Shown here in pieces: positions 1 through 64,000 of a stretch of 64,000 nucleotides of DNA; the stretch's first letter is position 1; every line of letters begins with the position of its first letter. The stretch comes from an uncultured Chloroflexia bacterium (lineage in GTDB: Bacteria > Chloroflexota > Limnocylindria > Limnocylindrales > CSP1-4). Below the pieces are notes generated by a model. It had not been told where the DNA came from. It saw only the letters and a list, made by a program, of their open reading frames with translations, and ran no database searches. The DNA lies in assembly GCA_963752475.1 (NCBI GenBank), contig CAVVYR010000014.1:64001-128000 (forward strand). Direction: 5' to 3'. The position numbers were made by a program, and so were the translations under genes.

Positions 1-1438
1 CGACGAGCGGGTCGCCGGAGTTCGTCGCGAGCAGCTCCTCGTCTTCCGGCAGCACCGCGCTGAAGGGGTTGTGCGTGGCGTCCCAGCGGGCGTTGTCATC
101 ATCCCAGTGGTACATCGGGAACTGGTAGACCCAGACATAGCTGAGGACCGAACGATCGAACATCTCATGACGGTCGGCCAGCTCCACGCGCAGGGTGCCC
201 AGCACCTCCTGTGCAGTGATGTCCTTATCGGCCACGATGAGCACGAGGTCGCCGTTCTGGGCCCCTGCTTCGGCCGCCAGGTCCTGGGCCATCTGCTCGC
301 CGACGATCTTGACGATCGAGCCACGGATGCCGCCCTCGACGTCGAGCGCCAGCCATACGAGTCCGCCAGCGCCGGCCTTCTTGGCCTGCTCGGTCAGCTC
401 GTCGACCTGCTTGCGGGTATAGCCACCGAGGCCCGGCGCGGCCAGACCGAAGACGCGACCGCCGGCGTCGAGCACGGACTCGAAGACACGGAAGCCTGAC
501 TCCGCGGCCAGCTCGCCGAGGTCGTGCAGCTCCATGCCGTAGCGAACGTCGGGCTTGTCCGAGCCGTAGCGGTCGATGGCCTCGCGGTAGCTGAAGCGCG
601 GGAAGGGCTCGTTGAGCAGCGGCCGCTGGGGGGTCACGGCCTGGCTCACGGCCAGGCACATCTCCTCGACCCAGGCCATCACGTCGGTGTCGTTGACGAA
701 GCTCATCTCAAGGTCGAGCTGGGTGAATTCCGGCTGGCGGTCGCCTCGTAGATCCTCGTCGCGCAGGCAGCGGGCGATCTGGTAGTAGCGGTCGAAGCCG
801 CTGACCATGAGCAGCTGCTTCATCTGCTGCGGGCTCTGCGGCAGAGCGTAGACGGAGCCGGGCTGGAGGCGCGAGGGCACGATGAAGTCGCGAGCGCCCT
901 CGGGCGTCGACTTGATCAGCAGCGGCGTCTCGATCTCCACGAAGCCGGCGTCGTCGTGTGCGTCACGGATGGCCTTGACCATGCGGCTGCGGGCCAGCAG
1001 GCGCCGCTGCAGCGGTTCGCGCCGCAGGTCGAGATAGCGGTACTTGAGCCGGATCGATTCGTCGACCTCGGCATCGGGATCATTGAGCACGAACGGCGGC
1101 GTCTGGGCCGAGGCCAGGATCGCGATCTCGGTCGCGCGCAGCTCGATGTCACCGGTCTCGAGCTTGTCGTTCTCCATACCCTGGAGTCGCTTGTCGATAG
1201 TGCCGCTGACGCGCACCACGAACTCCGGGCGGACGGTCTCGGCGATGGCGTGGGCCTGCGGCGAGTCGGCGTTGTCGATGACCACCTGGGTGATGCCATA
1301 GCGGTCACGAAGGTCGAGGAAGATGAGCTGGCCGAGGTCGCGTCGGCGGTGGACCCAGCCGGCGAGGGTCGCGGGCTTGCCGACGTCGTCGAGGCGAGCG
1401 TCGGCGCAGGTCAGGTCACGGTAGGTGGTCGATCTCAC
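1..1438 (-). CDS. aspS: Aspartate--tRNA ligase (3' end outside window)
   Basis: Not in the ORF track because it runs off the edge. Manual translation gives GWVHRRRDLGQLIFLDLRDRYG, IRLKYRYLDLRR, EIETPLLIKSTPEGARDF, ALPQSPQ and RDEDLRGDRQPEFTQLDLEMSF. GTG start at 1438 (alternative 1450). Confidence 0.96.
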   Translation of the reverse strand, partial: MRSTTYRDLTCADARLDDVGKPATLAGWVHRRRDLGQLIFLDLRDRYGITQVVIDNADSPQAHAIAETVRPEFVVRVSGTIDKRLQGMENDKLETGDIELRATEIAILASAQTPPFVLNDPDAEVDESIRLKYRYLDLRREPLQRRLLARSRMVKAIRDAHDDAGFVEIETPLLIKSTPEGARDFIVPSRLQPGSVYALPQSPQQMKQLLMVSGFDRYYQIARCLRDEDLRGDRQPEFTQLDLEMSFVNDTDVMAWVEEMCLAVSQAVTPQRPLLNEPFPRFSYREAIDRYGSDKPDVRYGMELHDLGELAAESGFRVFESVLDAGGRVFGLAAPGLGGYTRKQVDELTEQAKKAGAGGLVWLALDVEGGIRGSIVKIVGEQMAQDLAAEAGAQNGDLVLIVADKDITAQEVLGTLRVELADRHEMFDRSVLSYVWVYQFPMYHWDDDNARWDATHNPFSAVLPEDEELLATNSGDPLV

Positions 1439-1541
1439 AGGGCACGTCACACGGAGCGAAAGGGATGGTGTCCCCTGAGCCTAGCGGACCGCGCGCCTCC
1501 AGGTGCTGGCCGCCGCCGACGCTCGTGGGTAGCGTCCGTAC

Positions 1542-1573
1542 TGGCTCCCCGTGGCCGTGGCTCCCCGTGGTCC
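1542..1573. repeat. 16-bp direct repeat TGGCTCCCCGTGGYCS x2
   Basis: tggctccccgtggccg followed by tggctccccgtggtcc. Confidence 0.7.
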
Positions 1574-1591
1574 TGTCGGTGTGGGTGGCTC

Positions 1592-1647
1592 GGTGACCCG
1601 GCGGGCGCGAGAGAGGTGACCCGACGGGCGCGAGAGAGGTGACCCGG
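1592..1647. repeat. 23-bp tandem repeat GGTGACCCGRCGGGCGCGAGAGA, about 2.4 copies
   Basis: Units start at 1592, 1615 and 1638 with no spacers. Confidence 0.85.
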
Positions 1648-1803
1648 CTATCCCATCCTGGCTGAACTCGACCAGCCCTGGGCCTTCAGTGCACGATCTG
1701 AGTCCGGTGCGCAACAGGACTGACGATCCGAGCCCGCCGGAGGCTGGGACGATGCACTTCCCTGTCGATGACGGCGAGTTCAGGCATCAGAGGATAGCCG
1801 CGG
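1643..1803. ncRNA. Long nested-hairpin RNA, candidate 6S RNA
   Basis: Nested pairings: cggctatcc 1645-53/ggatagccg 1792-1800; ctgaactcg 1662-70/cgagttcag 1775-83; internal bubble; agtgca 1688-93/tgcact 1753-58; agtcc 1701-05/ggact 1717-21; side hairpin agcc/ggct. Adjacent to aspS. Confidence 0.5.
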
Positions 1804-1829
1804 GAGCCAAGAAGGCCCGGCCTGGGACC

Positions 1830-2969
1830 CTAGCGCAGAGCGGCCTCGAGCAGGGCCCGGAAGGTGGGTTGGAGCTGCTTGGCGAAGGTGTCGGTGACGT
1901 GGCTCTTGTCGCGCCAGACGAGGATGGTGCCCTGCACCAGGGGGCATGGGTCGTAGCTGCAGATCTGGCCATAGAGCCCGCCCCAGGTGGCGCCGCGAGC
2001 CTTGGTCGTGGCCTTGAGCACGTTCTCGATCTTGCGCCAGCCCTGCCCGGCCTTGGGTGTCGCGCAGGCGGAGATGTCGGCCCGGTGCTTCTTGAGGCAC
2101 TTGCGCGGATTGCCCCGGTTATGAGGCACGTTCCCGAGGACGAGCACCTTGCTCGCCTTCGGCAGGGCCATCAGCGTCCTATGGAGGGCCCGCTTCCAGA
2201 CCGCCGGGCGCTGGGCCTTGGGGTACCGCAGGCCGTTGGGGCGCTGCAGGTTGTAGCGATCCGAGTGCGCGATGACGATGAGGTCCGGCGGCTTGGCCCT
2301 GAGCTTCTTCATGACCTTGTGGCGCCAGGCGTCGCAGCTGGCGCCCTGGTCGACGTACTTCTGGCTGTTCACGTACAGGCCCAGCAGCGCGGGACAGGCG
2401 GTCTTGGCCATCGTGAGCAGGCGCCAGCCCTTGTTCCGGGCGATGCGACGGATGGGTGACGACCACATCAACGAGTGGGAATCGCCGATGAGCACGACCC
2501 TCGTGTCGGCACCCCGCTTCCCGAAGCCGCAGACCACTGGCTTGGACTTGCCCTGGCCGGTGATGCACTTCGAGCGGATCGGCGGATACGAGGTCTTGGC
2601 TGCGGCGAGGCGCGGCTTGAGCGCCGCCGGCAGTCGCCGCTGGTCCTGCTCACGGGCGTTGCTGCGTCCGTCGCGGTCACGGTCCTCGCGCCCGTCGTTG
2701 ACGCCGTCGCCGTCGGTATCGCGCACCCCGGGGTTCGTGCCGAAGCGCTGCTCGCCGAGGTTGCCCAGGCCGTCCTTGTCGTTGTCCTCGGCAGAGTCGA
2801 TGACGCCGTCGTGGTCGGAGTCACGGACGTTCGGGTCGGTCACGCCGTAACGCTTCTCGAAAGCATCGGCGAGGCCATCCCTGTCACGGTCGGCCGCCGT
2901 GGCGGGTAAGACTGCCACGAGCGTCAGGAGCAGGGACATGCTGGCGCCCAGGGCGCTTCGACGACGCAT
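1830..2969 (-). CDS. Secreted SGNH-domain protein with N-terminal DxDxDG Ca-binding repeats
   Basis: Signal peptide; DRDRDG, DSDHDG, DNDKDG and DTDGDG repeats; catalytic GDSH (VLIGDSHS) and DxxH (WRDKSHV); Cys pairs as in the SGNH domain of AT3 acyltransferases. Confidence 0.8.
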   Translation of the reverse strand: MRRRSALGASMSLLLTLVAVLPATAADRDRDGLADAFEKRYGVTDPNVRDSDHDGVIDSAEDNDKDGLGNLGEQRFGTNPGVRDTDGDGVNDGREDRDRDGRSNAREQDQRRLPAALKPRLAAAKTSYPPIRSKCITGQGKSKPVVCGFGKRGADTRVVLIGDSHSLMWSSPIRRIARNKGWRLLTMAKTACPALLGLYVNSQKYVDQGASCDAWRHKVMKKLRAKPPDLIVIAHSDRYNLQRPNGLRYPKAQRPAVWKRALHRTLMALPKASKVLVLGNVPHNRGNPRKCLKKHRADISACATPKAGQGWRKIENVLKATTKARGATWGGLYGQICSYDPCPLVQGTILVWRDKSHVTDTFAKQLQPTFRALLEAALR

Positions 2970-2979
2970 GTGGGAGAGC

Positions 2980-3906
2980 CTAGCGCAGCGATCTCCGTGT
3001 GCGTACAGAGCCGAGCAGCACGCCGCCGAGGATGAGGACGACGCCCAGCAGCTGGACCGTGGTGGGCGTTTCCGACAGCACGATCATGGCGATGGCCGTG
3101 GCCAGCACCGGCTGGATGAGCAGGATCAGCGAGGTCGTGGCCGCCGGTAGGCGGGGCAGGGCCGTGGCGATCATGACCTGGCCCGCGACCTGTGCCGAGA
3201 GCGCGAGCAGGAGCAGCCAGGCGTGCATCGGCAGCGACGGCAGCGGATCGAAGTCGCCCACGATGAGGCCCGCCGCGAGCGCGGTCAGTCCGCAGGTCAC
3301 GGTGGAGTCGAAGATGGGGCCGGCCGCGTGTCGTCGGTCACGACCCTTGCGCAGGATGAGCAGGTAGCCCGCGTAGCAGACGGCCGTGAGGATGCCCAGG
3401 ATCGAACCCAGCACCGGATCCCGGCCGTACGGCTCCGCCTCGAGCACGCCGCTGATGAAGACGACGCCGCCGAGCGCGATGGGCACGGCGATGGCTTGCG
3501 CGAGGCTGGGCCGCTCGCCCCAGATGAGCCAGGCGGCGATCATGACGATGACGACCTGCAGGTTGACCAGCACCGTGGCCAGACCGGCGCCCATGAGCAG
3601 GATGGCGTGGTGGAACAGCAGCAGGTCGCCGGCGAAGAAGACACCCGCGAGCAGGGCCCAGCCGCGGGCCTGAGCCGATCGCGGGCCGAACACGCCGTCC
3701 TCGCGCCGCATCAGCCACCACAGCAAGGGCAGCGCGTAGAGACAGCGGAAGAACGTGGCCGTGCTGGGCGAGGCCTCCGAGAGGACGAAGAGGATGGCCG
3801 CGGTGGAGATGCCCACGGCTGCGGTCACCGCGGCCGCTCGGGGGTGGCTGTCGAAGAGCTGGAGCGGACGATGGTCGGCCGCTTCCACCTGCGGCCCGGC
3901 CGTCAC
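2980..3906 (-). CDS. DMT/EamA family transporter
   Basis: About 10 hydrophobic helices in two EamA repeats; GTG start at 3906 overlaps the upstream TGA (GTGA). Confidence 0.88.
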   Translation of the reverse strand: MTAGPQVEAADHRPLQLFDSHPRAAAVTAAVGISTAAILFVLSEASPSTATFFRCLYALPLLWWLMRREDGVFGPRSAQARGWALLAGVFFAGDLLLFHHAILLMGAGLATVLVNLQVVIVMIAAWLIWGERPSLAQAIAVPIALGGVVFISGVLEAEPYGRDPVLGSILGILTAVCYAGYLLILRKGRDRRHAAGPIFDSTVTCGLTALAAGLIVGDFDPLPSLPMHAWLLLLALSAQVAGQVMIATALPRLPAATTSLILLIQPVLATAIAMIVLSETPTTVQLLGVVLILGGVLLGSVRTRRSLR

Positions 3907-4967
3907 CGCAAGACGCCGCGCAGTCGCTCCCGCCAGTCGCGGATGCGGTTCCAAGTGGGATCGATGATGACGTCGAAGGTGCCCGGGTGTCGCAGCGGCG
4001 ATCCCTTGAAGCGGCGCTTGAAGACGCTGAAGCCCTCCCATGAGGCATCGACGGTGTCGTCATCGGGCTCGCGCACGCCCCACAGGTCGAGCGTGGCCGT
4101 GCCGGCCTCCCGCAATGCTCGCTGCAGCTCGGCCATGGCCGCATACGGCCCGCGCCTCTTGCCCAGCTCCCTGTCGCGCGTGGAGGCCGCGTAGAGATAG
4201 AACGCGCGGTCGCCGGTCCTGGGCGCGATGGCGCCAGCGAGGGGCGTGCCCTCGTGTTCGGCGAGGGCCAGGAACCAGTCACCGCTCGCGGCCAGTGGCT
4301 CTGCCAGGTGGCCCAGGAACCCGCGACTGCGGATGCGGAACCCCTGCCGCTCGGACGTCTCGGACAGCAACGCGTGGAACGCATCGAGCACCGCCGGATC
4401 GCCGGCGCGATCGAGCGTCACGGTCGTGCCCTCGCGCACGGCTCGCCGGGACTCGGCCCGCGCGTCCTTGCCCCAGCCGGCGACCGGATCGTCACCGGCC
4501 TGCAGGTCGATGAGGCGGGTGGTCGGCGCCTGCAGGTCATGGGCCGCGAGCTGGCCGGATGAGCGGAAGACCCGGCCCACGACCGCATCACCCGCCGCGT
4601 CGCCGGTGCCTCGAGGGTCGAACTTGATGACGATGCCCTTGCGCTCGCGGGCGTGCACCTTGAGGCCCGTCAGCAGGCGAGCCAGCACCTCCGCCGCATC
4701 ATCGGCATCGCGATCCCAGACCGGCCCATGCGGGACGTAGAGGATGGTGCGGCCGAACGAGGTGGCACGATCGAGCACCTGGGCCAGACCGCGGATGTGG
4801 CCGCCGCCGTCGACGACCACGAGCCGGGACCAGTGCTCGCCAGGCTCTCCTGTCCCGGCCTCGCCCCAGGCCCACGACTGCAGCACGTCGGCCTCGGGTC
4901 GTGAGGCCACGAAGGCGGTCCAGTCGGCGCGGTCGGCCTCGGTGGCGGCGCGGAGCGTCAGCGTCAT
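3903..4967 (-). CDS. FemABX-family aminoacyl-tRNA-dependent peptidyltransferase (paralog 1)
   Basis: LQSWAWG, YVPHGPV, KDARAESRRAVREG, YLYAAS, LDLWG and FKRRF motifs. Confidence 0.85.
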   Translation of the reverse strand: MTLTLRAATEADRADWTAFVASRPEADVLQSWAWGEAGTGEPGEHWSRLVVVDGGGHIRGLAQVLDRATSFGRTILYVPHGPVWDRDADDAAEVLARLLTGLKVHARERKGIVIKFDPRGTGDAAGDAVVGRVFRSSGQLAAHDLQAPTTRLIDLQAGDDPVAGWGKDARAESRRAVREGTTVTLDRAGDPAVLDAFHALLSETSERQGFRIRSRGFLGHLAEPLAASGDWFLALAEHEGTPLAGAIAPRTGDRAFYLYAASTRDRELGKRRGPYAAMAELQRALREAGTATLDLWGVREPDDDTVDASWEGFSVFKRRFKGSPLRHPGTFDVIIDPTWNRIRDWRERLRGVLR

Positions 4968-4983
4968 CAGCGCAGCTCCGACC

Positions 4984-6288
4984 TCAGCCGTCTTCGCCGT
5001 GCCGGTGCTGGGCGTGGGCGCGAGCCAGGTCGCGGGCCAGCTCGGTCACGTCGACCTGTCGCTGGGTGCCGGCCATGAGGTCCTTCACCTGCACATGTCC
5101 GGTCTCGAGCTCGTCGCCGCAGATGACGGCGAAGTGTGCGCCGGCCTTGGCTGCACCATCGAGCTGCTTGCCCAGGCGGCGCGAGGTAAGGTCCGGCCGC
5201 GTGGCCAGCCCGGAACCGCGGAGCTCCGTGGCCAACTGCAGGCGTACGACGGTGTCGTCGGGGTCCGCGCCCACGACCACGACCGCCGGCTTCCATGGCT
5301 CGGCCGCGGGTGCCGCGTCCTGCTCGGACAGCGCGAGGACCACACGATCGAGGCCGATGCCGAAGCCGATGCCCGGCGTGGCCTTGCCACCCAGCAGCTC
5401 GATCAGCCCGTCGTAGCGGCCGCCACCGCCGAGCGCCTGTTGTTGGCCCTCGGCGCCGGAGCGATAGAACTCGAAGGCGGTGCGGGTGTAGTAGTCCAGA
5501 CCCCGCACCAGTGAGGCTTCGATCCGGGGCTCGATCGACACGCCCTCGAGGTGTGCCAGCAGTCCGTCGAAGTGCGCCTGGCAGTCAGCGCAGAGGTGCT
5601 CGGTGATCGCCGGAGCGCCGGCGATGAGCTCTGTCATGCGCTCGTCCTTGGAGTCAAGCAGGCGCAATGGCGCCGTCGCAAGACGAGCGCGTTCCAGGTC
5701 GGGCAGGTCGGCTTCGAAGCGGCCGAAGTAGGCCTGCAGCTCCTCGATGTAGGACGGGCGGCAGGCAGCATCGCCGATGGAGTTGACCAGCACCTGCACG
5801 TCGGTCAGGCCGACCTCCGCGAAGAAGGCCATGGCCAGCTCGATGATCTCGGCGTCGATGGCGGGGCCGGGATCGCCGATGGCCTCCACGTCGAACTGCC
5901 AGAACTGGCGATAGCGGCCGGCTTGCGGACGGTCGTAGCGGAACATCGGTCCGGTCATCGTCAGCTTCACCGGCTGTGGCCAGGTGCGCATACCGTGCTG
6001 GACGTAGGCCCGGGCGATGCCGGCGGTGGGCTCCGGGCGAAGGGCCCAGCGTTCGCGTTCCGACTCACCACGCCCTGCCTGTACGCGGAAGAGCTCCTTC
6101 TCGACGACATCGGTGACCTCACCGACGCCGCGCTCGAAGACTGCCGAACCCTCGAACATGGGTGTCTCGATAGGCGCGAACCCGTAGCGCATGGCGAGGT
6201 CGCGGGCGGCCTCTTCCAGCTTCAGGAAGACGGCGCGCTCAGGGGGTAGCAGGTCACGGGTGCCCCGAGGGGCCTGGAACTTGGGCAT
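4984..6288 (-). CDS. hisS: Histidine--tRNA ligase
   Basis: PRGTRDLLP, ALRPEPTA, FRYDRPQAGRYRQFWQ, LVRGLDYY, GGGGRYDGL. Confidence 0.98.
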   Translation of the reverse strand: MPKFQAPRGTRDLLPPERAVFLKLEEAARDLAMRYGFAPIETPMFEGSAVFERGVGEVTDVVEKELFRVQAGRGESERERWALRPEPTAGIARAYVQHGMRTWPQPVKLTMTGPMFRYDRPQAGRYRQFWQFDVEAIGDPGPAIDAEIIELAMAFFAEVGLTDVQVLVNSIGDAACRPSYIEELQAYFGRFEADLPDLERARLATAPLRLLDSKDERMTELIAGAPAITEHLCADCQAHFDGLLAHLEGVSIEPRIEASLVRGLDYYTRTAFEFYRSGAEGQQQALGGGGRYDGLIELLGGKATPGIGFGIGLDRVVLALSEQDAAPAAEPWKPAVVVVGADPDDTVVRLQLATELRGSGLATRPDLTSRRLGKQLDGAAKAGAHFAVICGDELETGHVQVKDLMAGTQRQVDVTELARDLARAHAQHRHGEDG

Positions 6289-6335
6289 CGTCCTCCGATT
6301 CTAGCGGCGCCGACGGCGGGCCGACGCGCCGGCGA

Positions 6336-8597
6336 TCAGGTGCGGTCGCGCTGGACGGAGTAGACGTCCTTGAGCTGCTCGAGGTGTGCCATGACCCTCG
6401 AAAGCTGAGCTACCGACGAGACCTCGATGGTGGCCTGGACCGTGGCGCGGTGGTCCTTGTGCACGTTCACCGAGGCCGCCACGATGTTGATCCTGTCGTC
6501 GGCCACGACGTTGCTGATCTCACCCAGAAGGCCGGTACGGTCGTAGGCCTCGATGAGGATGGCGATGGGATACGTCTGTTGGGTCGCGGTCTCCCACTCG
6601 ACGTCGATGAGCCGCTCCACGGCCCGCTCGTTGACGACCGTGGGGCAGGTCGCGAGGTGGACGGTGACACCACGACCTCGGGTGATGAAGCCCATGATCG
6701 GATCGCCCGGGATGGGATGGCAGCACTTGCTGAAGCGCACGAGCAGGTCGCCCACGCCACGCACGCTGACGCCACCGGGCTGGCGGGGTGGTGGTGCCAC
6801 CTGGGGCAGCTGCACCTCGTCCACGTCGTCGCTGACGCCAAGCCGCGACACGACCTGCTGCGCGCCGATCTGGCCGTAGCCGACGGCGGCGTAGAAGTCG
6901 TCGAGCGACTTGAGATTGTGGTGGTCGACGAGCTCGTCGAGGATCTCGCTGGGGACCTTGTCGAGCGAGGTGCGGGCGAGGCGGTGCAGCTCGCGGTCGA
7001 GCACCTGCTTGCCGTGAGCGATGTTCTCGTCGCGCTCCTGGTGCTTGAACCATTGGCGGATCTTCTCGCGGGCATGCCGGGTGGTGACGATGGTGAGCCA
7101 ATCGCGCGAGGGTCCGTGGGCCGACTTGGTGGTGACGATCTCGACGATGTCGCCGTTCTTGAGCTTGTAGTCGAGTGGCACGAGGCGGTTGTTGACCTTG
7201 GCGCCGATGCAGGCGTGCCCGACCTCGGTGTGGATGCGGTAGGCGAAGTCCAGCGGCGTGGCCCCAGCCGGCATGTCCTTGACGTCGCCCCGCGGGGTGA
7301 AGACGAAGACCTGGTCCTGGAAGATGTCGAGCTTGACGCCCTCGATGAACTCGGTCGCGTCGCTGACGTCCTGTTGCCACTCCATGAGCTGGCGGACCCA
7401 GGCCAGCTTGGCGTCGTAGGCCCGGTCGGAACGCGAGCCCTCCTTGTAGCGCCAGTGCGCGGCGATGCCGACCTCACTGATGTTGTGCATCTCCTGCGAG
7501 CGGATCTGCACCTCCAGCGGCTTGCCGTCGAGGGCCACGACAGCGGTGTGGAGGCTCTGGTAGCCGTTGTTCTTGGGCATCGCGATGTAGTCGTCGAACT
7601 GCCCTGGGATCGGCCGCCACAGCGAGTGCACGACGCCGAGCGAGGCGTAGCACTCGCGGACGTTCGCCACGAGGACGCGCAGGGCGTGGACGTCGTAGAT
7701 CTCACCGAACTCCGCACTCTTGCGCTGCATCTTCCTGTAGATGCTGAAGATGTGCTTGGGTCGTCCCGAGAGCTCGGCCACGATGTCCGACTCACGCAGC
7801 GCTTCGTCGAGCACCTCCATGGCCCGCTCGACATAGGCCTCGCGCGCCTTGCGATGGCTCTCGAGCTGGCCTGCCAGCTCGCGGTAGGCCTCGGGGTCGA
7901 TGTACTTGAACGACAGGTCCTCGAGCTCCCACTTCATCTGCCAGATGCCCAGGCGCTCGGCCAGCGGCGCGTAGATCTCGGCCGTCTGCTTGGCGATGCG
8001 CAGCTGCTTCTCCGGCGGCAGGGCCGCGAGCGTGCGCATGTTGTGCAGCCGGTCGGCGAGCTTGATGAGGACGACCCGGATGTCCTCGGCCATGGCCAGG
8101 AACATCTTGCGGATGTTCTCCGCCTGCTGCTGCTCGTGGCTCAGGGTGCTGAACTTGCCCAGCTTGGTGACGCCGTCGACGAGTCGGGCGACATCGGCCC
8201 CGAAGCGTTCCTCCACGTCACCGAGCGAGTACTCGGTGTCCTCCGGAACGTCGTGCAGCAGAGCGGCCGAGACGGCTACCGGATCGAGGCCCAGCTCAGC
8301 CAGGATCTTGGCTACAGCCAGCGGATGGGAGACATATGGTTCGCCGCTCACGCGCAGCTGGTCGCCGTGAGCCTCGACCGCGAATGCGAACGACGAGGCA
8401 AGGGGCGAAAGGTCAGCCTGGGGGTATCGCTCGTGCAGCTCCTGCTCGACCTGCACGAGCGTCCGCTGCATGCCCTTGGGCGAGAAGTCCTCCGTCCTGG
8501 AGGGTCGAGCGCTGCGCTTGGCGCGCTGGGGCGCGACCCTACCCACCGTTCCCTTGGGGTCGGTGGTGCCGCGCTTCTCGGTCGGGGGGCTGGTCAT
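6336..8597 (-). CDS. relA: Bifunctional (p)ppGpp synthetase/hydrolase Rel (HD, SYNTH, TGS, ACT)
   Basis: SGEPYVSHP, ALLHDVPED, KLADRLHNMRT, PKNNGYQSLHT, EVQIR, TPLDFAYRIHT, CCHPIPGD. Confidence 0.97.
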   Translation of the reverse strand: MTSPPTEKRGTTDPKGTVGRVAPQRAKRSARPSRTEDFSPKGMQRTLVQVEQELHERYPQADLSPLASSFAFAVEAHGDQLRVSGEPYVSHPLAVAKILAELGLDPVAVSAALLHDVPEDTEYSLGDVEERFGADVARLVDGVTKLGKFSTLSHEQQQAENIRKMFLAMAEDIRVVLIKLADRLHNMRTLAALPPEKQLRIAKQTAEIYAPLAERLGIWQMKWELEDLSFKYIDPEAYRELAGQLESHRKAREAYVERAMEVLDEALRESDIVAELSGRPKHIFSIYRKMQRKSAEFGEIYDVHALRVLVANVRECYASLGVVHSLWRPIPGQFDDYIAMPKNNGYQSLHTAVVALDGKPLEVQIRSQEMHNISEVGIAAHWRYKEGSRSDRAYDAKLAWVRQLMEWQQDVSDATEFIEGVKLDIFQDQVFVFTPRGDVKDMPAGATPLDFAYRIHTEVGHACIGAKVNNRLVPLDYKLKNGDIVEIVTTKSAHGPSRDWLTIVTTRHAREKIRQWFKHQERDENIAHGKQVLDRELHRLARTSLDKVPSEILDELVDHHNLKSLDDFYAAVGYGQIGAQQVVSRLGVSDDVDEVQLPQVAPPPRQPGGVSVRGVGDLLVRFSKCCHPIPGDPIMGFITRGRGVTVHLATCPTVVNERAVERLIDVEWETATQQTYPIAILIEAYDRTGLLGEISNVVADDRINIVAASVNVHKDHRATVQATIEVSSVAQLSRVMAHLEQLKDVYSVQRDRT

Positions 8598-8708
8598 CTG
8601 CTCCGAGTGTAGCGAACGCGCGCACGAAGCCCGTACGCCTTGTTGGCCTCAAGGCAGCGTGGACCAGTCAGTGCGTGGGCACGGCTGCCGAACGATGTGA
8701 GTCGCCGG

Positions 8709-9344
8709 TCAGCTCTCGCTGTCGGTCTCGCCTTGCTCGGCCGCGGCGGAGAGCACGCGCACAGCCTCCTCCGCAAGTGCCCCGTCCGCAGCCACGAGCA
8801 CCCAGACGACATCGCCGGCGGCGAACAGGTTCAACAACGGGAAGCCGGGCCTGGCGTCGTCGCTGACGAGCATGACGCTGCGCCCAGCGATGGACTCTTC
8901 GACGAAGCGGGGCCGCTCCGTGTTGAGGCCCAGGATCTCGAGCCACACGTCGACGGTGAGCTCGGCATCGATGCCGTCGACACGGTGTGCCTGGACGACC
9001 ACGACCTCCGTGTCGGAGATGGGCAGATAGGCGTTCGCCGCGGCGTAGTCTCCGAGCGTCTTACCCTGGACCGCGAGCATCTCCTCGAACACGGCGCGTT
9101 CGTCGTCCGACATGCTCGCGGCGAGCTCCTCGCCGGTGGCGGTCGTCAGTTCCTCTCGCAGCGGGATGCCGGCGAGCTGCTCGGGTACCAGGGCCCGCAA
9201 CTCCTCGATGTGCGCGTCCGCTGTATCGGGGACAGCCGTCGGAGCGGGCGAGGTCTCGGCCTCTTCCCGTGCCAGCACGGCCGCCGACGGCAGCACAAGG
9301 GCGAGCGCGACCACCAGGGCCGCCAGAGGCTGGAGCCGGGTCAA
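8709..9344 (-). CDS. Secreted acidic hypothetical protein (paralog of 9372..9950)
   Basis: Signal peptide; E/D-rich; shares IAGRSV and AAGDVVW...LAEEAV blocks with its neighbour. Confidence 0.75.
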   Translation of the reverse strand: MTRLQPLAALVVALALVLPSAAVLAREEAETSPAPTAVPDTADAHIEELRALVPEQLAGIPLREELTTATGEELAASMSDDERAVFEEMLAVQGKTLGDYAAANAYLPISDTEVVVVQAHRVDGIDAELTVDVWLEILGLNTERPRFVEESIAGRSVMLVSDDARPGFPLLNLFAAGDVVWVLVAADGALAEEAVRVLSAAAEQGETDSES

Positions 9345-9371
9345 GCGCTCAAACCCAGGTGCCAGCCACGT

Positions 9372-9950
9372 TCATGGGAGCTGGGAGATGGCCTCTGCCT
9401 GCAGCTCGGGACTGGACGCGACGACGAACCACACGGTATCGCCTGATGCATAGATATCGATGGCGGAGCCCGGCTCGTCGGGAACGGTGATCCGCGTCAC
9501 TGCTCGCCCGGCGACCTCAGCCTCAGCAACCTCTGTCCCTTCGTCGGCGTCGGCGGTCCACATCTCGACCATCAACGCCTCACCCACCTCCGGCTCCATG
9601 CCCGGGATCTGGAAGGCGATGACCCAGGCTCCCTGCGCCTCCTCCTCGAAGAGGTCATCGAAGGTCATGGCCTGGCCGACCAGCACATCCTCGAGCCCGA
9701 TGCCGAGATCTCCCATCAAGGCGTCGAGCTCCGGGGTCGACTCGAAGTCATCGGAGGTGCCGGTGATGACCTCGATCCGGCCGGCGAGCGCGACTCCGCC
9801 GATCTCCGCGGGGAAGAGGTCGACGAAGGCCTGCGCCTCCGGCGAGAGCGCGACCTCCGGTGCGGCCGACTCCTCCTGCGCCAGCGCCGTACCCGTGGGC
9901 ACCAGCAGCGCAGCGGCCATGAGCAGTGAAACGATCCTTGCGAGCTTCAT
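9372..9950 (-). CDS. Secreted acidic hypothetical protein
   Basis: GGAGGAGG RBS; signal peptide ending ALA-QEE; VAGRAV and ASGDTVW...LQAEAI blocks. Confidence 0.85.
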   Translation of the reverse strand: MKLARIVSLLMAAALLVPTGTALAQEESAAPEVALSPEAQAFVDLFPAEIGGVALAGRIEVITGTSDDFESTPELDALMGDLGIGLEDVLVGQAMTFDDLFEEEAQGAWVIAFQIPGMEPEVGEALMVEMWTADADEGTEVAEAEVAGRAVTRITVPDEPGSAIDIYASGDTVWFVVASSPELQAEAISQLP

Positions 9951-10081
9951 CGCCTCCTCCAGTCCTCTGTTGGTGGCGAAAGTCTACGCCTGTCCGACGA
10001 TATCGAGAACGCAACATCGACCGAATCGGGACGCAACCGGGAAGTGAGCGCAAGCCCGCGATACGGGTGTACGGTGCGACC

Positions 10082-11425
10082 GTGATGCCGTGGCGTTCCG
10101 CCTTCCGCGAGAAGGTGAAGACTCTCTCTGTCCTGGCCGTGCTCTCGATGAGCGCCATCGTCTCGTGTACGACCGTGGCCTCCTCCGGAACCGCCACGCC
10201 GCCCGACGCGGTGGCCGTGGAGCTTGTCGCGGCCTCGTCGGTGCCCGCACCCAGCCACACGCCGCTGGTCACGCCGAGCCCCTCGCCCACGGCTTCGCCG
10301 GTGCTGACCTCCAGCCCCACGTTGGAGGCGGAGCCGGCGCTGGAGGACGCGACCGAAGAGCCGACGCTCGACGAGAGGACCACGGCCAAGCTGCAGAGGA
10401 TCCTCGACAACCAGGTGGCCAACAAGGACGTGGCGGGCCTGCAGGCGGCGGTTCGGCTGCCATCCGGGAAGACGTGGCTGGGAAGCGCCGGCAACGCCGA
10501 GTTCAGCCCGGATCGCGCCCTCGATGACGACGACCAGATGGCCATCGCCAGCGTGACCAAGACCTTCATGGCGGCGCTCATCCTGCAGCTCGCCGAAGAG
10601 GGCAAGATCGATCTCGACGCCACCTTCGGCACCTACTTCCGCGACGCTCCCCGCAAGGACACGGTCACGGTCCGGCAGCTGCTCAGCCACACCAGCGGCA
10701 TCTACAACTACTGGAGCAACCCACGCTACGGCGAGATCACCAAGGCCTGGTGGCAGAACCCTGCGGCCGGCGGCGACAAGGCGCGCTCGAAGCGATGGAC
10801 GTACGAGGAGATGATGGAGCTCGTGCGCAGCGGTGAGTTCAAGCCGGGCAAGGACTACGGGTACTCCAACACCAACTACCTCATCCTGCGCATGGTGGCC
10901 GAAGCGGTGGAGGGCAAGCCCATCCACAGGCAGCTCAAGGAACGCTTCTTCGAGCCGCTCGGCCTCGACGACACCATCTACCAGCCGGCCCAGAAGCCAC
11001 GCGCGGATGCCGCCCACGGGCACTGGGAATGGTCTGGCAATCACAACGACCACACCAAGGCCTCGCGCTACATCCCGTTCATGGCCGCCGCCAGCATCGC
11101 CGATGGCGCCGGCGCCATGGCCTCCACGGCACGAGACCTGTCGGCATGGGCTTCGGCGCTCTACGGTGGTGAGGTGCTCTCCGATGGCTCGCTCGCGGAG
11201 ATGACCACGTTCCTCGCACCCGGCTACTACGGTCTCGGTGCCTATCCCAAGGTCTACGCAGGCAACCGCGGCGTCGGGCATCGGGGCGGCATCCGTGGCT
11301 ACGAGTCGACGATGTTCCACTTCCCGGAGAGTGGCGTCACGATCGTGCTGCTCTCCAACCAGGGCAACTGGGGTGTGGACGCGCCCATGGAGAAGCTGGT
11401 GAAGGCGGTGCTGGGCCAGGCTTAG
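10082..11425 (+). CDS. Serine hydrolase (class C beta-lactamase / DD-peptidase family), possible lipoprotein
   Basis: SxxK (IASVTK), LLSHTSG, YxN (YSN) and HRG motifs; Pro/Thr linker; possible lipobox AIVSC. Start moved to GTG 10082, 6 nt after TACGGT. Confidence 0.88.
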   Translation: MMPWRSAFREKVKTLSVLAVLSMSAIVSCTTVASSGTATPPDAVAVELVAASSVPAPSHTPLVTPSPSPTASPVLTSSPTLEAEPALEDATEEPTLDERTTAKLQRILDNQVANKDVAGLQAAVRLPSGKTWLGSAGNAEFSPDRALDDDDQMAIASVTKTFMAALILQLAEEGKIDLDATFGTYFRDAPRKDTVTVRQLLSHTSGIYNYWSNPRYGEITKAWWQNPAAGGDKARSKRWTYEEMMELVRSGEFKPGKDYGYSNTNYLILRMVAEAVEGKPIHRQLKERFFEPLGLDDTIYQPAQKPRADAAHGHWEWSGNHNDHTKASRYIPFMAAASIADGAGAMASTARDLSAWASALYGGEVLSDGSLAEMTTFLAPGYYGLGAYPKVYAGNRGVGHRGGIRGYESTMFHFPESGVTIVLLSNQGNWGVDAPMEKLVKAVLGQA

Positions 11426-12996
11426 CGGGCGATCGCGCGCAGCGCCTCGCGGGCGGCGGCCTCCTCATCCCAGGGCAGCTCGCCCGCTGCCGTCTCGATG
11501 GTCTTCTCGTGACCCTTGCCGGCCAGCAGCACAGCATCGCCGGGGCGGGCGCGGCGCATGGCCTCGGCGATGGCCTCGGCTCGGTCGGGGATCACCAGCA
11601 GATCATCGCCACGCTGCTTGCCGGCCGCCTCCGCGCCCTGTGCGATGGCGTCGAGGATGGCCTCGCGGTCTTCGCTCCGCGGGTCCTCGTCGGTGACGAT
11701 GACGAGGCGAGCGCGCTCCCCTGCCACGCGCCCCATCGGCTCACGTTTGGTGGGGTCGCGATCCCCGGCCGAGCCGAAGACGGCGACGAGCCCGGTATCA
11801 GGATCGGTCGGTGCCAACTCGTCGAGCACCTTGGCCAGCGACTCGGCGGTGTGAGCGTAGTCGATGACGACGCTGAAGCCCTGGCCCTCGTCGACGCGCT
11901 GCATCCGTCCGGGCACCGCCGGGAGGTCGGCCAGCGCTCTCGCTGCCGCATCGGGGTCGAGGCCCAGCGCCAGGGCTACGCCCATGGCCGCGAGCGCGTT
12001 GGCCACGTTGAAGCGCCCGGCCAGCCGCAGCGGCACCGTGCCCTGCCAGTCGGACGTGCGCATCTCGACGCGCATCCCCGACGGCGTCTCGGCGAGGCCG
12101 ACGGCAGAGAGGTCGAGCTCGGTCCGGTCATGTGGAGCCAGGCCACGGCCGAGGCCGTAGCGGATGACGGCGGCGCCGGCCTCGGTCGCCACCGCGGCGC
12201 ACGATTCACCCTCCGGGTCGTCAGCGTTGACGACCGCGTGCTTCCCGAAGCCCTTTTCCGGGTTCTCCTCGTCCACGGCCAAGCGTGAGAAGAGACTGCG
12301 CTTGGCGGCCTTGTAGGCGTCGAGCGTGCGATGGAACTCCAGGTGTTCCGAGGTGATGTTCGTGAGGACGGCCACGTCATACGCCGTGCCGCGTACCCGT
12401 TGCTGCGCCAGCCCGTGCGAGGTCGACTCGACGACGGCCCAGCGATCGCCGGCGGCGTGCATGGCCGCGAGGTAGCCCTGGAGCTCCGGCGCTTCGGGCG
12501 TGCTCGTGCGCGCTTCGTTGCCGAGGCTGCGGCCCGCGACGATGACGTCGGTGGTGCCGAGCAGGCCAGTGGGGCGACCGGCGCTCTCGAGCAGGGCGCG
12601 GACGAGGTAGGCCGTGGTGGTCTTGCCGTCGGTGCCGGTGATGCCCACGATCCCCAGGTCGTGTGACGGGTCTCCGGCACGCCAGGAGGCGGCGACGCCC
12701 AGCGCCACCTTGGCGTCACAGGCCACCAGCTCGGGAACGGTGATGCGGGGCACGGGTCGCTCGACGATGACCGCCGCCGCCCCGGCGTCCACGGCGCCTG
12801 GGACATGGTCGTGGCCGTCGGTGTGCTGTCCGCGGCGGGCGACGAACAGATCGCCCGGTGCGATCAGCCGCGAGTCGTAGCGGACCGCGCTGATGGCCGG
12901 GTCTGCCTCGGCGTGATGGGCCGGTAGCGGCTCCGAGGCGAGCAGGCCGCGGCGGTGCAGCAGGGCCCCGAGCTGCGACAGGCGTGGCTCAGTCAC
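11422..12996 (-). CDS. murE: UDP-MurNAc-tripeptide synthetase MurE
   Basis: GITGTDGKTTT, TPEAPELQ, ESTSHG, VPGRM, DYAHT, AGKGHE; specificity motif reads EDPR. GTG start at 12996. Confidence 0.95.
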   Translation of the reverse strand: MTEPRLSQLGALLHRRGLLASEPLPAHHAEADPAISAVRYDSRLIAPGDLFVARRGQHTDGHDHVPGAVDAGAAAVIVERPVPRITVPELVACDAKVALGVAASWRAGDPSHDLGIVGITGTDGKTTTAYLVRALLESAGRPTGLLGTTDVIVAGRSLGNEARTSTPEAPELQGYLAAMHAAGDRWAVVESTSHGLAQQRVRGTAYDVAVLTNITSEHLEFHRTLDAYKAAKRSLFSRLAVDEENPEKGFGKHAVVNADDPEGESCAAVATEAGAAVIRYGLGRGLAPHDRTELDLSAVGLAETPSGMRVEMRTSDWQGTVPLRLAGRFNVANALAAMGVALALGLDPDAAARALADLPAVPGRMQRVDEGQGFSVVIDYAHTAESLAKVLDELAPTDPDTGLVAVFGSAGDRDPTKREPMGRVAGERARLVIVTDEDPRSEDREAILDAIAQGAEAAGKQRGDDLLVIPDRAEAIAEAMRRARPGDAVLLAGKGHEKTIETAAGELPWDEEAAAREALRAIAR

Positions 12997-14038
12997 CGGT
13001 CGGCGCCGGCGCCAGGGGCGTATCGGGGTCGAGGCCGCTGCGACGTCGCGCCAGCCTGACCCAGGCCCGCCGGCCACGCTGATACAGCCCGCGGACCGGG
13101 GCGTTCAGCACGAGATCGAAGGTGCCGCCGTACTCGACGACCCGACCGCCGAAGCCGGCCTTGAAGTGCGCGATGCCCTTCGTCGACCGGCCCCACATGT
13201 CGAAGATCGAGGCCCCTGCAGCCTGGCAGCGAAGGATGGCCTCCCACTCGAAGAAGTGGCCGGCGCGGGCCTTGCCACCGGCCTCGTTGAGACCACCGTA
13301 GAGCTGGGACATGCGGTCACCGCTGGTCACGATCATCTTGCTCGAGACCGCGGTGCCGTCGGCGAGGTAGCCGATGAGGATGCGGGCGTCCCCGGTCTTC
13401 GCGAAGGCTCGGTAGACGTCTGCGTAAGCCTCGATGGCACGTGGGATGAAGCCGCTGCGCCGGGCGGTCTCAGAGAGGATCTCGTAGAAGTCCTCCATCG
13501 CCTCTTCGCCGTGCTCCTTCACGTAGGCGCCCTTCTTGCGAGCGCCGTTCGTGTATCGGCGGCTGGACTTGTAGACGTCGTGCCAGAGCTCCTCCTCGGT
13601 CAGCGAGAGGTCGATGACCTGGGTCGAGGTCAGCTGCACGACATCGGCCTCCACCCAGCCGGCAGTCGCGAAGAGCGGGTGGTGGTCGGCGCCCTCGAGG
13701 CCGGGGTCGGCGGTGACGTGGGTCAGCCGCCTGGAGCGGGCGAACTCACGCAGGGCCTGCGTCCAGGCATCGAGGCTGGCCTGGTCGAACACGCTCGCGA
13801 CCGGGCCGCGCGGGGCGTAGGCCATGGCGAAGGGTCCGGGGCCCAGGCTGCGCGTGAGGAGCTGGCCGCCGATCGGCCCGGAGCCTCCGTCGGCCACCAC
13901 GCGCGCGCTGCCCCAGCCGTACGGTGCCTTGGCCGCGGCCCAGGCGCTCATCTGCAGCGGGAAATCGGTGTCCGAACCACCGACGAACGCATCCCAGGCG
14001 TGGTCGTCGGCACGCAGCGTCTCGAGGTCGGCGGTCAT
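12989..14038 (-). CDS. FemABX-family peptidyltransferase (paralog 2)
   Basis: LQMSAWAAAK, YAPRGPV, IDLSLTEEELW, FDMWG, HFKAGFGG. Confidence 0.88.
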   Translation of the reverse strand: MTADLETLRADDHAWDAFVGGSDTDFPLQMSAWAAAKAPYGWGSARVVADGGSGPIGGQLLTRSLGPGPFAMAYAPRGPVASVFDQASLDAWTQALREFARSRRLTHVTADPGLEGADHHPLFATAGWVEADVVQLTSTQVIDLSLTEEELWHDVYKSSRRYTNGARKKGAYVKEHGEEAMEDFYEILSETARRSGFIPRAIEAYADVYRAFAKTGDARILIGYLADGTAVSSKMIVTSGDRMSQLYGGLNEAGGKARAGHFFEWEAILRCQAAGASIFDMWGRSTKGIAHFKAGFGGRVVEYGGTFDLVLNAPVRGLYQRGRRAWVRLARRRSGLDPDTPLAPAPTGD

Positions 14039-14042
14039 GGCG

Positions 14043-15113
14043 CTATCTTCGCATCCTCCGTAGGCCGTCGATCACCCGGCGCCTGATGCTGGCCATCCGC
14101 TCGGCACCAGTGCGCAACACGATGTGTCGGGCGGGTTCGCGCTCGACCCAACCGGCACCAAAGCCGCGCTTGTGCTCGTACAGGCCGCGGTTGGGGTCGC
14201 CCGTCCTGGGCGGTCCACGGTGACCCGGAAGGTCCACGCCGCCGAGCTCGATGGCTGGGCAACCCTCAGCATGTGCGCCACGGATGGCGGTCCAGCGCAC
14301 GAGATGCATCGCGCCGGGCAGCTCGCGGCGCATCGACGCATCGTCGGCCGAGTAGGCCGTGGACCAGATGCCGCCCTGGCGGAAGAGGAACAAGCCGCCG
14401 ATGAGCTCGCCGCCGTGCTCGGCCAGCAGCAGCCGACCCAGGTCCGCCTCGATGAGCCGGCGCCAGGCCTCGGTGAAGCCGGTCCCGGCCTGGAGCTGCA
14501 TGCCTACGACATCGGCTCGCTCGTGGAGCAGCTCGGCGAATGCGGTCATCCGCTCCGGGTCGGCGGACTCGGTCACCGTGACGCCGGCCCTCTCGGCTGC
14601 TCGGATGCGCTGGCGCGTGGACTTGCTGAACGAGCGCAGCAGGGCTTCATCGTCGAGGTCGGGCTCGAAGTCGCGTCGCATGACGTGGATCGACGGCTCC
14701 AGGTCGTCAACGATGGCGAAACCGGCGGCATCCATGGCCCGGGCGTAGTCGGGGTCGGCCGGACGCTCTGGGTCCAGGTAGAGCGTGCGCGCTCCGACCT
14801 CGCGGGCCCAGGTCGCCAGCGCGGCGGCGCGAGCGGCTGAGACGTCGGCGCGCTCGTGGTCGTGGGCGGGCCCTCGTCTGAGCACGGCCTCGGAGCCGGG
14901 CAGGCCCCTGGACGAGCGGAGCAACACCAGCGCCACACGCCGGTCGTCGAAGGTCAGGAAATGAGGTTCCCAGCCCTGCTCCGCTCGGTATCGGCCCCAG
15001 GTTGCCGACTGCATCACGTGGCCGCCGGGGACGGCGACGGCGCGAGCGTCCCAGTCCGCCGCCGGCGTGGGGCTGTCAGCGGTGATGCGCATGGCCGGTC
15101 GGGCGGCGCTCAC
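14043..15113 (-). CDS. FemABX-family peptidyltransferase (paralog 3)
   Basis: HVMQSATWG, RRGP, KSTRQRIRAAERAGV, GLYEHKRGFG. Start is GTG 15113 (GTGA overlap with murJ) or ATG 15092. Confidence 0.85.
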   Translation of the reverse strand: MSAARPAMRITADSPTPAADWDARAVAVPGGHVMQSATWGRYRAEQGWEPHFLTFDDRRVALVLLRSSRGLPGSEAVLRRGPAHDHERADVSAARAAALATWAREVGARTLYLDPERPADPDYARAMDAAGFAIVDDLEPSIHVMRRDFEPDLDDEALLRSFSKSTRQRIRAAERAGVTVTESADPERMTAFAELLHERADVVGMQLQAGTGFTEAWRRLIEADLGRLLLAEHGGELIGGLFLFRQGGIWSTAYSADDASMRRELPGAMHLVRWTAIRGAHAEGCPAIELGGVDLPGHRGPPRTGDPNRGLYEHKRGFGAGWVEREPARHIVLRTGAERMASIRRRVIDGLRRMRR

Positions 15114-16669
15114 CGTCCGCGGATCGCGGAACGGCCAAGGTCGATGGCGCGGGGCAGCTCGGGCAGACGCACCAGCCGACTGTACAAGAGGTATACCGCG
15201 AGGCCGGTGCCCGACGCGAGCGTGAGCTCGATGAGCAGGCTCACGACCCGGCCGAGATCCGCGGGCAGCAGGTCCAGGGAGAGGACGATGGCCACCGTGG
15301 CGGCGGCCAGCACGGCCCCGGCGATCGAGGTCGCGCCACCTCGGACCACCGAGCGAGCGGCTATGGCTGGGTGCTTCCGCCGCAGCAGGATCGTGAGCGT
15401 GGTGGCCTCGAACCACGCTCCCAGCGCGATGCCCAGAGCCAGGCCCTGGATGCCCAGCACGCCGACGGTGGCGACGGAGATGGCCACGTTCACGCCCACC
15501 GAGACGATGGCCACCGTCACCGGCGTGATCGTGTCCACCCCGCTGTAGAAGGCACGGGCGAGGATGACGTTCATGGAGTGCGCGGGCAGACCGATGAGGA
15601 AGACACCCAGAGCCGCCGCCGTGGCCGCGAGTGCCTCTTCGTCGAAGCCCCAGCCGAAGAGCAGGTCCACGATCTGCTCGCGGCCGACGATGCCGACCGC
15701 GGCGATGAAGGCCATGACCCACAGCAGCAGCCGCAGTGCACGCACGACGAGGACCCCGAACTCCTGCTCGTCGCCATTGGCCAGGGCTCGTGACATCGTG
15801 GGCAAGAGCACGATGCCCAGCGGCAGACCGATGACGCCCAGCGGGATCTGCACCACGGAGAACGCCACGGTGTAGCTCACGACCGCGCCCACGGCCACGG
15901 TCGAGGCCAGGGCGGTGTTGACGAGGAAGGTGATCTGGTTGGCACCCATGCCGATGGCCCGCGGCAGCATGAGCCAGAACGTCTGCCGCGCTGCGGCATC
16001 GCCGATGTCGGCCACCGGCGAGTAGGTGAAGCGGCTGCGCAGGGCGGGAAGCTGCACGAGCACGTGCCCCGCAGCACCGACCACGACGCCGAGGGCCACG
16101 GCCTGGATGCCCAGCAGTGGCGAGAGCAGCAGGGCGAAGAGGATGATGCTGGCGTTGTAGACGACCGGGGCCATGGCCGTGGGGGCAAAGCGGTCCTGCG
16201 TCTGGAGGATGGCCGCGACGACGGATCCGGCCGCGAGGAAGATCGGGCTCAGCAGCATCAGGCGCGTGAGCTCGACGGTCAGCTCGGTGGTGGCTTCGTC
16301 AAAGCCGGGCACGAGCAGCGGAACCAGCGATGGGGCAAGGACGAAGAGCAGGATCGCCAGCAGTAGTAGCGTGCCCAGCATGAGGTTGAGCACGGTCGAG
16401 GCCACGCGCCAGGCCCGCGGCTTCTGGCCCTGCTCGATGAGCCCCGAGAGGACCGGGATGAGCGCTGAGGTGATGGCGCCCGCGGCGACGAGCTCGAAGA
16501 TGAGGTCGGGCACGCGGAAGGCGGCGTAATAGGCGTCGAGTTCAGCGATCTGGTCGGGCGAGCCGAAGAGGTTGCCCAGGACGACGACGCGCAGCCAGCC
16601 GAGGATGCGGGAGGCGAGGAAGGCGCCGGTGACGATGAGGCCGGCGCGGGCAAGGGCTCCCCGGCTCAC
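15110..16669 (-). CDS. murJ: Lipid II flippase MurJ (MviN)
   Basis: SRILGWLR, DAYYAAFRVPD, GAITSALIP, QIPLG, RAFYS; about 14 TM helices. Confidence 0.95.
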   Translation of the reverse strand: MSRGALARAGLIVTGAFLASRILGWLRVVVLGNLFGSPDQIAELDAYYAAFRVPDLIFELVAAGAITSALIPVLSGLIEQGQKPRAWRVASTVLNLMLGTLLLLAILLFVLAPSLVPLLVPGFDEATTELTVELTRLMLLSPIFLAAGSVVAAILQTQDRFAPTAMAPVVYNASIILFALLLSPLLGIQAVALGVVVGAAGHVLVQLPALRSRFTYSPVADIGDAAARQTFWLMLPRAIGMGANQITFLVNTALASTVAVGAVVSYTVAFSVVQIPLGVIGLPLGIVLLPTMSRALANGDEQEFGVLVVRALRLLLWVMAFIAAVGIVGREQIVDLLFGWGFDEEALAATAAALGVFLIGLPAHSMNVILARAFYSGVDTITPVTVAIVSVGVNVAISVATVGVLGIQGLALGIALGAWFEATTLTILLRRKHPAIAARSVVRGGATSIAGAVLAAATVAIVLSLDLLPADLGRVVSLLIELTLASGTGLAVYLLYSRLVRLPELPRAIDLGRSAIRGR

Positions 16670-17679
16670 GAGCGGTCAGCGTCCTCGTCAGCGTCGTCGC
16701 TGGGCGCCTGCGCATCCGTCTTGGCTCGCGGATGCGCTGCTCGGTAGCTCTGTCGTAGGCGGCCGGGGCTCACGTGGGTGTAGATCTGCGTCGTCGAAAG
16801 GCTGGCGTGGCCGAGCAGCTCCTGCACCACGCGAAGGTCGGCGCCACCCTCGAGCAAGTGCGAGGCGAACGAGTGCCGCAGCGTATGTGGCGTCGTCTTC
16901 TCAGGCAGGCCGGCTCGCTTCACGAGTCGATCGATGCGGCTGCGCAGGCCACGCGTGGTCATGCCTCGGCCGTTGGTGTTGAGGAACAGCGCGTCATCGG
17001 CCACGTCGTTGCCTGCCGCCAGCGCCGGTCGTCCGTGGGTCAGATAGGCCTCGAGTGCGTCGAGCGCCGGCGCTCCGAGCATGCCGATGCGTTCCTTGCG
17101 ACCCTTGCCCAGCACGCGGAGTTCGCCATGGCCGAGGTCGACATCGCCGACGCTGGCACCGGCGATCTCGCTGATGCGCAGGCCTGCGGCGTAGGCGCAC
17201 TCGACGATGGCTCGATCGCGCAGCTCCATGGCTGCTGTGGCCGAAGGGGCGGCCTCGCGGCCGACGGGCTTGCCGGCGGACCCTGGGATGACGTCGAGCA
17301 GGCGCTCGACGTCATCGACCTCCATCACGCGCGGCAGCCTACGCGATCGTCGTGGCGTGACGATCGCGGCCCAGGGGTCGCCCGCGACCCAGCCCTGGCG
17401 GCGGCAGAAGCGGTAGAACGAGCGCAGGGCAGCGATGCGGCTGCTGATGGTCGAACGTGAAAGGCCGCGACCATCGAGCTCGGCGAGGTAGGCGCGCAGT
17501 GTGCGGCGAGGCGGACGGGTCCAGTGCACCGCGGGCACGCCTTCGAGCCAGCCGAGGTACTGCTCCAGGGCGGTCTTGTAGGCGCGCTTGGTGTGCGGCG
17601 ACGCGTCGCGGGCGTCGAGCGAGGACATGAAGTCCGCAGCAGCGCTGGTGCCGTCGCGTTCGGCATCCCGCCGGGTCAT
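16666..17679 (-). CDS. xerC: Tyrosine recombinase XerC
   Basis: [41 protein letters not shown]; directly downstream of topA; ATG 17679 after GGGAGG. Confidence 0.92.
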
Positions 17680-17704
17680 CGTGTCCTGCCCCTCCCGCCG
17701 GACA

Positions 17705-20149
17705 TCAGTTGCCGTCGTCGTCGGTGCTGGAGGACTTGGTGGTCTTGCGCTTCCTCGTGCTGCCGGACTTGCGCCCCTTGGAGCTCGGCCGCCGCTTGCG
17801 GGACGGCTGAAGGGCGGCCGGGTTCGGTTCGCCGCCGGGGAGCTTCTTGCCCGCCAGCTCGGAGCGCTCGCCAGGCAGATCGACGGGTGCGCCGCAACGC
17901 AGGCAGATGCCGCTCTCATCCTTGAGGCCGACCGGCCCGGCATCGGCATCATGCGTCGCGCCAAGCGGCTCGAAGTTGGTGGTGAAGTCGCACTTGGGAT
18001 AGCGGCCGCAGCCGTAGAAGACGTTGCCGGTCCGGCGCGCGCGACGCGGGGTCAGCTGGCCTTCACCGCACTTGGGACACTCCACCTCGAAGGGCAGCGG
18101 CTCCGGCGGCGGCGGACCCGTGCGGTGGATGTACTTGCAGTCGGGGTAGCGGTCGCAGCCGGCGAACGGACCGTATCGGCCCCGCTTGGCCACGAGCGTC
18201 CCCTGACCGCATTCGGGGCATTTCTCCCCTGCCCCCTCGACGGGCGGAAGGTCCGGCTCCTCGCCGGGGATATCCCGTGTCTCCTTGTGGTCGGGGTACA
18301 TGGAGCAGGCGAGGAAGCGGCCGTTGCGCCCCAGGCGGATGACCATGGGGTGGCCCTCGGAGCACACCTCGTCGGTCTCCTCGGTGGTGAGCTCGGCGCG
18401 CTTGAGCGTCTTGCGTTTCTCGTCCACGAGCTTCTGCAGCGGGTCGTAGAACTCGTGCAGCAGCGGCACCCACTCGCGCTTGCCCTCGGCGACCTCGTCG
18501 AGCTCCTCCTCCATGCGGGCGGTGAAGTCATAGTCGACGTAGTTGCCGAAGTGCTCGACGAGCACGTCGGTGACGATGTTGGCCACGATCTCCGGGCGCA
18601 GGCGCTTGTCCACGACCTTCACGTAGCCACGGTCCTGGATGGTGGAGATGGTGGCCGCGTACGTCGACGGACGGCCGATGCCGTGTTCCTCGAGGGCCTT
18701 GATGAGCGAGGCCTCCGTGAAGCGTGGGGGCGGCTCGGTGAAGTGCTGCTCACCCTCGACGTCCTTGACCTCCGCGCGGTCGCCCTGTGCCAGGGCCGGC
18801 AGAGTGGCTTCCTTCTCCTCGTCACCGCCGTCGTCGCGGCCCTCGGTGTAGACCTTGGTGAAGCCGTCGAATGTGGTGCGCGTGGCGCTGGCGCGGAGCC
18901 CGAAGCGGCCGGCCTCGAGCTCGGCGGCGGTCGTCTCCATCTGCTTGGGCGCCATCTGCGAGGCCAGCGCGCGCTGCCAGATGAGCCGGTACAGGCGCAG
19001 CTCATCGTCCTTGATGCGGCCGCGCAATGACTCGGGATCGCGCGTGAACGAGGTCGGGCGGATGGCCTCGTGCGCCTCCTGGGCGGCCTTGGCCTTGGTC
19101 TTGTAGCCGCGGCCGCCCTCGACCGAGTACTCGCTGCCGTAGCGGCCGTCGATGACGTCGTGGGCTTCGAGCTGGGCCGACTTGGCCAGGTTGACCGAGT
19201 CGGTTCGCATGTAGGTGATGAGGCCGGTGGGCTCGCCGTCGATCTCGATGCCTTCGTACAGGCGCTGGGCCACCGACATCGTGCGCTTGGGTCCGTAGCC
19301 GAGCTTGCGGCTGGCTTCCTGCTGCATGGTGCTGGTGGTGAACGGCGGTGCCGGGTTGCGCTTGGACGAGCGGGTCTTGACGGAGGCGACGGTGGCCGTC
19401 TCCGCCTTGAGCGCCTTGACGTAGGCCTGCGCCGTGGCTTCGTCGGGGATGGGGATCTCGTTCTTCTTGACCTCGCCGCCCTGGGCGATGCGGGTGCCAT
19501 CGACGCTGACGAGCGAGGCCTTGAAGCGCTCCTCCTTGGGAGTCTCCAGAAGCGCTTCGAGGGTCCAGTACTCGCGCGGCTTGAAGGCTTCGATGGCGCG
19601 CTCGCGCTCGACGACGAGGCGGACGGCGACCGACTGCACGCGGCCGGCGGAGAGGCCGCCGCGGACCTTGCGGCTGATGAGCGGGCTGAGGGTATAGCCG
19701 ACCAGACGGTCCATGATGCGGCGGGTCTGCTGAGCATCGACGAGACCCATGTCGATGTCGCGCGGATCCTCGAAGGCTGCGGTGATGGCGGACTTGGTGA
19801 TCTCGCTGAAGGTCACGCGCTTGGTCTTGTCGCCGGGGATCTTGACGGCCTCGACGACGTGCCAGGCGATGGCCTCACCTTCACGATCGAGGTCAGTGGC
19901 GAGGTAGACGAGGTCGCTGCCGCCGGCGGCCTTGGTGATGGCGTTGAGTTGCTTGCGCCGGTCCTCGTTGACGACGTACTCGGGCTCGAAGTCGTGCTCG
20001 ACATCCACGCCGAACTTGCCCTTGCCGGGGTTCTCCGGCAAATCGCGGACATGGCCGTACGAGGCGAGCACCTTGAAGTCGGGGCCGAGATAGCGTTCGA
20101 TCGTCCGAGCCTTGGCCGGGGACTCGACGATCACCAGGTTCTTCGTCAC
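17705..20149 (-). CDS. topA: DNA topoisomerase I with C-terminal zinc ribbons and basic tail
   Basis: LVIVESPAKA, ATDLDREGE, SAGRVQS, LITYMRTDS, GIGRPSTYA, three Cys-rich ribbons. Confidence 0.98.
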   Translation of the reverse strand: MTKNLVIVESPAKARTIERYLGPDFKVLASYGHVRDLPENPGKGKFGVDVEHDFEPEYVVNEDRRKQLNAITKAAGGSDLVYLATDLDREGEAIAWHVVEAVKIPGDKTKRVTFSEITKSAITAAFEDPRDIDMGLVDAQQTRRIMDRLVGYTLSPLISRKVRGGLSAGRVQSVAVRLVVERERAIEAFKPREYWTLEALLETPKEERFKASLVSVDGTRIAQGGEVKKNEIPIPDEATAQAYVKALKAETATVASVKTRSSKRNPAPPFTTSTMQQEASRKLGYGPKRTMSVAQRLYEGIEIDGEPTGLITYMRTDSVNLAKSAQLEAHDVIDGRYGSEYSVEGGRGYKTKAKAAQEAHEAIRPTSFTRDPESLRGRIKDDELRLYRLIWQRALASQMAPKQMETTAAELEAGRFGLRASATRTTFDGFTKVYTEGRDDGGDEEKEATLPALAQGDRAEVKDVEGEQHFTEPPPRFTEASLIKALEEHGIGRPSTYAATISTIQDRGYVKVVDKRLRPEIVANIVTDVLVEHFGNYVDYDFTARMEEELDEVAEGKREWVPLLHEFYDPLQKLVDEKRKTLKRAELTTEETDEVCSEGHPMVIRLGRNGRFLACSMYPDHKETRDIPGEEPDLPPVEGAGEKCPECGQGTLVAKRGRYGPFAGCDRYPDCKYIHRTGPPPPEPLPFEVECPKCGEGQLTPRRARRTGNVFYGCGRYPKCDFTTNFEPLGATHDADAGPVGLKDESGICLRCGAPVDLPGERSELAGKKLPGGEPNPAALQPSRKRRPSSKGRKSGSTRKRKTTKSSSTDDDGN

Positions 20150-20333
20150 GGCCGGAGACTATAGCAGGGGGCTTGCCGGGTTCCGCTTACGTACATCGGA
20201 CCCAGCCTAACGCCTGTGATGCGCCGGCGACCAAGCGATGACAGGACATCTCGCCCCGGTTGCGGCTCGCGGGACAATGGTGAGGTCCGAACGCGAGCCA
20301 GCCGGCTCGCACGACGCAGCAGGGGGACAACCG

Positions 20334-21335
20334 ATGTCTGGACAGCTCATCCTGCGGACCGTGGCGGTCGCCGCCTCGGTCGCGCTCCTCCTCACCGCGA
20401 TGGCGACGCCCGTGGCCGCGGCCAAGCCCAAGTGCTTCGGCCAGGAGGCCACGATCGTGGGCACGAACGGGGACGACATCCTCAAGGGCACGCCCGGGCG
20501 CGATGTGATCGTGGCCATGGGCGGCAACGACATCGTCGCCGGGCGCGCCGGCAACGACTTCATCTGCGGCGGCCCCGGCAACGACCGTCTCGCCGGCCAG
20601 TCCGGCTGGGACAGGCTGGCCGGGCAGTCGGGCAACGACCGGCTCTTCGGCGGCCCCGGCGTCGACCGCGTCTTCGGCGGCGCTCACGACGATCTGGTCG
20701 CCGGTGGTGCCGGTCCCGACGTCCTCGGCGGCGACGACGGCAATGACCGCATCGACGGCGGCGTGGGCGTCGACCTTTGCAGCCAGGGCACCGGGACGGG
20801 GTCGAAGGTGCGCTGCGAGCTGCCGGTGCCCGAGCCTCCCACGCTCGTCATCGCCTACAGCGACGTCGACAACGACCACGCCTACGACGTCGGCGACGTG
20901 ATGATCAGCAAGATCGTCGACACCGACGGCAACGGGGACGTCAGTGTTGGCGACACCATCAAGATGGGCCAGTACCCCACACACCCCGGCGTCATCAAGC
21001 CGGCCAAGCTTCGCAGCCAGTTCGAGGATTGGAAGGTGAAGAGCCACGTCGTGGACACGGTCGTGCCGGACGCCGCCAATGTCGTGAACGTCACCACCGC
21101 GTCCGGCGGCAAGTTCATCTGGGTGAAGGCGACCGCCACGGACGCCGATCTCTATCTCGAGGAGCTCGGCAGCGTCCTCACGGTCCTCATCGACGACATC
21201 GAGGCTGATGAGAACGACGAGTCTGACCTGGTCCATGTGGATCCTGGTTCACCAAGCCAGCCGACCAGCGACCTCGAGTCCTACGGGCCCGGCAAGGGCG
21301 ACGACGGGTTCATCGACGTGGAGATGTACTCCTAG
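20334..21335 (+). CDS. Secreted RTX/hemolysin-type Ca-binding repeat protein with unknown C-terminal domain
   Basis: Signal peptide; repeated GGxGNDxL nonapeptides; DVDNDH and DTDGNGD loops; RBS AGGGGG before ATG 20334. Confidence 0.85.
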   Translation: MSGQLILRTVAVAASVALLLTAMATPVAAAKPKCFGQEATIVGTNGDDILKGTPGRDVIVAMGGNDIVAGRAGNDFICGGPGNDRLAGQSGWDRLAGQSGNDRLFGGPGVDRVFGGAHDDLVAGGAGPDVLGGDDGNDRIDGGVGVDLCSQGTGTGSKVRCELPVPEPPTLVIAYSDVDNDHAYDVGDVMISKIVDTDGNGDVSVGDTIKMGQYPTHPGVIKPAKLRSQFEDWKVKSHVVDTVVPDAANVVNVTTASGGKFIWVKATATDADLYLEELGSVLTVLIDDIEADENDESDLVHVDPGSPSQPTSDLESYGPGKGDDGFIDVEMYS

Positions 21336-21355
21336 GCGCCGCAGTCCATCCGCTG

Positions 21356-21386
21356 AGAGGCTCGTCCCGCCTCGGGGCGGGCCTCT
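21356..21386. terminator. Hairpin between convergent genes, likely bidirectional terminator
   Basis: agaggctcgtcccg pairs with cggggcgggcctct. Confidence 0.6.
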
Positions 21387-21427
21387 TGCTCATGCCTGCC
21401 GTGACCACTCGGCGGAACCAGGCCCGG

Positions 21428-21836
21428 TCAGGCCTCGCGGATGCGGCGCAGGAGCTCGGCGTCCGGAGCGAGGTGCTCCAGGGCATCGTCCTCTGCCGAC
21501 TGCTCGCCACCAGCGGAGCCGGGTGCCGGGGTGACGATGACGCTCGTGCCCTCCGGGACGGCGCTGGCGGCGGCCGGAAGCTCGGCCGGAGCTGGGTGGC
21601 AGGTCCTCGTCGAGGCCGGCCTCGTGGATGGCTGCGCGCGGGATCTCGAGGAAGCGGATGATGTTGTAGGGCAGTAGGAAGACCGAGTCGAGGTACTCGG
21701 TCGAGAGCGGCTTGCGACCTTCGAGCGTGCGCAGGTTGGTGCACAGCAGGCCGGCGTCCTCCGCGCTGGGCAGGGACTCGATATCGGCCTTCATGGGCTG
21801 CTCGCCGTGAAGATGCAGGATGACGTTCCGGATCAT
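21428..21836 (-). CDS. Hypothetical protein with an apparent frameshift near 21595
   Basis: N-terminus MIRNVILHLHGEQP looks globular. After EDLPP a shifted frame reads PAPAELPAAA...EHLAPDAELLRRIREA* (stop at 21428) with typical codon usage. Confidence 0.65.
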
Positions 21837-21858
21837 GCTTCCATCCTACGCGGCGACG

Positions 21859-23019
21859 TCAGTCGTCCATCCGGGTCAATGGTCCTGCCGGAAGCTGTGT
21901 CGGGCCGTGGCTGGTGGCCCAGCCCCTCAGCTGAAGCATCGTGAGCGCAGCCGAGACGACGCCGGGGTCCAGCCGCGTGGCGCGACAGAGCGTATCGATG
22001 GTGGCTGGGCCGCCCGAGAGGGCCTCGGCGATCCGACGTTGCGTGGGCTCCAGGAGTCGCAACGCGGCCGAGCGGCTCAGTCGCGGCAGCTGCCGGTCGT
22101 CCGGCCGGCCCTGAGGATCGTCGAGCTCAAGGTCGGCGAGCATCTCATCGAGGCCGATGAGCGGGTGTGCCGGCGACTCGCGCAGCAGCACGAGGTTGCC
22201 TCTGACGCGCGGGTCCAGCGGCCGTCCCGGCGCCACTAGCAGGTCGCGTCCCTGCTCGAGTGCGTGGCGGGCCGTGATGAGCGCGCCGCTGCGCGCAGGT
22301 GCCTCCACCACGATCGTGGCCCGGCAGAGGCCGCTGATGATGCGGTTGCGTCTGGGAAACGTGCCACGGGTGGCTCGTACGCCGGGTGCCAGCTCGCTGA
22401 CCACCGCCCCCGCCGCGATGATCCGTTCGGCCAGAGGGCGGTTGGTCGTGGGGCCTGGATCGTCGATGCCGGAGCCGACCACCGCGACCGTCCTGGCGTC
22501 CCCGTCCAGTGCCGCCCGATGCACCGCCCCGTCGATACCGATCGCCAGTCCCGATACCACGGTGATGCCGGCCTCGGCGAGTCGCTGCCCGATGCGCGCG
22601 GCGAGGTCGCGGGCGGCGGCGGTCGGGCGCCTGGTGCCCACGACGGCCACGAGCGGCTCAGTTGCGAGGGCCGTTCGGTCGCCGAGGCCGTAGAGGACCG
22701 GCGGCGGTTCCTCGATGCTCCGTAGCGCTGCCGGGTAGGCACGATCGAGTGGCGTCAACGTCCAGCCGCCGAGGGCATCGACCTCACGCCCGATGCGACC
22801 CGGATCGTCGAATGCTTGCCTGATGGCACGCGCCAGGCCCGGCCGCAGGCGGATGCCCGTCTGGTCGGCGAGTGCTCGGTCCGCCCGTTGCGACGGCAGC
22901 CCAGTGACGGTTGCCAGGGCGGCGGCCGCGGAACCGTGGACCTCCCGCAGCCGGCTGAACGTGTGCTCGCCGACGCCTGGCGTGCCGGCTAGCGCGATCC
23001 AGGCATCCCGCTCCTTCAT
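21859..23019 (-). CDS. dprA: DNA-processing protein DprA
   Basis: VAVVGTR, VVSGLAIGIDG, FPRRNRIISG, VVEAPARSGALITA, C-terminal winged helix; ATGA overlap with comM. Confidence 0.96.
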   Translation of the reverse strand: MKERDAWIALAGTPGVGEHTFSRLREVHGSAAAALATVTGLPSQRADRALADQTGIRLRPGLARAIRQAFDDPGRIGREVDALGGWTLTPLDRAYPAALRSIEEPPPVLYGLGDRTALATEPLVAVVGTRRPTAAARDLAARIGQRLAEAGITVVSGLAIGIDGAVHRAALDGDARTVAVVGSGIDDPGPTTNRPLAERIIAAGAVVSELAPGVRATRGTFPRRNRIISGLCRATIVVEAPARSGALITARHALEQGRDLLVAPGRPLDPRVRGNLVLLRESPAHPLIGLDEMLADLELDDPQGRPDDRQLPRLSRSAALRLLEPTQRRIAEALSGGPATIDTLCRATRLDPGVVSAALTMLQLRGWATSHGPTQLPAGPLTRMDD

Positions 23020-24575
23020 GCCGCGACGTCCCGTTCGAAGGAACGATCGTTGAGCAGGGCAGCGGCGCCCAGGTGCTCGGCGGTCACCGACCCGTGAACG
23101 CTCAGATCGGCGATGGTGCGGGCCACACGCAGGAGGCGATGGACACCGCGAGCCGTCAGGTCGAGTCGCTGCGCGAGATCCTCCAACGCTGAACGTGCGG
23201 CCCGGTCGAGGGCGCACAGGCGCAACAGCTGCTGTCCGCGAAGCCGCGCGTTGGGGAGGTCGCCGTTGCGCTCCATGGCGCGGTCCCAGGCTGCGTGGAT
23301 GCGGCGGCTGACCGCCAGGCTCGACTCCGGCTGATCCAGCGTGGTGATCTCCTCCGGCTCCATGCGCGGCATGACCACGCGCAGGTCGATGCGATCGAGG
23401 AGCGGACCACTCACCCGTCGGCGGTAGCGCTCCGGCAGCCCCGACGGACAGCGGCACGTCCGCACGGGATCGCCATGCCAGCCGCAACGGCAGGGATTCA
23501 TGGCCGCGATGAGCTGGAGCTGCGCCGGATAGGTCACCGAGCCGTGGGCGCGGACGATCTCGACCGAGCCGTCCTCCAGCGGCTGACGTAGGGCATCGAG
23601 CACGTGCCGGTCGAACTCGGCCAGCTCGTCGAGGAAGAGCACACCGTGGTGCGCCTGGGTCACCAACCCGGGCCGAAGTCGAGGGCCACCGCCGACCATG
23701 GCCGAGTAGCTCGCGGTGTGGTGGGGGCCCCTGAATGGCCGGACGCGCCTTTCGACGGCGCTCGTCTCGAGGCCACAGACGCTGCGGATGACGGCGACCT
23801 CGCGTGCTTCAGGCTCGGTCAGGGGCGGCTGCAGGCGCGGCACCGCCCGTGCCAGCATCGTCTTGCCTGCACCGGGCGAACCGACGAGCAGGAGGTTATG
23901 TCGGCCGGCGATCGCGACCTCGAGGGCCCAGCGCGCCTGCTCCTGCCCGCGCAAGTCGGCCAGCTCGGTGACGTCGTCCGAGGTCAGTCGGTCCTGCTCT
24001 GCCGGTGCCGTACCCCGAGCGATGCGGATGGCCGGTCGCCGTCTGGCCTTGGCCGCGTTGCGTCCTCTGGGCCCGGCGATGAGTCGGGCGACGTCGTCGA
24101 GCCCCTCGACCCCGACGACCTCCACGTCCTCGACGAGCGAAGCCTCAGTCACGTTGGCTAGTGGCACACACACCCGTCGATGGCCAGAGTCTCGGAGCGT
24201 CGCGACCATCGGCAGCACGCCCGAGACCGAGCGCACGCCGCCGTCGAGCGACAGCTCCCCCAGCAGCGCCCAGGCACCGCCCGAGGCACGGATCTGCTCG
24301 TTGGCCAGCAGGATGCCGATGGCGATGGCCACGTCGTAGGCGGCACCATGCTTGCGCCGGTCCGCAGGTGCCAGGTTGACCGTGATCCTCGACAGCGGAT
24401 AGTCGAAGCCGGCGTTGCGGATGGCGCTGCGCACCCGCTCACGTGCTTCGGAGAGAGCGGTGTCCGGCAGTCCGACGATGGAGAACGAGGGCAATCCATT
24501 GGCGATGTCGACTTCGACCCGCACGAGCTCGCCGCGCAGGCCATGGACGACGGCGGTATCGAGGATCGCGAGCAT
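23016..24575 (-). CDS. comM: YifB/ComM Mg-chelatase-like AAA+ helicase
   Basis: IVGLPD, ITVNLAPAD, GSPGAGKTM, PFRGPHHTAS, LFLDELAEF, AMNPCRCG, SGPLLDRID. Confidence 0.95.
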   Translation of the reverse strand: MLAILDTAVVHGLRGELVRVEVDIANGLPSFSIVGLPDTALSEARERVRSAIRNAGFDYPLSRITVNLAPADRRKHGAAYDVAIAIGILLANEQIRASGGAWALLGELSLDGGVRSVSGVLPMVATLRDSGHRRVCVPLANVTEASLVEDVEVVGVEGLDDVARLIAGPRGRNAAKARRRPAIRIARGTAPAEQDRLTSDDVTELADLRGQEQARWALEVAIAGRHNLLLVGSPGAGKTMLARAVPRLQPPLTEPEAREVAVIRSVCGLETSAVERRVRPFRGPHHTASYSAMVGGGPRLRPGLVTQAHHGVLFLDELAEFDRHVLDALRQPLEDGSVEIVRAHGSVTYPAQLQLIAAMNPCRCGWHGDPVRTCRCPSGLPERYRRRVSGPLLDRIDLRVVMPRMEPEEITTLDQPESSLAVSRRIHAAWDRAMERNGDLPNARLRGQQLLRLCALDRAARSALEDLAQRLDLTARGVHRLLRVARTIADLSVHGSVTAEHLGAAALLNDRSFERDVAA

Positions 24576-24706
24576 GCGGCGAGCATGTCGGCCGTCGCTT
24601 AACCTCGGCTTCACTCGGGCTTCGTTCTCGCCGTGCACTCGGTTCGACTGGGTGGTACTTCGGTGTACTTGGCGCTGGCATCGCCGTGGAGGACGGTGCG
24701 GCCATC

Positions 24707-24793
24707 ATGGAATGGGAATTCCTGCTACTGGGCTTGGTTGCCTTGTGGACCGTGGCGGTAGGCCTCCGGCCGCGCCGCCCGCGTCCGCACTAG
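24707..24793 (+). CDS. Candidate 28-aa single-TM small protein MEWEFLLLGLVALWTVAVGLRPRRPRPH
   Basis: Fills the intergenic gap; GGAGGA upstream; hydrophobic core followed by a basic tail. Confidence 0.45.
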   Translation: MEWEFLLLGLVALWTVAVGLRPRRPRPH

Positions 24794-24866
24794 CACGAGC
24801 CGGCGCTCGGACCCTCCCCCGCCACCGAGCCAGCGGGCTTGGGCTCCCCTGTGCTGCGCCACTCGA

Positions 24867-25256
24867 TCAGCCGGGCTTGACCAGCCGCTCGAACAGGCGG
24901 TCGGCCTCCGCCTCGGGGTCATCACAGATCCCCGAGTGCACCGGGGAGAGCTGGATGACGGTCGAGCGAGGCGCCGTCAGCCAGTGGAAACGTTCGGAGG
25001 CCGAAAGATGCGCGTGCGGTCCGGCTTCCTCGCCACCGGCACAGATGCGCTCGATCGACTCGAGGTGCGAGCGGATGACGGACACCTCCGCGCCGGGCGC
25101 CAGCGTGCGCAGCCGCCCCTCGTCGAGAGAGATGCGCGAGAGCAACGCGTGGTGTGTCTTTGCGAAGAGCACGACACCAGCGTTGAGGAACTCGCCGCGC
25201 GCTACATCCGGTACGACGCGGATGACGCTGTAGTCGTAGGCGCAGTGCTCAGCCAC
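24867..25256 (-). CDS. DUF3037 domain protein
   Basis: YDYSVIRVVPDVARGEFLNAGV, ERFHWLTAPRST, PVHSG; GTG 25256 overlaps the kinase 3' end. Confidence 0.88.
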   Translation of the reverse strand: MAEHCAYDYSVIRVVPDVARGEFLNAGVVLFAKTHHALLSRISLDEGRLRTLAPGAEVSVIRSHLESIERICAGGEEAGPHAHLSASERFHWLTAPRSTVIQLSPVHSGICDDPEAEADRLFERLVKPG

Positions 25257-26016
25257 GGGCGGCCTCCGCCACGAACGTCGTGGAGCCCTCGAGCCGCGTG
25301 ACGAGGTACTCGAGGTAGTGGTCACGGATGGCGTCGGGCGCCGCATCACGGTAGCCCTCCTCGAGCCAGCCGTCGGGCACATCGGCCAGGATCGACTCGA
25401 AGACCGAGCGTGAGAGCCGCTCCCTTGCCCGCGCATCGGCCGCCCGCAGGTCCTCCGCGAACGGCAGCAGCACGTGCTGAGCCACTCGCTCGAACGGGTC
25501 CTTGGCCCGGGCCATCACATCGGCCCAGGAGTGATGGAAGAACAGCGCGGCGCCATGGTCGATGAGCCAGATGCGCCCGTGCCACTCGAGCATGTTGGCG
25601 TTGCGCGCTGTCCGATCGGGGTTGGTCGTGAAGGCATCGAACCAGACGACGTCGGCCGCAAAGACACCCTCCGGTGGCGGCGGCACGAGCGGGTCGTAGG
25701 TGATCGATCCCGGCAGATAGTCGAGCCCGTAGTTGACTCCCTCGGAGGTCCGCAGGAGGTGGCCGATCTCGTAGTCGATCTCGAGCCGTCCGAAGTCGGA
25801 AGCCACGTCGATGAGCACGGCCTCAGGCACCGGCAGCCCCAAGGCCCGGCCGATCTCACCGGCGAGCAGCTCGGCCACCAGCGCCTTGGGCCCCTGCCCT
25901 GCCCCGCGGTACTTGACCACGTAGGTCCCATCGTCGTCGGCCTCCATGATCCCAGGCAGCGAGCCACCTTCGCGCAGGGGCGCGACATAGCGGATGGCCT
26001 TGACCGTGGGCAGCAT
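25249..26016 (-). CDS. HipA-like (HipA_2) kinase
   Basis: REGGSLP, YVVKYRGAGQG, NPDRTARNANML, LIDHG. Confidence 0.88.
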   Translation of the reverse strand: MLPTVKAIRYVAPLREGGSLPGIMEADDDGTYVVKYRGAGQGPKALVAELLAGEIGRALGLPVPEAVLIDVASDFGRLEIDYEIGHLLRTSEGVNYGLDYLPGSITYDPLVPPPPEGVFAADVVWFDAFTTNPDRTARNANMLEWHGRIWLIDHGAALFFHHSWADVMARAKDPFERVAQHVLLPFAEDLRAADARARERLSRSVFESILADVPDGWLEEGYRDAAPDAIRDHYLEYLVTRLEGSTTFVAEAARG

Positions 26017-26035
26017 CTGGTGGGTGGCGCGGCGA

Positions 26036-26980
26036 CTAGGCGGTGTCGGATGCCCCCTCGTCGCCGGCCGTGTCCTCCACGCTCAGCCGAACGGCGGCCC
26101 CGCTGTCGAGGCCGTTGTCGAGGAAGTTGCCCAGGCGCCTCGCGAGGTCGGTCAGCTCGAGCGGGATGACGTACTTCGTCGAAGCTCCGTCGCCCAGGTC
26201 CTTCAGAGCCTCGAAGTACTGCAGCGTCATCGTGCGGTCGTCGATGGTCTTGGCCGCCGCGTAGATGCGCTTGAGCGCGTCGCTGTAGCCCTCCGCCTCG
26301 AGGATGGACTGCTGCCGCACGCCCTCTGCACGCAGGATGGCCGACTGCTTCTCACCCTCGGCCACGTTGATCTTGGCCTGGCGCTCGCCCTCGGACTCGG
26401 TGATGACGGCTCGCCGGGTTCGCTCGGCCGTGAGCACGCGGTTCATGGAGTCCTGCACGTCCGGCGGCGGGGTCAGCTCGCGGATCTCGACGGTGGTGAC
26501 CTTGCCGCCCCATCGTTCGGTCTGCTCGGACAACTTCACCCGCAGGACGTCGTTGACCTGGTCGCGCTTGCTCAGGACGTCGTCGAGCATCATGTCGCCG
26601 ACCACGGCGCGCAAGGTGGTGGTGGCGATGCCCTGGAGCGCGCCCTGGAAGTCACCCACGTTGACCAGGCTGTCCATGGGCTCGACGATCTTCCAGTAGA
26701 TGAGGAAGTCGATGTCGACGGGCGCGTTATCGCGGGTGATGACGGTCTGGCTGGGCACCTCGGAGAAGTTCTCGCGGATGTCCACCTTCACCGGCCGGTC
26801 GACGATGGGGATGAGGAAGCGAAGGCCCGGCTCGCGGACGAGTTCGGGGCTGGTGCGCCCGAGCCGGAAGATGACCATCCGTTCGTACTGGCGCACGATC
26901 CTGATCGAGAGATACAGGAAGACCACCACCACGACGAGGATGAAGAGCAGGCTCGGCAGCGCGAGGTTGACTAGATCCAT
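26036..26980 (-). CDS. SPFH/band-7 (stomatin-like) membrane protein
   Basis: N-terminal TM; QYERMVIFRLG, ITRDN, AERTRRA coiled coil. Confidence 0.93.
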   Translation of the reverse strand: MDLVNLALPSLLFILVVVVVFLYLSIRIVRQYERMVIFRLGRTSPELVREPGLRFLIPIVDRPVKVDIRENFSEVPSQTVITRDNAPVDIDFLIYWKIVEPMDSLVNVGDFQGALQGIATTTLRAVVGDMMLDDVLSKRDQVNDVLRVKLSEQTERWGGKVTTVEIRELTPPPDVQDSMNRVLTAERTRRAVITESEGERQAKINVAEGEKQSAILRAEGVRQQSILEAEGYSDALKRIYAAAKTIDDRTMTLQYFEALKDLGDGASTKYVIPLELTDLARRLGNFLDNGLDSGAAVRLSVEDTAGDEGASDTA

Positions 26981-26983
26981 GAC

Positions 26984-28384
26984 TCAGGCCGTCCCTTCGG
27001 TTGTCTTGGGTTTGTCGAGCACAGGCTCAACCTTGAGCACCATGCCATCGTTGCCGCTGACCTGCACGGTCGCGCCGCGCTCCAGGGTCCCGGTGTCCGA
27101 TCGTGCGGTCCACTCCTCACCGGCGGCGTAGATCGTACCGGTGGGGTCGAGCGGCTTGCGCACCTCACCGGACGTGCCTAGCGGTACCAGCGGCTGGGTG
27201 ATGTGGCTCACGCCCACGACCGTCTGAGGCTTGCGGCGCTGCCGCATGACGACATACATCATGGCGAAGACGATGGCGCCGGTGACGGCGGTCATGAGCA
27301 CGATGATCTCAGGCGCCACGCTGACGTCCGGTGCCGTGGGGTCTCCCGGCTCGGTGTAGAGCGCAGACGCGCCCAAGGCGAAAGCCACCAGGCCACCGAT
27401 GGTCAGCAACCCCCCGCTGGCCACGGTGAACTCGAGCACGAACAGGATCACCGCGAGGCCGATGAGCAAGAGGCCGGCGATGTTGAGCGGCAGGCTGCCG
27501 AAGCCGATGAAGGCCAGGATCAGCGCGAAGGCCCCGAGGATGCCGGTCACGTAGTTGGGGTTCTGCAGCTCGAAGAAGATGCCGTAGAAGCCGAGCGTGA
27601 AGAGGATGAAGGCGATGTTCGGGTCGCTCAGCAGGTGCAGGAACGACTGGAACGGATTCATCCCCAGGCGTTCGATGGGGGCGCCGGCGGTCTCGAGCAC
27701 GACCGCCTCGCCGGCCACGTTCACGGTCATGCCGTCGGCCTGCGACAGCAGGTCCTCGATGGACTCGGCCTTATAGTCGATGGCACCGACCGCGAGAGCC
27801 TCGTCGACCGTGAAAGACAGCGCTTCGGTGACGGTGGATACGGCCCAGTCCACCGGCCGATCGCGCTCCTCGGCGATCGAGGTGATGGTGGCGACGGTGT
27901 CGTTCATGATCTTCTCGCCGAGATCGTCGGGGATGTCCTGGCCGTCACCACTGACCGGGGTGGCGGCACCGATGTTCGTCGCCGGCGCCATCGAGGCTAC
28001 GTGTGCGGCCAGCGTCAGGAACGTGCCGGCGCTGGCAGCGCGAGCTCCGGCCGGGCCCACCCAGACCATCACGGGAACCTCTGCCGAGAGCTCCGACTGG
28101 ACGATCTCCCGTGTCGATTCGAGCGATCCCCCCGGCGTATCGAGCTCGATGACCACGGCAGCGGCTCCCTCGGACACCGCGCGGTCGATCCCCGAGCGCA
28201 GGTACTCGGCCATGATCTGGTCGACGACGCCGTTCGTGGGCAGCACGATGACATGCCCGCCCGCGGTCTCCTCGTCCTGTGCCGTGACCGTGCTCGCGAG
28301 CAGGCTGAGCGTGCCCAGGAGCAGGAGCATCGTGCGGACGAGGGCCAGAGGCTGGATACGACGACGGTTTGCCACAGTGTTCAC
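26984..28384 (-). CDS. nfeD: NfeD membrane-bound ClpP-class serine protease
   Basis: LDTPGG, ARAASAG, TNIGAATPV, TM domain and C-terminal OB fold (GEEWTAR); paired with SPFH. Confidence 0.92.
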   Translation of the reverse strand: MNTVANRRRIQPLALVRTMLLLLGTLSLLASTVTAQDEETAGGHVIVLPTNGVVDQIMAEYLRSGIDRAVSEGAAAVVIELDTPGGSLESTREIVQSELSAEVPVMVWVGPAGARAASAGTFLTLAAHVASMAPATNIGAATPVSGDGQDIPDDLGEKIMNDTVATITSIAEERDRPVDWAVSTVTEALSFTVDEALAVGAIDYKAESIEDLLSQADGMTVNVAGEAVVLETAGAPIERLGMNPFQSFLHLLSDPNIAFILFTLGFYGIFFELQNPNYVTGILGAFALILAFIGFGSLPLNIAGLLLIGLAVILFVLEFTVASGGLLTIGGLVAFALGASALYTEPGDPTAPDVSVAPEIIVLMTAVTGAIVFAMMYVVMRQRRKPQTVVGVSHITQPLVPLGTSGEVRKPLDPTGTIYAAGEEWTARSDTGTLERGATVQVSGNDGMVLKVEPVLDKPKTTEGTA

Positions 28385-28417
28385 CTGGGGCGATTATCCC
28401 ACCGAATCAGGCCGAAT

Positions 28418-29026
28418 TCAGCCGAATCGGACGGGTCCGACCTTTCTTCCTGTCACATGATCGTAAAGGAACTGGCTCCACGTCTCCATGGCGTCGTAGA
28501 CCGGCTCGCACTCCTGGGGGGCGACGAACCGGCCGCTGAGCTTGTCGGTCTCACGCACGTTCAAGGGGCGGCCGGCCGCGTCGGCTTCGAAGACCACGCC
28601 GATGTGGACCTGGCCCACGAGCACATCGTCATCCTTGAGCAGCCCGATCAGCCGTGGCTCGGGTTCCCAGTCTGCGACCATCTCCTCGTGGAACTCGCGT
28701 CGGAGCCCTTCGAGCACGCCGCCATCCTCGGGATTGAGGTGGCCGCCGATGCCGAGCGAGTAGAGATCGTGCAGGCGAGCGTCGCCACCGGCCTGCGTCC
28801 GCTGCATCAGGAACAGCCGCTCTCCGTCGCGCATCAGCAGGTAGGGGATGACCTGCTGCCACTCGGGATCGATCTCGGCCTCGCCACGGGGACGATAGTC
28901 AGCCTCCGCGCTGATCAGGTCGAGCCGGTCGTCGATACCCTCGCTCAGGATGCCCTTCCAGGGGCGATCCCCGATGATGCGGGAGCGTGGGAGCCCGAGG
29001 ACGAGCTCCCCGTCCTTGTCGTTCAG
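28418..29026 (-). CDS. NUDIX-family phosphoesterase
   Basis: QVIPY, SLGIGGHLNP, GLRREFHEE, VGQVHIG. No ATG/GTG/TTG before the conserved N-terminus; putative CTG start at 29026. Confidence 0.8.
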   Translation of the reverse strand: MNDKDGELVLGLPRSRIIGDRPWKGILSEGIDDRLDLISAEADYRPRGEAEIDPEWQQVIPYLLMRDGERLFLMQRTQAGGDARLHDLYSLGIGGHLNPEDGGVLEGLRREFHEEMVADWEPEPRLIGLLKDDDVLVGQVHIGVVFEADAAGRPLNVRETDKLSGRFVAPQECEPVYDAMETWSQFLYDHVTGRKVGPVRFG

Positions 29027-30385
29027 ACCTTCGGGACGGTCTCGAGCGCGTGCTCGATCCGCTCCTCCGGCAGCTCGAAGTCCTCGAGCTCGCCCTGCCA
29101 GGTAGCGGGTGTACGAGGCCGCGTCGAAGTGGCCGTGGCCGCACATGTGGAAGAGGATGTTCGGTGTTTCGCCGGCGTCCTTGGCCTTTGCCACCTCGTC
29201 GATGACGACGGCGATGGCGTGCGCCGGCTCCGGCGCCGGGAGCGCCAGCTCGTTCTGGGTGAACAGGCGGGCGGCGTCGAAGGTCTTCGACTGCGGCACG
29301 GCACGGGCCTCGATGACGTCCTGGTCCTTGAGCAGGCTCACCAGGGGTGCCATGCCGTGGTAGCGCAGGCCGCCAGCGTGGATGGGATCGGGCACGAAGT
29401 CGTGACCGAGCGTGTGCATCTTGACGATCGGCGCCATCTTGCCGGTGTCGCCGTAGTCGTAGGCGTAGACGCCGCGGGTGAGGCTGGGCGCCGCGGTAGG
29501 CTCGGCCGCGATGAAGCGGTAGTCAGCCTCACCACGCAGCTTCTTGCCGATGAACGGAAAGCTCAGGCCGGCGAAGTTGGAGCCGCCACCGGCACAGGCC
29601 ACGATGATGTCGGGGTCCGTCTCCGCCATCTCCATCTGCATCACGGCTTCCTGACCGATGACGGTCTGGTGCAGCAGCACGTGGTTGAGCACTGAGCCCA
29701 GTGAGTAGCGCGTGTTCTCGTGGGTGGCCGCGTCCTCTACGCCCTCGCTGATGGCGATGCCCAGTGAGCCGGGCGTGTCAGGCATCTCCTCCAGCACCTT
29801 GCGGCCGTACTGGGTGCGGTCACTGGGGCTGGCCACGACGTCGGCGCCGTACATCTTCATATGGTTCCGGCGACCGGGCTTGGCGTCATAGGAGGCCTTG
29901 ACCTGATAGATCATGACCTCCAGGCCGAAGATCGCGCCGGCCATCGCCAGGGCCGTGCCCCACTGACCCGCGCCAGTCTCGGTGGTCAGGCGCTCGATGC
30001 CTTCCTGCTTGTTGAAGTACGCCTGCGCGATGGCCGTATTGGGCTTGTGGCTGCCTGCCGGGCTGCCGCCTTCGTACTTGTAGAAGATCTTGCCCTCGTA
30101 GCCCAGGGCGGCCTCCAGCCGATGCGCCCGAAAGAGCGGCGAGGGGCGGTACATCGTGTAGGCCTGCAGCACCGGCTCGGGGATGTCGATGAAGCGCTCG
30201 GTGCTCATCTCCTGGGCGATCAGCGCCATGGGGAAGAGCGGAGCGAGGTCCTCGGGGCCGATGGGCTGGCCGGTGCCGGGGTGGAGCGGCGGGGACAGGG
30301 GCACCGGGAGGTCGGCGTTGATGTTGTACCAGGCGCGCGGGATCTGGTCCTCGGTCAGGATGAACTTCGTCTGCTGCAGCGCCAT
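29023..30385 (-). CDS. trpB2: TrpB-like PLP enzyme (TrpB2) with an apparent +1 frameshift near 29095
   Basis: GSHKPNTA (PLP Lys), TETGAGQWG, GSLGIAISE, GGGSNF, HAGGLRYHG. The normal C-terminus GELEDFELPEERIEHALETVPKV* lies in another frame. Confidence 0.92.
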
Positions 30386-30441
30386 GGCTACGCTCTCCTT
30401 CAGTGCCGTTCGGTCAAGGCTGGTCGTTGGGCCTGTCGAGC

Positions 30442-31023
30442 CTACAACGTGGCCTCATCGAGCGTCACATAGTGCGCCCCGCCGGGATCGAGATGGCTAC
30501 GCACCAGCTGCACGCGGTCGATCTCCCAGTTCACGACGACTGGACCGTGAGCCTGGCTCCGAAGCGCCTCGATCAGCGGCTGGTCGGCCCTGCGCGCAAC
30601 GGTGAGGTGTGCCGAGGGCGTGCGCTTCGGCGGCGGACCGTCAGTGATGTCCGCGGGGCAGCGGTCGGCCGCGAAGGTGGCCGCTTCGATGAGCACTCCG
30701 GCGCCCGCCGACAGGCTCAGCCACGCCGTACCTTCTCGACCGCGTGTCCGGCCGCCGCCCCGGTCGGCTGTGGCGTGATACGGCGCGAAGGCCTCGGCGA
30801 CGCTACGGGTGAGCCACTCGAGCTCGGGCAGACGGTCGGGGGCCACGGCGCCCAGGAAGAGCAGTGTCAGGTGCCAGGTCCGTGGCCGCGTCCAGCGCGC
30901 ATCCGTGTGCCTGCGACGATAGGGCGCCAGCTGCCGATGGAGCTGAGCCCGGGTGTCCTCGGGCACCGGGTGTGCGATGAACAGACGCCACGAACGTGGC
31001 CGGCCCTGCTCGCTCAGGCTCAG
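30442..31023 (-). CDS. thpR: RNA 2',3'-cyclic phosphodiesterase (2H family)
   Basis: Two HxT motifs (HLTL, HLTV). The conserved N-terminal WRLFIAHPVP lies upstream of the first canonical start (30966); putative CTG start at 31023 or 31017. Confidence 0.85.
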   Translation of the reverse strand: MSLSEQGRPRSWRLFIAHPVPEDTRAQLHRQLAPYRRRHTDARWTRPRTWHLTLLFLGAVAPDRLPELEWLTRSVAEAFAPYHATADRGGGRTRGREGTAWLSLSAGAGVLIEAATFAADRCPADITDGPPPKRTPSAHLTVARRADQPLIEALRSQAHGPVVVNWEIDRVQLVRSHLDPGGAHYVTLDEATL

Positions 31024-31772
31024 GCCTCCGCGAGGACCGTCGGTCGGGCGATGCCCAGCAGGTCGAGCAGCTCGCCGAAGTCGTGGATGAGCGCGACCTC
31101 GCCGGTCTCGGTGCCCGCTCCGATCGGCTTGTCGAGCCGGCCCTTGCGGTCGATGAGGATCGGTTCGATGCCCACGCGGCGAGCACCGACCACGTCGGCC
31201 TCCGGGTCGTCGCCCACGTGGATGGCATCCCCGGGGCGGGCGTCGAGCAGGTCCAGCGCGTGTTCGAAGATCGCGCCATGGGGCTTCTGGTAGCCCACGC
31301 GTGCGCTGATGCTCATGACCTCGAAGTGGCGGGCCAGCTCAAGGGTCTGCAGCAGTTCCGGCGCGTGCCAGCCCCAGTTGGAGACGACGGCGAGGCGGAG
31401 TCCGGCCTCCTGCATCGCGTCCAGTGCCGGAACTACGTCGGGGAAGACGAAGAAGGCCGAGCGCTCGCGAAAGGCGAGATCGACGTCGCGGAAGAAGGCC
31501 TCCGGCAGGTTCGGATAGCCGATGCGATCGAAGACCAACTGGTCGAGCTCTGTCAGGCGCTGGAACGAGGCCTCCTCGGTGGCCTCGAACGGGCCTTCGT
31601 GGGCCCACTCGACCCAGGCCGCACGGAACGCCTGCTCGAAGGTCTTGGGGTCGGACTCGATGCCGTAGGCCTCGAAGGTCTTGGCGTAGATCTCGAACCA
31701 CGTCGGGTTCGGCTTGGCCATCGTGTCGCCGACATCGATGAGCACGACACTGGGTTCGGTTCGCAGTTCCAC
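31020..31772 (-). CDS. HAD-IA family hydrolase
   Basis: DVGDT motif I, VVSN, KP, HVGDDPEADV. Confidence 0.92.
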   Translation of the reverse strand: MELRTEPSVVLIDVGDTMAKPNPTWFEIYAKTFEAYGIESDPKTFEQAFRAAWVEWAHEGPFEATEEASFQRLTELDQLVFDRIGYPNLPEAFFRDVDLAFRERSAFFVFPDVVPALDAMQEAGLRLAVVSNWGWHAPELLQTLELARHFEVMSISARVGYQKPHGAIFEHALDLLDARPGDAIHVGDDPEADVVGARRVGIEPILIDRKGRLDKPIGAGTETGEVALIHDFGELLDLLGIARPTVLAEA

Positions 31773-31862
31773 GCTTGCAGTCTAGACACCCCGGCTCTGC
31801 CGGGTGAGCACTTGCTACCACGCGAGCGAACCTGATGTGCCCGCCCTCTGGCGGCCCCCACG

Positions 31863-31891
31863 AAGAAGCCCCGCCCTTGCGGACGGGGCTC
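31863..31891 (-). terminator. Intrinsic terminator after the DnaB-like gene
   Basis: Minus strand gagccccgtcc-GCAA-gggcggggctt followed by cttc. Confidence 0.8.
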
Positions 31892-31911
31892 GACGCTGTG
31901 GAAGCGCGGCG

Positions 31912-33228
31912 TCAGTCGTTGTAGAGACGCTCCTCGATGAGCTTCTCCATGACCGTGCGGCCGTTGGGGTCGAAGCAGGAGAACTCGAAGTACTTCTGGT
32001 ACTCGAGGTCGATCGCGTTCGTGCCACCTCGGTTCTTCTCGATCGTGAGCACGACCCAGTCGCGGAAACGCTGCGCCTGGTACGGGTTGAACTCGATGTT
32101 CACCTTGGCCACGATCTGGTACTTCTCGTTGAGGATGACGATGATGTCCGCCTCGTAGTTGATGGCCGACGAGCCACGCAGGTGGAAGTTGCGCAGACGC
32201 GAGGCCTTGAGGCCCTCCTTGTCCGCGGCCACGATCGAGATCAGCGGCACCTCGTAGTTCAGGGCCAGGTCCTTCAAGCCCTGCACCACGCTGGTGACCT
32301 TCTCGGCCTCGTTGGGTGGCTCGGGGTGGACCGGCACCTTCTGCATGTAGTCGACCATCACGACCAGCCGCTGGTCGCCCGCAAGCTCCTTGTACTTCTC
32401 GACGAGTGCAGCCATGTTCTCGACCGTGCTCGTGGTCTGCGATCCACGCAGCAGGTAGAGGTTGGGGCCGTAGCGGTTGATGCGCTCGAGCGCAGGGCGC
32501 AGGCGCGGGTTGGCACCAAGGTCCGCGTTCTGGCCGCCGGTCGCCATCCACGTGCCCAGGATCTCGTTGCGCACCTCGGTCAGCTTCACGCCACCGCTGC
32601 GCGAGGGCAGGCTGGGCAGCACCGACTCCTGCGCGATGATGCGGTTGAGCAGGTACTCCTCGTCGTGCTCGAAGCAGATATAGAGCACGCTCGCGAGGCC
32701 GCTCATGACGATGTTGCGGGCCATCTGCACGGCCATGGTGGTCTTGCCCGTGCCCTGGGCGCCGCCGATGAGCAGCATCTCTCCGGCGCGGATGCCACCG
32801 CCGATGGACTTGTCCAGCGGCGTGAAACCGAGTGGGACGGGCTGGTACTGCGTGACGTCGCCCTCGGCCACCTTGCCCGCGAGCGTGGTCAGTACCTGCG
32901 TGGCGCTGCGCGGCTCGATGTTGCCGATGCCCGAGTCGTACTTCCAGGTCTTGCCGCCGATGGACTCGTCGGTGGGCGTGATGGCACTCGGTTGTGTCGG
33001 TGCCAGCGTCGACTGCGTCAACGACGGATCGAGGCCGATCGTCTGCGACGTAGGCATGGGCCGGCCGGGTGCCGGTGGCGATGCGGGAGGCGCAGCCGGG
33101 GACAGCGGCGCCAACGGGGGTTGGGCTGCAGGCGGCTGCGGCGGAGCGGCCGCGGGGGCCTCACCGCCGGGCTCGTTCTGCGCGTTCGGCTGGACAGGTC
33201 CAGGGTTGGGGGCTTCAGGAACGGTCAT
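31912..33228 (-). CDS. DnaB-like (SF4) helicase C-terminal domain protein with Pro-rich N-terminus
   Basis: Walker A GAQGTGKT, VMVDYMQ, LRGSSAINYEAD, EKNRGG; no DnaB N-terminal domain. Confidence 0.85.
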   Translation of the reverse strand: MTVPEAPNPGPVQPNAQNEPGGEAPAAAPPQPPAAQPPLAPLSPAAPPASPPAPGRPMPTSQTIGLDPSLTQSTLAPTQPSAITPTDESIGGKTWKYDSGIGNIEPRSATQVLTTLAGKVAEGDVTQYQPVPLGFTPLDKSIGGGIRAGEMLLIGGAQGTGKTTMAVQMARNIVMSGLASVLYICFEHDEEYLLNRIIAQESVLPSLPSRSGGVKLTEVRNEILGTWMATGGQNADLGANPRLRPALERINRYGPNLYLLRGSQTTSTVENMAALVEKYKELAGDQRLVVMVDYMQKVPVHPEPPNEAEKVTSVVQGLKDLALNYEVPLISIVAADKEGLKASRLRNFHLRGSSAINYEADIIVILNEKYQIVAKVNIEFNPYQAQRFRDWVVLTIEKNRGGTNAIDLEYQKYFEFSCFDPNGRTVMEKLIEERLYND

Positions 33229-33350
33229 AGCGGCATGCGAGGCGTGGCCTCACGATCTCCATGTGACAGGCTTCCACGGATCGAATGCTAGCAACGTAGT
33301 GGTGCTGTCAAGGGCGACCCAACCCTCCTAGCCCGCCAGGGCCAGCGGTA

Positions 33351-34730
33351 CTATCCGCGAGCGAGCGCCTCCCAGTAGCGCGCCACCGTGCGAGCGCCCC
33401 CTTCGTAGTTCTCGAGCACCAACGACTCGTTGGGCGAGTGGGCATTGCAGTCGGGGTTGACGAAGCCGAGCATCACGATGGGCAGGCCGAGGACCTTGTC
33501 GAAGCTGGCCACGGCTCCGATGGAGCCGCCTTCGTAGACGTAGTACGGGTCCACCCCGAAGACGTCCTTGAGGCAGGCCGCCGCGGTCTGGGCGGCCGGG
33601 TGCTCGGGACTGACTACGAAGGGCCACATCTCGTCGAGCTGCCGGACCTCGACCTCCACGCCGGGCACGTCCACGGCCATGATCGCGTCGCGAACGCGCT
33701 CGAAGGTCTTGTTGGGGTCCATGCCGGGTGCCAGCCGACAGGAGAACTTGGCGTGGGCGTGCGCGGGGATGATGGTCTTGCTGCCCTCCCCAGTGAACCC
33801 GGACCACATGCCGCAGACGTCGAGCGTGGGGCGCATGCCCTTGCGCTCGAGGGGGCTGTACTCGGGCTCGCCGAACAGCGTGGAGACGCCGATGCCTCCA
33901 GCGAACTCGGCCTCATCGAAGGGCAGGCGCGCGAACTCCGCACGCTCCTCGTCGGAGAGGACGGGTGCCTCATCGTAGAAGCCGGGGACGGTCACACGAC
34001 CCTCCGCGTCGCGCAGCGAAGCCATGATGCGGATGAGCGCGTTGGCCGGGTTCTGGACCATGCCGCCGAAGCCGCCCGAGTGCAGGTCCTGGCTGGGTCC
34101 GGTGACGTCGATCTGGAAGTAGGTGTTGCCGCGAAGGGAGACCGTCAGGGCCGGGTGGTTGCCCTCGTAGAACCCGGTGTCGGTGACGACGACCAGGTCG
34201 CCGCCCAGTCGCTCGGTGTTGGCCCGCAACCAGGCCTCGAAGTTGGGTGAGCCCTCCTCCTCTTCCCCCTCGAAGACGTAGCGGATGTTGACGGGCAGCC
34301 GGCCCTCGGTCTGCATCCAGGCACGTGCGGCCCAGAGGTGCAGGTGGACCTGGCCCTTGTCATCGGCCGCGCCACGGGCATAGATACGACCATCCTCCAC
34401 GCGCGGCTCGAACGGCGGGCGGACCCACAGCTCGAGCGGGTCGACCGGCTGTACGTCGTAGTGGGCATAGACCACGACCGTGGGCGCACCCTCCGCGTGG
34501 AGCCAGTCGGCGTAGACCACCGGGTTGCCGCCGGTAGGCGAGACCTCGACGTTCTCAAGCCCGATATCGCGCATCTTCTGCGCGATCCACTCGGCCCCGC
34601 GCGCCATCTCAGCGGCGTGCTGCGGCAGCGAGCCGATGGTCTCGATCTCAAGGAACTCGATGAAGTCCTCCAGGCGCTCGTCCTTCGTCTGCTCGAGATA
34701 GGCCTCGACGGCCTCGATGGGCGTGCTCAT
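33351..34730 (-). CDS. M20 family dipeptidase
   Basis: YAHYDVQP, ARGAADDKGQ, EGEEE, DLHSG, AHSPNE; ATG 34730 after GGAGAGG. Confidence 0.93.
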   Translation of the reverse strand: MSTPIEAVEAYLEQTKDERLEDFIEFLEIETIGSLPQHAAEMARGAEWIAQKMRDIGLENVEVSPTGGNPVVYADWLHAEGAPTVVVYAHYDVQPVDPLELWVRPPFEPRVEDGRIYARGAADDKGQVHLHLWAARAWMQTEGRLPVNIRYVFEGEEEEGSPNFEAWLRANTERLGGDLVVVTDTGFYEGNHPALTVSLRGNTYFQIDVTGPSQDLHSGGFGGMVQNPANALIRIMASLRDAEGRVTVPGFYDEAPVLSDEERAEFARLPFDEAEFAGGIGVSTLFGEPEYSPLERKGMRPTLDVCGMWSGFTGEGSKTIIPAHAHAKFSCRLAPGMDPNKTFERVRDAIMAVDVPGVEVEVRQLDEMWPFVVSPEHPAAQTAAACLKDVFGVDPYYVYEGGSIGAVASFDKVLGLPIVMLGFVNPDCNAHSPNESLVLENYEGGARTVARYWEALARG

Positions 34731-34777
34731 AGAAACCTCTCCCCGGGTGATGGGCTGTGGTCGATGTGCGATCGAGC

Positions 34778-36775
<1,998 letters not shown>

Positions 36776-36940
36776 GAATGACCTGCTTTCGAAGTGAGAC
36801 CGCCCGGGTAGCCGGGTCGGGAACCGCGATTATAGGCGCGCAGGCGGATTCGCCCATCTCTGCGGTGTGACAAGCGGGGCGGAGGGGCAACGCCCGCCGC
36901 CGCCCCAACCGCGCGGATGGGCTACCATGTCCGCCGCACC

Positions 36941-37015
36941 GGCTGGGTAGCTCAGTGGCAGAGCAAACGGCTCATAATCGTTAGGTCGGCAGTTCGAATC
37001 TGCCCCCAGCCACCA
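36941..37015 (+). tRNA. tRNA with CAT anticodon (elongator Met or Ile2)
   Basis: Cloverleaf: GGCTGGG/CCCAGCC, GCTC/GAGC, AACGG-CTCATAA-TCGTT, GGCAG-TTCGAAT-CTGCC, encoded ACCA end. Confidence 0.95.
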
Positions 37016-37115
37016 CTCTTGATATCGACGGACCCTCGGCGTCGCATGACGGCGGCACCGGGGGTCTCTCCATGTCCGGCGGCCTCACTCGGCCGAGGCG
37101 TGGCACACTCGGGGC

Positions 37116-37307
37116 ATGAACGCACTGCGCGCGGTCTTCTCGGCCGTGGCCGACTCGATGACGCCTGACGGCACGATGGCACGGATCCGATTCCGCACCA
37201 CTCTCGACATGCTGGTCACGTTCGCGGTGACGTTGCTCGCGATCGCCCTCGCCATCGGCTACCAGATCATCGGTCCTCTGGTGCGCCGCATGGGCTGGCT
37301 CGACTGA
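37116..37307 (+). CDS. Small membrane protein (63 aa)
   Basis: Single hydrophobic helix; CACACT 6 nt upstream of the ATG. Confidence 0.65.
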   Translation: MNALRAVFSAVADSMTPDGTMARIRFRTTLDMLVTFAVTLLAIALAIGYQIIGPLVRRMGWLD

Positions 37308-37323
37308 CCGCGAGCCGACCCGG

Positions 37324-38322
37324 ATGAGCATGGACCAGGGCCCGCGATGGGAGCCCGTGGAGCCGCCCGTCTCGCAGCCGTCCGGACCCAAGCGCATGCG
37401 CCTCGGCGAGGTCTTCGATGTCGGAACCCGCATCCTGCGCCGGCATTGGGCTGTCTTGCTACTGACAGCGCTCCTGTTCGCAGGCCCCGGCGCACTCCTC
37501 AGCTCGGCCACTGCGATGCGCTTCACGGAGGTCTTCATCGATCTCTTCCCGGAGTTCGAGGATGGCGCCCTCGTGGACACGGGCCGCATCTTCACCGCCG
37601 CCGAGCTCGAGCGGGCGCTCGATGCGGTCATCCCCTTCCTGGGAGCCTCACTCGTAGCCGGCGTGCTCGGCAGCATCGGTGCGCTGGCTTTCAGCGCCAC
37701 CGTGGCAGAGGACTACCACGCCCGTCCCGCCGGAGCCGGCACCATCCTGCGCGTCAGTCTGCGGCGTGCGCCCAGCGCCCTCGTCTTCATGCTCGTGACC
37801 GGACTGATGGTCGTGGGCCTCACGGTCCTGGGCCTCCTCGGCATGTCGGTCGCGACGCTGATCCTGCCGGCCGCGGGCGGCGGCGGTCCGGGTGTGTTCC
37901 TGGCCCTCATCGTGGCAGTAGCCATGGTCGTGGCGCTCGTCTACCTCACGATGCGCTGGGCGCCGGCCTACCCAGTGATGGTGGAAGAGGATGCGGGCTG
38001 GCGCGAGGCGTTGCGTCGCAGCTGGCACCTCAGCGGCGACAACGTGCTGCGCATCTTCGCGGTCTCGGCCGTGATCGCACTCATGACGGCCATCATCAGC
38101 TCCGTCCTGGGTGCGCTCTTCGAGGCCGCGCTCGCGGGCTTCCTGGCTCCGACGCTGGGGCTCGACGAGCTCGTCGCGAGCACCATCGCCCTGGCCGTGG
38201 CCTCGGCCTTCGTGGCTCCGGCGATGGCGGTGTTCACGGCCGTGCTTTACTTCGATCTGCGCGCCCGTCGTGACCAGCCAGATCCACCGTCGGCCCCGTC
38301 GTCGCACGACCCATACGCCTAA
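37324..38322 (+). CDS. Integral membrane protein (GDPD-membrane-domain-like)
   Basis: RMRLGEVFD, EALRRSWHL and LYFDLRARRD motifs; about 6 TMs. Confidence 0.8.
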   Translation: MSMDQGPRWEPVEPPVSQPSGPKRMRLGEVFDVGTRILRRHWAVLLLTALLFAGPGALLSSATAMRFTEVFIDLFPEFEDGALVDTGRIFTAAELERALDAVIPFLGASLVAGVLGSIGALAFSATVAEDYHARPAGAGTILRVSLRRAPSALVFMLVTGLMVVGLTVLGLLGMSVATLILPAAGGGGPGVFLALIVAVAMVVALVYLTMRWAPAYPVMVEEDAGWREALRRSWHLSGDNVLRIFAVSAVIALMTAIISSVLGALFEAALAGFLAPTLGLDELVASTIALAVASAFVAPAMAVFTAVLYFDLRARRDQPDPPSAPSSHDPYA

Positions 38323-38714
38323 GCGCCGAAGAGCAATTCCATCCAGGCGTCGAACGGCGCCATCCGCTCCTCGACGTCGAGCGGCCCGATGGGCGTGATG
38401 GGCTCCGGGGTCGGCGCATCTTCCGGCAACACGAACAGCTTCTCCCCCTGGCTCTTCTGACCAAAGCCGAGGGCGCGCGCCTGCCAGCGCACGAACTCCT
38501 CGGTCTCGAATAGGGCCTGCTCGGCCTCACCCTCGGCGAGCTCCAGCTCGAGCGCGGCCACCTCGACGCGGGCCTGCTCCGCTCTCGACTCGACATCGGT
38601 GGAGCGATCCAGCGAACCGCTGAAGAGCACCACGAGCGCGGTCGCCACGGCCAGGATCGCCGCCACGGCCAGGGCGCGGCGGCCGAAGAACGGAGCTTGA
38701 CGGATGGCGGACAT
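38319..38714 (-). CDS. Septum formation initiator (FtsB/DivIC-like)
   Basis: TM, coiled coil, FVRWQARALGF..GEK. Confidence 0.65.
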   Translation of the reverse strand: MSAIRQAPFFGRRALAVAAILAVATALVVLFSGSLDRSTDVESRAEQARVEVAALELELAEGEAEQALFETEEFVRWQARALGFGQKSQGEKLFVLPEDAPTPEPITPIGPLDVEERMAPFDAWMELLFGA

Positions 38715-38722
38715 CGAGGGTG

Positions 38723-38752
38723 AGCGTAGAGATGTCGCCGAGGTGGTGTCAA
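38723..38752 (-). promoter_or_regulatory. Sigma70-type promoter for a leaderless FtsB-like gene
   Basis: TTGACA (38752-47), 18 nt, TACGCT (38728-23), 8 nt, ATG. Confidence 0.75.
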
Positions 38753-38766
38753 ACGGGCGGTCGGCC

Positions 38767-38801
38767 TGCTAGACTTCGTCCTTCAAACCGAACGGATGGT
38801 C
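38767..38801 (+). promoter_or_regulatory. Extended -10 plus a near-consensus LexA box upstream of the helicase
   Basis: TGcTAGACT at 38767-75; GAAC-ggat-GGTC at 38790-38801, one mismatch to GAAC-N4-GTTC. Confidence 0.5.
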
Positions 38802-38840
38802 TGTTTCATAGAGGTCGTCAAGATGAGACTCCATCAACCC

Positions 38841-41150
38841 ATGACTCCACTCGACGCACTCGAGCGGTTCCTCGCCGAGCCGGGCATCGGCGCGGCCGTG
38901 GCCGCACGCGAGGTGCTGCCCGCCCGCGAGGCGGTGTTCGCCCCCTTCCCGGAGTGGCTGGACCAGCGCCTCATCGGCGCGCTCGAGGGACGCGGCATCA
39001 GTGCGCTCTACAGCCATCAGAGGGAGGCGCTCGATGCGCTCCACGACGGCGAGGACGTGGTCATCGTCACGCCCACCGCATCGGGCAAGTCGCTCTGCTA
39101 CAACCTGCCAGTCCTGCAGGAGGTCTGTGAGGACCCGGCGGCGCGGGCCCTCTACCTCTTCCCCACCAAGGCCCTCAGCCAGGACCAACTGGCCGAGTTT
39201 CGCGACCTCTCCGAGCAGGCGCGCATGGATCTCTCGGCGGCGGTCTACGACGGCGACACCCCGACGCCTATCCGGGCGGTCGTACGTGAGGCCGGCCAGG
39301 TCGTGGTGACGAACCCGGACATGCTGAGCACCGCGGTGCTGCCCCACCACACCAAGTGGTTCCAGCTCTTCGAGCAACTGCGTTACATCGTGGTCGACGA
39401 GGCCCATACCTACCGAGGCATCTTCGGCAGCCACGTGGCCAACGTCCTACGGCGGCTGTTGCGAGTGTGTGCTCACTACGGCAGCAACCCGCGCATCGTC
39501 TGTTCTTCAGCCACCGTGGGCAATCCTGGCGAGCTGGCGCAGACGCTGACGGGCCGGCCGTTCCGTGTCATCGACAAGAGCGGTGCGCCGACCGGTGAGC
39601 GGCACGTGGTCGTGCTCGATCCTCCGCCCATCGACCGACGTACAGGGGTCCGGCCCGGGCCCCACGCCCTGGCCTACAGGGCGGCGCTCTCGTTCCTGCG
39701 AGCCGGACGCCAGACCATCGTCTTCGGCCGCGCGCGAGTGGCCGTGGAGCTGCTGTTGAGCTCGCTGCGTGAGGCCATGCGTGAGGGGCGCGGACCGATC
39801 GACCGTCTGCGTGGCTACCGATCCGGCTATCTGCCCAGCGAGCGGCGCGCCATCGAGACCGGACTGCGCAATGGGGAGATCCTCGGGGTCGTAGCCACCA
39901 ACGCGCTCGAGCTGGGTATCGACATCGGTGCCCTCGATGCCTCGATCCTGGCCGGCTACCCGGGCACCATCGCCGCGACGTGGCAGCAGATGGGTCGCTC
40001 CGGCCGTCGCGGGGAGACCAGCGTGTCCATCCTCGTGGCCGGTGCCGGCGCCCTCGACCGCTACGTGGCCAGCCACCCGCAGTACCTCTTCGAGGCCACT
40101 CCAGAGGAGGCGCGGCTGGACCCGGAGAACCTGCATGTGCTGCTGGCACACCTGCGCGCGGCGACCTTCGAGCTGCCCTTCGCCCCGGGCGAGTCGTTCG
40201 GCGCAGCCCCGGCTCACGACCTACTCGCCTTCCTGGCCGAGGAGGCGCATGTGCGCCAGGCCAGTGACGGGCGCTGGTACTGGGCCAGCGAGAACTTCCC
40301 GGCATCGGAGATCAACCTGCGTCTGGGTGCGCCGGAGAACGTGCTCATCATCGACACCGGGCCCGAGCGACCGCGCGTGCTGGGCGAGGTGGACCTCTTT
40401 GCCGCGCGGCAGCTGGTGCACCCCAAGGCCATCTACCTGCATGACTCGCAGCAGTACCACGTGGACGAGCTGGACTGGGAGGAGCGCAAGGCCATGGTGC
40501 GGCCGGTGGACAGCGACTACTACACGCAGGCAGAGCTGGCGGTCACGCTCAAGCCGCTCGACGTCTTCGACCGGGCACCGCGTACCGCCGGCAGCCGCCA
40601 GCACGGCGAGGTCATGATCAGCTCGATCGCCACCATCTTCAAGAAGCTGAAGCTGGACACACACGAGAACGTCGGCTGGGGCTCGATCGACCTGCCGGAG
40701 ATGGAGCTGCACACCACGGCCTGGTGGGTCGCGCTCGATCCGCAGGGCGTGGCAGATTGGCGTCGCGAGGAGCTCGATGCCGCACTCGTCGGTGCCGGCC
40801 GGGCCCTGCAGACGGTGGCCAGCGTGCTGCTCATGGCCGATGCCCACGATCTCGGCCTGGTGGCCCAGGTCCAGTCGCCACACGCCGAGCAACCGGTCAT
40901 CTACCTGTGGGAGGCGGCCCCGGGTGGTGTGGGCATGTCCCCTCGTCTCTTCGAGCGGACCGAGGAACTCATCGAAGGCGCGCTCGACCTGGTCGGCGGG
41001 TGCGACTGCGAAGTCGGCTGTCCGGCCTGTGTCGGCCCGCGCGGCGAGAGCCGGCTCGATGGTCGGGCCCTGGCCACACGCCTGCTGCGCCATCTCACCG
41101 GCACGTCCGCCTCTGGCCTCGCGGCCACGCCGTCGGAGGTCGCGGCGTGA
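38841..41150 (+). CDS. DEAH helicase with C-terminal DUF1998 (MrfA/YprA/Hrq1 family)
   Basis: PTASGKS, PTKALSQDQ, DEAH, ATNALELGIDIG, QMGRSGR, CxCxxGCPAC. Confidence 0.93.
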   Translation: MTPLDALERFLAEPGIGAAVAAREVLPAREAVFAPFPEWLDQRLIGALEGRGISALYSHQREALDALHDGEDVVIVTPTASGKSLCYNLPVLQEVCEDPAARALYLFPTKALSQDQLAEFRDLSEQARMDLSAAVYDGDTPTPIRAVVREAGQVVVTNPDMLSTAVLPHHTKWFQLFEQLRYIVVDEAHTYRGIFGSHVANVLRRLLRVCAHYGSNPRIVCSSATVGNPGELAQTLTGRPFRVIDKSGAPTGERHVVVLDPPPIDRRTGVRPGPHALAYRAALSFLRAGRQTIVFGRARVAVELLLSSLREAMREGRGPIDRLRGYRSGYLPSERRAIETGLRNGEILGVVATNALELGIDIGALDASILAGYPGTIAATWQQMGRSGRRGETSVSILVAGAGALDRYVASHPQYLFEATPEEARLDPENLHVLLAHLRAATFELPFAPGESFGAAPAHDLLAFLAEEAHVRQASDGRWYWASENFPASEINLRLGAPENVLIIDTGPERPRVLGEVDLFAARQLVHPKAIYLHDSQQYHVDELDWEERKAMVRPVDSDYYTQAELAVTLKPLDVFDRAPRTAGSRQHGEVMISSIATIFKKLKLDTHENVGWGSIDLPEMELHTTAWWVALDPQGVADWRREELDAALVGAGRALQTVASVLLMADAHDLGLVAQVQSPHAEQPVIYLWEAAPGGVGMSPRLFERTEELIEGALDLVGGCDCEVGCPACVGPRGESRLDGRALATRLLRHLTGTSASGLAATPSEVAA

Positions 41151-42442
41151 CATCGGAGCTGGCGCCCACGCCGTCCAGCCTTTCGGGCGTGGACCCGATC
41201 GCCGCCGGTCAGCTGCGGCGCTCTCGTCTCCAGCGTCTGCGGGATGCCAACGTCCGCGACGCCGGGGAGATGGTGCGTCGCCCGGAGATCCCCGAGCCTC
41301 GCGCCGATCGCGCGCAACGGCTGGCCGCGGATGTCGGTGGTTTCGTGCAGGAGACCCCCGAGCGACCGATCGTCATGCTCGAGTCGCGAGAGCCCATCGC
41401 GCGCGAGCTCGATGGGCTGGCCGCGCTCCCGGAACCCGTGGACCCCACGCGACCCTTCGTCCTCTTCGACACGGAGACCACCGGTCTGGGCAGCGGTACG
41501 GGCACGGTGCCCTTCCTCGTCGGCGTGGGCAAGTGGGATGGCGACGACTTCGTGACCCATCAGCTGCTGTTGCCAGAACAATCTGATGAGGGCGGCTATC
41601 TGGACGCTTTGGAGGCGCTCATCCCACCTGACGCGGTACTGGTCTCGTACAACGGGCGCACCTTCGACTGGCCGTTGCTCGTGGCGCGCTACCGGCTGCA
41701 TGGGCGCAGGCCACCACGCTACGCGGAGCACCTGGACCTGCTCCCGTTGGCACGTTCGCTGTGGAGGCACCGGTTGCCGGACGCACGTCTGGCCTCGGTC
41801 GAGGCTGGCATCTGCGGTGTCCAGCGCGATCACGACCTGGCCGGGGCCCTGGTGCCGGGGCGTTATCTCGACTACCTCCGGCACGGTCGTGGCACACTCC
41901 TGCGTGATGTCCTCGAGCACAACCGGCAGGACGTGGTCTCGATGGCGCTGGTGTTGCGAGTGTTGTCGTTGGAGCTCGCGCCGGTGGCGGCCTCTGGTCG
42001 CGCGCCGGCATCGGTCCATGCCGGTGACCTCGGCGGTCTCGGGCGCGCCTATGCTCGGAAGAAGCGACACGACGAAGCCCTGACCTGCTTCGACGCGGCC
42101 ATGGAGCGCCTGGTCGAACCGTGGGAGTCACAGGCCTACGAGTCCATCGCCATGGATCGAGCACGCACGCTGACACGCATGGGTCAGCGAGCTGAGGCCG
42201 AGGGCGCCTGGCACGCCATCGCCCTCGAGGGTGGCGAGCACGCGGCCTGGGCCTGGTTGCACGTAGCCAAGCATCGTGAGCACGACACCCGCGACTTCGA
42301 GGCTGCGCTGGAGGCGACCGAGCGAGCGCGGGCGCTTGCCGAGCGCCGCCGGCTCTTCGGGCTACGGGACCGCCATGTCGAGCGAGATCTGGCCCGTCGG
42401 GTCCCTCGCTTGCGTCGTCGGCTGGCGGCGGCCGCGGCCTAG
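41147..42442 (+). CDS. RNase_H_2 (DEDD) exonuclease plus TPR (MrfB/YprB-like)
   Basis: FDTETTGL, SYNGRTFD, HLDLL, EHNRQD, AKHREH; GTGA overlap with the helicase. Confidence 0.9.
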   Translation: MTSELAPTPSSLSGVDPIAAGQLRRSRLQRLRDANVRDAGEMVRRPEIPEPRADRAQRLAADVGGFVQETPERPIVMLESREPIARELDGLAALPEPVDPTRPFVLFDTETTGLGSGTGTVPFLVGVGKWDGDDFVTHQLLLPEQSDEGGYLDALEALIPPDAVLVSYNGRTFDWPLLVARYRLHGRRPPRYAEHLDLLPLARSLWRHRLPDARLASVEAGICGVQRDHDLAGALVPGRYLDYLRHGRGTLLRDVLEHNRQDVVSMALVLRVLSLELAPVAASGRAPASVHAGDLGGLGRAYARKKRHDEALTCFDAAMERLVEPWESQAYESIAMDRARTLTRMGQRAEAEGAWHAIALEGGEHAAWAWLHVAKHREHDTRDFEAALEATERARALAERRRLFGLRDRHVERDLARRVPRLRRRLAAAAA

Positions 42443-42502
42443 GCGCGACGGCTTCGGCGGCTGCGGACAAGGGCACAGCCGCATGCGCTAGGGTCTTGAC
42501 CC

Positions 42503-43735
42503 ATGAGTGACGCCAGTGGCGCAGGCGCGGCGACGATCGAGTTCGAGCACGTCTCCAAGCACTACGACGCGGGAACGCTGAAGTCCGGCGCCCCTGGTGC
42601 GGTCGACGACCTCTCGCTGACGGTGCCCGCCGGGCGCATCTGCGTACTCGTCGGTCCTTCGGGTTGTGGCAAGACCACGACCTTGAAGATGGTCAATCGG
42701 CTCATCGAACCCAGCTCCGGACGCATCCTCATCGACGGCGTCGATATCGCGGGCCAGGACGTGACCGAGCTGCGGCGCGGTATCGGCTACGTCATCCAGC
42801 AGGTGGGCCTCTTCCCGCACCAGTCGATCGCCGAGAACGTCAGCACCGTGCCCCGCCTGTTGGGCTGGGGCAGGGACAAGCAGCGCGCCCGCGCCGACGA
42901 GCTGCTGGCGATCGTCGGCCTCGAGCCGGGCAAGTACCGCGACCGCTATCCCAGCCAGCTCTCCGGCGGAGAGCGCCAGCGCGTCGGTGTCGCACGGGCG
43001 CTGGCCGCAGACCCACCGGTCATGCTCATGGACGAACCCTTCGGCGCGGTCGACCCGATCGTGCGCGGACGCCTGCAGAACGAGTTCCTGCGTCTGCAGG
43101 AGGACCTGGCCAAGACCATCCTCTTCGTGACTCACGACATCGATGAGGCCATCAAGATGGGTGATCTCGTCGTGGTCATGCAGCTCGGAGGCAAGATCGC
43201 CCAGGTCGGGGCACCCGCGGAGCTCCTGGCTGACCCTGCCAGCGAGTACGTGGCCCGCTTCGTCGGTGCCGACCGCGGACTCAAGCGCCTATCGCTGTAC
43301 CGCGTTGGCGATGTCGCGCTTGAGCCGGCACCGGCCGTTCGCGTGGGCCAGTCCGTGGGCGACATCCTGGCCGAGCACCGCGAGACGTACCACGGCTTCG
43401 CCCTGCTGGTTGACGATGCGGAGCAGCCCATCGGCTGGGTGGAGATGGCCGAGCTGGACCCCGGCTCGCGGTTGCACGAGGAGGATGCCGATCCCATGTC
43501 TCCCCTCCTCGACCCGCGAGCGACGCTCAAGGACGCCACCTCCCGCCTGCTCGATGCGGAGGTGCGCAACGGCGTGGTCACCGACCGAGATGGACGCGTG
43601 CTGGGCTTGCTCACGCTGCGAGCGATCATGGACTGGATGCAGGACGACCGCTCGCGTGACGTGCCCGACGACATCGCCGATGCTGTCGCCGAGGCGGTCG
43701 TAGCCGACCAGGAGCCTACGCCGCCGGCGGCGTAG
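42503..43735 (+). CDS. Osmoprotectant ABC transporter ATPase with CBS domains
   Basis: GPSGCGKT, GYVIQQ, LSGGERQR, MDEPFGAVDP. Confidence 0.93.
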   Translation: MSDASGAGAATIEFEHVSKHYDAGTLKSGAPGAVDDLSLTVPAGRICVLVGPSGCGKTTTLKMVNRLIEPSSGRILIDGVDIAGQDVTELRRGIGYVIQQVGLFPHQSIAENVSTVPRLLGWGRDKQRARADELLAIVGLEPGKYRDRYPSQLSGGERQRVGVARALAADPPVMLMDEPFGAVDPIVRGRLQNEFLRLQEDLAKTILFVTHDIDEAIKMGDLVVVMQLGGKIAQVGAPAELLADPASEYVARFVGADRGLKRLSLYRVGDVALEPAPAVRVGQSVGDILAEHRETYHGFALLVDDAEQPIGWVEMAELDPGSRLHEEDADPMSPLLDPRATLKDATSRLLDAEVRNGVVTDRDGRVLGLLTLRAIMDWMQDDRSRDVPDDIADAVAEAVVADQEPTPPAA

Positions 43736-43744
43736 GGAGCGGAC

Positions 43745-44407
43745 ATGATCGAGATCCGCTGGGACTGGATCGCGAGCCACCTCGACGACGTGGCGGAGAA
43801 GACGTGGCAGCACCTGCAGCTGCTGTTCATCCCCATGGTCGCGGGCTTCGTCATCGCCTTCGCCCTGGCGGTGCTGGCGCTGCGCCGCCCGGGTACGGTC
43901 GGTCCGGTCACCGCGGTCACCGGTTTGCTCTACACGATCCCCAGCCTGGCCGCGTTCGCCGTGCTCATCCCCATCACGGGCCTGTCACTGATGACCGCCA
44001 TCATCCCGCTGACCACGTACACGCTGCTCATCCTCTACGTCAACACCGTGGCGGGTCTGCGCTCCGTGCCACCAGAGGTGAACGAGGCTGCCGACGCGAT
44101 GGGCTACACGCAGCGCGCCCGACTCCTGCGCGTACAGCTGCCGCTGGCCATCCCGCTGATCTTCGCCGGCATCCGCGTCGCGGCGGTCACGACCATCGGC
44201 CTCGTCACCGTGGCCGCCATCATCGGCGGCAATCGCTTCGGCGGACTCGGCCAGTTCATCACCGAGGGTCTGCAGACGGACTTCGACACCAAGATCTACC
44301 TCGGTGCCGTGGGCTCGGTCATCCTCGCCTTCGTCGTGGACGGGCTGCTCGTCGGGCTGCAACGGCTGCTCACACCGTGGACGCGCGCACGAGCGGAGGG
44401 CGGCTAG
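43745..44407 (+). CDS. Osmoprotectant ABC permease
   Basis: YTIPSLA, EAADAMG, LPLAIP. Confidence 0.92.
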   Translation: MIEIRWDWIASHLDDVAEKTWQHLQLLFIPMVAGFVIAFALAVLALRRPGTVGPVTAVTGLLYTIPSLAAFAVLIPITGLSLMTAIIPLTTYTLLILYVNTVAGLRSVPPEVNEAADAMGYTQRARLLRVQLPLAIPLIFAGIRVAAVTTIGLVTVAAIIGGNRFGGLGQFITEGLQTDFDTKIYLGAVGSVILAFVVDGLLVGLQRLLTPWTRARAEGG

Positions 44408-44410
44408 ACC

Positions 44411-45145
44411 ATGGAACAGCTGCTGGAGTTCTTCGCTGACTCGGCCAACTGGCAGGGGGACACGGGCATCCCGAACCGGCTGCTGGAGCACCTCGCCATC
44501 TCCTTCCTGGCCGTGCTCACCGCCTCGGCCATCGCGCTTCCGCTGGGGTTCTACATCGGGCATACCGGCCGGCTGCAGCTGCTGGGCATCAACATCGCCA
44601 ACATCGGTCGCGCCATCCCGTCCTACGCGGTGATGGTCATGCTGCTTCCGATCATGCTCGGCTTGGCGCCGATACTGGGCTACGACCCGCGGCTCGGTCT
44701 GCGCTTCTTCCCCATCTTCCTGGCCATGGTGCTGCTGGCCATCCCGCCCATCCTCGTGGCCGCCTACGCCGGTCTGCAGGAGGTCGATCGCGACCTCACG
44801 GAGTCGTCGCGTGGGATGGGTCTGACCGAGCGGCAGATCCTGACCGGTGTGGAGCTGCCGCTGGCGCTGCCGGTGCTGGTGGGCGGCTTCCGCGTTGCGC
44901 TGCTGCAGGTCATCGCCACCGCCACCATCGGCGCGTTCCTCGCTGGCGGCGGGCTGGGGCGCTACATCATCGACGGCATCGCCCGCCGTGACGACGGCAT
45001 GCTCTATGGGGGTGTCGTGCTCGTGGCTGTGCTCGCGGTAGGCACGGACGTCCTGCTCTCGTGGCTTGAGCGTCGGCTCACGCCCAAGGGGGTTCGTGTT
45101 GCCACCGAACTCGAGGCTGAGCGCGCCGGCGCAGCGACATCGTGA
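44411..45145 (+). CDS. Osmoprotectant ABC permease
   Basis: GRAIPS, ESSRGMG, GGGLGRYI. Confidence 0.92.
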   Translation: MEQLLEFFADSANWQGDTGIPNRLLEHLAISFLAVLTASAIALPLGFYIGHTGRLQLLGINIANIGRAIPSYAVMVMLLPIMLGLAPILGYDPRLGLRFFPIFLAMVLLAIPPILVAAYAGLQEVDRDLTESSRGMGLTERQILTGVELPLALPVLVGGFRVALLQVIATATIGAFLAGGGLGRYIIDGIARRDDGMLYGGVVLVAVLAVGTDVLLSWLERRLTPKGVRVATELEAERAGAATS

Positions 45146-45245
45146 GGGGCCGCTACACGGAAATCGAACCGACTGGGCTAGGGTTATGCCGTGATCGCCG
45201 TCGCCAGATGGCGCCCGGTCACCGAATCGACAAAGGGAGGTACCC

Positions 45246-46205
45246 ATGCGGAGTACCCGCAGACTCGCCCTCGGGGCGTCGGTCCTGGCCACGGTCGCGT
45301 TGGTCGGAACGACGGGAGGGGGCGCGATCGTCTCGGCCCAGGATCAGCCGACCGTGCGTATCGGCTCTGACGGCTTCTACGAGTCGCAGCTGATGGCCGA
45401 GATCTACGCCCAGGCGCTCGAAGCCAACGGCTTCGGCGTCGACCGCCAGCTGGCTATCGGCGCTCGCCCAGCGCGCGTCGAGGCCTTCGAGTCGGGCCAG
45501 ATCGACCTCACACCCGAGTACGTCGGCTCCGGCCTCGGCTTCTACGTCGTCGGCTCTGAGAACGAAGAGCTCGCGGCCATCGAGGTCAGCGGCGACGGTG
45601 AGACCAACCGCACCAACCTGCAGGCAGCCCTCGATATCTCCGGCGTCGATGCCACCGTGCTGGCCATCACGGCCGGTGAGGACACCAACGCCGCTGTCGT
45701 GCGTGGCGATACGGCTGAGGAGCTCGGTGTCTCGAGCATCAGCGATCTGGCTGCGGTGGCCGACCAGGTCACCTTCGGACTGCCGCCCGAGTGCGAAGTG
45801 AACGCGCTTTGCCGCGGCGCGCTCGAGGATGGCTACGGCATCGCCTGGCCGCCCGCGAACCTGGAGCTGCTCCCGCCCTGTGGCGCTGAGATGGCCGGCG
45901 CGCTCGAGGGCAACGCCATCGACGTGGCTTGGCTCTGCTCGACCCAGCCGATCATCGCCCAGAACGGGTGGGTGGTCCTCGAGGACGACCTCGATACCCA
46001 GCCCGCCGAGAACCTGGCACCGATCGTGCGCAACGACTTCCTCGAAGGCGTCGACGGTGGCGCTGAGGCCATCGCCGCCATCCTCGACCCCATCTCCGCC
46101 GAGGTCACGACCGACGTCCTGACCGAGCTCGGTGTGCGCGTCGCCGTGGACCAGGAGTCCATCGACGACGTGGCCGCTGAGTTCCTCTCCAGCCTGGAGG
46201 GCTAG
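45246..46205 (+). CDS. Glycine betaine/osmoprotectant ABC substrate-binding protein
   Basis: Signal peptide, FYESQLMAEIYAQALE, PEYVGS, VLEDD; GGGAGG RBS. Confidence 0.9.
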   Translation: MRSTRRLALGASVLATVALVGTTGGGAIVSAQDQPTVRIGSDGFYESQLMAEIYAQALEANGFGVDRQLAIGARPARVEAFESGQIDLTPEYVGSGLGFYVVGSENEELAAIEVSGDGETNRTNLQAALDISGVDATVLAITAGEDTNAAVVRGDTAEELGVSSISDLAAVADQVTFGLPPECEVNALCRGALEDGYGIAWPPANLELLPPCGAEMAGALEGNAIDVAWLCSTQPIIAQNGWVVLEDDLDTQPAENLAPIVRNDFLEGVDGGAEAIAAILDPISAEVTTDVLTELGVRVAVDQESIDDVAAEFLSSLEG

Positions 46206-46227
46206 CACGGACCATCCGCCAAGCGAA

Positions 46228-46265
46228 GAAGCGGCCTCGGGCACGACCCGGGGCCGCTTTCGTTC
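46228..46265 (+). terminator. Intrinsic, probably bidirectional terminator
   Basis: aagcggcctcggg pairs with cccggggccgctt, followed by tcgtt. Confidence 0.75.
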
Positions 46266-46273
46266 GTCTCGGG

Positions 46274-47197
46274 CTACATGCCCTGGCCGCGGAGCCACTC
46301 GCGGTTACGGGTGTGCAGCGCCAGCAGCGCCTCGGGCGTGTCCTCGTCCTTCACGAAACGGTCCTGTTCGACCGTGACCCAGCCGTCGTAGTCGCGCGCG
46401 ATGAGCGCCTCGAGGAATGGCTCGAGTCCCGCGGTGCCAGTGCCGAGCTCGCAGAACACACCACGGTCCCAGGCTTCGGTCATGCCGCCACCGGAGCGAC
46501 AGACCTCCGCCAGTAGGTCGAGGTCGCAGTCCTTGATGTGCACCAGGCGTACGCCATGGCCGTAGCTCTCGAGAAGCTCCAGTGGATCGGCACCGCCGAA
46601 GAGCGCGTGTCCGGTGTCGAGGCACATCCCCACCAGTCCAAGATCGAGGGCATCGAAGACGCGGTGGATCTCCGCGCCGCTCTCGCAGTAGCTGCCGGCG
46701 TGGAAGTGCAGCACCGGGTCGAAACCCCGACCGCGTGCCAGCTCGGCAGCCCGACCGATATTGTCGATGAAGGCGTCGAACCGCTCCGGAGGCAGCGTGG
46801 CTTCGGGATGAGCGTCGATCTGGCCGGCCCAGCGCATCCGCTCCGGCTCGACCGAGGCATCGGCCAGGACGGCCTTGGGCATGACCGCATCGGGACGGCC
46901 GGCTTCGAGCAGGTCGAGTACACCGCCCATCCAATCGAGGTCCTCCTCGATGTGCTCGGTGCGGCTGAAGCGGAGCGGCAGGAACGAGCCCACCATCGAC
47001 AGGCCACGGGACGAGAGCCGTTCCTTCATCAGCAGCGCCTCGCCGAAGAAGCCCGGTGGTCCCAGCTCCGTCCCGTCATAGCCGGCGGCAGCCATCTGAT
47101 CGAGCATCTGCTCGGGTCCCAGCTGCCGCGGGTCGTCGCCGGTCTGCTCGAACACACCCCACGAGACGGGTGCGGCCGCTACACGGATCTCGCCCAT
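46274..47197 (-). CDS. iolE: Myo-inosose-2 dehydratase-like TIM-barrel protein
   Basis: APVSWG, GTELG, HFHAG, LDTGH, HIKD, FCELGTG, VEQD; located in the iol operon. Confidence 0.75.
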   Translation of the reverse strand: MGEIRVAAAPVSWGVFEQTGDDPRQLGPEQMLDQMAAAGYDGTELGPPGFFGEALLMKERLSSRGLSMVGSFLPLRFSRTEHIEEDLDWMGGVLDLLEAGRPDAVMPKAVLADASVEPERMRWAGQIDAHPEATLPPERFDAFIDNIGRAAELARGRGFDPVLHFHAGSYCESGAEIHRVFDALDLGLVGMCLDTGHALFGGADPLELLESYGHGVRLVHIKDCDLDLLAEVCRSGGGMTEAWDRGVFCELGTGTAGLEPFLEALIARDYDGWVTVEQDRFVKDEDTPEALLALHTRNREWLRGQGM

Positions 47198-47207
47198 GAC
47201 TCCCCTC

Positions 47208-49076
47208 CTAAACGAACGAGCGCTCCTGGCGCAGGTCTTCCTCGTACTGTTCGCGTGCTGCTCGCACCCCCTCCGAGGTGGACACCTCGGCCACCGGCAC
47301 ATCCCACCAGCTGTCGTAGGCAGGCACGCCGGGCTCGGGGTTCGTCTCGACCACGACGACCGAAGGCCTGTCGGTGACCGCCCGCGCATCTCGCAGCGCA
47401 CGCTCCAGCTCCTCTGGCGTACCGGCCTCGAAGACGGCCGCACCCAGGCTGGCGGCGTTGGCTGCGAAGTCGACCGGCAGCACCTCGCCACTGAACGTGC
47501 CGCTCTCGGGATCGCGAGCCCGGAAATCGTTGAACGGATTGTCCGCGCCGCACGCGCCCGAGAGGTTGCGGATGCAACGGAACCCGTGGTTGTCAAGGAG
47601 CACGATGGTGAGGGCGATACCCTCCTGCCGCGCCGTGAGGATCTCGTTGGCCAGCATCAGGTACGAGCCATCACCGACCATCACATGGACTCGCCGATCG
47701 GGCTCGGCCATGGCCACCCCCACCCCGCCGGCGATCTCGTAGCCCATCGTCGAGTTGCCGTACTCCATGTGGTAGCTGCCCGGTGTCGACGGGCGCCAGA
47801 GCTTGTGCATATCACCGGGCAGCCCGCCCGCGGCGCAGACGACGACGCCGTCACCAAGCTGCTCGTTGACCAGCCGGATGGCCTCGGGCTGCGAGACGTG
47901 CGTCTCCGCGGCGAGGTGCAGCACACGATCGGCCTCCGCCTGCCACTCCGTGCGCAGACGAGCCACGCGTTCACGCTGCTCGGCAGGAGCTCCGCCCCAG
48001 CCGCGGGCGTCGAGTGCCGCGTGCAGCTCGAGCAGCGCCACGCGGGCATCACCGACCAGCGGCAGCGCCGCAGCCTTGGCGGCGTCGAGCTCGGTCACGT
48101 TGATGGCCACGAACCGAACATCCGGATGCTGCCAGGCCGACCAGCTCATGGTCGGGAAGTCGGAGAGTCGAGTGCCGATGGCGATGACCATATCGGCGTC
48201 GTGTGCCACGGCGTTGCCGGCGCTGGTACCGGTGGAGCCGATGGCGCCCATGTTCAGAGGATGGTCCCAAGGCAGCGCGCCCTTTCCGGCCTGGGTCTCG
48301 GTGAAGGGCACATCGAATCGACTCACGAAGCCGTCGAGGGCATCGGCAGCATCGCTGTAGACCACTCCGCCGCCGACGACGATCATCGGCCGCTGCGCCT
48401 GCACGATGAGATCGGCCGCAGCAGCCAGCGAGGAGGTATCGGGACGGGTCCGTGGGATGACCCACGTCCGCGGCTCCAAGAGGCCCTCGGGCCACTCGTG
48501 TGCCTCCGCCTGGACGTCTTGGGGCAGGGCCAACGTCACCGCGCCGGTCTCGGCCGGTGACGTCAGCACGCGCATGGCCTGAGGCAGGGCGTCGATGAGC
48601 ATCTCCGGACGCTCGATGCGATCGAAGTAGCGCGAGACCGGGCGGAGGACATCGTTGGCGCTGACATCACCCGCGAGCGGGTGCTCCAGCTGCTGCAGCA
48701 CCGGTTTCACCCGCCGGGTGGCGAAGCGATCGCCGGGCAGGAGCAGCACGGGCAGGCGGTTGACCGTGGCGTTGGCGGCGCCGGTGACCATGTTCGTCGC
48801 ACCCGGCCCGATGGACGAGGTGCAGGCGAACGTGCCCAGGCGCCGAGACTGCTTGGCGAACGCCGCCGCCGTGTGCACCATGGCCTGCTCGTTGCGGGCC
48901 TGGTAGTAGCGCACGTCGTCCTGGGCAGCCTCGAGGGCCTCGCCGATGCCGGCCACGATGCCATGGCCGAAGATGCCGAAGACGCCTTCGAAGAAGCGTC
49001 GGCGCTCGCCATCGCGCTCGACGTACTGGTTGGCCAGCCAGGCCACGAGGGCCTGGGCGACGGTGACTCGGGGCAT
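47208..49076 (-). CDS. iolD: 3D-(3,5/4)-trihydroxycyclohexane-1,2-dione acylhydrolase
   Basis: GIFGHG, RNEQAM, TSSIGPGATN, PVLQQLE, MEYG.S.MGYEIAG, GDGSYLM, WWDVPV. Confidence 0.96.
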   Translation of the reverse strand: MPRVTVAQALVAWLANQYVERDGERRRFFEGVFGIFGHGIVAGIGEALEAAQDDVRYYQARNEQAMVHTAAAFAKQSRRLGTFACTSSIGPGATNMVTGAANATVNRLPVLLLPGDRFATRRVKPVLQQLEHPLAGDVSANDVLRPVSRYFDRIERPEMLIDALPQAMRVLTSPAETGAVTLALPQDVQAEAHEWPEGLLEPRTWVIPRTRPDTSSLAAAADLIVQAQRPMIVVGGGVVYSDAADALDGFVSRFDVPFTETQAGKGALPWDHPLNMGAIGSTGTSAGNAVAHDADMVIAIGTRLSDFPTMSWSAWQHPDVRFVAINVTELDAAKAAALPLVGDARVALLELHAALDARGWGGAPAEQRERVARLRTEWQAEADRVLHLAAETHVSQPEAIRLVNEQLGDGVVVCAAGGLPGDMHKLWRPSTPGSYHMEYGNSTMGYEIAGGVGVAMAEPDRRVHVMVGDGSYLMLANEILTARQEGIALTIVLLDNHGFRCIRNLSGACGADNPFNDFRARDPESGTFSGEVLPVDFAANAASLGAAVFEAGTPEELERALRDARAVTDRPSVVVVETNPEPGVPAYDSWWDVPVAEVSTSEGVRAAREQYEEDLRQERSFV

Positions 49077-49108
49077 GTCGCTACCTCCTCCTCGACGTCG
49101 CCCGGCGT

Positions 49109-50215
49109 CTACGCCTTGACGTCCGGGTTCGGGACCAGCAGGTCGTCGATCGTGCCCACCAGCTCCCAGTACGAAGCGAGGAAGCCACGCAGCGTGCGCT
49201 GGGTGGCGCCGTACGTGGCGAACTCGTCGATGGACAGACCGTCGGGCTCGTAGGCCTTGACGAACTCGGGGCACCGTTCGAGCAGCTCCTCGAGGTAGGC
49301 CTGGGGCACCGGGTCGCTCCAGCGGTCCCTGACCTCCACCGCGGAGTCGTTGAACAACCGCTGCCAGCCGTAGGGGATGGTCATCGAGACGTTGCCGCCG
49401 ATGAGCTCGGACCAATGGAGGTGGTGGCGATAGGCCGCGGCCAGCAGGCGCGTGCGGTAGCCACGCTCCTCGAAGATGGCGGCGGCGCGCTTGAAGACGG
49501 CCACGCCGGCCCAGTCCGCGGCGCCTGGTGTCAGCGTCACGCCCTCGCGCGCCGCCCAGGCCTTGACCCAGTCATCGGTGCGGCCGATCATGATCGTGGC
49601 TACCGGCGCCATCCACGACGTGTCATGCCCGGCGGCTTCGCGCTTGGCCAGCGCCCGCTCCATGGCCTCGCCCACCGCGAGTGCCTGGGGCACGGTGAAT
49701 GAGACCGTGGCGTTGATGTTGAGGCCATCCTCGGCCACCGCCTCCATGGCCTCGATGCCGGCCCTGACCGCGGGGAACTTGATCTGGACGTTGGGCGCGA
49801 GCGTCTCGAAGTGGCGCGCCTGCTCGATCATCCGCTCGGGCGAGCGGTTGAGGCTGGGGTCGATCTGGATCGAGAGCCGGCCCTTCTGGCCGTGGCTGGC
49901 CTCGTAGATGGGCTCGAGCATCTTCCAGCCGCGCACGGCCATCTCCTCGATCACCTGCCACGTGATCTGCACGTCGCTCCAGGTCGGGTTGGCGGCCGCG
50001 ATCTCCCGCACTCGCGGCGCCCACGTCTCGTACTCCTGCTGCATCACCGTGCCCACGATCGTGGGGTTGGTGGTGGCCCCCACCGCACCGTTCTCGATGG
50101 CGTAGCGCAGTTCGCTCTCGTTGCACGAGTCGTTCCAGTACTCGGTCGGGAACTCACTCGCGGTGCGCTCGAGCGGGCTGGCATCGCCGGTCGTCGGGAT
50201 AGGGGTCTGGGTCAT
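49109..50215 (-). CDS. Transaldolase-family protein (atypical active site)
   Basis: WNDS, GATTNPTI, GRLSIQID, NVQIKFP (Schiff-base Lys), INATVSF, MIGRTDD. Confidence 0.88.
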   Translation of the reverse strand: MTQTPIPTTGDASPLERTASEFPTEYWNDSCNESELRYAIENGAVGATTNPTIVGTVMQQEYETWAPRVREIAAANPTWSDVQITWQVIEEMAVRGWKMLEPIYEASHGQKGRLSIQIDPSLNRSPERMIEQARHFETLAPNVQIKFPAVRAGIEAMEAVAEDGLNINATVSFTVPQALAVGEAMERALAKREAAGHDTSWMAPVATIMIGRTDDWVKAWAAREGVTLTPGAADWAGVAVFKRAAAIFEERGYRTRLLAAAYRHHLHWSELIGGNVSMTIPYGWQRLFNDSAVEVRDRWSDPVPQAYLEELLERCPEFVKAYEPDGLSIDEFATYGATQRTLRGFLASYWELVGTIDDLLVPNPDVKA

Positions 50216-50238
50216 GGATCGGCTCCTGTGTCTTGGCC

Positions 50239-51075
50239 CTACTCGGGCAGGTTCGGGTCCCAGTTCATCAACCAGGCGTGGTCTGGATCGACGGTGAAAT
50301 GCCAGGCCCGGTTGGGACCGGCCATCACGTTCAGGTAGTAGGCGTCGTACCCGGCCGGTGCTCCGAAGGGGTGGTAGCCGCGAGGGATGAGCAACACGTC
50401 CCGGTCAGCGGGGGCGTACGACTCGTCGAGCGAGCGGTCGGGTGTGTAGACGCGAGCGAAGCCCCAGCCCTCAGGGCGCCGGAAGCGGTAGTAGTACAGC
50501 TCCTCGAGATAGGCCTCGGTCGGGGGGTCCTCCGTGTCGTGCTTGTGGGGCGGATAGCTGGACCAGTTCCCACCCGGGGTGAAGACCTCGAAGAGGATCA
50601 ATCGCCCGGCCTCGACGGTCGGCGGCAGCAGGTGATGGATCGTTCGTCGGGTGATGCCCTCTCCTCGGGTCTCCACGTGGATGTCCGCGGGCTCGAACAA
50701 CTGCGTGCGCCTGTGCTCGGCGGCGGGAGCCTCCGCGACGATGACGGTGGACTCATCCTCGGCGACGACCTCCAGATCGAGATCTGGCTCCAGCAGGAGC
50801 ACCGGTGGGGCCGCGCCGTCGAAGACCGTGGCCCGACTCCCGAGCGACATCCATCGCTGGGATCCAGCGCGCACGCTGATGCTGCCTTCGAGCGCGACCA
50901 CGACGCGTTCGCGCTCCTCGGCGGGGCGTGCGACCGACTGGCCGGCCCGCAGGCGGTGCTCGGCGAAGCCCACGTAGCGCCAGCCGGCCGACTCCGGTGT
51001 GATGTCGTGGATCGTGCCCGTCCGCGCGGCTGCACGGCGAAGCAGCGCGTGCGACCCGACGCTGACGTTCGACAT
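50239..51075 (-). CDS. iolB: 5-deoxy-glucuronate isomerase
   Basis: GNWSSYPPHKHD, LEELYYY, GYHP, YYLNVMAGP; ATG 51075 after GGGAGGAG. Confidence 0.96.
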   Translation of the reverse strand: MSNVSVGSHALLRRAAARTGTIHDITPESAGWRYVGFAEHRLRAGQSVARPAEERERVVVALEGSISVRAGSQRWMSLGSRATVFDGAAPPVLLLEPDLDLEVVAEDESTVIVAEAPAAEHRRTQLFEPADIHVETRGEGITRRTIHHLLPPTVEAGRLILFEVFTPGGNWSSYPPHKHDTEDPPTEAYLEELYYYRFRRPEGWGFARVYTPDRSLDESYAPADRDVLLIPRGYHPFGAPAGYDAYYLNVMAGPNRAWHFTVDPDHAWLMNWDPNLPE

Positions 51076-51155
51076 GCGCCCACTCCTCCCGTGCTCCGGA
51101 CAGGCCCGCGCTCGCTCGCGCAACGGACGAGTGGACGAACGCTCGGCCCGCTACC

Positions 51156-51184
51156 ATCATACGCGCTGACGTAAACGTTTACAC
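51156..51184 (-). promoter_or_regulatory. iolB promoter with an overlapping LacI-type operator
   Basis: GTGTAA, 17 nt, TATGAT on the minus strand; perfect palindrome GTAAACGTTTAC at 51171-51182. Confidence 0.75.
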
Positions 51185-51276
51185 GTCGTCAGTGGGGAGC
51201 GCCCATCGACGTTGCACCGCCATCCACGATCAGGCCGAGACGCGCCAGACGACGCATCGCCAAGGCAGGAACCACG

Positions 51277-52344
51277 ATGCCCGACCACAACGAAGCCACC
51301 AAGCCAGCGACCATCCGTGAGGTCGCCGCGCGGGCCGGCGTTTCCACCGCTACCGTCAGCCGTTCACTGCGTGGTGGTGCGGGTGTGGAGCCGGCGACGC
51401 GCAAGAAGGTAGAGGAGGCGGCCCACGAGCTGCGGTACCGCCCGTCCGGCGTGGCTCGTTCGCTGAAGCTGCGCGCCACCAGCACCGTCGGTCTCATCGT
51501 GACCGACATCGAGAACCCCTACTTCCCGCAGATCGTGAGCGCGGTCGAGGATGCCGCGCGCGACCGTGGCTACACGGTCCTGCTGGCCGATGGGCGACGC
51601 GACCCGGAGCGCGAGCTCGAGTCGCTCGACATCCTCGCGGAGCGTGAGGTCGACGGCATGATCATCGCCAGCACCGCTGTCACGCAACGACACCGCGAGC
51701 GCATCCACGAGCTTCACTGCCCAGCCGTCATCGCCAACAGCGAGTCGACCGTGCCGGGTGTGCCGGCCGTGATGTCGGACAACGTCATGGGCGGCCGCAT
51801 CGCCGCCGAGCACGTCCTCGACCTGGGGCATCGGAAGCTCGTCTTCGTCGGCGATGATGATGACCACAACAGCGCGGTACAGGCGCGCATCGATGGCGCC
51901 CGGGCCGCGGTCGCCGAACGGGACGGTGCCGCATTCCGCTCGGTCGCCACGGTCGGTATCGGTGACGCCGCCGTCGAGGGTGGCATCCGCGCGGCCAGGC
52001 GTCTGGTCGACGGTTCGTTCGAGGAGACGGCCGTGCTCTGTCGCAACGACCTCACGGCCATCGGCGTCATGCGCGGACTGCTCACGGCCGGACTTCGCAT
52101 CCCCGACGACATCAGCGTGGTCGGCTACGACGACATCGAACTCGCCGCCTACGTCGACCCCTCGCTCACCACCGTCCGGCAGTCGACCGAGGAGATGGCC
52201 CGTCTGGCGGTGGCGACGTTGTTCGAGCGCCTGGGTCAGGGACGGGAGGCCGCCGACGAGCATCCCGATGCGCCACCCGGTGAGACGACGCGCGTGCCGG
52301 TGGAACTGGTGACGCGCGCCTCGAGCGGCCCCGCTCCTCGCTGA
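51277..52344 (+). CDS. LacI-family transcriptional regulator
   Basis: TIREVAARAGVSTATVSR, IPDDISVVGYDD, PSLTTVRQ. Confidence 0.96.
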   Translation: MPDHNEATKPATIREVAARAGVSTATVSRSLRGGAGVEPATRKKVEEAAHELRYRPSGVARSLKLRATSTVGLIVTDIENPYFPQIVSAVEDAARDRGYTVLLADGRRDPERELESLDILAEREVDGMIIASTAVTQRHRERIHELHCPAVIANSESTVPGVPAVMSDNVMGGRIAAEHVLDLGHRKLVFVGDDDDHNSAVQARIDGARAAVAERDGAAFRSVATVGIGDAAVEGGIRAARRLVDGSFEETAVLCRNDLTAIGVMRGLLTAGLRIPDDISVVGYDDIELAAYVDPSLTTVRQSTEEMARLAVATLFERLGQGREAADEHPDAPPGETTRVPVELVTRASSGPAPR

Positions 52345-52450
52345 TCCTCCTGGCGGGACGAGCCGGCGACGCAGTCGTCCGAAGCCGTAAGATGCGTGTT
52401 TGCGAGGTGGTAGCGACTCGCTATCGACATAGGAGGAGGTCTCCGAGCAG

Positions 52451-53449
52451 ATGAGGATCGCCATGTTCGGAGCGGGGCGTATCGCGCCGCTGCACGCCCG
52501 AACACTCAAGGCATCGCCGGACGTGTCCACCATCTCCATCACCGACGCCGTGCCGGAACGCGCCGCAGCGGCCGCCTCCGATCTGGGACTCGAGCATGTG
52601 GCTTCGGCGGACGAGGCCCTGGCCGCCGCCGACGCTGTCGTCGTCGTCGCCGCTACGAACGCCCACGCCGAGCTCATCCGAGCGGCGCTCGCGCGCGACC
52701 TCCCGACCTTCTGCGAGAAACCGCTGGCACCCTCGCTCGGGGAGTCGGCCACCCTGGCCGCGGAGATCGAGGCCGCCAAGGCTTCGGTGCAGGTCGGTTT
52801 CCAGCGACGCTTCGACCCGGCCTACGTCGAGGCCCGTCGACTGATCGAGTCCGGAGAGCTCGGCGACGTCTACACCATCAGCATGCGCAGCCATGACCCC
52901 GAGCCCGCATCGGAAGAGTTCATCGCGTCGTCCGGCGGCATGTTCAGCGACCTCTCCATCCACGACCTCGATGTGCTCCGGTTCCTCAGCGGGCGGGAGG
53001 CGACGGAGGTCTACTGTGTCGGTAGCGCCAAGGGCTTTCCGCAGTACGCGAAGTACGACGACTTCGCCAACGCAGTCGCGCTCATCACGCTCGATGACGG
53101 CACACCCGTCACGCTCACCTGGACGCGCCACGATCCCTTGGGCCATGACGTCCGCGCCGAGGTCTTCGGCTCACGCGACAGCGTCGCGGTCGGCCTGGGC
53201 CCGAGGATGCCGCTGCGTTCGGTAGAACCAGGCGTCCCGCCGCCCGAGGGTCCGCCCTGGACGATCTTCCTCGACCGCTGGGATGACGCCTATCGCGATG
53301 AGCTCCTCGCCTTCGTCGACATGGCCGCCGGTCGACTCGAGAACCCCTGCACCGCCAACGACGGCGTCGAAGCGCTGCGCCTGGCCGAAGCACTGACGGT
53401 GTCAGCCCGGGAACGCCGGATCGTGCGCATGTCCGAGGTCCCCGCATGA
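52451..53449 (+). CDS. iolG: Gfo/Idh/MocA oxidoreductase, probable inositol 2-dehydrogenase
   Basis: GAGRIA, CEKP, GFQRRFD, SGGMFSDLSIHD; located in the iol locus. Confidence 0.82.
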   Translation: MRIAMFGAGRIAPLHARTLKASPDVSTISITDAVPERAAAAASDLGLEHVASADEALAAADAVVVVAATNAHAELIRAALARDLPTFCEKPLAPSLGESATLAAEIEAAKASVQVGFQRRFDPAYVEARRLIESGELGDVYTISMRSHDPEPASEEFIASSGGMFSDLSIHDLDVLRFLSGREATEVYCVGSAKGFPQYAKYDDFANAVALITLDDGTPVTLTWTRHDPLGHDVRAEVFGSRDSVAVGLGPRMPLRSVEPGVPPPEGPPWTIFLDRWDDAYRDELLAFVDMAAGRLENPCTANDGVEALRLAEALTVSARERRIVRMSEVPA

Positions 53450-54240
53450 GCGACGCGACGACGACCGGCACACCGGTCATCGAAGCGCGCAACATCTCCA
53501 AGCACTTCGGGCATGTCAACGCCCTCGTGGGCGTCGACCTCACCCTGGCCCGGGGCGAGGTGCTCGGCGTCGTCGGCGATAACGGCGCCGGCAAGTCCAC
53601 CCTTATGAAGATCCTCTCCGGCGTCCACCCCGCCAGCAGCGGCGAACTGCTCGTCGACGGGCAGGTGGTGCACTTCGCCAACCCCGGCGATGCGCGCCGC
53701 ATCGGCATCGAGATGGTCTACCAGGACCTCGCCCTCGCAGGCAACCTGCGCATCGACGAGAACATCTTCCTGGGCCGCGAGCAGACGCGGAAGATCGGCC
53801 CCATCTCGCTCGTGGACCACCAGGCCAACCAGGCCCGAGCCATGGAGCACCTCGACAACCTCAGGATCCGTGTCAAGAGCGTCGGTCAGCGGGTCGAGGA
53901 GCTCTCCGGTGGTCAGCGCCAGGCCGTGGCCGTCGCGCGAGCGACCGCCTTCGATGCCAAGGTCGTGATCATGGACGAGCCCACCGCTGCGCTCGCGGTC
54001 AAGGAGGTGGCCAAGGTCCTCGATCTCATCAAGGGCCTGCGCGACAAGGGCATCGCGGTGATCCTCATCAGCCATCGTCTGGACGACATCTTCTACGTCT
54101 GCGACCGCGTGATGGCGCTCTACCACGGTCGCAACTTCGCCGACGGCGCGCTCGAGGGCATCGAACGCAACGAGGTCGTGGGCTGGATCATGGGCAACAA
54201 GGACGGCGCCGGCACCGAAGCCGCAGTCGACCACAACTAG
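53446..54240 (+). CDS. Sugar ABC transporter ATPase (single domain)
   Basis: GDNGAGKS, YQDLAL, LSGGQRQ, MDEPTAAL. Confidence 0.93.
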   Translation: MSDATTTGTPVIEARNISKHFGHVNALVGVDLTLARGEVLGVVGDNGAGKSTLMKILSGVHPASSGELLVDGQVVHFANPGDARRIGIEMVYQDLALAGNLRIDENIFLGREQTRKIGPISLVDHQANQARAMEHLDNLRIRVKSVGQRVEELSGGQRQAVAVARATAFDAKVVIMDEPTAALAVKEVAKVLDLIKGLRDKGIAVILISHRLDDIFYVCDRVMALYHGRNFADGALEGIERNEVVGWIMGNKDGAGTEAAVDHN

Positions 54241-54249
54241 GGCCGCGAG

Positions 54250-55269
54250 ATGTCAGAAGCCACGACCCCTGTCACCGACGCCGAAGAGACCTATCTGGAC
54301 GAACCCACCACGCTGGTCCGGATCATGGGCTGGGTCGACCGTTGGGGCGCCCTGTTCCTGGTACTCGTGATGGTGGTGCTGTCGTTCATCGCCCAGCCAG
54401 ACGTCTTCCTGACCGAGCGCAACGTCGGCAACATCTTCCGCCAGAACAGCTTCTACGCGATGCTTGCGCTGGGGCAGTTCATCGTCATCGTGACCGCCGG
54501 CATCGACCTGTCGGTCGGCTCGACGATGGCCTTGGCCGCGATGACCGCGGCTGTCCTCGCGGACGCGGAGATCTTCTGGCCGCTGGTGTTCCTGGCACCG
54601 TTCATCGTCGGTCTCGCCGTCGGCACCATCAACGGCCTGGGCTTGACCAGGCTGCACATGCCCCACCCCTTCATCATGACCCTGGGCATGCTCTTCATCG
54701 TGAGAGGCATCACCAACCTCATATCAGGTGGTGTGCCTATCAGCGGCCTCCCCGACGAGGTCCGTTTCCTGGGCGCCAACAACATCCCCGGTACGCTCAT
54801 CCCGGTCAGCCTCATCGTGGTGGTGGTGACGTACTTCGTGGTCTGGCTCTTCCTCAACCACGGCCGCCAGGGCCGCCACATCTTCGCCATCGGCGGCAAT
54901 CCGCAGGCGGCCAAGGTCAGTGGCGTGCCGGTGGAGCGGACGCTGGTGCTGGCGTACGCGCTCTGCGGGCTGCTCGCGGGCTTTGCCGGCCTGCTCCTTG
55001 CCGGCCGCACCAACTCAGGCTTCCCTGCAGCCGGCACCGGCGACGAGCTCTACGCCATCGCCGCGGTCATCATCGGCGGCGCCAGCTTCTTCGGTGGCCG
55101 TGGCACCGTACTGGGCGTCTTCGCCGGCGTGCTCGTCATCGGCATGCTGCGGAACCTGCTCAACCTGTCCGGCATCCCGTCGTTCTGGCAGCAGGTCGCC
55201 ATCGGCGTCGTGATCATCGGCGTCGTCGCCTTCGATGTCTTCCGTCGACGTGTCGCCGCTTCGGCTTGA
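54250..55269 (+). CDS. Sugar ABC permease (RbsC-like)
   Basis: GIDLSVGS, PFIMTLG, AIGGNPQAAKVSG, AAVIIGG. Confidence 0.93.
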   Translation: MSEATTPVTDAEETYLDEPTTLVRIMGWVDRWGALFLVLVMVVLSFIAQPDVFLTERNVGNIFRQNSFYAMLALGQFIVIVTAGIDLSVGSTMALAAMTAAVLADAEIFWPLVFLAPFIVGLAVGTINGLGLTRLHMPHPFIMTLGMLFIVRGITNLISGGVPISGLPDEVRFLGANNIPGTLIPVSLIVVVVTYFVVWLFLNHGRQGRHIFAIGGNPQAAKVSGVPVERTLVLAYALCGLLAGFAGLLLAGRTNSGFPAAGTGDELYAIAAVIIGGASFFGGRGTVLGVFAGVLVIGMLRNLLNLSGIPSFWQQVAIGVVIIGVVAFDVFRRRVAASA

Positions 55270-55425
55270 CAGTGCCCCGCCTTGGGCGGAGCGTATGTCG
55301 GGACCGACGCCAGCCAAGAAGGAGGTAGCCATCCGAGGTCAGGTCTGATCGTTCGTAGGAGGTGTGTACGGTGCTCCCCTGGGCAAGCCATGCCCGCACC
55401 GTCAGACGCAACTGGAGGAGGAACC

Positions 55426-56388
55426 TTGAAGACGACTCGAATCACAGGTCTTGCCGCTGCCGGCGTGCTGGCCGTTACGGCCATCACCCCCGTCGTCGCG
55501 CAGGACGAGATGAAGGATCCCGGCGCTGCCGCGGACAGCAAGCTGTACATGAACATGAAGGGCCCCGGCGCAGGCAACCCCTTCTGGGCCGCCGTCGAGG
55601 CCGGCGCGGTCGCCGCCGGCGAGGACTATGGCGTCGACCTGACCGTGCTGGCACCGCCGACGGAGTCCGATGTGACCGCGCAGATCGCTCAGGTCGAGGA
55701 CGCGGTGGCGCAGGGTGCGGCCGGCATCGCCATCGCCCCCACTGACCCCGAGGCCCTGGGCCCGGCGCTCGACGATGCCCTCGCGCAGGACGTGAACATC
55801 GTGTTCGTGGATTCCAACGGGAACAACGAGGGTGTGACCTTCATCGGCACCGACAATCAGGCAGGTGCCGCCATCGCCGGCGAGTACCTGTGCGACAACC
55901 TCGAAGAGGGCTCCAAGGTCGCTCTGCTCCAGGGCATCATCAGCACCACGACCGGCCAGCTGCGTGCCGAGGGTGGCGCTGAGGCGCTCAAGGCCTGTGG
56001 CCTCGATCTCGTGGCCGAGCTGCCCGCTGACTGGGACGTTCAGAGGGGCCAGGCCGTGACCGAGGACATCCTGACCCAGCACCCCGACCTCGCCGGCATC
56101 TTCGCGAGCAACGACAACATGGCGCTGGGCGCTATCGAGGCGCTCCGGCTGCAGGGCCTCATCGACCAGGTCACCGTGGTCGGCTTCGATGCCAACCCCA
56201 ACGCAGCTGACTCGATCCTTGCCGGCGAGATGTCAGCGACCGTCGCCCAGAACCCGTTCAACATGGGCTACTTCGGCGTCGAGAGTCTCATCGCGCTCAT
56301 CAACGGTGAGATGCTCGACCCGGTGATCGACACCGGCACCGTGCTCGTCACCGCCGAGAACGCCGCGGAGTTCGCTTCCGGCGAGTGA
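55426..56388 (+). CDS. Sugar ABC substrate-binding protein (RbsB-like, probably inositol)
   Basis: TTG 55426 after GGAGGAGG; signal peptide; NPFW, IGTDN, NDNMALG, VGFD, VAQNP. Confidence 0.92.
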   Translation: MKTTRITGLAAAGVLAVTAITPVVAQDEMKDPGAAADSKLYMNMKGPGAGNPFWAAVEAGAVAAGEDYGVDLTVLAPPTESDVTAQIAQVEDAVAQGAAGIAIAPTDPEALGPALDDALAQDVNIVFVDSNGNNEGVTFIGTDNQAGAAIAGEYLCDNLEEGSKVALLQGIISTTTGQLRAEGGAEALKACGLDLVAELPADWDVQRGQAVTEDILTQHPDLAGIFASNDNMALGAIEALRLQGLIDQVTVVGFDANPNAADSILAGEMSATVAQNPFNMGYFGVESLIALINGEMLDPVIDTGTVLVTAENAAEFASGE

Positions 56389-56401
56389 CCCTAGCGTTTC
56401 G

Positions 56402-56440
56402 AGAAGCCGCTCGCGCCCTCAGAGGCCGGGCGGCTTCTTC
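56402..56440. terminator. Hairpin terminator between convergent genes
   Basis: agaagccgctcg pairs with cgggcggcttct, followed by tc. Confidence 0.7.
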
Positions 56441-56453
56441 GTGTCCGGAGGGT

Positions 56454-57347
56454 TCAACGCATGCCCGCGATGCGGGCGAACAGCTGTCCGAACGTGGGCA
56501 CGGAGTTCATCCCGGGACCCTCGACCAGCAGGCTCGAGGCCGTCGCACCCATGAAGATGTCGCGGCCCAGCTTCTGACCTTCATCACCAGCCACGAGGCG
56601 GGCTGCCACGAGACCTGCCAGCATCGTGTCGCCTGCACCAGTGGGATCGATCTCCTCGATGGAGGGGACACTTGGGTACGCGCGAGCCTGCACGATGCGC
56701 CCGCCTCGCATACGCAGCATCAGGCCGCCGACGAGGCCGGCTGTGAGCAGGACATCGCATTCCTCTCCGACCCACGCGCCGACGTCGCGCAAGGAGAGAT
56801 CGCTGGGCACGTCATGGCGGCTGAAGGCAAGGATGTCTGCACGCTCCAGGAACGGCGAGGGGCCGGGTGCCTTCGGTGTCACCCGCTCCCCGGGCGCGAG
56901 ATCACGCAGGATGCCCTGCCAGGCGAAGGCGACGCAGGCCGAGGACGTAGGCACGTCGACCCAGTCGTCGTGGATCTCAGAGGCGATGGGTGCGAAGACG
57001 AACGCGGGCGCTTTCTCCCAGCCGTCGGGCAGCGCCTCCATGGGCACGGGATCGCTAAGCGAGCCACAGGTCTGGATGCGACCAGCAAGGGTCTCGACGT
57101 TGGTGAAGACCGGCCCGTTCGCGAGCGGCACCTCGATGATCTCCGCACCGGCATCGCGGATGAGATCGAGCTCGCGCGCGGTCGCCGCCTGCTCATCGAC
57201 ACCCAGGACCAAACCGGTCCGTAGTCCCAGCCGTGCCAGGGCCAGGGCTCCGAACGTGACGCCACCGCCCAGCATCCAGCCGCGCGGGTCCTCATCGCTG
57301 AGGTCTCGCGTGGCGGAGCCGACCACGACCACGTCAGGTACCTGCAT
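56454..57347 (-). CDS. PfkB-family carbohydrate kinase
   Basis: GGGVTF near the N-terminus; DPTGAGD anion hole. Confidence 0.88.
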   Translation of the reverse strand: MQVPDVVVVGSATRDLSDEDPRGWMLGGGVTFGALALARLGLRTGLVLGVDEQAATARELDLIRDAGAEIIEVPLANGPVFTNVETLAGRIQTCGSLSDPVPMEALPDGWEKAPAFVFAPIASEIHDDWVDVPTSSACVAFAWQGILRDLAPGERVTPKAPGPSPFLERADILAFSRHDVPSDLSLRDVGAWVGEECDVLLTAGLVGGLMLRMRGGRIVQARAYPSVPSIEEIDPTGAGDTMLAGLVAARLVAGDEGQKLGRDIFMGATASSLLVEGPGMNSVPTFGQLFARIAGMR

Positions 57348-57420
57348 CGCGCCTCACTCCACTGTCCACCCGGTCGGTCCCACGGCCGGGCACGTGAGTC
57401 AGAAGCCTATACTCGGTCCT

Positions 57421-57852
57421 GTGACTATGCGCGACGGGGATGCACCCCCCTACTACTTCTACGAGCTCCACGAAAGCGACACCGACCTGTTCGCCGACGT
57501 GCTCCTGGCCCACGCCACCGAGTACGACGAGGCCGAGTTCCTCGAGCTGGTCCTCGAGGCGAGGAAGAAGGTGCTCGACGAGTTCGAGACCGACTCGCTC
57601 ATCGAGGGCGTGGCAACCGAGCTCGCCGAACAGGCCGGCTTCCTCATCATCGATGACTCGCAGCTGCGCGTGGCCGTGAACGTCTCGTCCGAGGAGGACG
57701 GCACGTTCGTGGCCGATGTCGACGAGACCGCCCGGGTCGGCGGCGGTCGCTCGGACGACTTGCGCACGATGCTCGTGGACGTCGAACCCGACGATGCCGC
57801 CTGGGGCCTGCCCGACGGCACTCGCGTGAAGGACGACCGACTCGACGACTAG
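57421..57852 (+). CDS. Acidic hypothetical protein
   Basis: GTG 7 nt after TATACT; 3' part of the 56626..57852 ORF with typical codon usage. Confidence 0.75.
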   Translation: MTMRDGDAPPYYFYELHESDTDLFADVLLAHATEYDEAEFLELVLEARKKVLDEFETDSLIEGVATELAEQAGFLIIDDSQLRVAVNVSSEEDGTFVADVDETARVGGGRSDDLRTMLVDVEPDDAAWGLPDGTRVKDDRLDD

Positions 57853-57870
57853 TTCCGGCGCTCGGCAGCG

Positions 57871-58971
57871 TCAGACGTTGAAGAGGACCTCGATGACGTC
57901 GCCGTCCTGGACCTCGTAGGTCTTGCCCTCGGAACGGACCAGCCCCACCTTCTTGGCCTCGGCCATGGAACCGAGCTCGAGGAGTTGCTCCCAACCGATG
58001 ACCTCGGCGCGGATGAAGCCACGCGCCAGGTCGCTGTGGATGGTCCCGGCCGCCTCGACCGCATCGGAGCCGCGCTTGATGGTCCAGGCGCGCGTCTCGT
58101 CTTCACCGGCGGTGAAGAAGCTGACCAGCCCCAGCAGGTGATAGCTGGCGCGGATGACACGAACCATGCTCGAGCCCTCGAGCCCGAGATCGTCCCGGAA
58201 GATGGCCGCCTCCTCCTCGTCCAGCTGGCCGATCTCCATCTCGATCTGGGCCGACATCTGCGCGACCTCTGTCTGGGCATGACCGATCTGTCCCTCGACC
58301 TCGGTGACCAGCTCGTCGGCTCGGGAGAGGTCGGACTCGCCCACATTCAGGAGCACGAGCACCGGCTTCTCGGTCAGGAAGCGGAAGCCGCGGATCCGAT
58401 GTGACTCATCGGCGTCGAGCTCGACATCCCGGATGGGCGTGCCGTCGGTCAGGGCCGGGAGGAGCTTGCGCAGCACGATCTCCTCGCGCTCGTTGGCCTC
58501 CTTCTCTGCCGCCGTGCCGCTGCGACCGGAGTTCTTGAGGCGCTCCAGCCGCTTCTCGACCACCGAGAGATCGGCCAGGGTGAACTCCAGCTCGAGCTGC
58601 TCGATGTCACGCACGGGGTCGATCGAGAGCAGCGGGTGCGGCACCGCGTCGCTCTCGAACACGCGCACCACATGGAGCATGGCGTCGGCGTTGCGCAGGC
58701 GGGCCAGCTGGTCGGCCGGGATGTCCGCATGGGGCTCGCCCTCGGCGGTGGTGGCAGGCGCCGGCAGGTCGACGTAGGTGACGTCCGCCGGGACCTCCTT
58801 CCTGGGCTTGAAGAGCTCGGTCAGCTTCGTCAGCCGCTCGTCGGGCACCTTGACCACGCCGGTGTTGACGGTGAGCCCGCCGAACCCGCCGGTCTCGGCG
58901 TCGCCCTTGGTGAGTGAGTTGAAGACGGTCGTCTTGCCTGAGCGTGCGAGGCCGACGATGGCGATCTGCAT
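57871..58971 (-). CDS. ychF: Redox-regulated ATPase YchF
   Basis: GLARSGKT, VPDERL, FFTAG, AWTI, IHSDLARGFIRAE, EGKTYEVQDGD. Confidence 0.95.
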   Translation of the reverse strand: MQIAIVGLARSGKTTVFNSLTKGDAETGGFGGLTVNTGVVKVPDERLTKLTELFKPRKEVPADVTYVDLPAPATTAEGEPHADIPADQLARLRNADAMLHVVRVFESDAVPHPLLSIDPVRDIEQLELEFTLADLSVVEKRLERLKNSGRSGTAAEKEANEREEIVLRKLLPALTDGTPIRDVELDADESHRIRGFRFLTEKPVLVLLNVGESDLSRADELVTEVEGQIGHAQTEVAQMSAQIEMEIGQLDEEEAAIFRDDLGLEGSSMVRVIRASYHLLGLVSFFTAGEDETRAWTIKRGSDAVEAAGTIHSDLARGFIRAEVIGWEQLLELGSMAEAKKVGLVRSEGKTYEVQDGDVIEVLFNV

Positions 58972-58976
58972 GTGCG

Positions 58977-59996
58977 TTAGTACCCTGCCTCCGGGTCCAC
59001 GAGGTTGAGCATCTCGCGGCCGTCCCGGTAGCGCACGAGGTTGTCACAGAAGAGCTCGATGCTGCGATCGAGCACGCGGCCGCTGGACCACGAGGTATGC
59101 GGCGTGATGATGAGTCCGGGGGCGTCCCACAGCGGCGAGCTGGCTGGCAGCGGTTCCTCCCAGATGGTGTCGAGGATGGCGCCCTCGATGGGGCCGTCAC
59201 GCAAGGCTCGCAGCAACGCTCGCTGGTCGACGAGCCGGCCGCGGGCGACGTTGATGAGCCACGAGCCCTGCTTCATCTGGGCCAGGCGCGGGCCGTTCAT
59301 GAGCTTGTCCGTCGCCGCCGTCAGTGGCACCGCCAGGACGACGAAATCCGACTCGGCCAACAGCTCTGGCAGCTGGTCGTGGTCGAGGATGCGGTCCATG
59401 CCGTCGGGCATGGGCTCGGTGAAGTCCTTGCGCACGTCCGGCTCCTTGCGCGTGCCGATGACCCGAGCACCGAAGGAGAGCGCGAGCCGTGCGACGTTGC
59501 GCCCGATGGAGCCGAGGCCCACGACGCCGATCGTCACCTGTCGCATCTCGCGTGCCGGCAGCGGCTGCCAGGTGCGCTCGCCCTGGAGCTCGTAGAGCTC
59601 GGGCAGTCGGCGCAGGACCGAGAGGATCATCATCATCGTGTACTCGGCGATGGGCTCGCTGAAGACGCCGCGGGCGTTGGTGATCATCAGGCCGCGAGTC
59701 TCGGCATCGGCGGTCAGTACTCGCTCGACGCCGGCGGTCGCGGAGTGCACCCAACGCAGGTTGGGGCAGCGGGCCAGCAGTCGATCGAAGTTGCCACTGG
59801 GCATGGGCCCGCGCAACAGCACCTCGACCTCGTCGAGGGGCGAATCAGAGAGGCCCTCGAGGGACACGTCGACCAGCCGCGCGCCTGGCGCCGCCGCACG
59901 GATACGCGCCAAGTCGGCCTCGCGGTAGCGTGCCGAGAGGATGGGCGTCAGCGCGATAGCCGCTGGCTCTCGTCCGTCGCGCGGCACGTCGGTCAT
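58977..59996 (-). CDS. D-2-hydroxyacid dehydrogenase family protein
   Basis: GLGSIG, INVARG, EEPL, TPHTS; ATGA overlap with the upstream gene. Confidence 0.92.
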   Translation of the reverse strand: MTDVPRDGREPAAIALTPILSARYREADLARIRAAAPGARLVDVSLEGLSDSPLDEVEVLLRGPMPSGNFDRLLARCPNLRWVHSATAGVERVLTADAETRGLMITNARGVFSEPIAEYTMMMILSVLRRLPELYELQGERTWQPLPAREMRQVTIGVVGLGSIGRNVARLALSFGARVIGTRKEPDVRKDFTEPMPDGMDRILDHDQLPELLAESDFVVLAVPLTAATDKLMNGPRLAQMKQGSWLINVARGRLVDQRALLRALRDGPIEGAILDTIWEEPLPASSPLWDAPGLIITPHTSWSSGRVLDRSIELFCDNLVRYRDGREMLNLVDPEAGY

Positions 59997-61198
59997 GTAG
60001 CTCCCCCTGGTTCGATGGCTTCCGGGACGACGCGTCGTACCCACATCGCCGGATCGTCCATCTCCTGCTCGTCCGGTAGTGTCTCAGGGCCGTCCCACAA
60101 GTGGTCGATGGCAACGGCTCCGCCGACACGATAGACGCCCGAGACGAATCGTTCGCCCCGACGGTACTGCTCGAGCTTCATGTCCATGCCGGTGAGGCGT
60201 GCCATGAGCCGGTCGATGGCCCGCCGGCGCTGTCCGCGACGAGCCTCGAAACGGCGGCGGATGCCGGGGATGCCTGGCAACACCTCTGCACCCACGTCGT
60301 CCATGACCCAGTCGCTGAAGCCCTCGAGCAGGCTCATCACCAGCTGGGTCTCCTTGAACAGCCTGCGCTGCTCAGGTCCCAGGAACCCACGGATCGAGCC
60401 CTCGGCCGCGGCGCTGCGCCAGCGGCGAGCGAGGTGAACCACGCCGTGACGCCGCAGGCGGCCGGTCTCGCGAACGAAGAGGGCGACCTGTCGCTCCATG
60501 CGCTCGCGCAGGTACGGCCGCAACCAGGGATGGGCCTCGAACTCGAAAGCGTGCGTCGTCTCGTGCAGTGCGACCCACAGGCGGAAGTCGTCGAGCGGCA
60601 CGTCCACCGCGTGCGCCGTGGCCCGGATGTTCTCCTCCACGTAGAGCAGACGACCGGGTTCCTGTTCCGCGGAGAGCATGGCCACGTCGTACTGACCCAG
60701 CACGCGCGAACCCAGGTACCCCAGCAGGAAGCCCACCTGGCCGGTGGTCACAAGGCGGTTCGTGGCGGCGGCGACTCCGGCACCCAGGCTGTCTTCGCGC
60801 AGGCGTGGCGCGAGGTGCGGCTCGAGATGACCGATGAGGGCCTTGAACGTGACCATGTTGGCCGCGGCCCACTGACTCCGACTCACGACCGCGTGCCGCT
60901 CCACCACGCCGGGCAGCTCGGCGCCCAGTCGCTCCTCGAGCAGGGGTACCACCTTGTCCATATGGCGCCCGTACGCCGGCTCGGTCGCACGCAGTTGCGC
61001 CGGCGTCAGATGGCCCGGGGCGTTGCGCAGGCGTCGACGGGCGATGCGTTCGGCGCGATCCCAGTCGACGAGACCGCTGGGCGCCCTGACCGTCGCGCGC
61101 GTGGCGATGGCGCGGGCGGTGACGCCGAGGCCGATGGCCACCCCGATACGCAGAGCGCGACTCGAGCCGAGCCGTCTGGCGGTGGTGGCGAGCGTCAC
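59993..61198 (-). CDS. Zinc-dependent metalloprotease (DUF2342 zincin-like)
   Basis: VLGQYD, LHETTH, MSLLEG, KLEQYRRG, PAMWVRRV. Confidence 0.88.
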   Translation of the reverse strand: MTLATTARRLGSSRALRIGVAIGLGVTARAIATRATVRAPSGLVDWDRAERIARRRLRNAPGHLTPAQLRATEPAYGRHMDKVVPLLEERLGAELPGVVERHAVVSRSQWAAANMVTFKALIGHLEPHLAPRLREDSLGAGVAAATNRLVTTGQVGFLLGYLGSRVLGQYDVAMLSAEQEPGRLLYVEENIRATAHAVDVPLDDFRLWVALHETTHAFEFEAHPWLRPYLRERMERQVALFVRETGRLRRHGVVHLARRWRSAAAEGSIRGFLGPEQRRLFKETQLVMSLLEGFSDWVMDDVGAEVLPGIPGIRRRFEARRGQRRRAIDRLMARLTGMDMKLEQYRRGERFVSGVYRVGGAVAIDHLWDGPETLPDEQEMDDPAMWVRRVVPEAIEPGGAT

Positions 61199-62076
61199 CC
61201 CGTGCCCCCTGCTGTGGCCGTGGCGCCGCCCAGCACGAGGGGCTCGATGTGGCCCAGGCCGGGGCCGAAGAGCCGGGTGGCCGTCTCCTCGAAGGCGGCG
61301 ACGTCACCGGTGGTCAGCATCAGGTGCGTGCCGGGTGTGAACTCGGGCGTACCCAGATCGTGGACCTCGATAAGGCTCGCGAGGGCGCTGGCCGTCGCCG
61401 TTGCCGAGTCGATGACGGCCGTACCCTCCCCGACGATGGCGCGGATGGCAGCACTCAGCAGCGGGTAATGCGTACAGCCCAGGAGCAGGGTGTCGATGTG
61501 GGCATCGGGCGGCTTGGGGAAGACGAAGGACGGATCGGCCTCGACGACGTCGCCAAGCAGCGGCGCCAGCGAGCGACGGATGGCGGCGTCCACCTCCGCA
61601 CCATGGAGCTTGCCGGCCTCGACCAGGGGAACCAGCTCGGGTGTCGGGTGTTCGAAGACCTCCACGAACGGATCCTCTTCGTTGATGGCCTCGAAGTAGG
61701 CGTGCGAGCGGACGGTGGCCGGTGTGGCGATGACGCCCACAGCGCGAGTCCTGGTGGCCAGCACCGCGGCGGTCGCGCCCGGTCGCACCACGCCCAGGAT
61801 GGGCAGCGCATAGCGGCGGCGCAACAGCGGGAGGGCCACGGCCGTGGAGGTGTTGCAAGCCACGATGATGGCTTTGACATCACGCTCGGTGAGCTCGTCG
61901 AGGCACTCGATGCTGAAGCGGACGACCTCGTCATCGGGACGTGGGCCGTACGGTGTGCGCTCGTTGTCTCCAAGATAGACGGTGTCCTCCGCGGGCAAGC
62001 GGCGGATGACCTCGCGCAGGACGGTGAGGCCCCCGACCCCCGAGTCGAAGAAACCGATGGGCCTCGGATCACCCAT
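61195..62076 (-). CDS. murI: Glutamate racemase
   Basis: FDSGVGGLTV, PYG, ACNT, LGCTHY. Confidence 0.96.
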   Translation of the reverse strand: MGDPRPIGFFDSGVGGLTVLREVIRRLPAEDTVYLGDNERTPYGPRPDDEVVRFSIECLDELTERDVKAIIVACNTSTAVALPLLRRRYALPILGVVRPGATAAVLATRTRAVGVIATPATVRSHAYFEAINEEDPFVEVFEHPTPELVPLVEAGKLHGAEVDAAIRRSLAPLLGDVVEADPSFVFPKPPDAHIDTLLLGCTHYPLLSAAIRAIVGEGTAVIDSATATASALASLIEVHDLGTPEFTPGTHLMLTTGDVAAFEETATRLFGPGLGHIEPLVLGGATATAGGTG

Positions 62077-62081
62077 CGAGG

Positions 62082-63266
62082 TCAGCGGGTCGTCTGGGCC
62101 ACGGGCGGCGCGGCTGCCGCTCCGCCTCCGGCTCCGGCCGGATCGGGCTGCGCGGTCAGTCGTTGCACGACCTCCATGATCGCCTGGCTGGCCTTGGCCT
62201 TCGGCTGCGCCAGCACGAAGGGCACGCCTTCGGCCGAGGTGGCCTTGATCAGCTGCTGGTCGTCGGGGATGGCGACGTCCGGCAGGCGACCGAGTTCGGC
62301 GGCCATCTGCTCCGGCTTGATCCCGGGGCTGCCGGCGCGGTTCATCACCAGCATCATCTTGTCCGGCGGCATGCCGGCGGCGACGAAGGACTGCCCGGCC
62401 AAGCGCGCGGTGCGGACCGAGTTGCGGTCCGGCGTGATGACGCTGAGGATGCTGTCGGCGTCATCGAGGTAGGCCAGCGTGGTATCGGTCACGGCCGGCG
62501 GGGAATCGATGACCACGACGTTGTAGATGCGGCGCAAGAGGGAGATGACCTTCTCCACGTCGCGGCTGGTGATCATCTCGGCCTGCTCCACACGCGGGGG
62601 TGCCAGCAGCAGGTCGATGCCGGACGGGTCGCGCCACAGCACCGAGGCCAGGTCGCTCTCGGCGATGCGATCGGTGGGCAGCTGCAGGATCGAAGGTGCC
62701 GTGTCGGGCACGCGCAACAGGCCACGCAGATCGCTGAACTGGAGGTCGCCATCGATGAGCACCACGCGCACGCCGGGCATCTGGCCGAAGGCGACGGCGG
62801 TGTTGTAGGCGATGGTGGTACGACCGACGCCACCCTTGCCCGAGTAGACGACGTACGAGCGCGACATGGCACTGGGCGCGGTCGCGCGATACTGGGCGCT
62901 CGAGCGGTTGAGCGCGTTCATCAGCTCGTAGCCTGAGAACGGCATCGAGAGCACTTCGGTGATGCCCATGCCTTCACCGGCTTTCACCGGCTTCTGTGGC
63001 ACGGTCACGATGATGATGGGGATGCGAATGCCAGCCGAGCGGACCTGCTCGGCGACCTCGAGGCCATTGACCTTGCCCTGGAGGAGTGCGTCGACCATGA
63101 GCGCGTCGGGGCGCAGCTCGCGGATCTGGTCCATCACCATCCGGCCGTCGGTGACGGTATCGAGGAGGCGGACCTGCTTCTGATGCTGCAGGAGATTGCG
63201 GACGTATTGCGAGACCTGCTGGACGTCTTCGACGAGTAGCAGGCGAATCTGTTCGTCGGTAGCCAC
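62082..63266 (-). CDS. Receiver-domain plus MinD/ParA ATPase (CpaE/TadZ-like)
   Basis: N-terminal REC (LLVED...MVD); GKGGVGRT; LIDGDLQF; VIDSPP. Start GTG 63266, 6 nt after TATAGT. Confidence 0.85.
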   Translation of the reverse strand: MATDEQIRLLLVEDVQQVSQYVRNLLQHQKQVRLLDTVTDGRMVMDQIRELRPDALMVDALLQGKVNGLEVAEQVRSAGIRIPIIIVTVPQKPVKAGEGMGITEVLSMPFSGYELMNALNRSSAQYRATAPSAMSRSYVVYSGKGGVGRTTIAYNTAVAFGQMPGVRVVLIDGDLQFSDLRGLLRVPDTAPSILQLPTDRIAESDLASVLWRDPSGIDLLLAPPRVEQAEMITSRDVEKVISLLRRIYNVVVIDSPPAVTDTTLAYLDDADSILSVITPDRNSVRTARLAGQSFVAAGMPPDKMMLVMNRAGSPGIKPEQMAAELGRLPDVAIPDDQQLIKATSAEGVPFVLAQPKAKASQAIMEVVQRLTAQPDPAGAGGGAAAAPPVAQTTR

Positions 63267-63273
63267 CGCGGGA

Positions 63274-64000
63274 CTATACCAACCGCGCCACAAGGATGAC
63301 CCGGTGACTTGAGGGGCCGTGGGGGGTGGATAGATGGTCACCCCACAGGTCCACCCTCCCGAACCCGGCTTCCTGGGCCAATCCGCGGAGGTGTTCGGCG
63401 CTCACGAGATGGATCCGATCCTGGTGTGTGACGCGTGACAGCGGTCCGCCGTTGGGCGGGGTCCACTCATAGATCTGGGTCAGCAGCACCGAGTCGTCCG
63501 AGGCGTCGTGCATGGCGCTGATGGACTTGCTCACCTCTTCGCCGCTCTTGGGGTCGATGCGCAGCCACTCATGCTGCCGACGGCCGTCGAAGCGCTCGAG
63601 CTCCGCCCGGTCGGGCGTGCCGACCTCCACCACGGCGATGCCTCCATCGCGCAGGCACCTGCGCATCACGCCCAGGATGGCCAGGCGGGCACCATCGTCC
63701 TCGGCGAGCAGGAAGGTGTTGACCGCGATCAGCGCCAGGCCGAAACGCGGCTCTGGCTTCAGATCGAAGAAGTCGCCGGGCTCGAGCCTCAGTCGTCCGG
63801 AGTCGAGGGTGCCCCTGGTCTCCTCCCACCTGCGCCGTCCGCATTCGAGCATGGCCTCGTCGTTGTCGATGCCCAGCACCTGGTGGCCCGCGAGCGCCAG
63901 CGGGATGGCGATGCGGCCGCTGCCGACGCCCAGCTCGAGGACCGGGTCACCGCCCTCCTGTGCCAGCTGCTGGTAGAGCTCGGCGTCGTAGTGCACGTCG
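63274..64000 (-). CDS. Class I SAM-dependent methyltransferase (5' end outside window)
   Basis: VLELGVGSGRIA, GID...ML. Confidence 0.88.
   Translation of the reverse strand, partial: DVHYDAELYQQLAQEGGDPVLELGVGSGRIAIPLALAGHQVLGIDNDEAMLECGRRRWEETRGTLDSGRLRLEPGDFFDLKPEPRFGLALIAVNTFLLAEDDGARLAILGVMRRCLRDGGIAVVEVGTPDRAELERFDGRRQHEWLRIDPKSGEEVSKSISAMHDASDDSVLLTQIYEWTPPNGGPLSRVTHQDRIHLVSAEHLRGLAQEAGFGRVDLWGDHLSTPHGPSSHRVILVARLV

What the first reader, a model, noticed from the sequence alone, without database searches (positions are those of the whole stretch)
46274..57347. Inositol locus with a transaldolase-family enzyme in place of IolC and IolJ: possible kinase-free pathway
Seen: operon iolB-TAL-iolD-iolE, divergent from lacI-iolG-ABC transporter; no iolC, iolJ or iolA inside the operon. 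Known: IolB makes 2-deoxy-5-keto-D-gluconate (DKG), which IolC normally phosphorylates and IolJ cleaves. Unphosphorylated DKG has the CH2OH-CO-CHOH-CHOH head with the fructose-like threo configuration that transaldolases accept. The sulfoquinovose transaldolase pathway uses the same shortcut. Inference: the enzyme cleaves DKG directly to malonate semialdehyde plus a dihydroxyacetone unit (free, or transferred to G3P to give F6P), bypassing the IolC kinase step. Caveat: the convergent PfkB (56454) could act as IolC.
Basis: partly seen in the sequence, partly recalled or inferred. Interest (0 to 1): 0.78.

Follow-up and report, generated by a model that had tools for sequence, protein, structure and literature searches.

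The report
Transaldolase-like enzyme in inositol operon
A soil/sediment Chloroflexota bacterium carries an inositol-breakdown operon in which a divergent transaldolase-family enzyme sits where the usual sugar-acid kinase and aldolase would be, which points to an undescribed, dedicated-kinase-free way of splitting the six-carbon intermediate.

Summary
The window carries a tight minus-strand operon iolB (51123..50239), TAL-like (50215..49109), iolD (49076..47208) and iolE-like (47197..46274). It is divergent from lacI-iolG-ABC transporter, and no IolC, IolJ or IolA lies in the locus.

The TAL-like protein is not the housekeeping transaldolase, which lies at C6:375853-376518. It keeps the Schiff-base Lys and two Arg, but has Gln for the catalytic Glu and Met for the Phe/Tyr.

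In 251 genomes of the class, IolC and this TAL are near-exclusive. IolC: f3 62/82, f1 3/73, f4 0/83. TAL: 0/82, 55/73, 36/83. TAL lies within 500 bp of IolB in 50 of the 66 genomes that have both. Across several phyla it sits in iolB/iolD/iolE/iolG clusters, often beside an IolA-type malonate-semialdehyde dehydrogenase.

The neighbouring PfkB looks like a myo-inositol kinase and is a core gene of one family, so it is unlikely to be IolC.

Caveats: this genome also has an IolC equivalog plus a second IolB and a LacD-like aldolase on contig C12; a few clusters hold both IolC and TAL; there is no biochemistry or structure.

Best reading (about 0.65): the enzyme cleaves unphosphorylated 5-dehydro-2-deoxygluconate to malonate semialdehyde plus a dihydroxyacetone unit.

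The parts
46274..47197 (-). iolE-like inosose dehydratase candidate (307 aa, xylose-isomerase-like TIM barrel)
   Evidence: PF01261 84.9 bits. TIGR04379 is the best and only relevant NCBIfam hit, at 130.7 bits against a cutoff of 290. ATG at 47197 with AGGAGG upstream. It is the only IolE homolog in the genome.
47208..49076 (-). iolD, 3D-(3,5/4)-trihydroxycyclohexane-1,2-dione acylhydrolase (622 aa)
   Evidence: TIGR04377 863.9 bits, cutoff 715. Start at 49076 with GGAGGAGG upstream. It is the only close IolD in the genome.
49109..50215 (-). Divergent transaldolase/FSA-family protein (368 aa, P0001); proposed 5-dehydro-2-deoxygluconate (DKG) transaldolase or aldolase
   Evidence: PF00923 131 bits. 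The transaldolase equivalogs score far below their cutoffs (NF002881 112 against 367; TIGR00876 92.7 against 233.75). K146 lies in IKFP, Q117 in SIQI, M209 and R212 in ATIMIGR, plus R263; all are invariant down to 47% identity. Synteny and co-occurrence.
50239..51123 (-). iolB, 5-deoxy-glucuronate isomerase (294 aa); makes DKG
   Evidence: TIGR04378 304.3 bits, cutoff 205; PF04962 305.7 bits.
51171..51182 (.). 12-bp perfect palindrome GTAAACGTTTAC in the iolB/lacI divergent intergenic region; candidate LacI-family operator
   Evidence: It occurs once in the window with up to 1 mismatch allowed, and in 0 of 100 shuffles. The same 12-mer lies just upstream of iolB in 10 of 137 loci scanned. The operator role is inferred.
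51277..52344 (+). LacI-family repressor
   Evidence: PF00356, PF13377 and PF00532. The best NCBIfam hits are RbsR-like and below cutoff.
52451..53449 (+). IolG-like inositol 2-dehydrogenase (Gfo/Idh/MocA)
   Evidence: TIGR04380 279.9 bits against a cutoff of 355; it is the best hit. PF01408 and PF22725.
53446..56388 (+). Sugar-type ABC transporter: ATPase 53446..54240, permease 54250..55269, periplasmic binding protein 55282..56388
   Evidence: PF00005, PF02653 and PF13407. Ribose/allose-type NCBIfam hits are below cutoff. The inositol specificity is inferred from context.
56454..57347 (-). Divergent ribokinase-family kinase, closest to myo-inositol kinases (MI3K_TK / TM0415). Probably a cyclitol kinase rather than IolC, and probably not part of the DKG step.
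   Evidence: PF00294 29 bits. Family profile A1 against the PDB: 3w4s (MI3K_TK) E 8e-4 over residues 7-173; TM0415 E 5e-3. D15, G28, Q144, R148 and D240 align with MI3K D12, G26, Q136, R140 and D219 (PMC5931981 passages). Present in f1 70/73, f4 0/83, f3 0/82.

Best explanation
The locus encodes a myo-inositol catabolic pathway in which the last C-C cleavage is done by a divergent transaldolase-family Schiff-base enzyme acting on unphosphorylated 5-dehydro-2-deoxy-D-gluconate (DKG).

Proposed steps:
1. The ABC transporter imports inositol.
2. IolG oxidises it to 2-keto-myo-inositol.
3. The IolE-like dehydratase and IolD open the ring to 5-deoxy-glucuronate.
4. IolB isomerises that to DKG.
5. 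K146 of the TAL-like enzyme forms an imine with the C5 keto group and cleaves C3-C4. This releases malonate semialdehyde, whose carboxylate is held where canonical enzymes hold the sugar phosphate (R212, R263).
6. The bound dihydroxyacetone unit is either passed to glyceraldehyde-3-P to give fructose-6-P (transaldolase mode) or hydrolysed to free dihydroxyacetone (FSA-like mode).
7. Malonate semialdehyde goes to acetyl-CoA through the IolA-type dehydrogenase encoded elsewhere (C6).

This replaces the dedicated IolC kinase and the IolJ or DUF2090 aldolase.

What is shown and what is inferred:
- Shown: gene content, synteny, co-occurrence and residue conservation.
- Inferred: the substrate, the products and the fate of the C3 unit.

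The shortcut removes a dedicated kinase. It does not necessarily save ATP, because F6P or DHA still needs a phosphoryl group to enter glycolysis.
For: 1. The TAL-like gene is embedded in a tight operon between iolB, which makes DKG, and iolD.

2. Synteny. The window's TAL falls in a clade of 20 of 20 iol-linked rows (support 100). Among 123 distinct TAL proteins taken from 137 fetched loci:
- 63 have IolB or IolD within 8 kb;
- 45 have IolB within 300 bp;
- 4 have an IolC-like gene within 8 kb;
- 2 have a LacD-like gene within 8 kb.
The iol-linked members come from Chloroflexota (Limnocylindria, Anaerolineae, Ardenticatenaceae), Gaiellaceae, Acidobacteriota/Terriglobia, Myxococcota and Propionivibrio by record title. 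One example is L133: lacI-iolB-TAL-iolD-IolA-iolE-iolG, with no kinase and no other aldolase.

3. Co-occurrence in one sample of 251 class genomes:
- TAL: f1 55/73, f3 0/82, f4 36/83;
- IolC: f1 3/73, f3 62/82, f4 0/83;
- IolB: f1 44/73, f3 66/82, f4 27/83.
Of the 92 TAL+ genomes, 66 also have IolB, and in 50 of those the two hits lie within 500 bp.

4. The product side fits. The ALDH next to TAL is a TIGR01722 CoA-acylating (methyl)malonate-semialdehyde dehydrogenase, above the cutoff of 448.5 in all 3 of 3 tested: L133 569.8, L079 614.5 and L053 506.8 bits. An IolA-type ALDH lies within 300 bp of TAL for 23 of 123 proteins.

5. The enzyme is not the pentose-phosphate transaldolase. The genome has a canonical short TAL at C6:375853-376518 with SAEV, VKVP and SPFVGR motifs. 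The iol enzyme has Gln117 and Met209 at those positions and keeps K146, D29, N50, N168, T170, R212 and R263.

6. The neighbouring PfkB is unlikely to be IolC.

7. There is a precedent. Sulfofructose transaldolase cleaves a non-phosphorylated, distally anionic ketose and passes the C3 unit to GAP (PMC7491151, passages read).

8. DKG has the (3S,4R) D-threo head group that TAL/FSA donors share (own derivation).
Against:
- This genome is not kinase-free. It has an IolC equivalog at C12:17322 (347 bits). It also has a second IolB with an adjacent LacD-like class I aldolase at the start of contig C12. The canonical route may therefore run here in parallel.
- Exclusivity has exceptions. True IolC (over the cut-off) and TAL share one cluster in L153, L169 (IolC frame of 661 aa, the size of an IolC-DUF2090 fusion) and L173. 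L168 has an IolC-like gene beside TAL. L046 has an IolB2 plus LacD-like pair beside iolB-TAL. TAL is thus not simply a replacement everywhere.
- 26 of the 92 TAL+ class genomes have no IolB hit. A whole clade sits in 'PEP-utiliser - TAL - IolA - split transketolase' clusters without iol genes. The subfamily's substrate range is therefore wider than, or different from, DKG alone.
- The catalytic Glu and the Phe/Tyr of both characterised branches are missing, so the chemistry cannot be read off known enzymes.
- The family-level pattern rests on a few phylogenetic events, because relatives are not independent. Many of the genomes are incomplete MAGs.
- The IolE-like and IolG-like proteins score below their equivalog cutoffs.
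Confidence: 0.65

Rival explanations
1. Accessory role. DKG is phosphorylated and cleaved by the canonical-type genes elsewhere: in this genome, IolC at C12:17322 plus the LacD-like aldolase at C12:1842-2807. The TAL-like enzyme then only shuffles the resulting triose or hexose phosphates, as an F6P/S7P transaldolase or F6P aldolase linking DHAP/G3P to the pentose-phosphate pathway or gluconeogenesis.
For: - This genome has an IolC equivalog, and a second IolB with a LacD-like aldolase.
- Clusters L153, L169 and L173 hold IolC and TAL together, and L046 holds IolB2 plus LacD-like beside iolB-TAL.
- R212 and R263, which align with the anion-binding Arg of canonical TALs, are kept.
Against: - Most TAL-bearing genomes have no IolC. 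26 of 35 and 15 of 25 have none at E<=1e-40. At E<=1e-70, f4 has 0/83 and f1 3/73.
- A canonical TAL exists elsewhere in this genome.
- The catalytic Glu and Phe of canonical TAL are replaced throughout the clade.
- TAL is glued to iolB, within 500 bp in 50 of 66 genomes, and often to IolA. That fits a DKG-to-malonate-semialdehyde step rather than central sugar-phosphate shuffling.
Confidence: 0.15
2. Different substrate. The enzyme cleaves or forms another ketose related to the pathway. Candidates are 5-dehydro-D-gluconate or another distally anionic or deoxy ketose, a product of other inositol isomers, or an intermediate shared with the transketolase-containing clusters. On this reading its link to iolB is through an IolB-type isomerase product other than DKG.
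For: - 26 of 92 TAL+ class genomes lack IolB.
- One clade lies in PEP-utiliser - TAL - IolA - split transketolase clusters without iol genes. Spirochaete relatives lie beside TauE, or beside GH31, split transketolase and a carboxyltransferase.
- Active-site residues are identical between iol-linked and non-iol members, so context alone sets the substrate guess.
Against: - In the window's own clade, all 20 rows are iol-linked with a high-scoring IolB and IolD.
- The IolA-type partner fits malonate semialdehyde, the exact product expected from DKG.
Confidence: 0.12
3. The convergent PfkB (56454..57347) is a non-orthologous DKG kinase, and the TAL-like enzyme, or some other aldolase, works on DKG-6-P.
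For: - The PfkB gene lies within 8 kb of TAL for 18 of 123 TAL proteins from the fetched loci. All of these are Limnocylindria-type loci, including rearranged ones (L026, L037, L082, L084).
- It keeps the GAGD catalytic motif.
Against: - Its substrate-binding half aligns with the myo-inositol kinases MI3K_TK and TM0415, and keeps all five inositol-contacting residues.
- It is in 70/73 genomes of family f1, including those without TAL or IolB. It is in 0/83 of f4 and 0/82 of f3, and it does not appear in the clusters from other phyla that carry iolB-TAL-iolD.
- A 6-phosphate next to the imine carbon does not fit TAL/FSA donor chemistry, because known donors all carry a free hydroxymethyl (established knowledge, recalled).
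Confidence: 0.05

Closest known systems
Sulfofructose transaldolase of the sulfo-TAL pathway (SftT/SqvA; PDB 8bc3 BmSF-TAL)
   Same: Both belong to the TAL/FSA family and use a Schiff base. The known enzyme acts on a non-phosphorylated ketose with a distal anion. It releases a C3 aldehyde-acid analogue that a neighbouring aldehyde dehydrogenase oxidises, and it passes the C3 glycerone unit to GAP, so a dedicated kinase is bypassed (PMC7491151 passages). The proposed reaction here is the carboxylate analogue of that.
   Different: The known SF-TALs are short proteins of about 220-226 aa. They match the window protein only weakly (8bc3: E 1e-6, 31.6 bits, about 70 residues). The window protein is a 368-aa long form closest to the actinobacterial and Neisseria type (3r5e, 3clm; about 70-74 bits). 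It has Gln and Met where I recall the characterised TALs to have Glu and Phe. Its context is iol genes, not sulfoquinovose genes.
Canonical transaldolase (E. coli TalB type; C. glutamicum 3r5e, N. gonorrhoeae 3clm)
   Same: PF00923 fold family. The Lys in the I/V-K-x-P motif is kept, as are the Asp, Asn, Asn and Thr of the donor pocket and two Arg at the positions that bind the sugar phosphate.
   Different: The catalytic Glu (SIEV/SLEV in 3r5e and 3clm) is Gln (SIQI). The Phe of the S-x-F-x-x-R motif is Met (T-I-M-I-G-R). All transaldolase equivalog models score far below their cutoffs. The mapping to TalB numbering (E96, F178, K132, R181, R228) is recalled, not taken from a call.
Fructose-6-phosphate aldolase (FSA)
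   Same: FSA also has Gln at the Glu position, as part of the Q59-T109-Y131 water-organising triad (PMC13259622 passages). That would fit release of free dihydroxyacetone.
   Different: The Tyr of that triad, the main proton shuttle, is Met here. TIGR00875 scores 51.8 bits against a cutoff of 245.95. FSA is a protein of about 220 aa.
IolC + IolJ, or the IolC-DUF2090 fusion (the known DKG kinase and DKG-6-P aldolase)
   Same: They occupy the same position in the pathway: after IolB and before IolA. The carbon products are the same: malonate semialdehyde plus a C3 ketose unit.
   Different: They are unrelated families: a PfkB kinase with either a class II aldolase or a LacD/DUF2090 class I aldolase (Price et al. 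2022, PMC9007349, passages read). They need ATP and a phosphorylated substrate. No member of these families lies in the window locus.
MI3K_TK / TM0415 myo-inositol kinases (for the neighbouring PfkB only)
   Same: Ribokinase fold. The five inositol-contacting residues align. TM0415 also sits in an inositol catabolic operon with an unclear physiological role (PMC5931981 passages).
   Different: The similarity is weak (E 8e-4 and 5e-3 with a family profile). The phosphoryl donor and the true acceptor are unknown.

Membership tests
Transaldolase/FSA superfamily (PF00923) | Significant match to the family model | tested here: met
   PF00923 131 bits against a cutoff of 27, residues 27-292.
Transaldolase/FSA superfamily (PF00923) | Schiff-base lysine in the (I/V)K(I/V/F)P motif | tested here: met
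   K146 in QIKFPA aligns with the IKIPAT and IKVPAT motifs of 3r5e and 3clm. It is invariant in 118 close relatives and in all relatives down to 47% identity.
Bona fide transaldolase (EC 2.2.1.2; NCBIfam equivalogs) | Score above an equivalog or subfamily cutoff | tested here: not met
   NF002881 112 against 367; TIGR00876 92.7 against 233.75; TIGR00874 39.3 against 396.2.
Bona fide transaldolase (EC 2.2.1.2) | Catalytic Glu of the Glu-Thr-water relay, and Phe at the acid-base position | tested here: not met
   Gln117 (SIQI against SIEV/SLEV) and Met209 (ATIMIGR against ASFF(V/I)SR). The genome's own housekeeping TAL has SAEV and SPFVGR. The role of these residues is taken from literature (PMC13259622 passages; TalB numbering recalled).
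Fructose-6-phosphate aldolase (FSA) | Gln-Thr-Tyr triad and the TIGR00875 equivalog score | tested here: not met
   Gln and Thr are present, but the Tyr position is Met. TIGR00875 scores 51.8 against 245.95.
Sulfofructose transaldolase (sulfo-TAL) | Close sequence relationship to SftT/BmSF-TAL, and a sulfoquinovose gene context (isomerase, SLA dehydrogenase or reductase, exporter, sulfoquinovosidase) | tested here: not met
   8bc3 matches at E 1e-6 and 31.6 bits over about 70 residues only. The window context is iol genes.
Sulfofructose transaldolase (sulfo-TAL) | Cleaves a non-phosphorylated ketose and transfers glycerone to GAP or E4P | not testable with these tools
   Needs an enzyme assay.
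IolJ / DUF2090 DKG-6-P aldolases | Class II aldolase (PF01116) or DUF2090/LacD-type class I fold | tested here: not met
   Neither family has a match in the window locus. The genome's matches lie on C8, C6, C19 and C12.
Canonical iol catabolic cluster (IolBCDE core as used by Weber et al. 2022, PMC9430895) | At least three of iolB, iolC, iolD and iolE within 10 kb | tested here: met
   iolB and iolD score above their equivalog cutoffs. The iolE-like gene is the best hit but scores below cutoff. iolC is absent from the locus.
IolC (5-dehydro-2-deoxygluconokinase), for the PfkB at 56454..57347 | TIGR04382 match | tested here: not met
   TIGR04382 does not appear among the NCBIfam hits at E<=0.001. 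Only TagKinase (20 bits) and RibKin (19 bits) were listed.
MI3K/TM0415 myo-inositol kinases, for the PfkB at 56454..57347 | The five inositol-contacting residues (D12, G26, Q136, R140, D219 of MI3K_TK) | tested here: met
   They align with the invariant D15, G28, Q144, R148 and D240 (residue list from PMC5931981). The overall similarity is weak (E 8e-4), so membership remains tentative.

The most novel reading that the evidence does not exclude
The window enzyme is the founding, assignable member of a large uncharacterised 'Gln/Met-type' branch of the transaldolase family. Relatives down to about 27-30% identity keep Gln117 and Met209. The search found 281 cluster representatives at E<=1e-30.

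On this reading the branch works on non-phosphorylated, carboxylated ketoses. Here the enzyme acts as a DKG:glyceraldehyde-3-P glyceronetransferase, giving fructose-6-P plus malonate semialdehyde. That would define a third, dedicated-kinase-free solution for the last step of inositol catabolism, spread over at least five phyla.

In sister clusters it is paired with a split transketolase. That would give a bifurcated TAL/TK cleavage of the same ketose, with the TK branch producing a C4 aldehyde-acid that an ALDH could oxidise to malate. This would be analogous to the bifurcated sulfo-TK/TAL pathway.
Probability: 0.3. Interest if true: 0.85.

Novelty: new variant of a known kind. Interest (0 to 1): 0.72.

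Why it matters
Inositol from phytate and plant and soil organic matter is a major carbon source. Its catabolic pathway is used as a genomic marker: surveys define 'inositol utilisers' by iolB, iolC, iolD and iolE.

If this reading is right, whole lineages use a route that such surveys and tools like GapMind score as incomplete. These include Limnocylindria, Anaerolineae, Gaiellaceae and some Acidobacteriota.

It would add a third enzyme solution for DKG cleavage, after IolJ and DUF2090. It would extend the 'transaldolase on a non-phosphorylated anionic sugar' principle from sulfosugars to sugar acids. It would also give a first functional handle on a large transaldolase-like clade that lacks the canonical acid-base residues, which is of interest for aldolase biocatalysis because DHA-donor aldolases that accept carboxylated aldehydes are useful.

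The hypothesis is directly testable with one recombinant protein and enzymatically made DKG.

Tried and rejected
- **Ordinary housekeeping transaldolase.** Rejected. A canonical short TAL lies at C6:375853-376518, and the iol copy lacks the Glu and Phe.
- **PfkB at 56454 as IolC.** Largely rejected.
- **Spirochaete relatives as sulfofructose transaldolases.** L053 has a TauE-type exporter and L048 has GH31 plus a split transketolase. However, the ALDH next to TAL in L053 is an MMSDH/IolA-type enzyme (506.8 bits against a cutoff of 448.5). I make no sulfo-sugar assignment.
- **'1 TGA inside' the TAL matches of family f4.** I checked whether this means recoding. It is the natural stop codon 4-5 residues before the query's end.
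- **DhaK co-occurrence, to choose between aldolase and transaldolase modes.** 30 of 50 TAL-IolB-adjacent genomes have DhaK and 20 do not. Overall, 53 of 92 TAL+ genomes have it against 21 of 159 TAL-minus genomes. The comparison is confounded by phylogeny and is inconclusive.
- **Aldolase partner in the sister family's canonical cluster (L075).** None was identified next to iolE-iolC-iolD-iolB; the neighbours are succinyl-CoA ligase genes.
- **Structure prediction.** It was not available, so there is no model, no fold search and no check of active-site geometry.
- **The search of earlier findings.** It was closed.
- **RNA evidence.** Short contigs from three RNA libraries of three studies lie on iolE, iolD, TAL and iolB, and one bridges the TAL/iolD junction. 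They are contigs, DNA carry-over cannot be excluded, and uncovered parts prove nothing. I use this only as a weak hint of expression.
- **Literature.** No paper in the searchable library links a transaldolase-family enzyme to inositol catabolism or to DKG. Subscription journals and supplements were not searchable, so prior description elsewhere is not excluded. Papers and what I saw of them:
  - PMC9430895, PMC9007349, PMC5931981, PMC13259622 and PMC7491151: passages only, through 'find'.
  - All other papers: search listing only.
  - Stellmacher et al. 2015 is cited only as reported in PMC13259622.
  - TalB residue numbers are recalled.

Full report
**What is there**

The window is contig C14:64001-128000 of a 4.25-Mb, 38-contig assembly that is 88.8% complete. 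Its closest loci come from MAGs titled Candidatus Limnocylindrales or Chloroflexia. G+C is about 68%, so I chose reading frames by third-position G+C and by family matches.

The minus strand carries a tight operon:
- iolB, 51123..50239: TIGR04378 304 bits, cutoff 205.
- A TAL/FSA-family gene, 50215..49109: PF00923 131 bits.
- iolD, 49076..47208: TIGR04377 864 bits, cutoff 715.
- An iolE-like TIM-barrel gene, 47197..46274: TIGR04379 131 bits, below the cutoff of 290.

The gaps between these genes are 23, 32 and 10 bp, each followed by a Shine-Dalgarno-like motif.

On the other strand, divergently, lie:
- a LacI repressor;
- an IolG-like dehydrogenase (280 bits against a cutoff of 355);
- a three-gene sugar ABC transporter.

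A weakly PfkB-like gene (56454..57347) converges on the transporter.

A perfect 12-bp palindrome at 51171-51182 sits between iolB and lacI. It occurs once in the window and in 0 of 100 shuffles. It recurs just upstream of iolB in 10 of 137 fetched loci, so it is a plausible operator.

The flanks are unrelated to inositol. Upstream is a glycine-betaine-type ABC transporter. Beyond the kinase are ychF, a 2-hydroxyacid dehydrogenase and a zincin-like peptidase.

**The rest of the genome**

- The window holds the genome's only close IolD and IolE.
- Elsewhere there is an IolC equivalog at C12:17322-18239 (347 bits, cutoff 300), next to an FGGY kinase, a ROK protein and a Gfo-family oxidoreductase.
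- At the very start of contig C12 there is a second IolB (223 bits, cutoff 205) followed by a LacD-like class I aldolase (PRK12858, 212 bits, cutoff 184).
- There is a LacD-like aldolase plus PfkB pair on C19, and a class II ketose-bisphosphate aldolase on C8 beside an FGGY kinase.
- An MMSDH/IolA lies at C6:172003 (687 bits).
- DhaK lies at C29:88527.
- A canonical short transaldolase lies at C6:375853-376518.

This particular genome is therefore not free of canonical-type kinase and aldolase genes.

**The enzyme**

The closest solved relatives are the long transaldolases of C. glutamicum (3r5e) and N. gonorrhoeae (3clm), at only about 70-74 bits. The sulfofructose transaldolase 8bc3 matches at 31.6 bits. 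All NCBIfam transaldolase and FSA equivalogs score far below their cutoffs.

The HMMER alignments show:
- the Schiff-base lysine (K146, IKFP);
- the Asp, Asn, Asn and Thr of the donor pocket;
- two arginines (R212, R263) at the places where canonical enzymes have their anion-binding arginines.

The Glu of SIEV/SLEV is Gln117 (SIQI). The Phe of ASFFxSR is Met209 (ATIMIGR). The genome's own housekeeping TAL has the canonical SAEV, VKVP and SPFVGR motifs.

These substitutions are invariant in:
- 118 relatives of at least 63% identity;
- every relative down to 47% identity, including members outside iol clusters;
- most full-length representatives down to about 27-30% identity.

The whole-library search gave 3712 representatives at E<=0.001 and 281 at E<=1e-30.

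According to passages of PMC13259622, FSA organises its catalytic water with Q59-T109-Y131. [quoted passage not shown] The window enzyme is a hybrid: Gln as in FSA, but neither Phe nor Tyr. The mode of action therefore cannot be read from sequence. The mapping to TalB E96 and F178 is my recollection.

**Synteny**

The first scan of genome contigs gave 43 loci. iolB-TAL-iolD-iolE, or iolD-(iolE)-iolB-TAL, recurs in the Chloroflexota loci. None of the 43 had a tblastn match (E<=1e-10, at least 60% of the query) to this genome's IolC or class II aldolase. Only L046 had a LacD-like gene.

A second scan, with an alignment of diverse members, found 583 relatives among at least 599 matched stretches, and 80 loci were kept. 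In these the TAL again lies with IolB, IolD, IolE and IolG. By record title they come from Anaerolineae, Ardenticatenaceae, Gaiellaceae, Acidobacteria/Terriglobia, a deltaproteobacterial MAG and Propionivibrio.

L133 is a clean example: lacI-iolB-TAL-iolD-IolA-iolE-iolG, with no kinase or other aldolase.

I pooled 123 distinct TAL proteins from 137 loci. This is not an unbiased sample, because it comes from two scans plus regions that I chose.
- 63 have IolB or IolD within 8 kb.
- 45 have IolB within 300 bp.
- 37 have an IolA-type ALDH within 8 kb, and 23 have one within 300 bp.
- 4 have an IolC-like gene within 8 kb.
- 2 have a LacD-like gene within 8 kb.

In a maximum-likelihood tree of 124 rows (quick method, SH-aLRT support), the window protein sits in a clade of 20 rows with support 100, all of them iol-linked. 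Linkage to iol genes is scattered through the rest of the tree, needing at least 8 changes. A separate clade of 18 rows lies in clusters without iol genes.

**Co-occurrence**

Four searches of one sample of 251 genomes of the class gave the counts below (without G000).

| Query | f1 | f2 | f3 | f4 | f5 |
|---|---|---|---|---|---|
| TAL (E<=1e-60) | 55/73 | 0/10 | 0/82 | 36/83 | 0/2 |
| IolB (E<=1e-40) | 44/73 | 0/10 | 66/82 | 27/83 | 2/2 |
| IolC (E<=1e-70) | 3/73 | 0/10 | 62/82 | 0/83 | 2/2 |
| PfkB-like kinase (E<=1e-30) | 70/73 | 0/10 | 0/82 | 0/83 | 0/2 |

Of the 92 TAL+ genomes, 66 also have IolB. In 50 of those, the two hits lie within 500 bp, in either order (iolB then TAL, or TAL then iolB). 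The other 26 have no IolB hit.

Genomes with both TAL and IolC are G000, G277 (same genus), G145 and G250. In G145 and G250 the IolC sits in a separate iolD-iolC-iolB-LacD-like cluster.

In the genomes behind the fetched loci:
- IolC is over its cut-off in 4 of 35, with 26 of 35 showing no match at 1e-40.
- It is over its cut-off in 4 of 25, with 15 of 25 showing no match at 1e-40.

Three of the latter four (L153, L169, L173) have IolC inside the TAL-containing cluster. In L169 the IolC frame is 661 aa, the size of an IolC-DUF2090 fusion.

It rests on few independent evolutionary events. Many of these genomes are incomplete MAGs.

**Product side**

I tested three ALDHs adjacent to TAL: one from a Terriglobia iol cluster (L133), one from a Limnocylindria non-iol cluster (L079) and one from Marispirochaeta (L053). 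All exceed the TIGR01722 cutoff for CoA-acylating (methyl)malonate-semialdehyde dehydrogenase: 569.8, 614.5 and 506.8 bits against 448.5. In G145 the TAL lies with a thiolase, an MMSDH, an IolE-like gene and the PfkB-like kinase.

This recurrent TAL-IolA pairing is what one expects if the TAL reaction releases malonate semialdehyde.

**The neighbouring kinase**

- The single sequence gives only weak PfkB matches.
- A profile of 29 family members matches the nucleoside kinase MJ0406 in the generic ATP half.
- In the substrate half it matches the myo-inositol 3-kinase of T. kodakarensis (3w4s, E 8e-4, residues 7-173) and TM0415 (E 5e-3).
- The five residues that contact inositol in MI3K_TK are D12, G26, Q136, R140 and D219 (PMC5931981 passages). 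They align with the invariant D15, G28, Q144, R148 and D240.
- Together with its distribution, this makes it a probable cyclitol kinase. It is a near-universal gene of family f1 regardless of TAL or IolB, and it was not found in f4 or in the clusters from other phyla.

It is therefore unlikely to be the missing DKG kinase.

**Mechanism proposed**

DKG, numbered from its CH2OH end, is CH2OH-CO-CHOH-CHOH-CH2-COO-. It has the same (3S,4R) configuration as D-fructose (my derivation from the Fischer projection of D-gluconate). Its carboxylate sits where fructose-6-P carries C6.

An imine at C5 with K146, followed by retro-aldol cleavage of C4-C3, gives malonate semialdehyde and an enzyme-bound dihydroxyacetone enamine. 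That unit can be transferred to GAP to give F6P, as in the sulfo-TAL enzyme (PMC7491151 passages). Alternatively it can be hydrolysed, as in FSA.

I could not decide between the two:
- Gln117 points to FSA-like behaviour, but the missing Tyr argues against it.
- DhaK is enriched in TAL-bearing genomes (53/92 against 21/159), yet it is not found in 20 of the 50 genomes with adjacent TAL-IolB. Several of those 20 are assembled in 1-8 contigs.

Either way the pathway loses its dedicated kinase rather than necessarily saving ATP.

**Why the conclusion is not firmer**

- The subfamily also occurs without iol genes, in 'PEP-utilising-domain protein - TAL - IolA - split transketolase' clusters and in spirochaete loci.
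- A few clusters combine TAL with IolC and a LacD/DUF2090-type aldolase.
- This genome has both routes.
- These facts fit a model in which the TAL route is an alternative or parallel branch. Where a transketolase is present, the branching may resemble the published TK/TAL sulfoquinovose pathway (PMC11659671, search listing only). The same facts also leave room for an accessory or different-substrate role.
- No structure could be predicted, and no experiment exists.

**Novelty**

Five literature searches found no paper that links a transaldolase-family enzyme with inositol catabolism or with DKG. According to the passages I read, Price et al. 2022 (PMC9007349) list only IolJ and DUF2090 as DKG-6-P aldolases. 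Weber et al. 2022 (PMC9430895) define iol clusters by iolB, iolC, iolD and iolE. Supplements and subscription journals were not searchable.

I file this as a new variant of a known kind: the known iol pathway, with its kinase and aldolase steps apparently replaced by a transaldolase-family enzyme, working like the sulfo-TAL enzyme without being a member of that subfamily.

**Weak hint of expression**

Short contigs of 151-242 nt, with 0-3 differences, from three RNA libraries of three studies lie on iolE, iolD, TAL and iolB. One (49016-49166) bridges the TAL/iolD junction. Because these are contigs and DNA carry-over is possible, this shows presence and not transcription.

Noticed in passing
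window 56454-57347 (-): The 'PfkB' is a narrow-family ribokinase-fold kinase (761 hits at E<=0.001 among the 8000 candidates scored). Its substrate half aligns with the myo-inositol kinases MI3K_TK and TM0415, with all five inositol-contacting residues conserved. It is a near-universal gene of the window's taxonomic family (70/73). It is probably a cyclitol kinase of unknown physiological role.
   Followed up: yes
own genome C12:784-2807 and C12:17322-18239 (L074, L009): A second IolB (223 bits) is followed by a LacD-like class I aldolase at the very start of contig C12, with an IolC equivalog 14.5 kb further on. The same iolC-iolB-LacD-like triad, with its own iolD, occurs in G145 (L083), G250 (L085) and L153. 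This looks like an unfused version of the IolC-DUF2090 route, possibly cut here by the contig end.
   Followed up: partly
L079 6831-14135; also L078, L107, L121, L141 and others: A recurrent Limnocylindria cluster without iol genes: GntR, a protein of about 588 aa with a PEP-utilising mobile domain (PRK08296-like), TAL-like, IolA-type MMSDH and a split transketolase. Neither the substrate nor the role of the PEP-utiliser protein is known. It suggests combined TAL/TK cleavage of some non-phosphorylated ketose acid.
   Followed up: partly
L053 8360-13432 (Marispirochaeta); L048 2341-16372 (Sphaerochaetaceae): Spirochaete relatives (52-57% identity) lie in two contexts. One is TauE/SafE exporter - GntR - TAL - MMSDH. 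The other has a sugar ABC transporter, a TIM-barrel isomerase-like gene, SDR, Zn-ADH, split transketolase, ALDH and carboxyltransferase, with a GH31 glycosidase on the opposite strand. Neither has iol genes.
   Followed up: partly
own genome C29:92168-93151, C6:362640-363650, C16:12987-13901: Three further TAL-like paralogs (28-30% identical to the window protein) also have Gln at the catalytic-Glu position. The C29 copy lies about 3 kb from DhaK (C29:88527-89456).
   Followed up: partly
L021 and L060 (record titles): Loci with the same Limnocylindria-type iol/TAL cluster, 89% and 71% identical respectively, are titled 'uncultured Gammaproteobacteria' and 'uncultured Acidobacteriota'. These are probably mis-binned contigs or mislabelled MAGs rather than gene transfer.
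   Followed up: no
L054, L057, L059, L060: In these loci the TAL match found by the search for related loci did not reach 60% coverage in one tblastn piece, although iolB, iolD and iolE flank it. This may reflect frameshifts, assembly errors in long-read MAGs, or decaying copies.
   Followed up: no
window 42503-46205 (+): An OpuA-type glycine-betaine ABC transporter (ATPase with CBS domain, two permeases, OpuAC binding protein) lies directly upstream of the iol operon's end. Osmolyte uptake next to inositol uptake may be coincidental.
   Followed up: no
L075, L076 (family f3 canonical clusters): The sister family's clusters are iolG / iolE-iolC-iolD-iolB, with no recognisable IolJ or DUF2090 aldolase in the 18 kb examined. 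Their DKG-6-P aldolase is also unassigned.
   Followed up: partly
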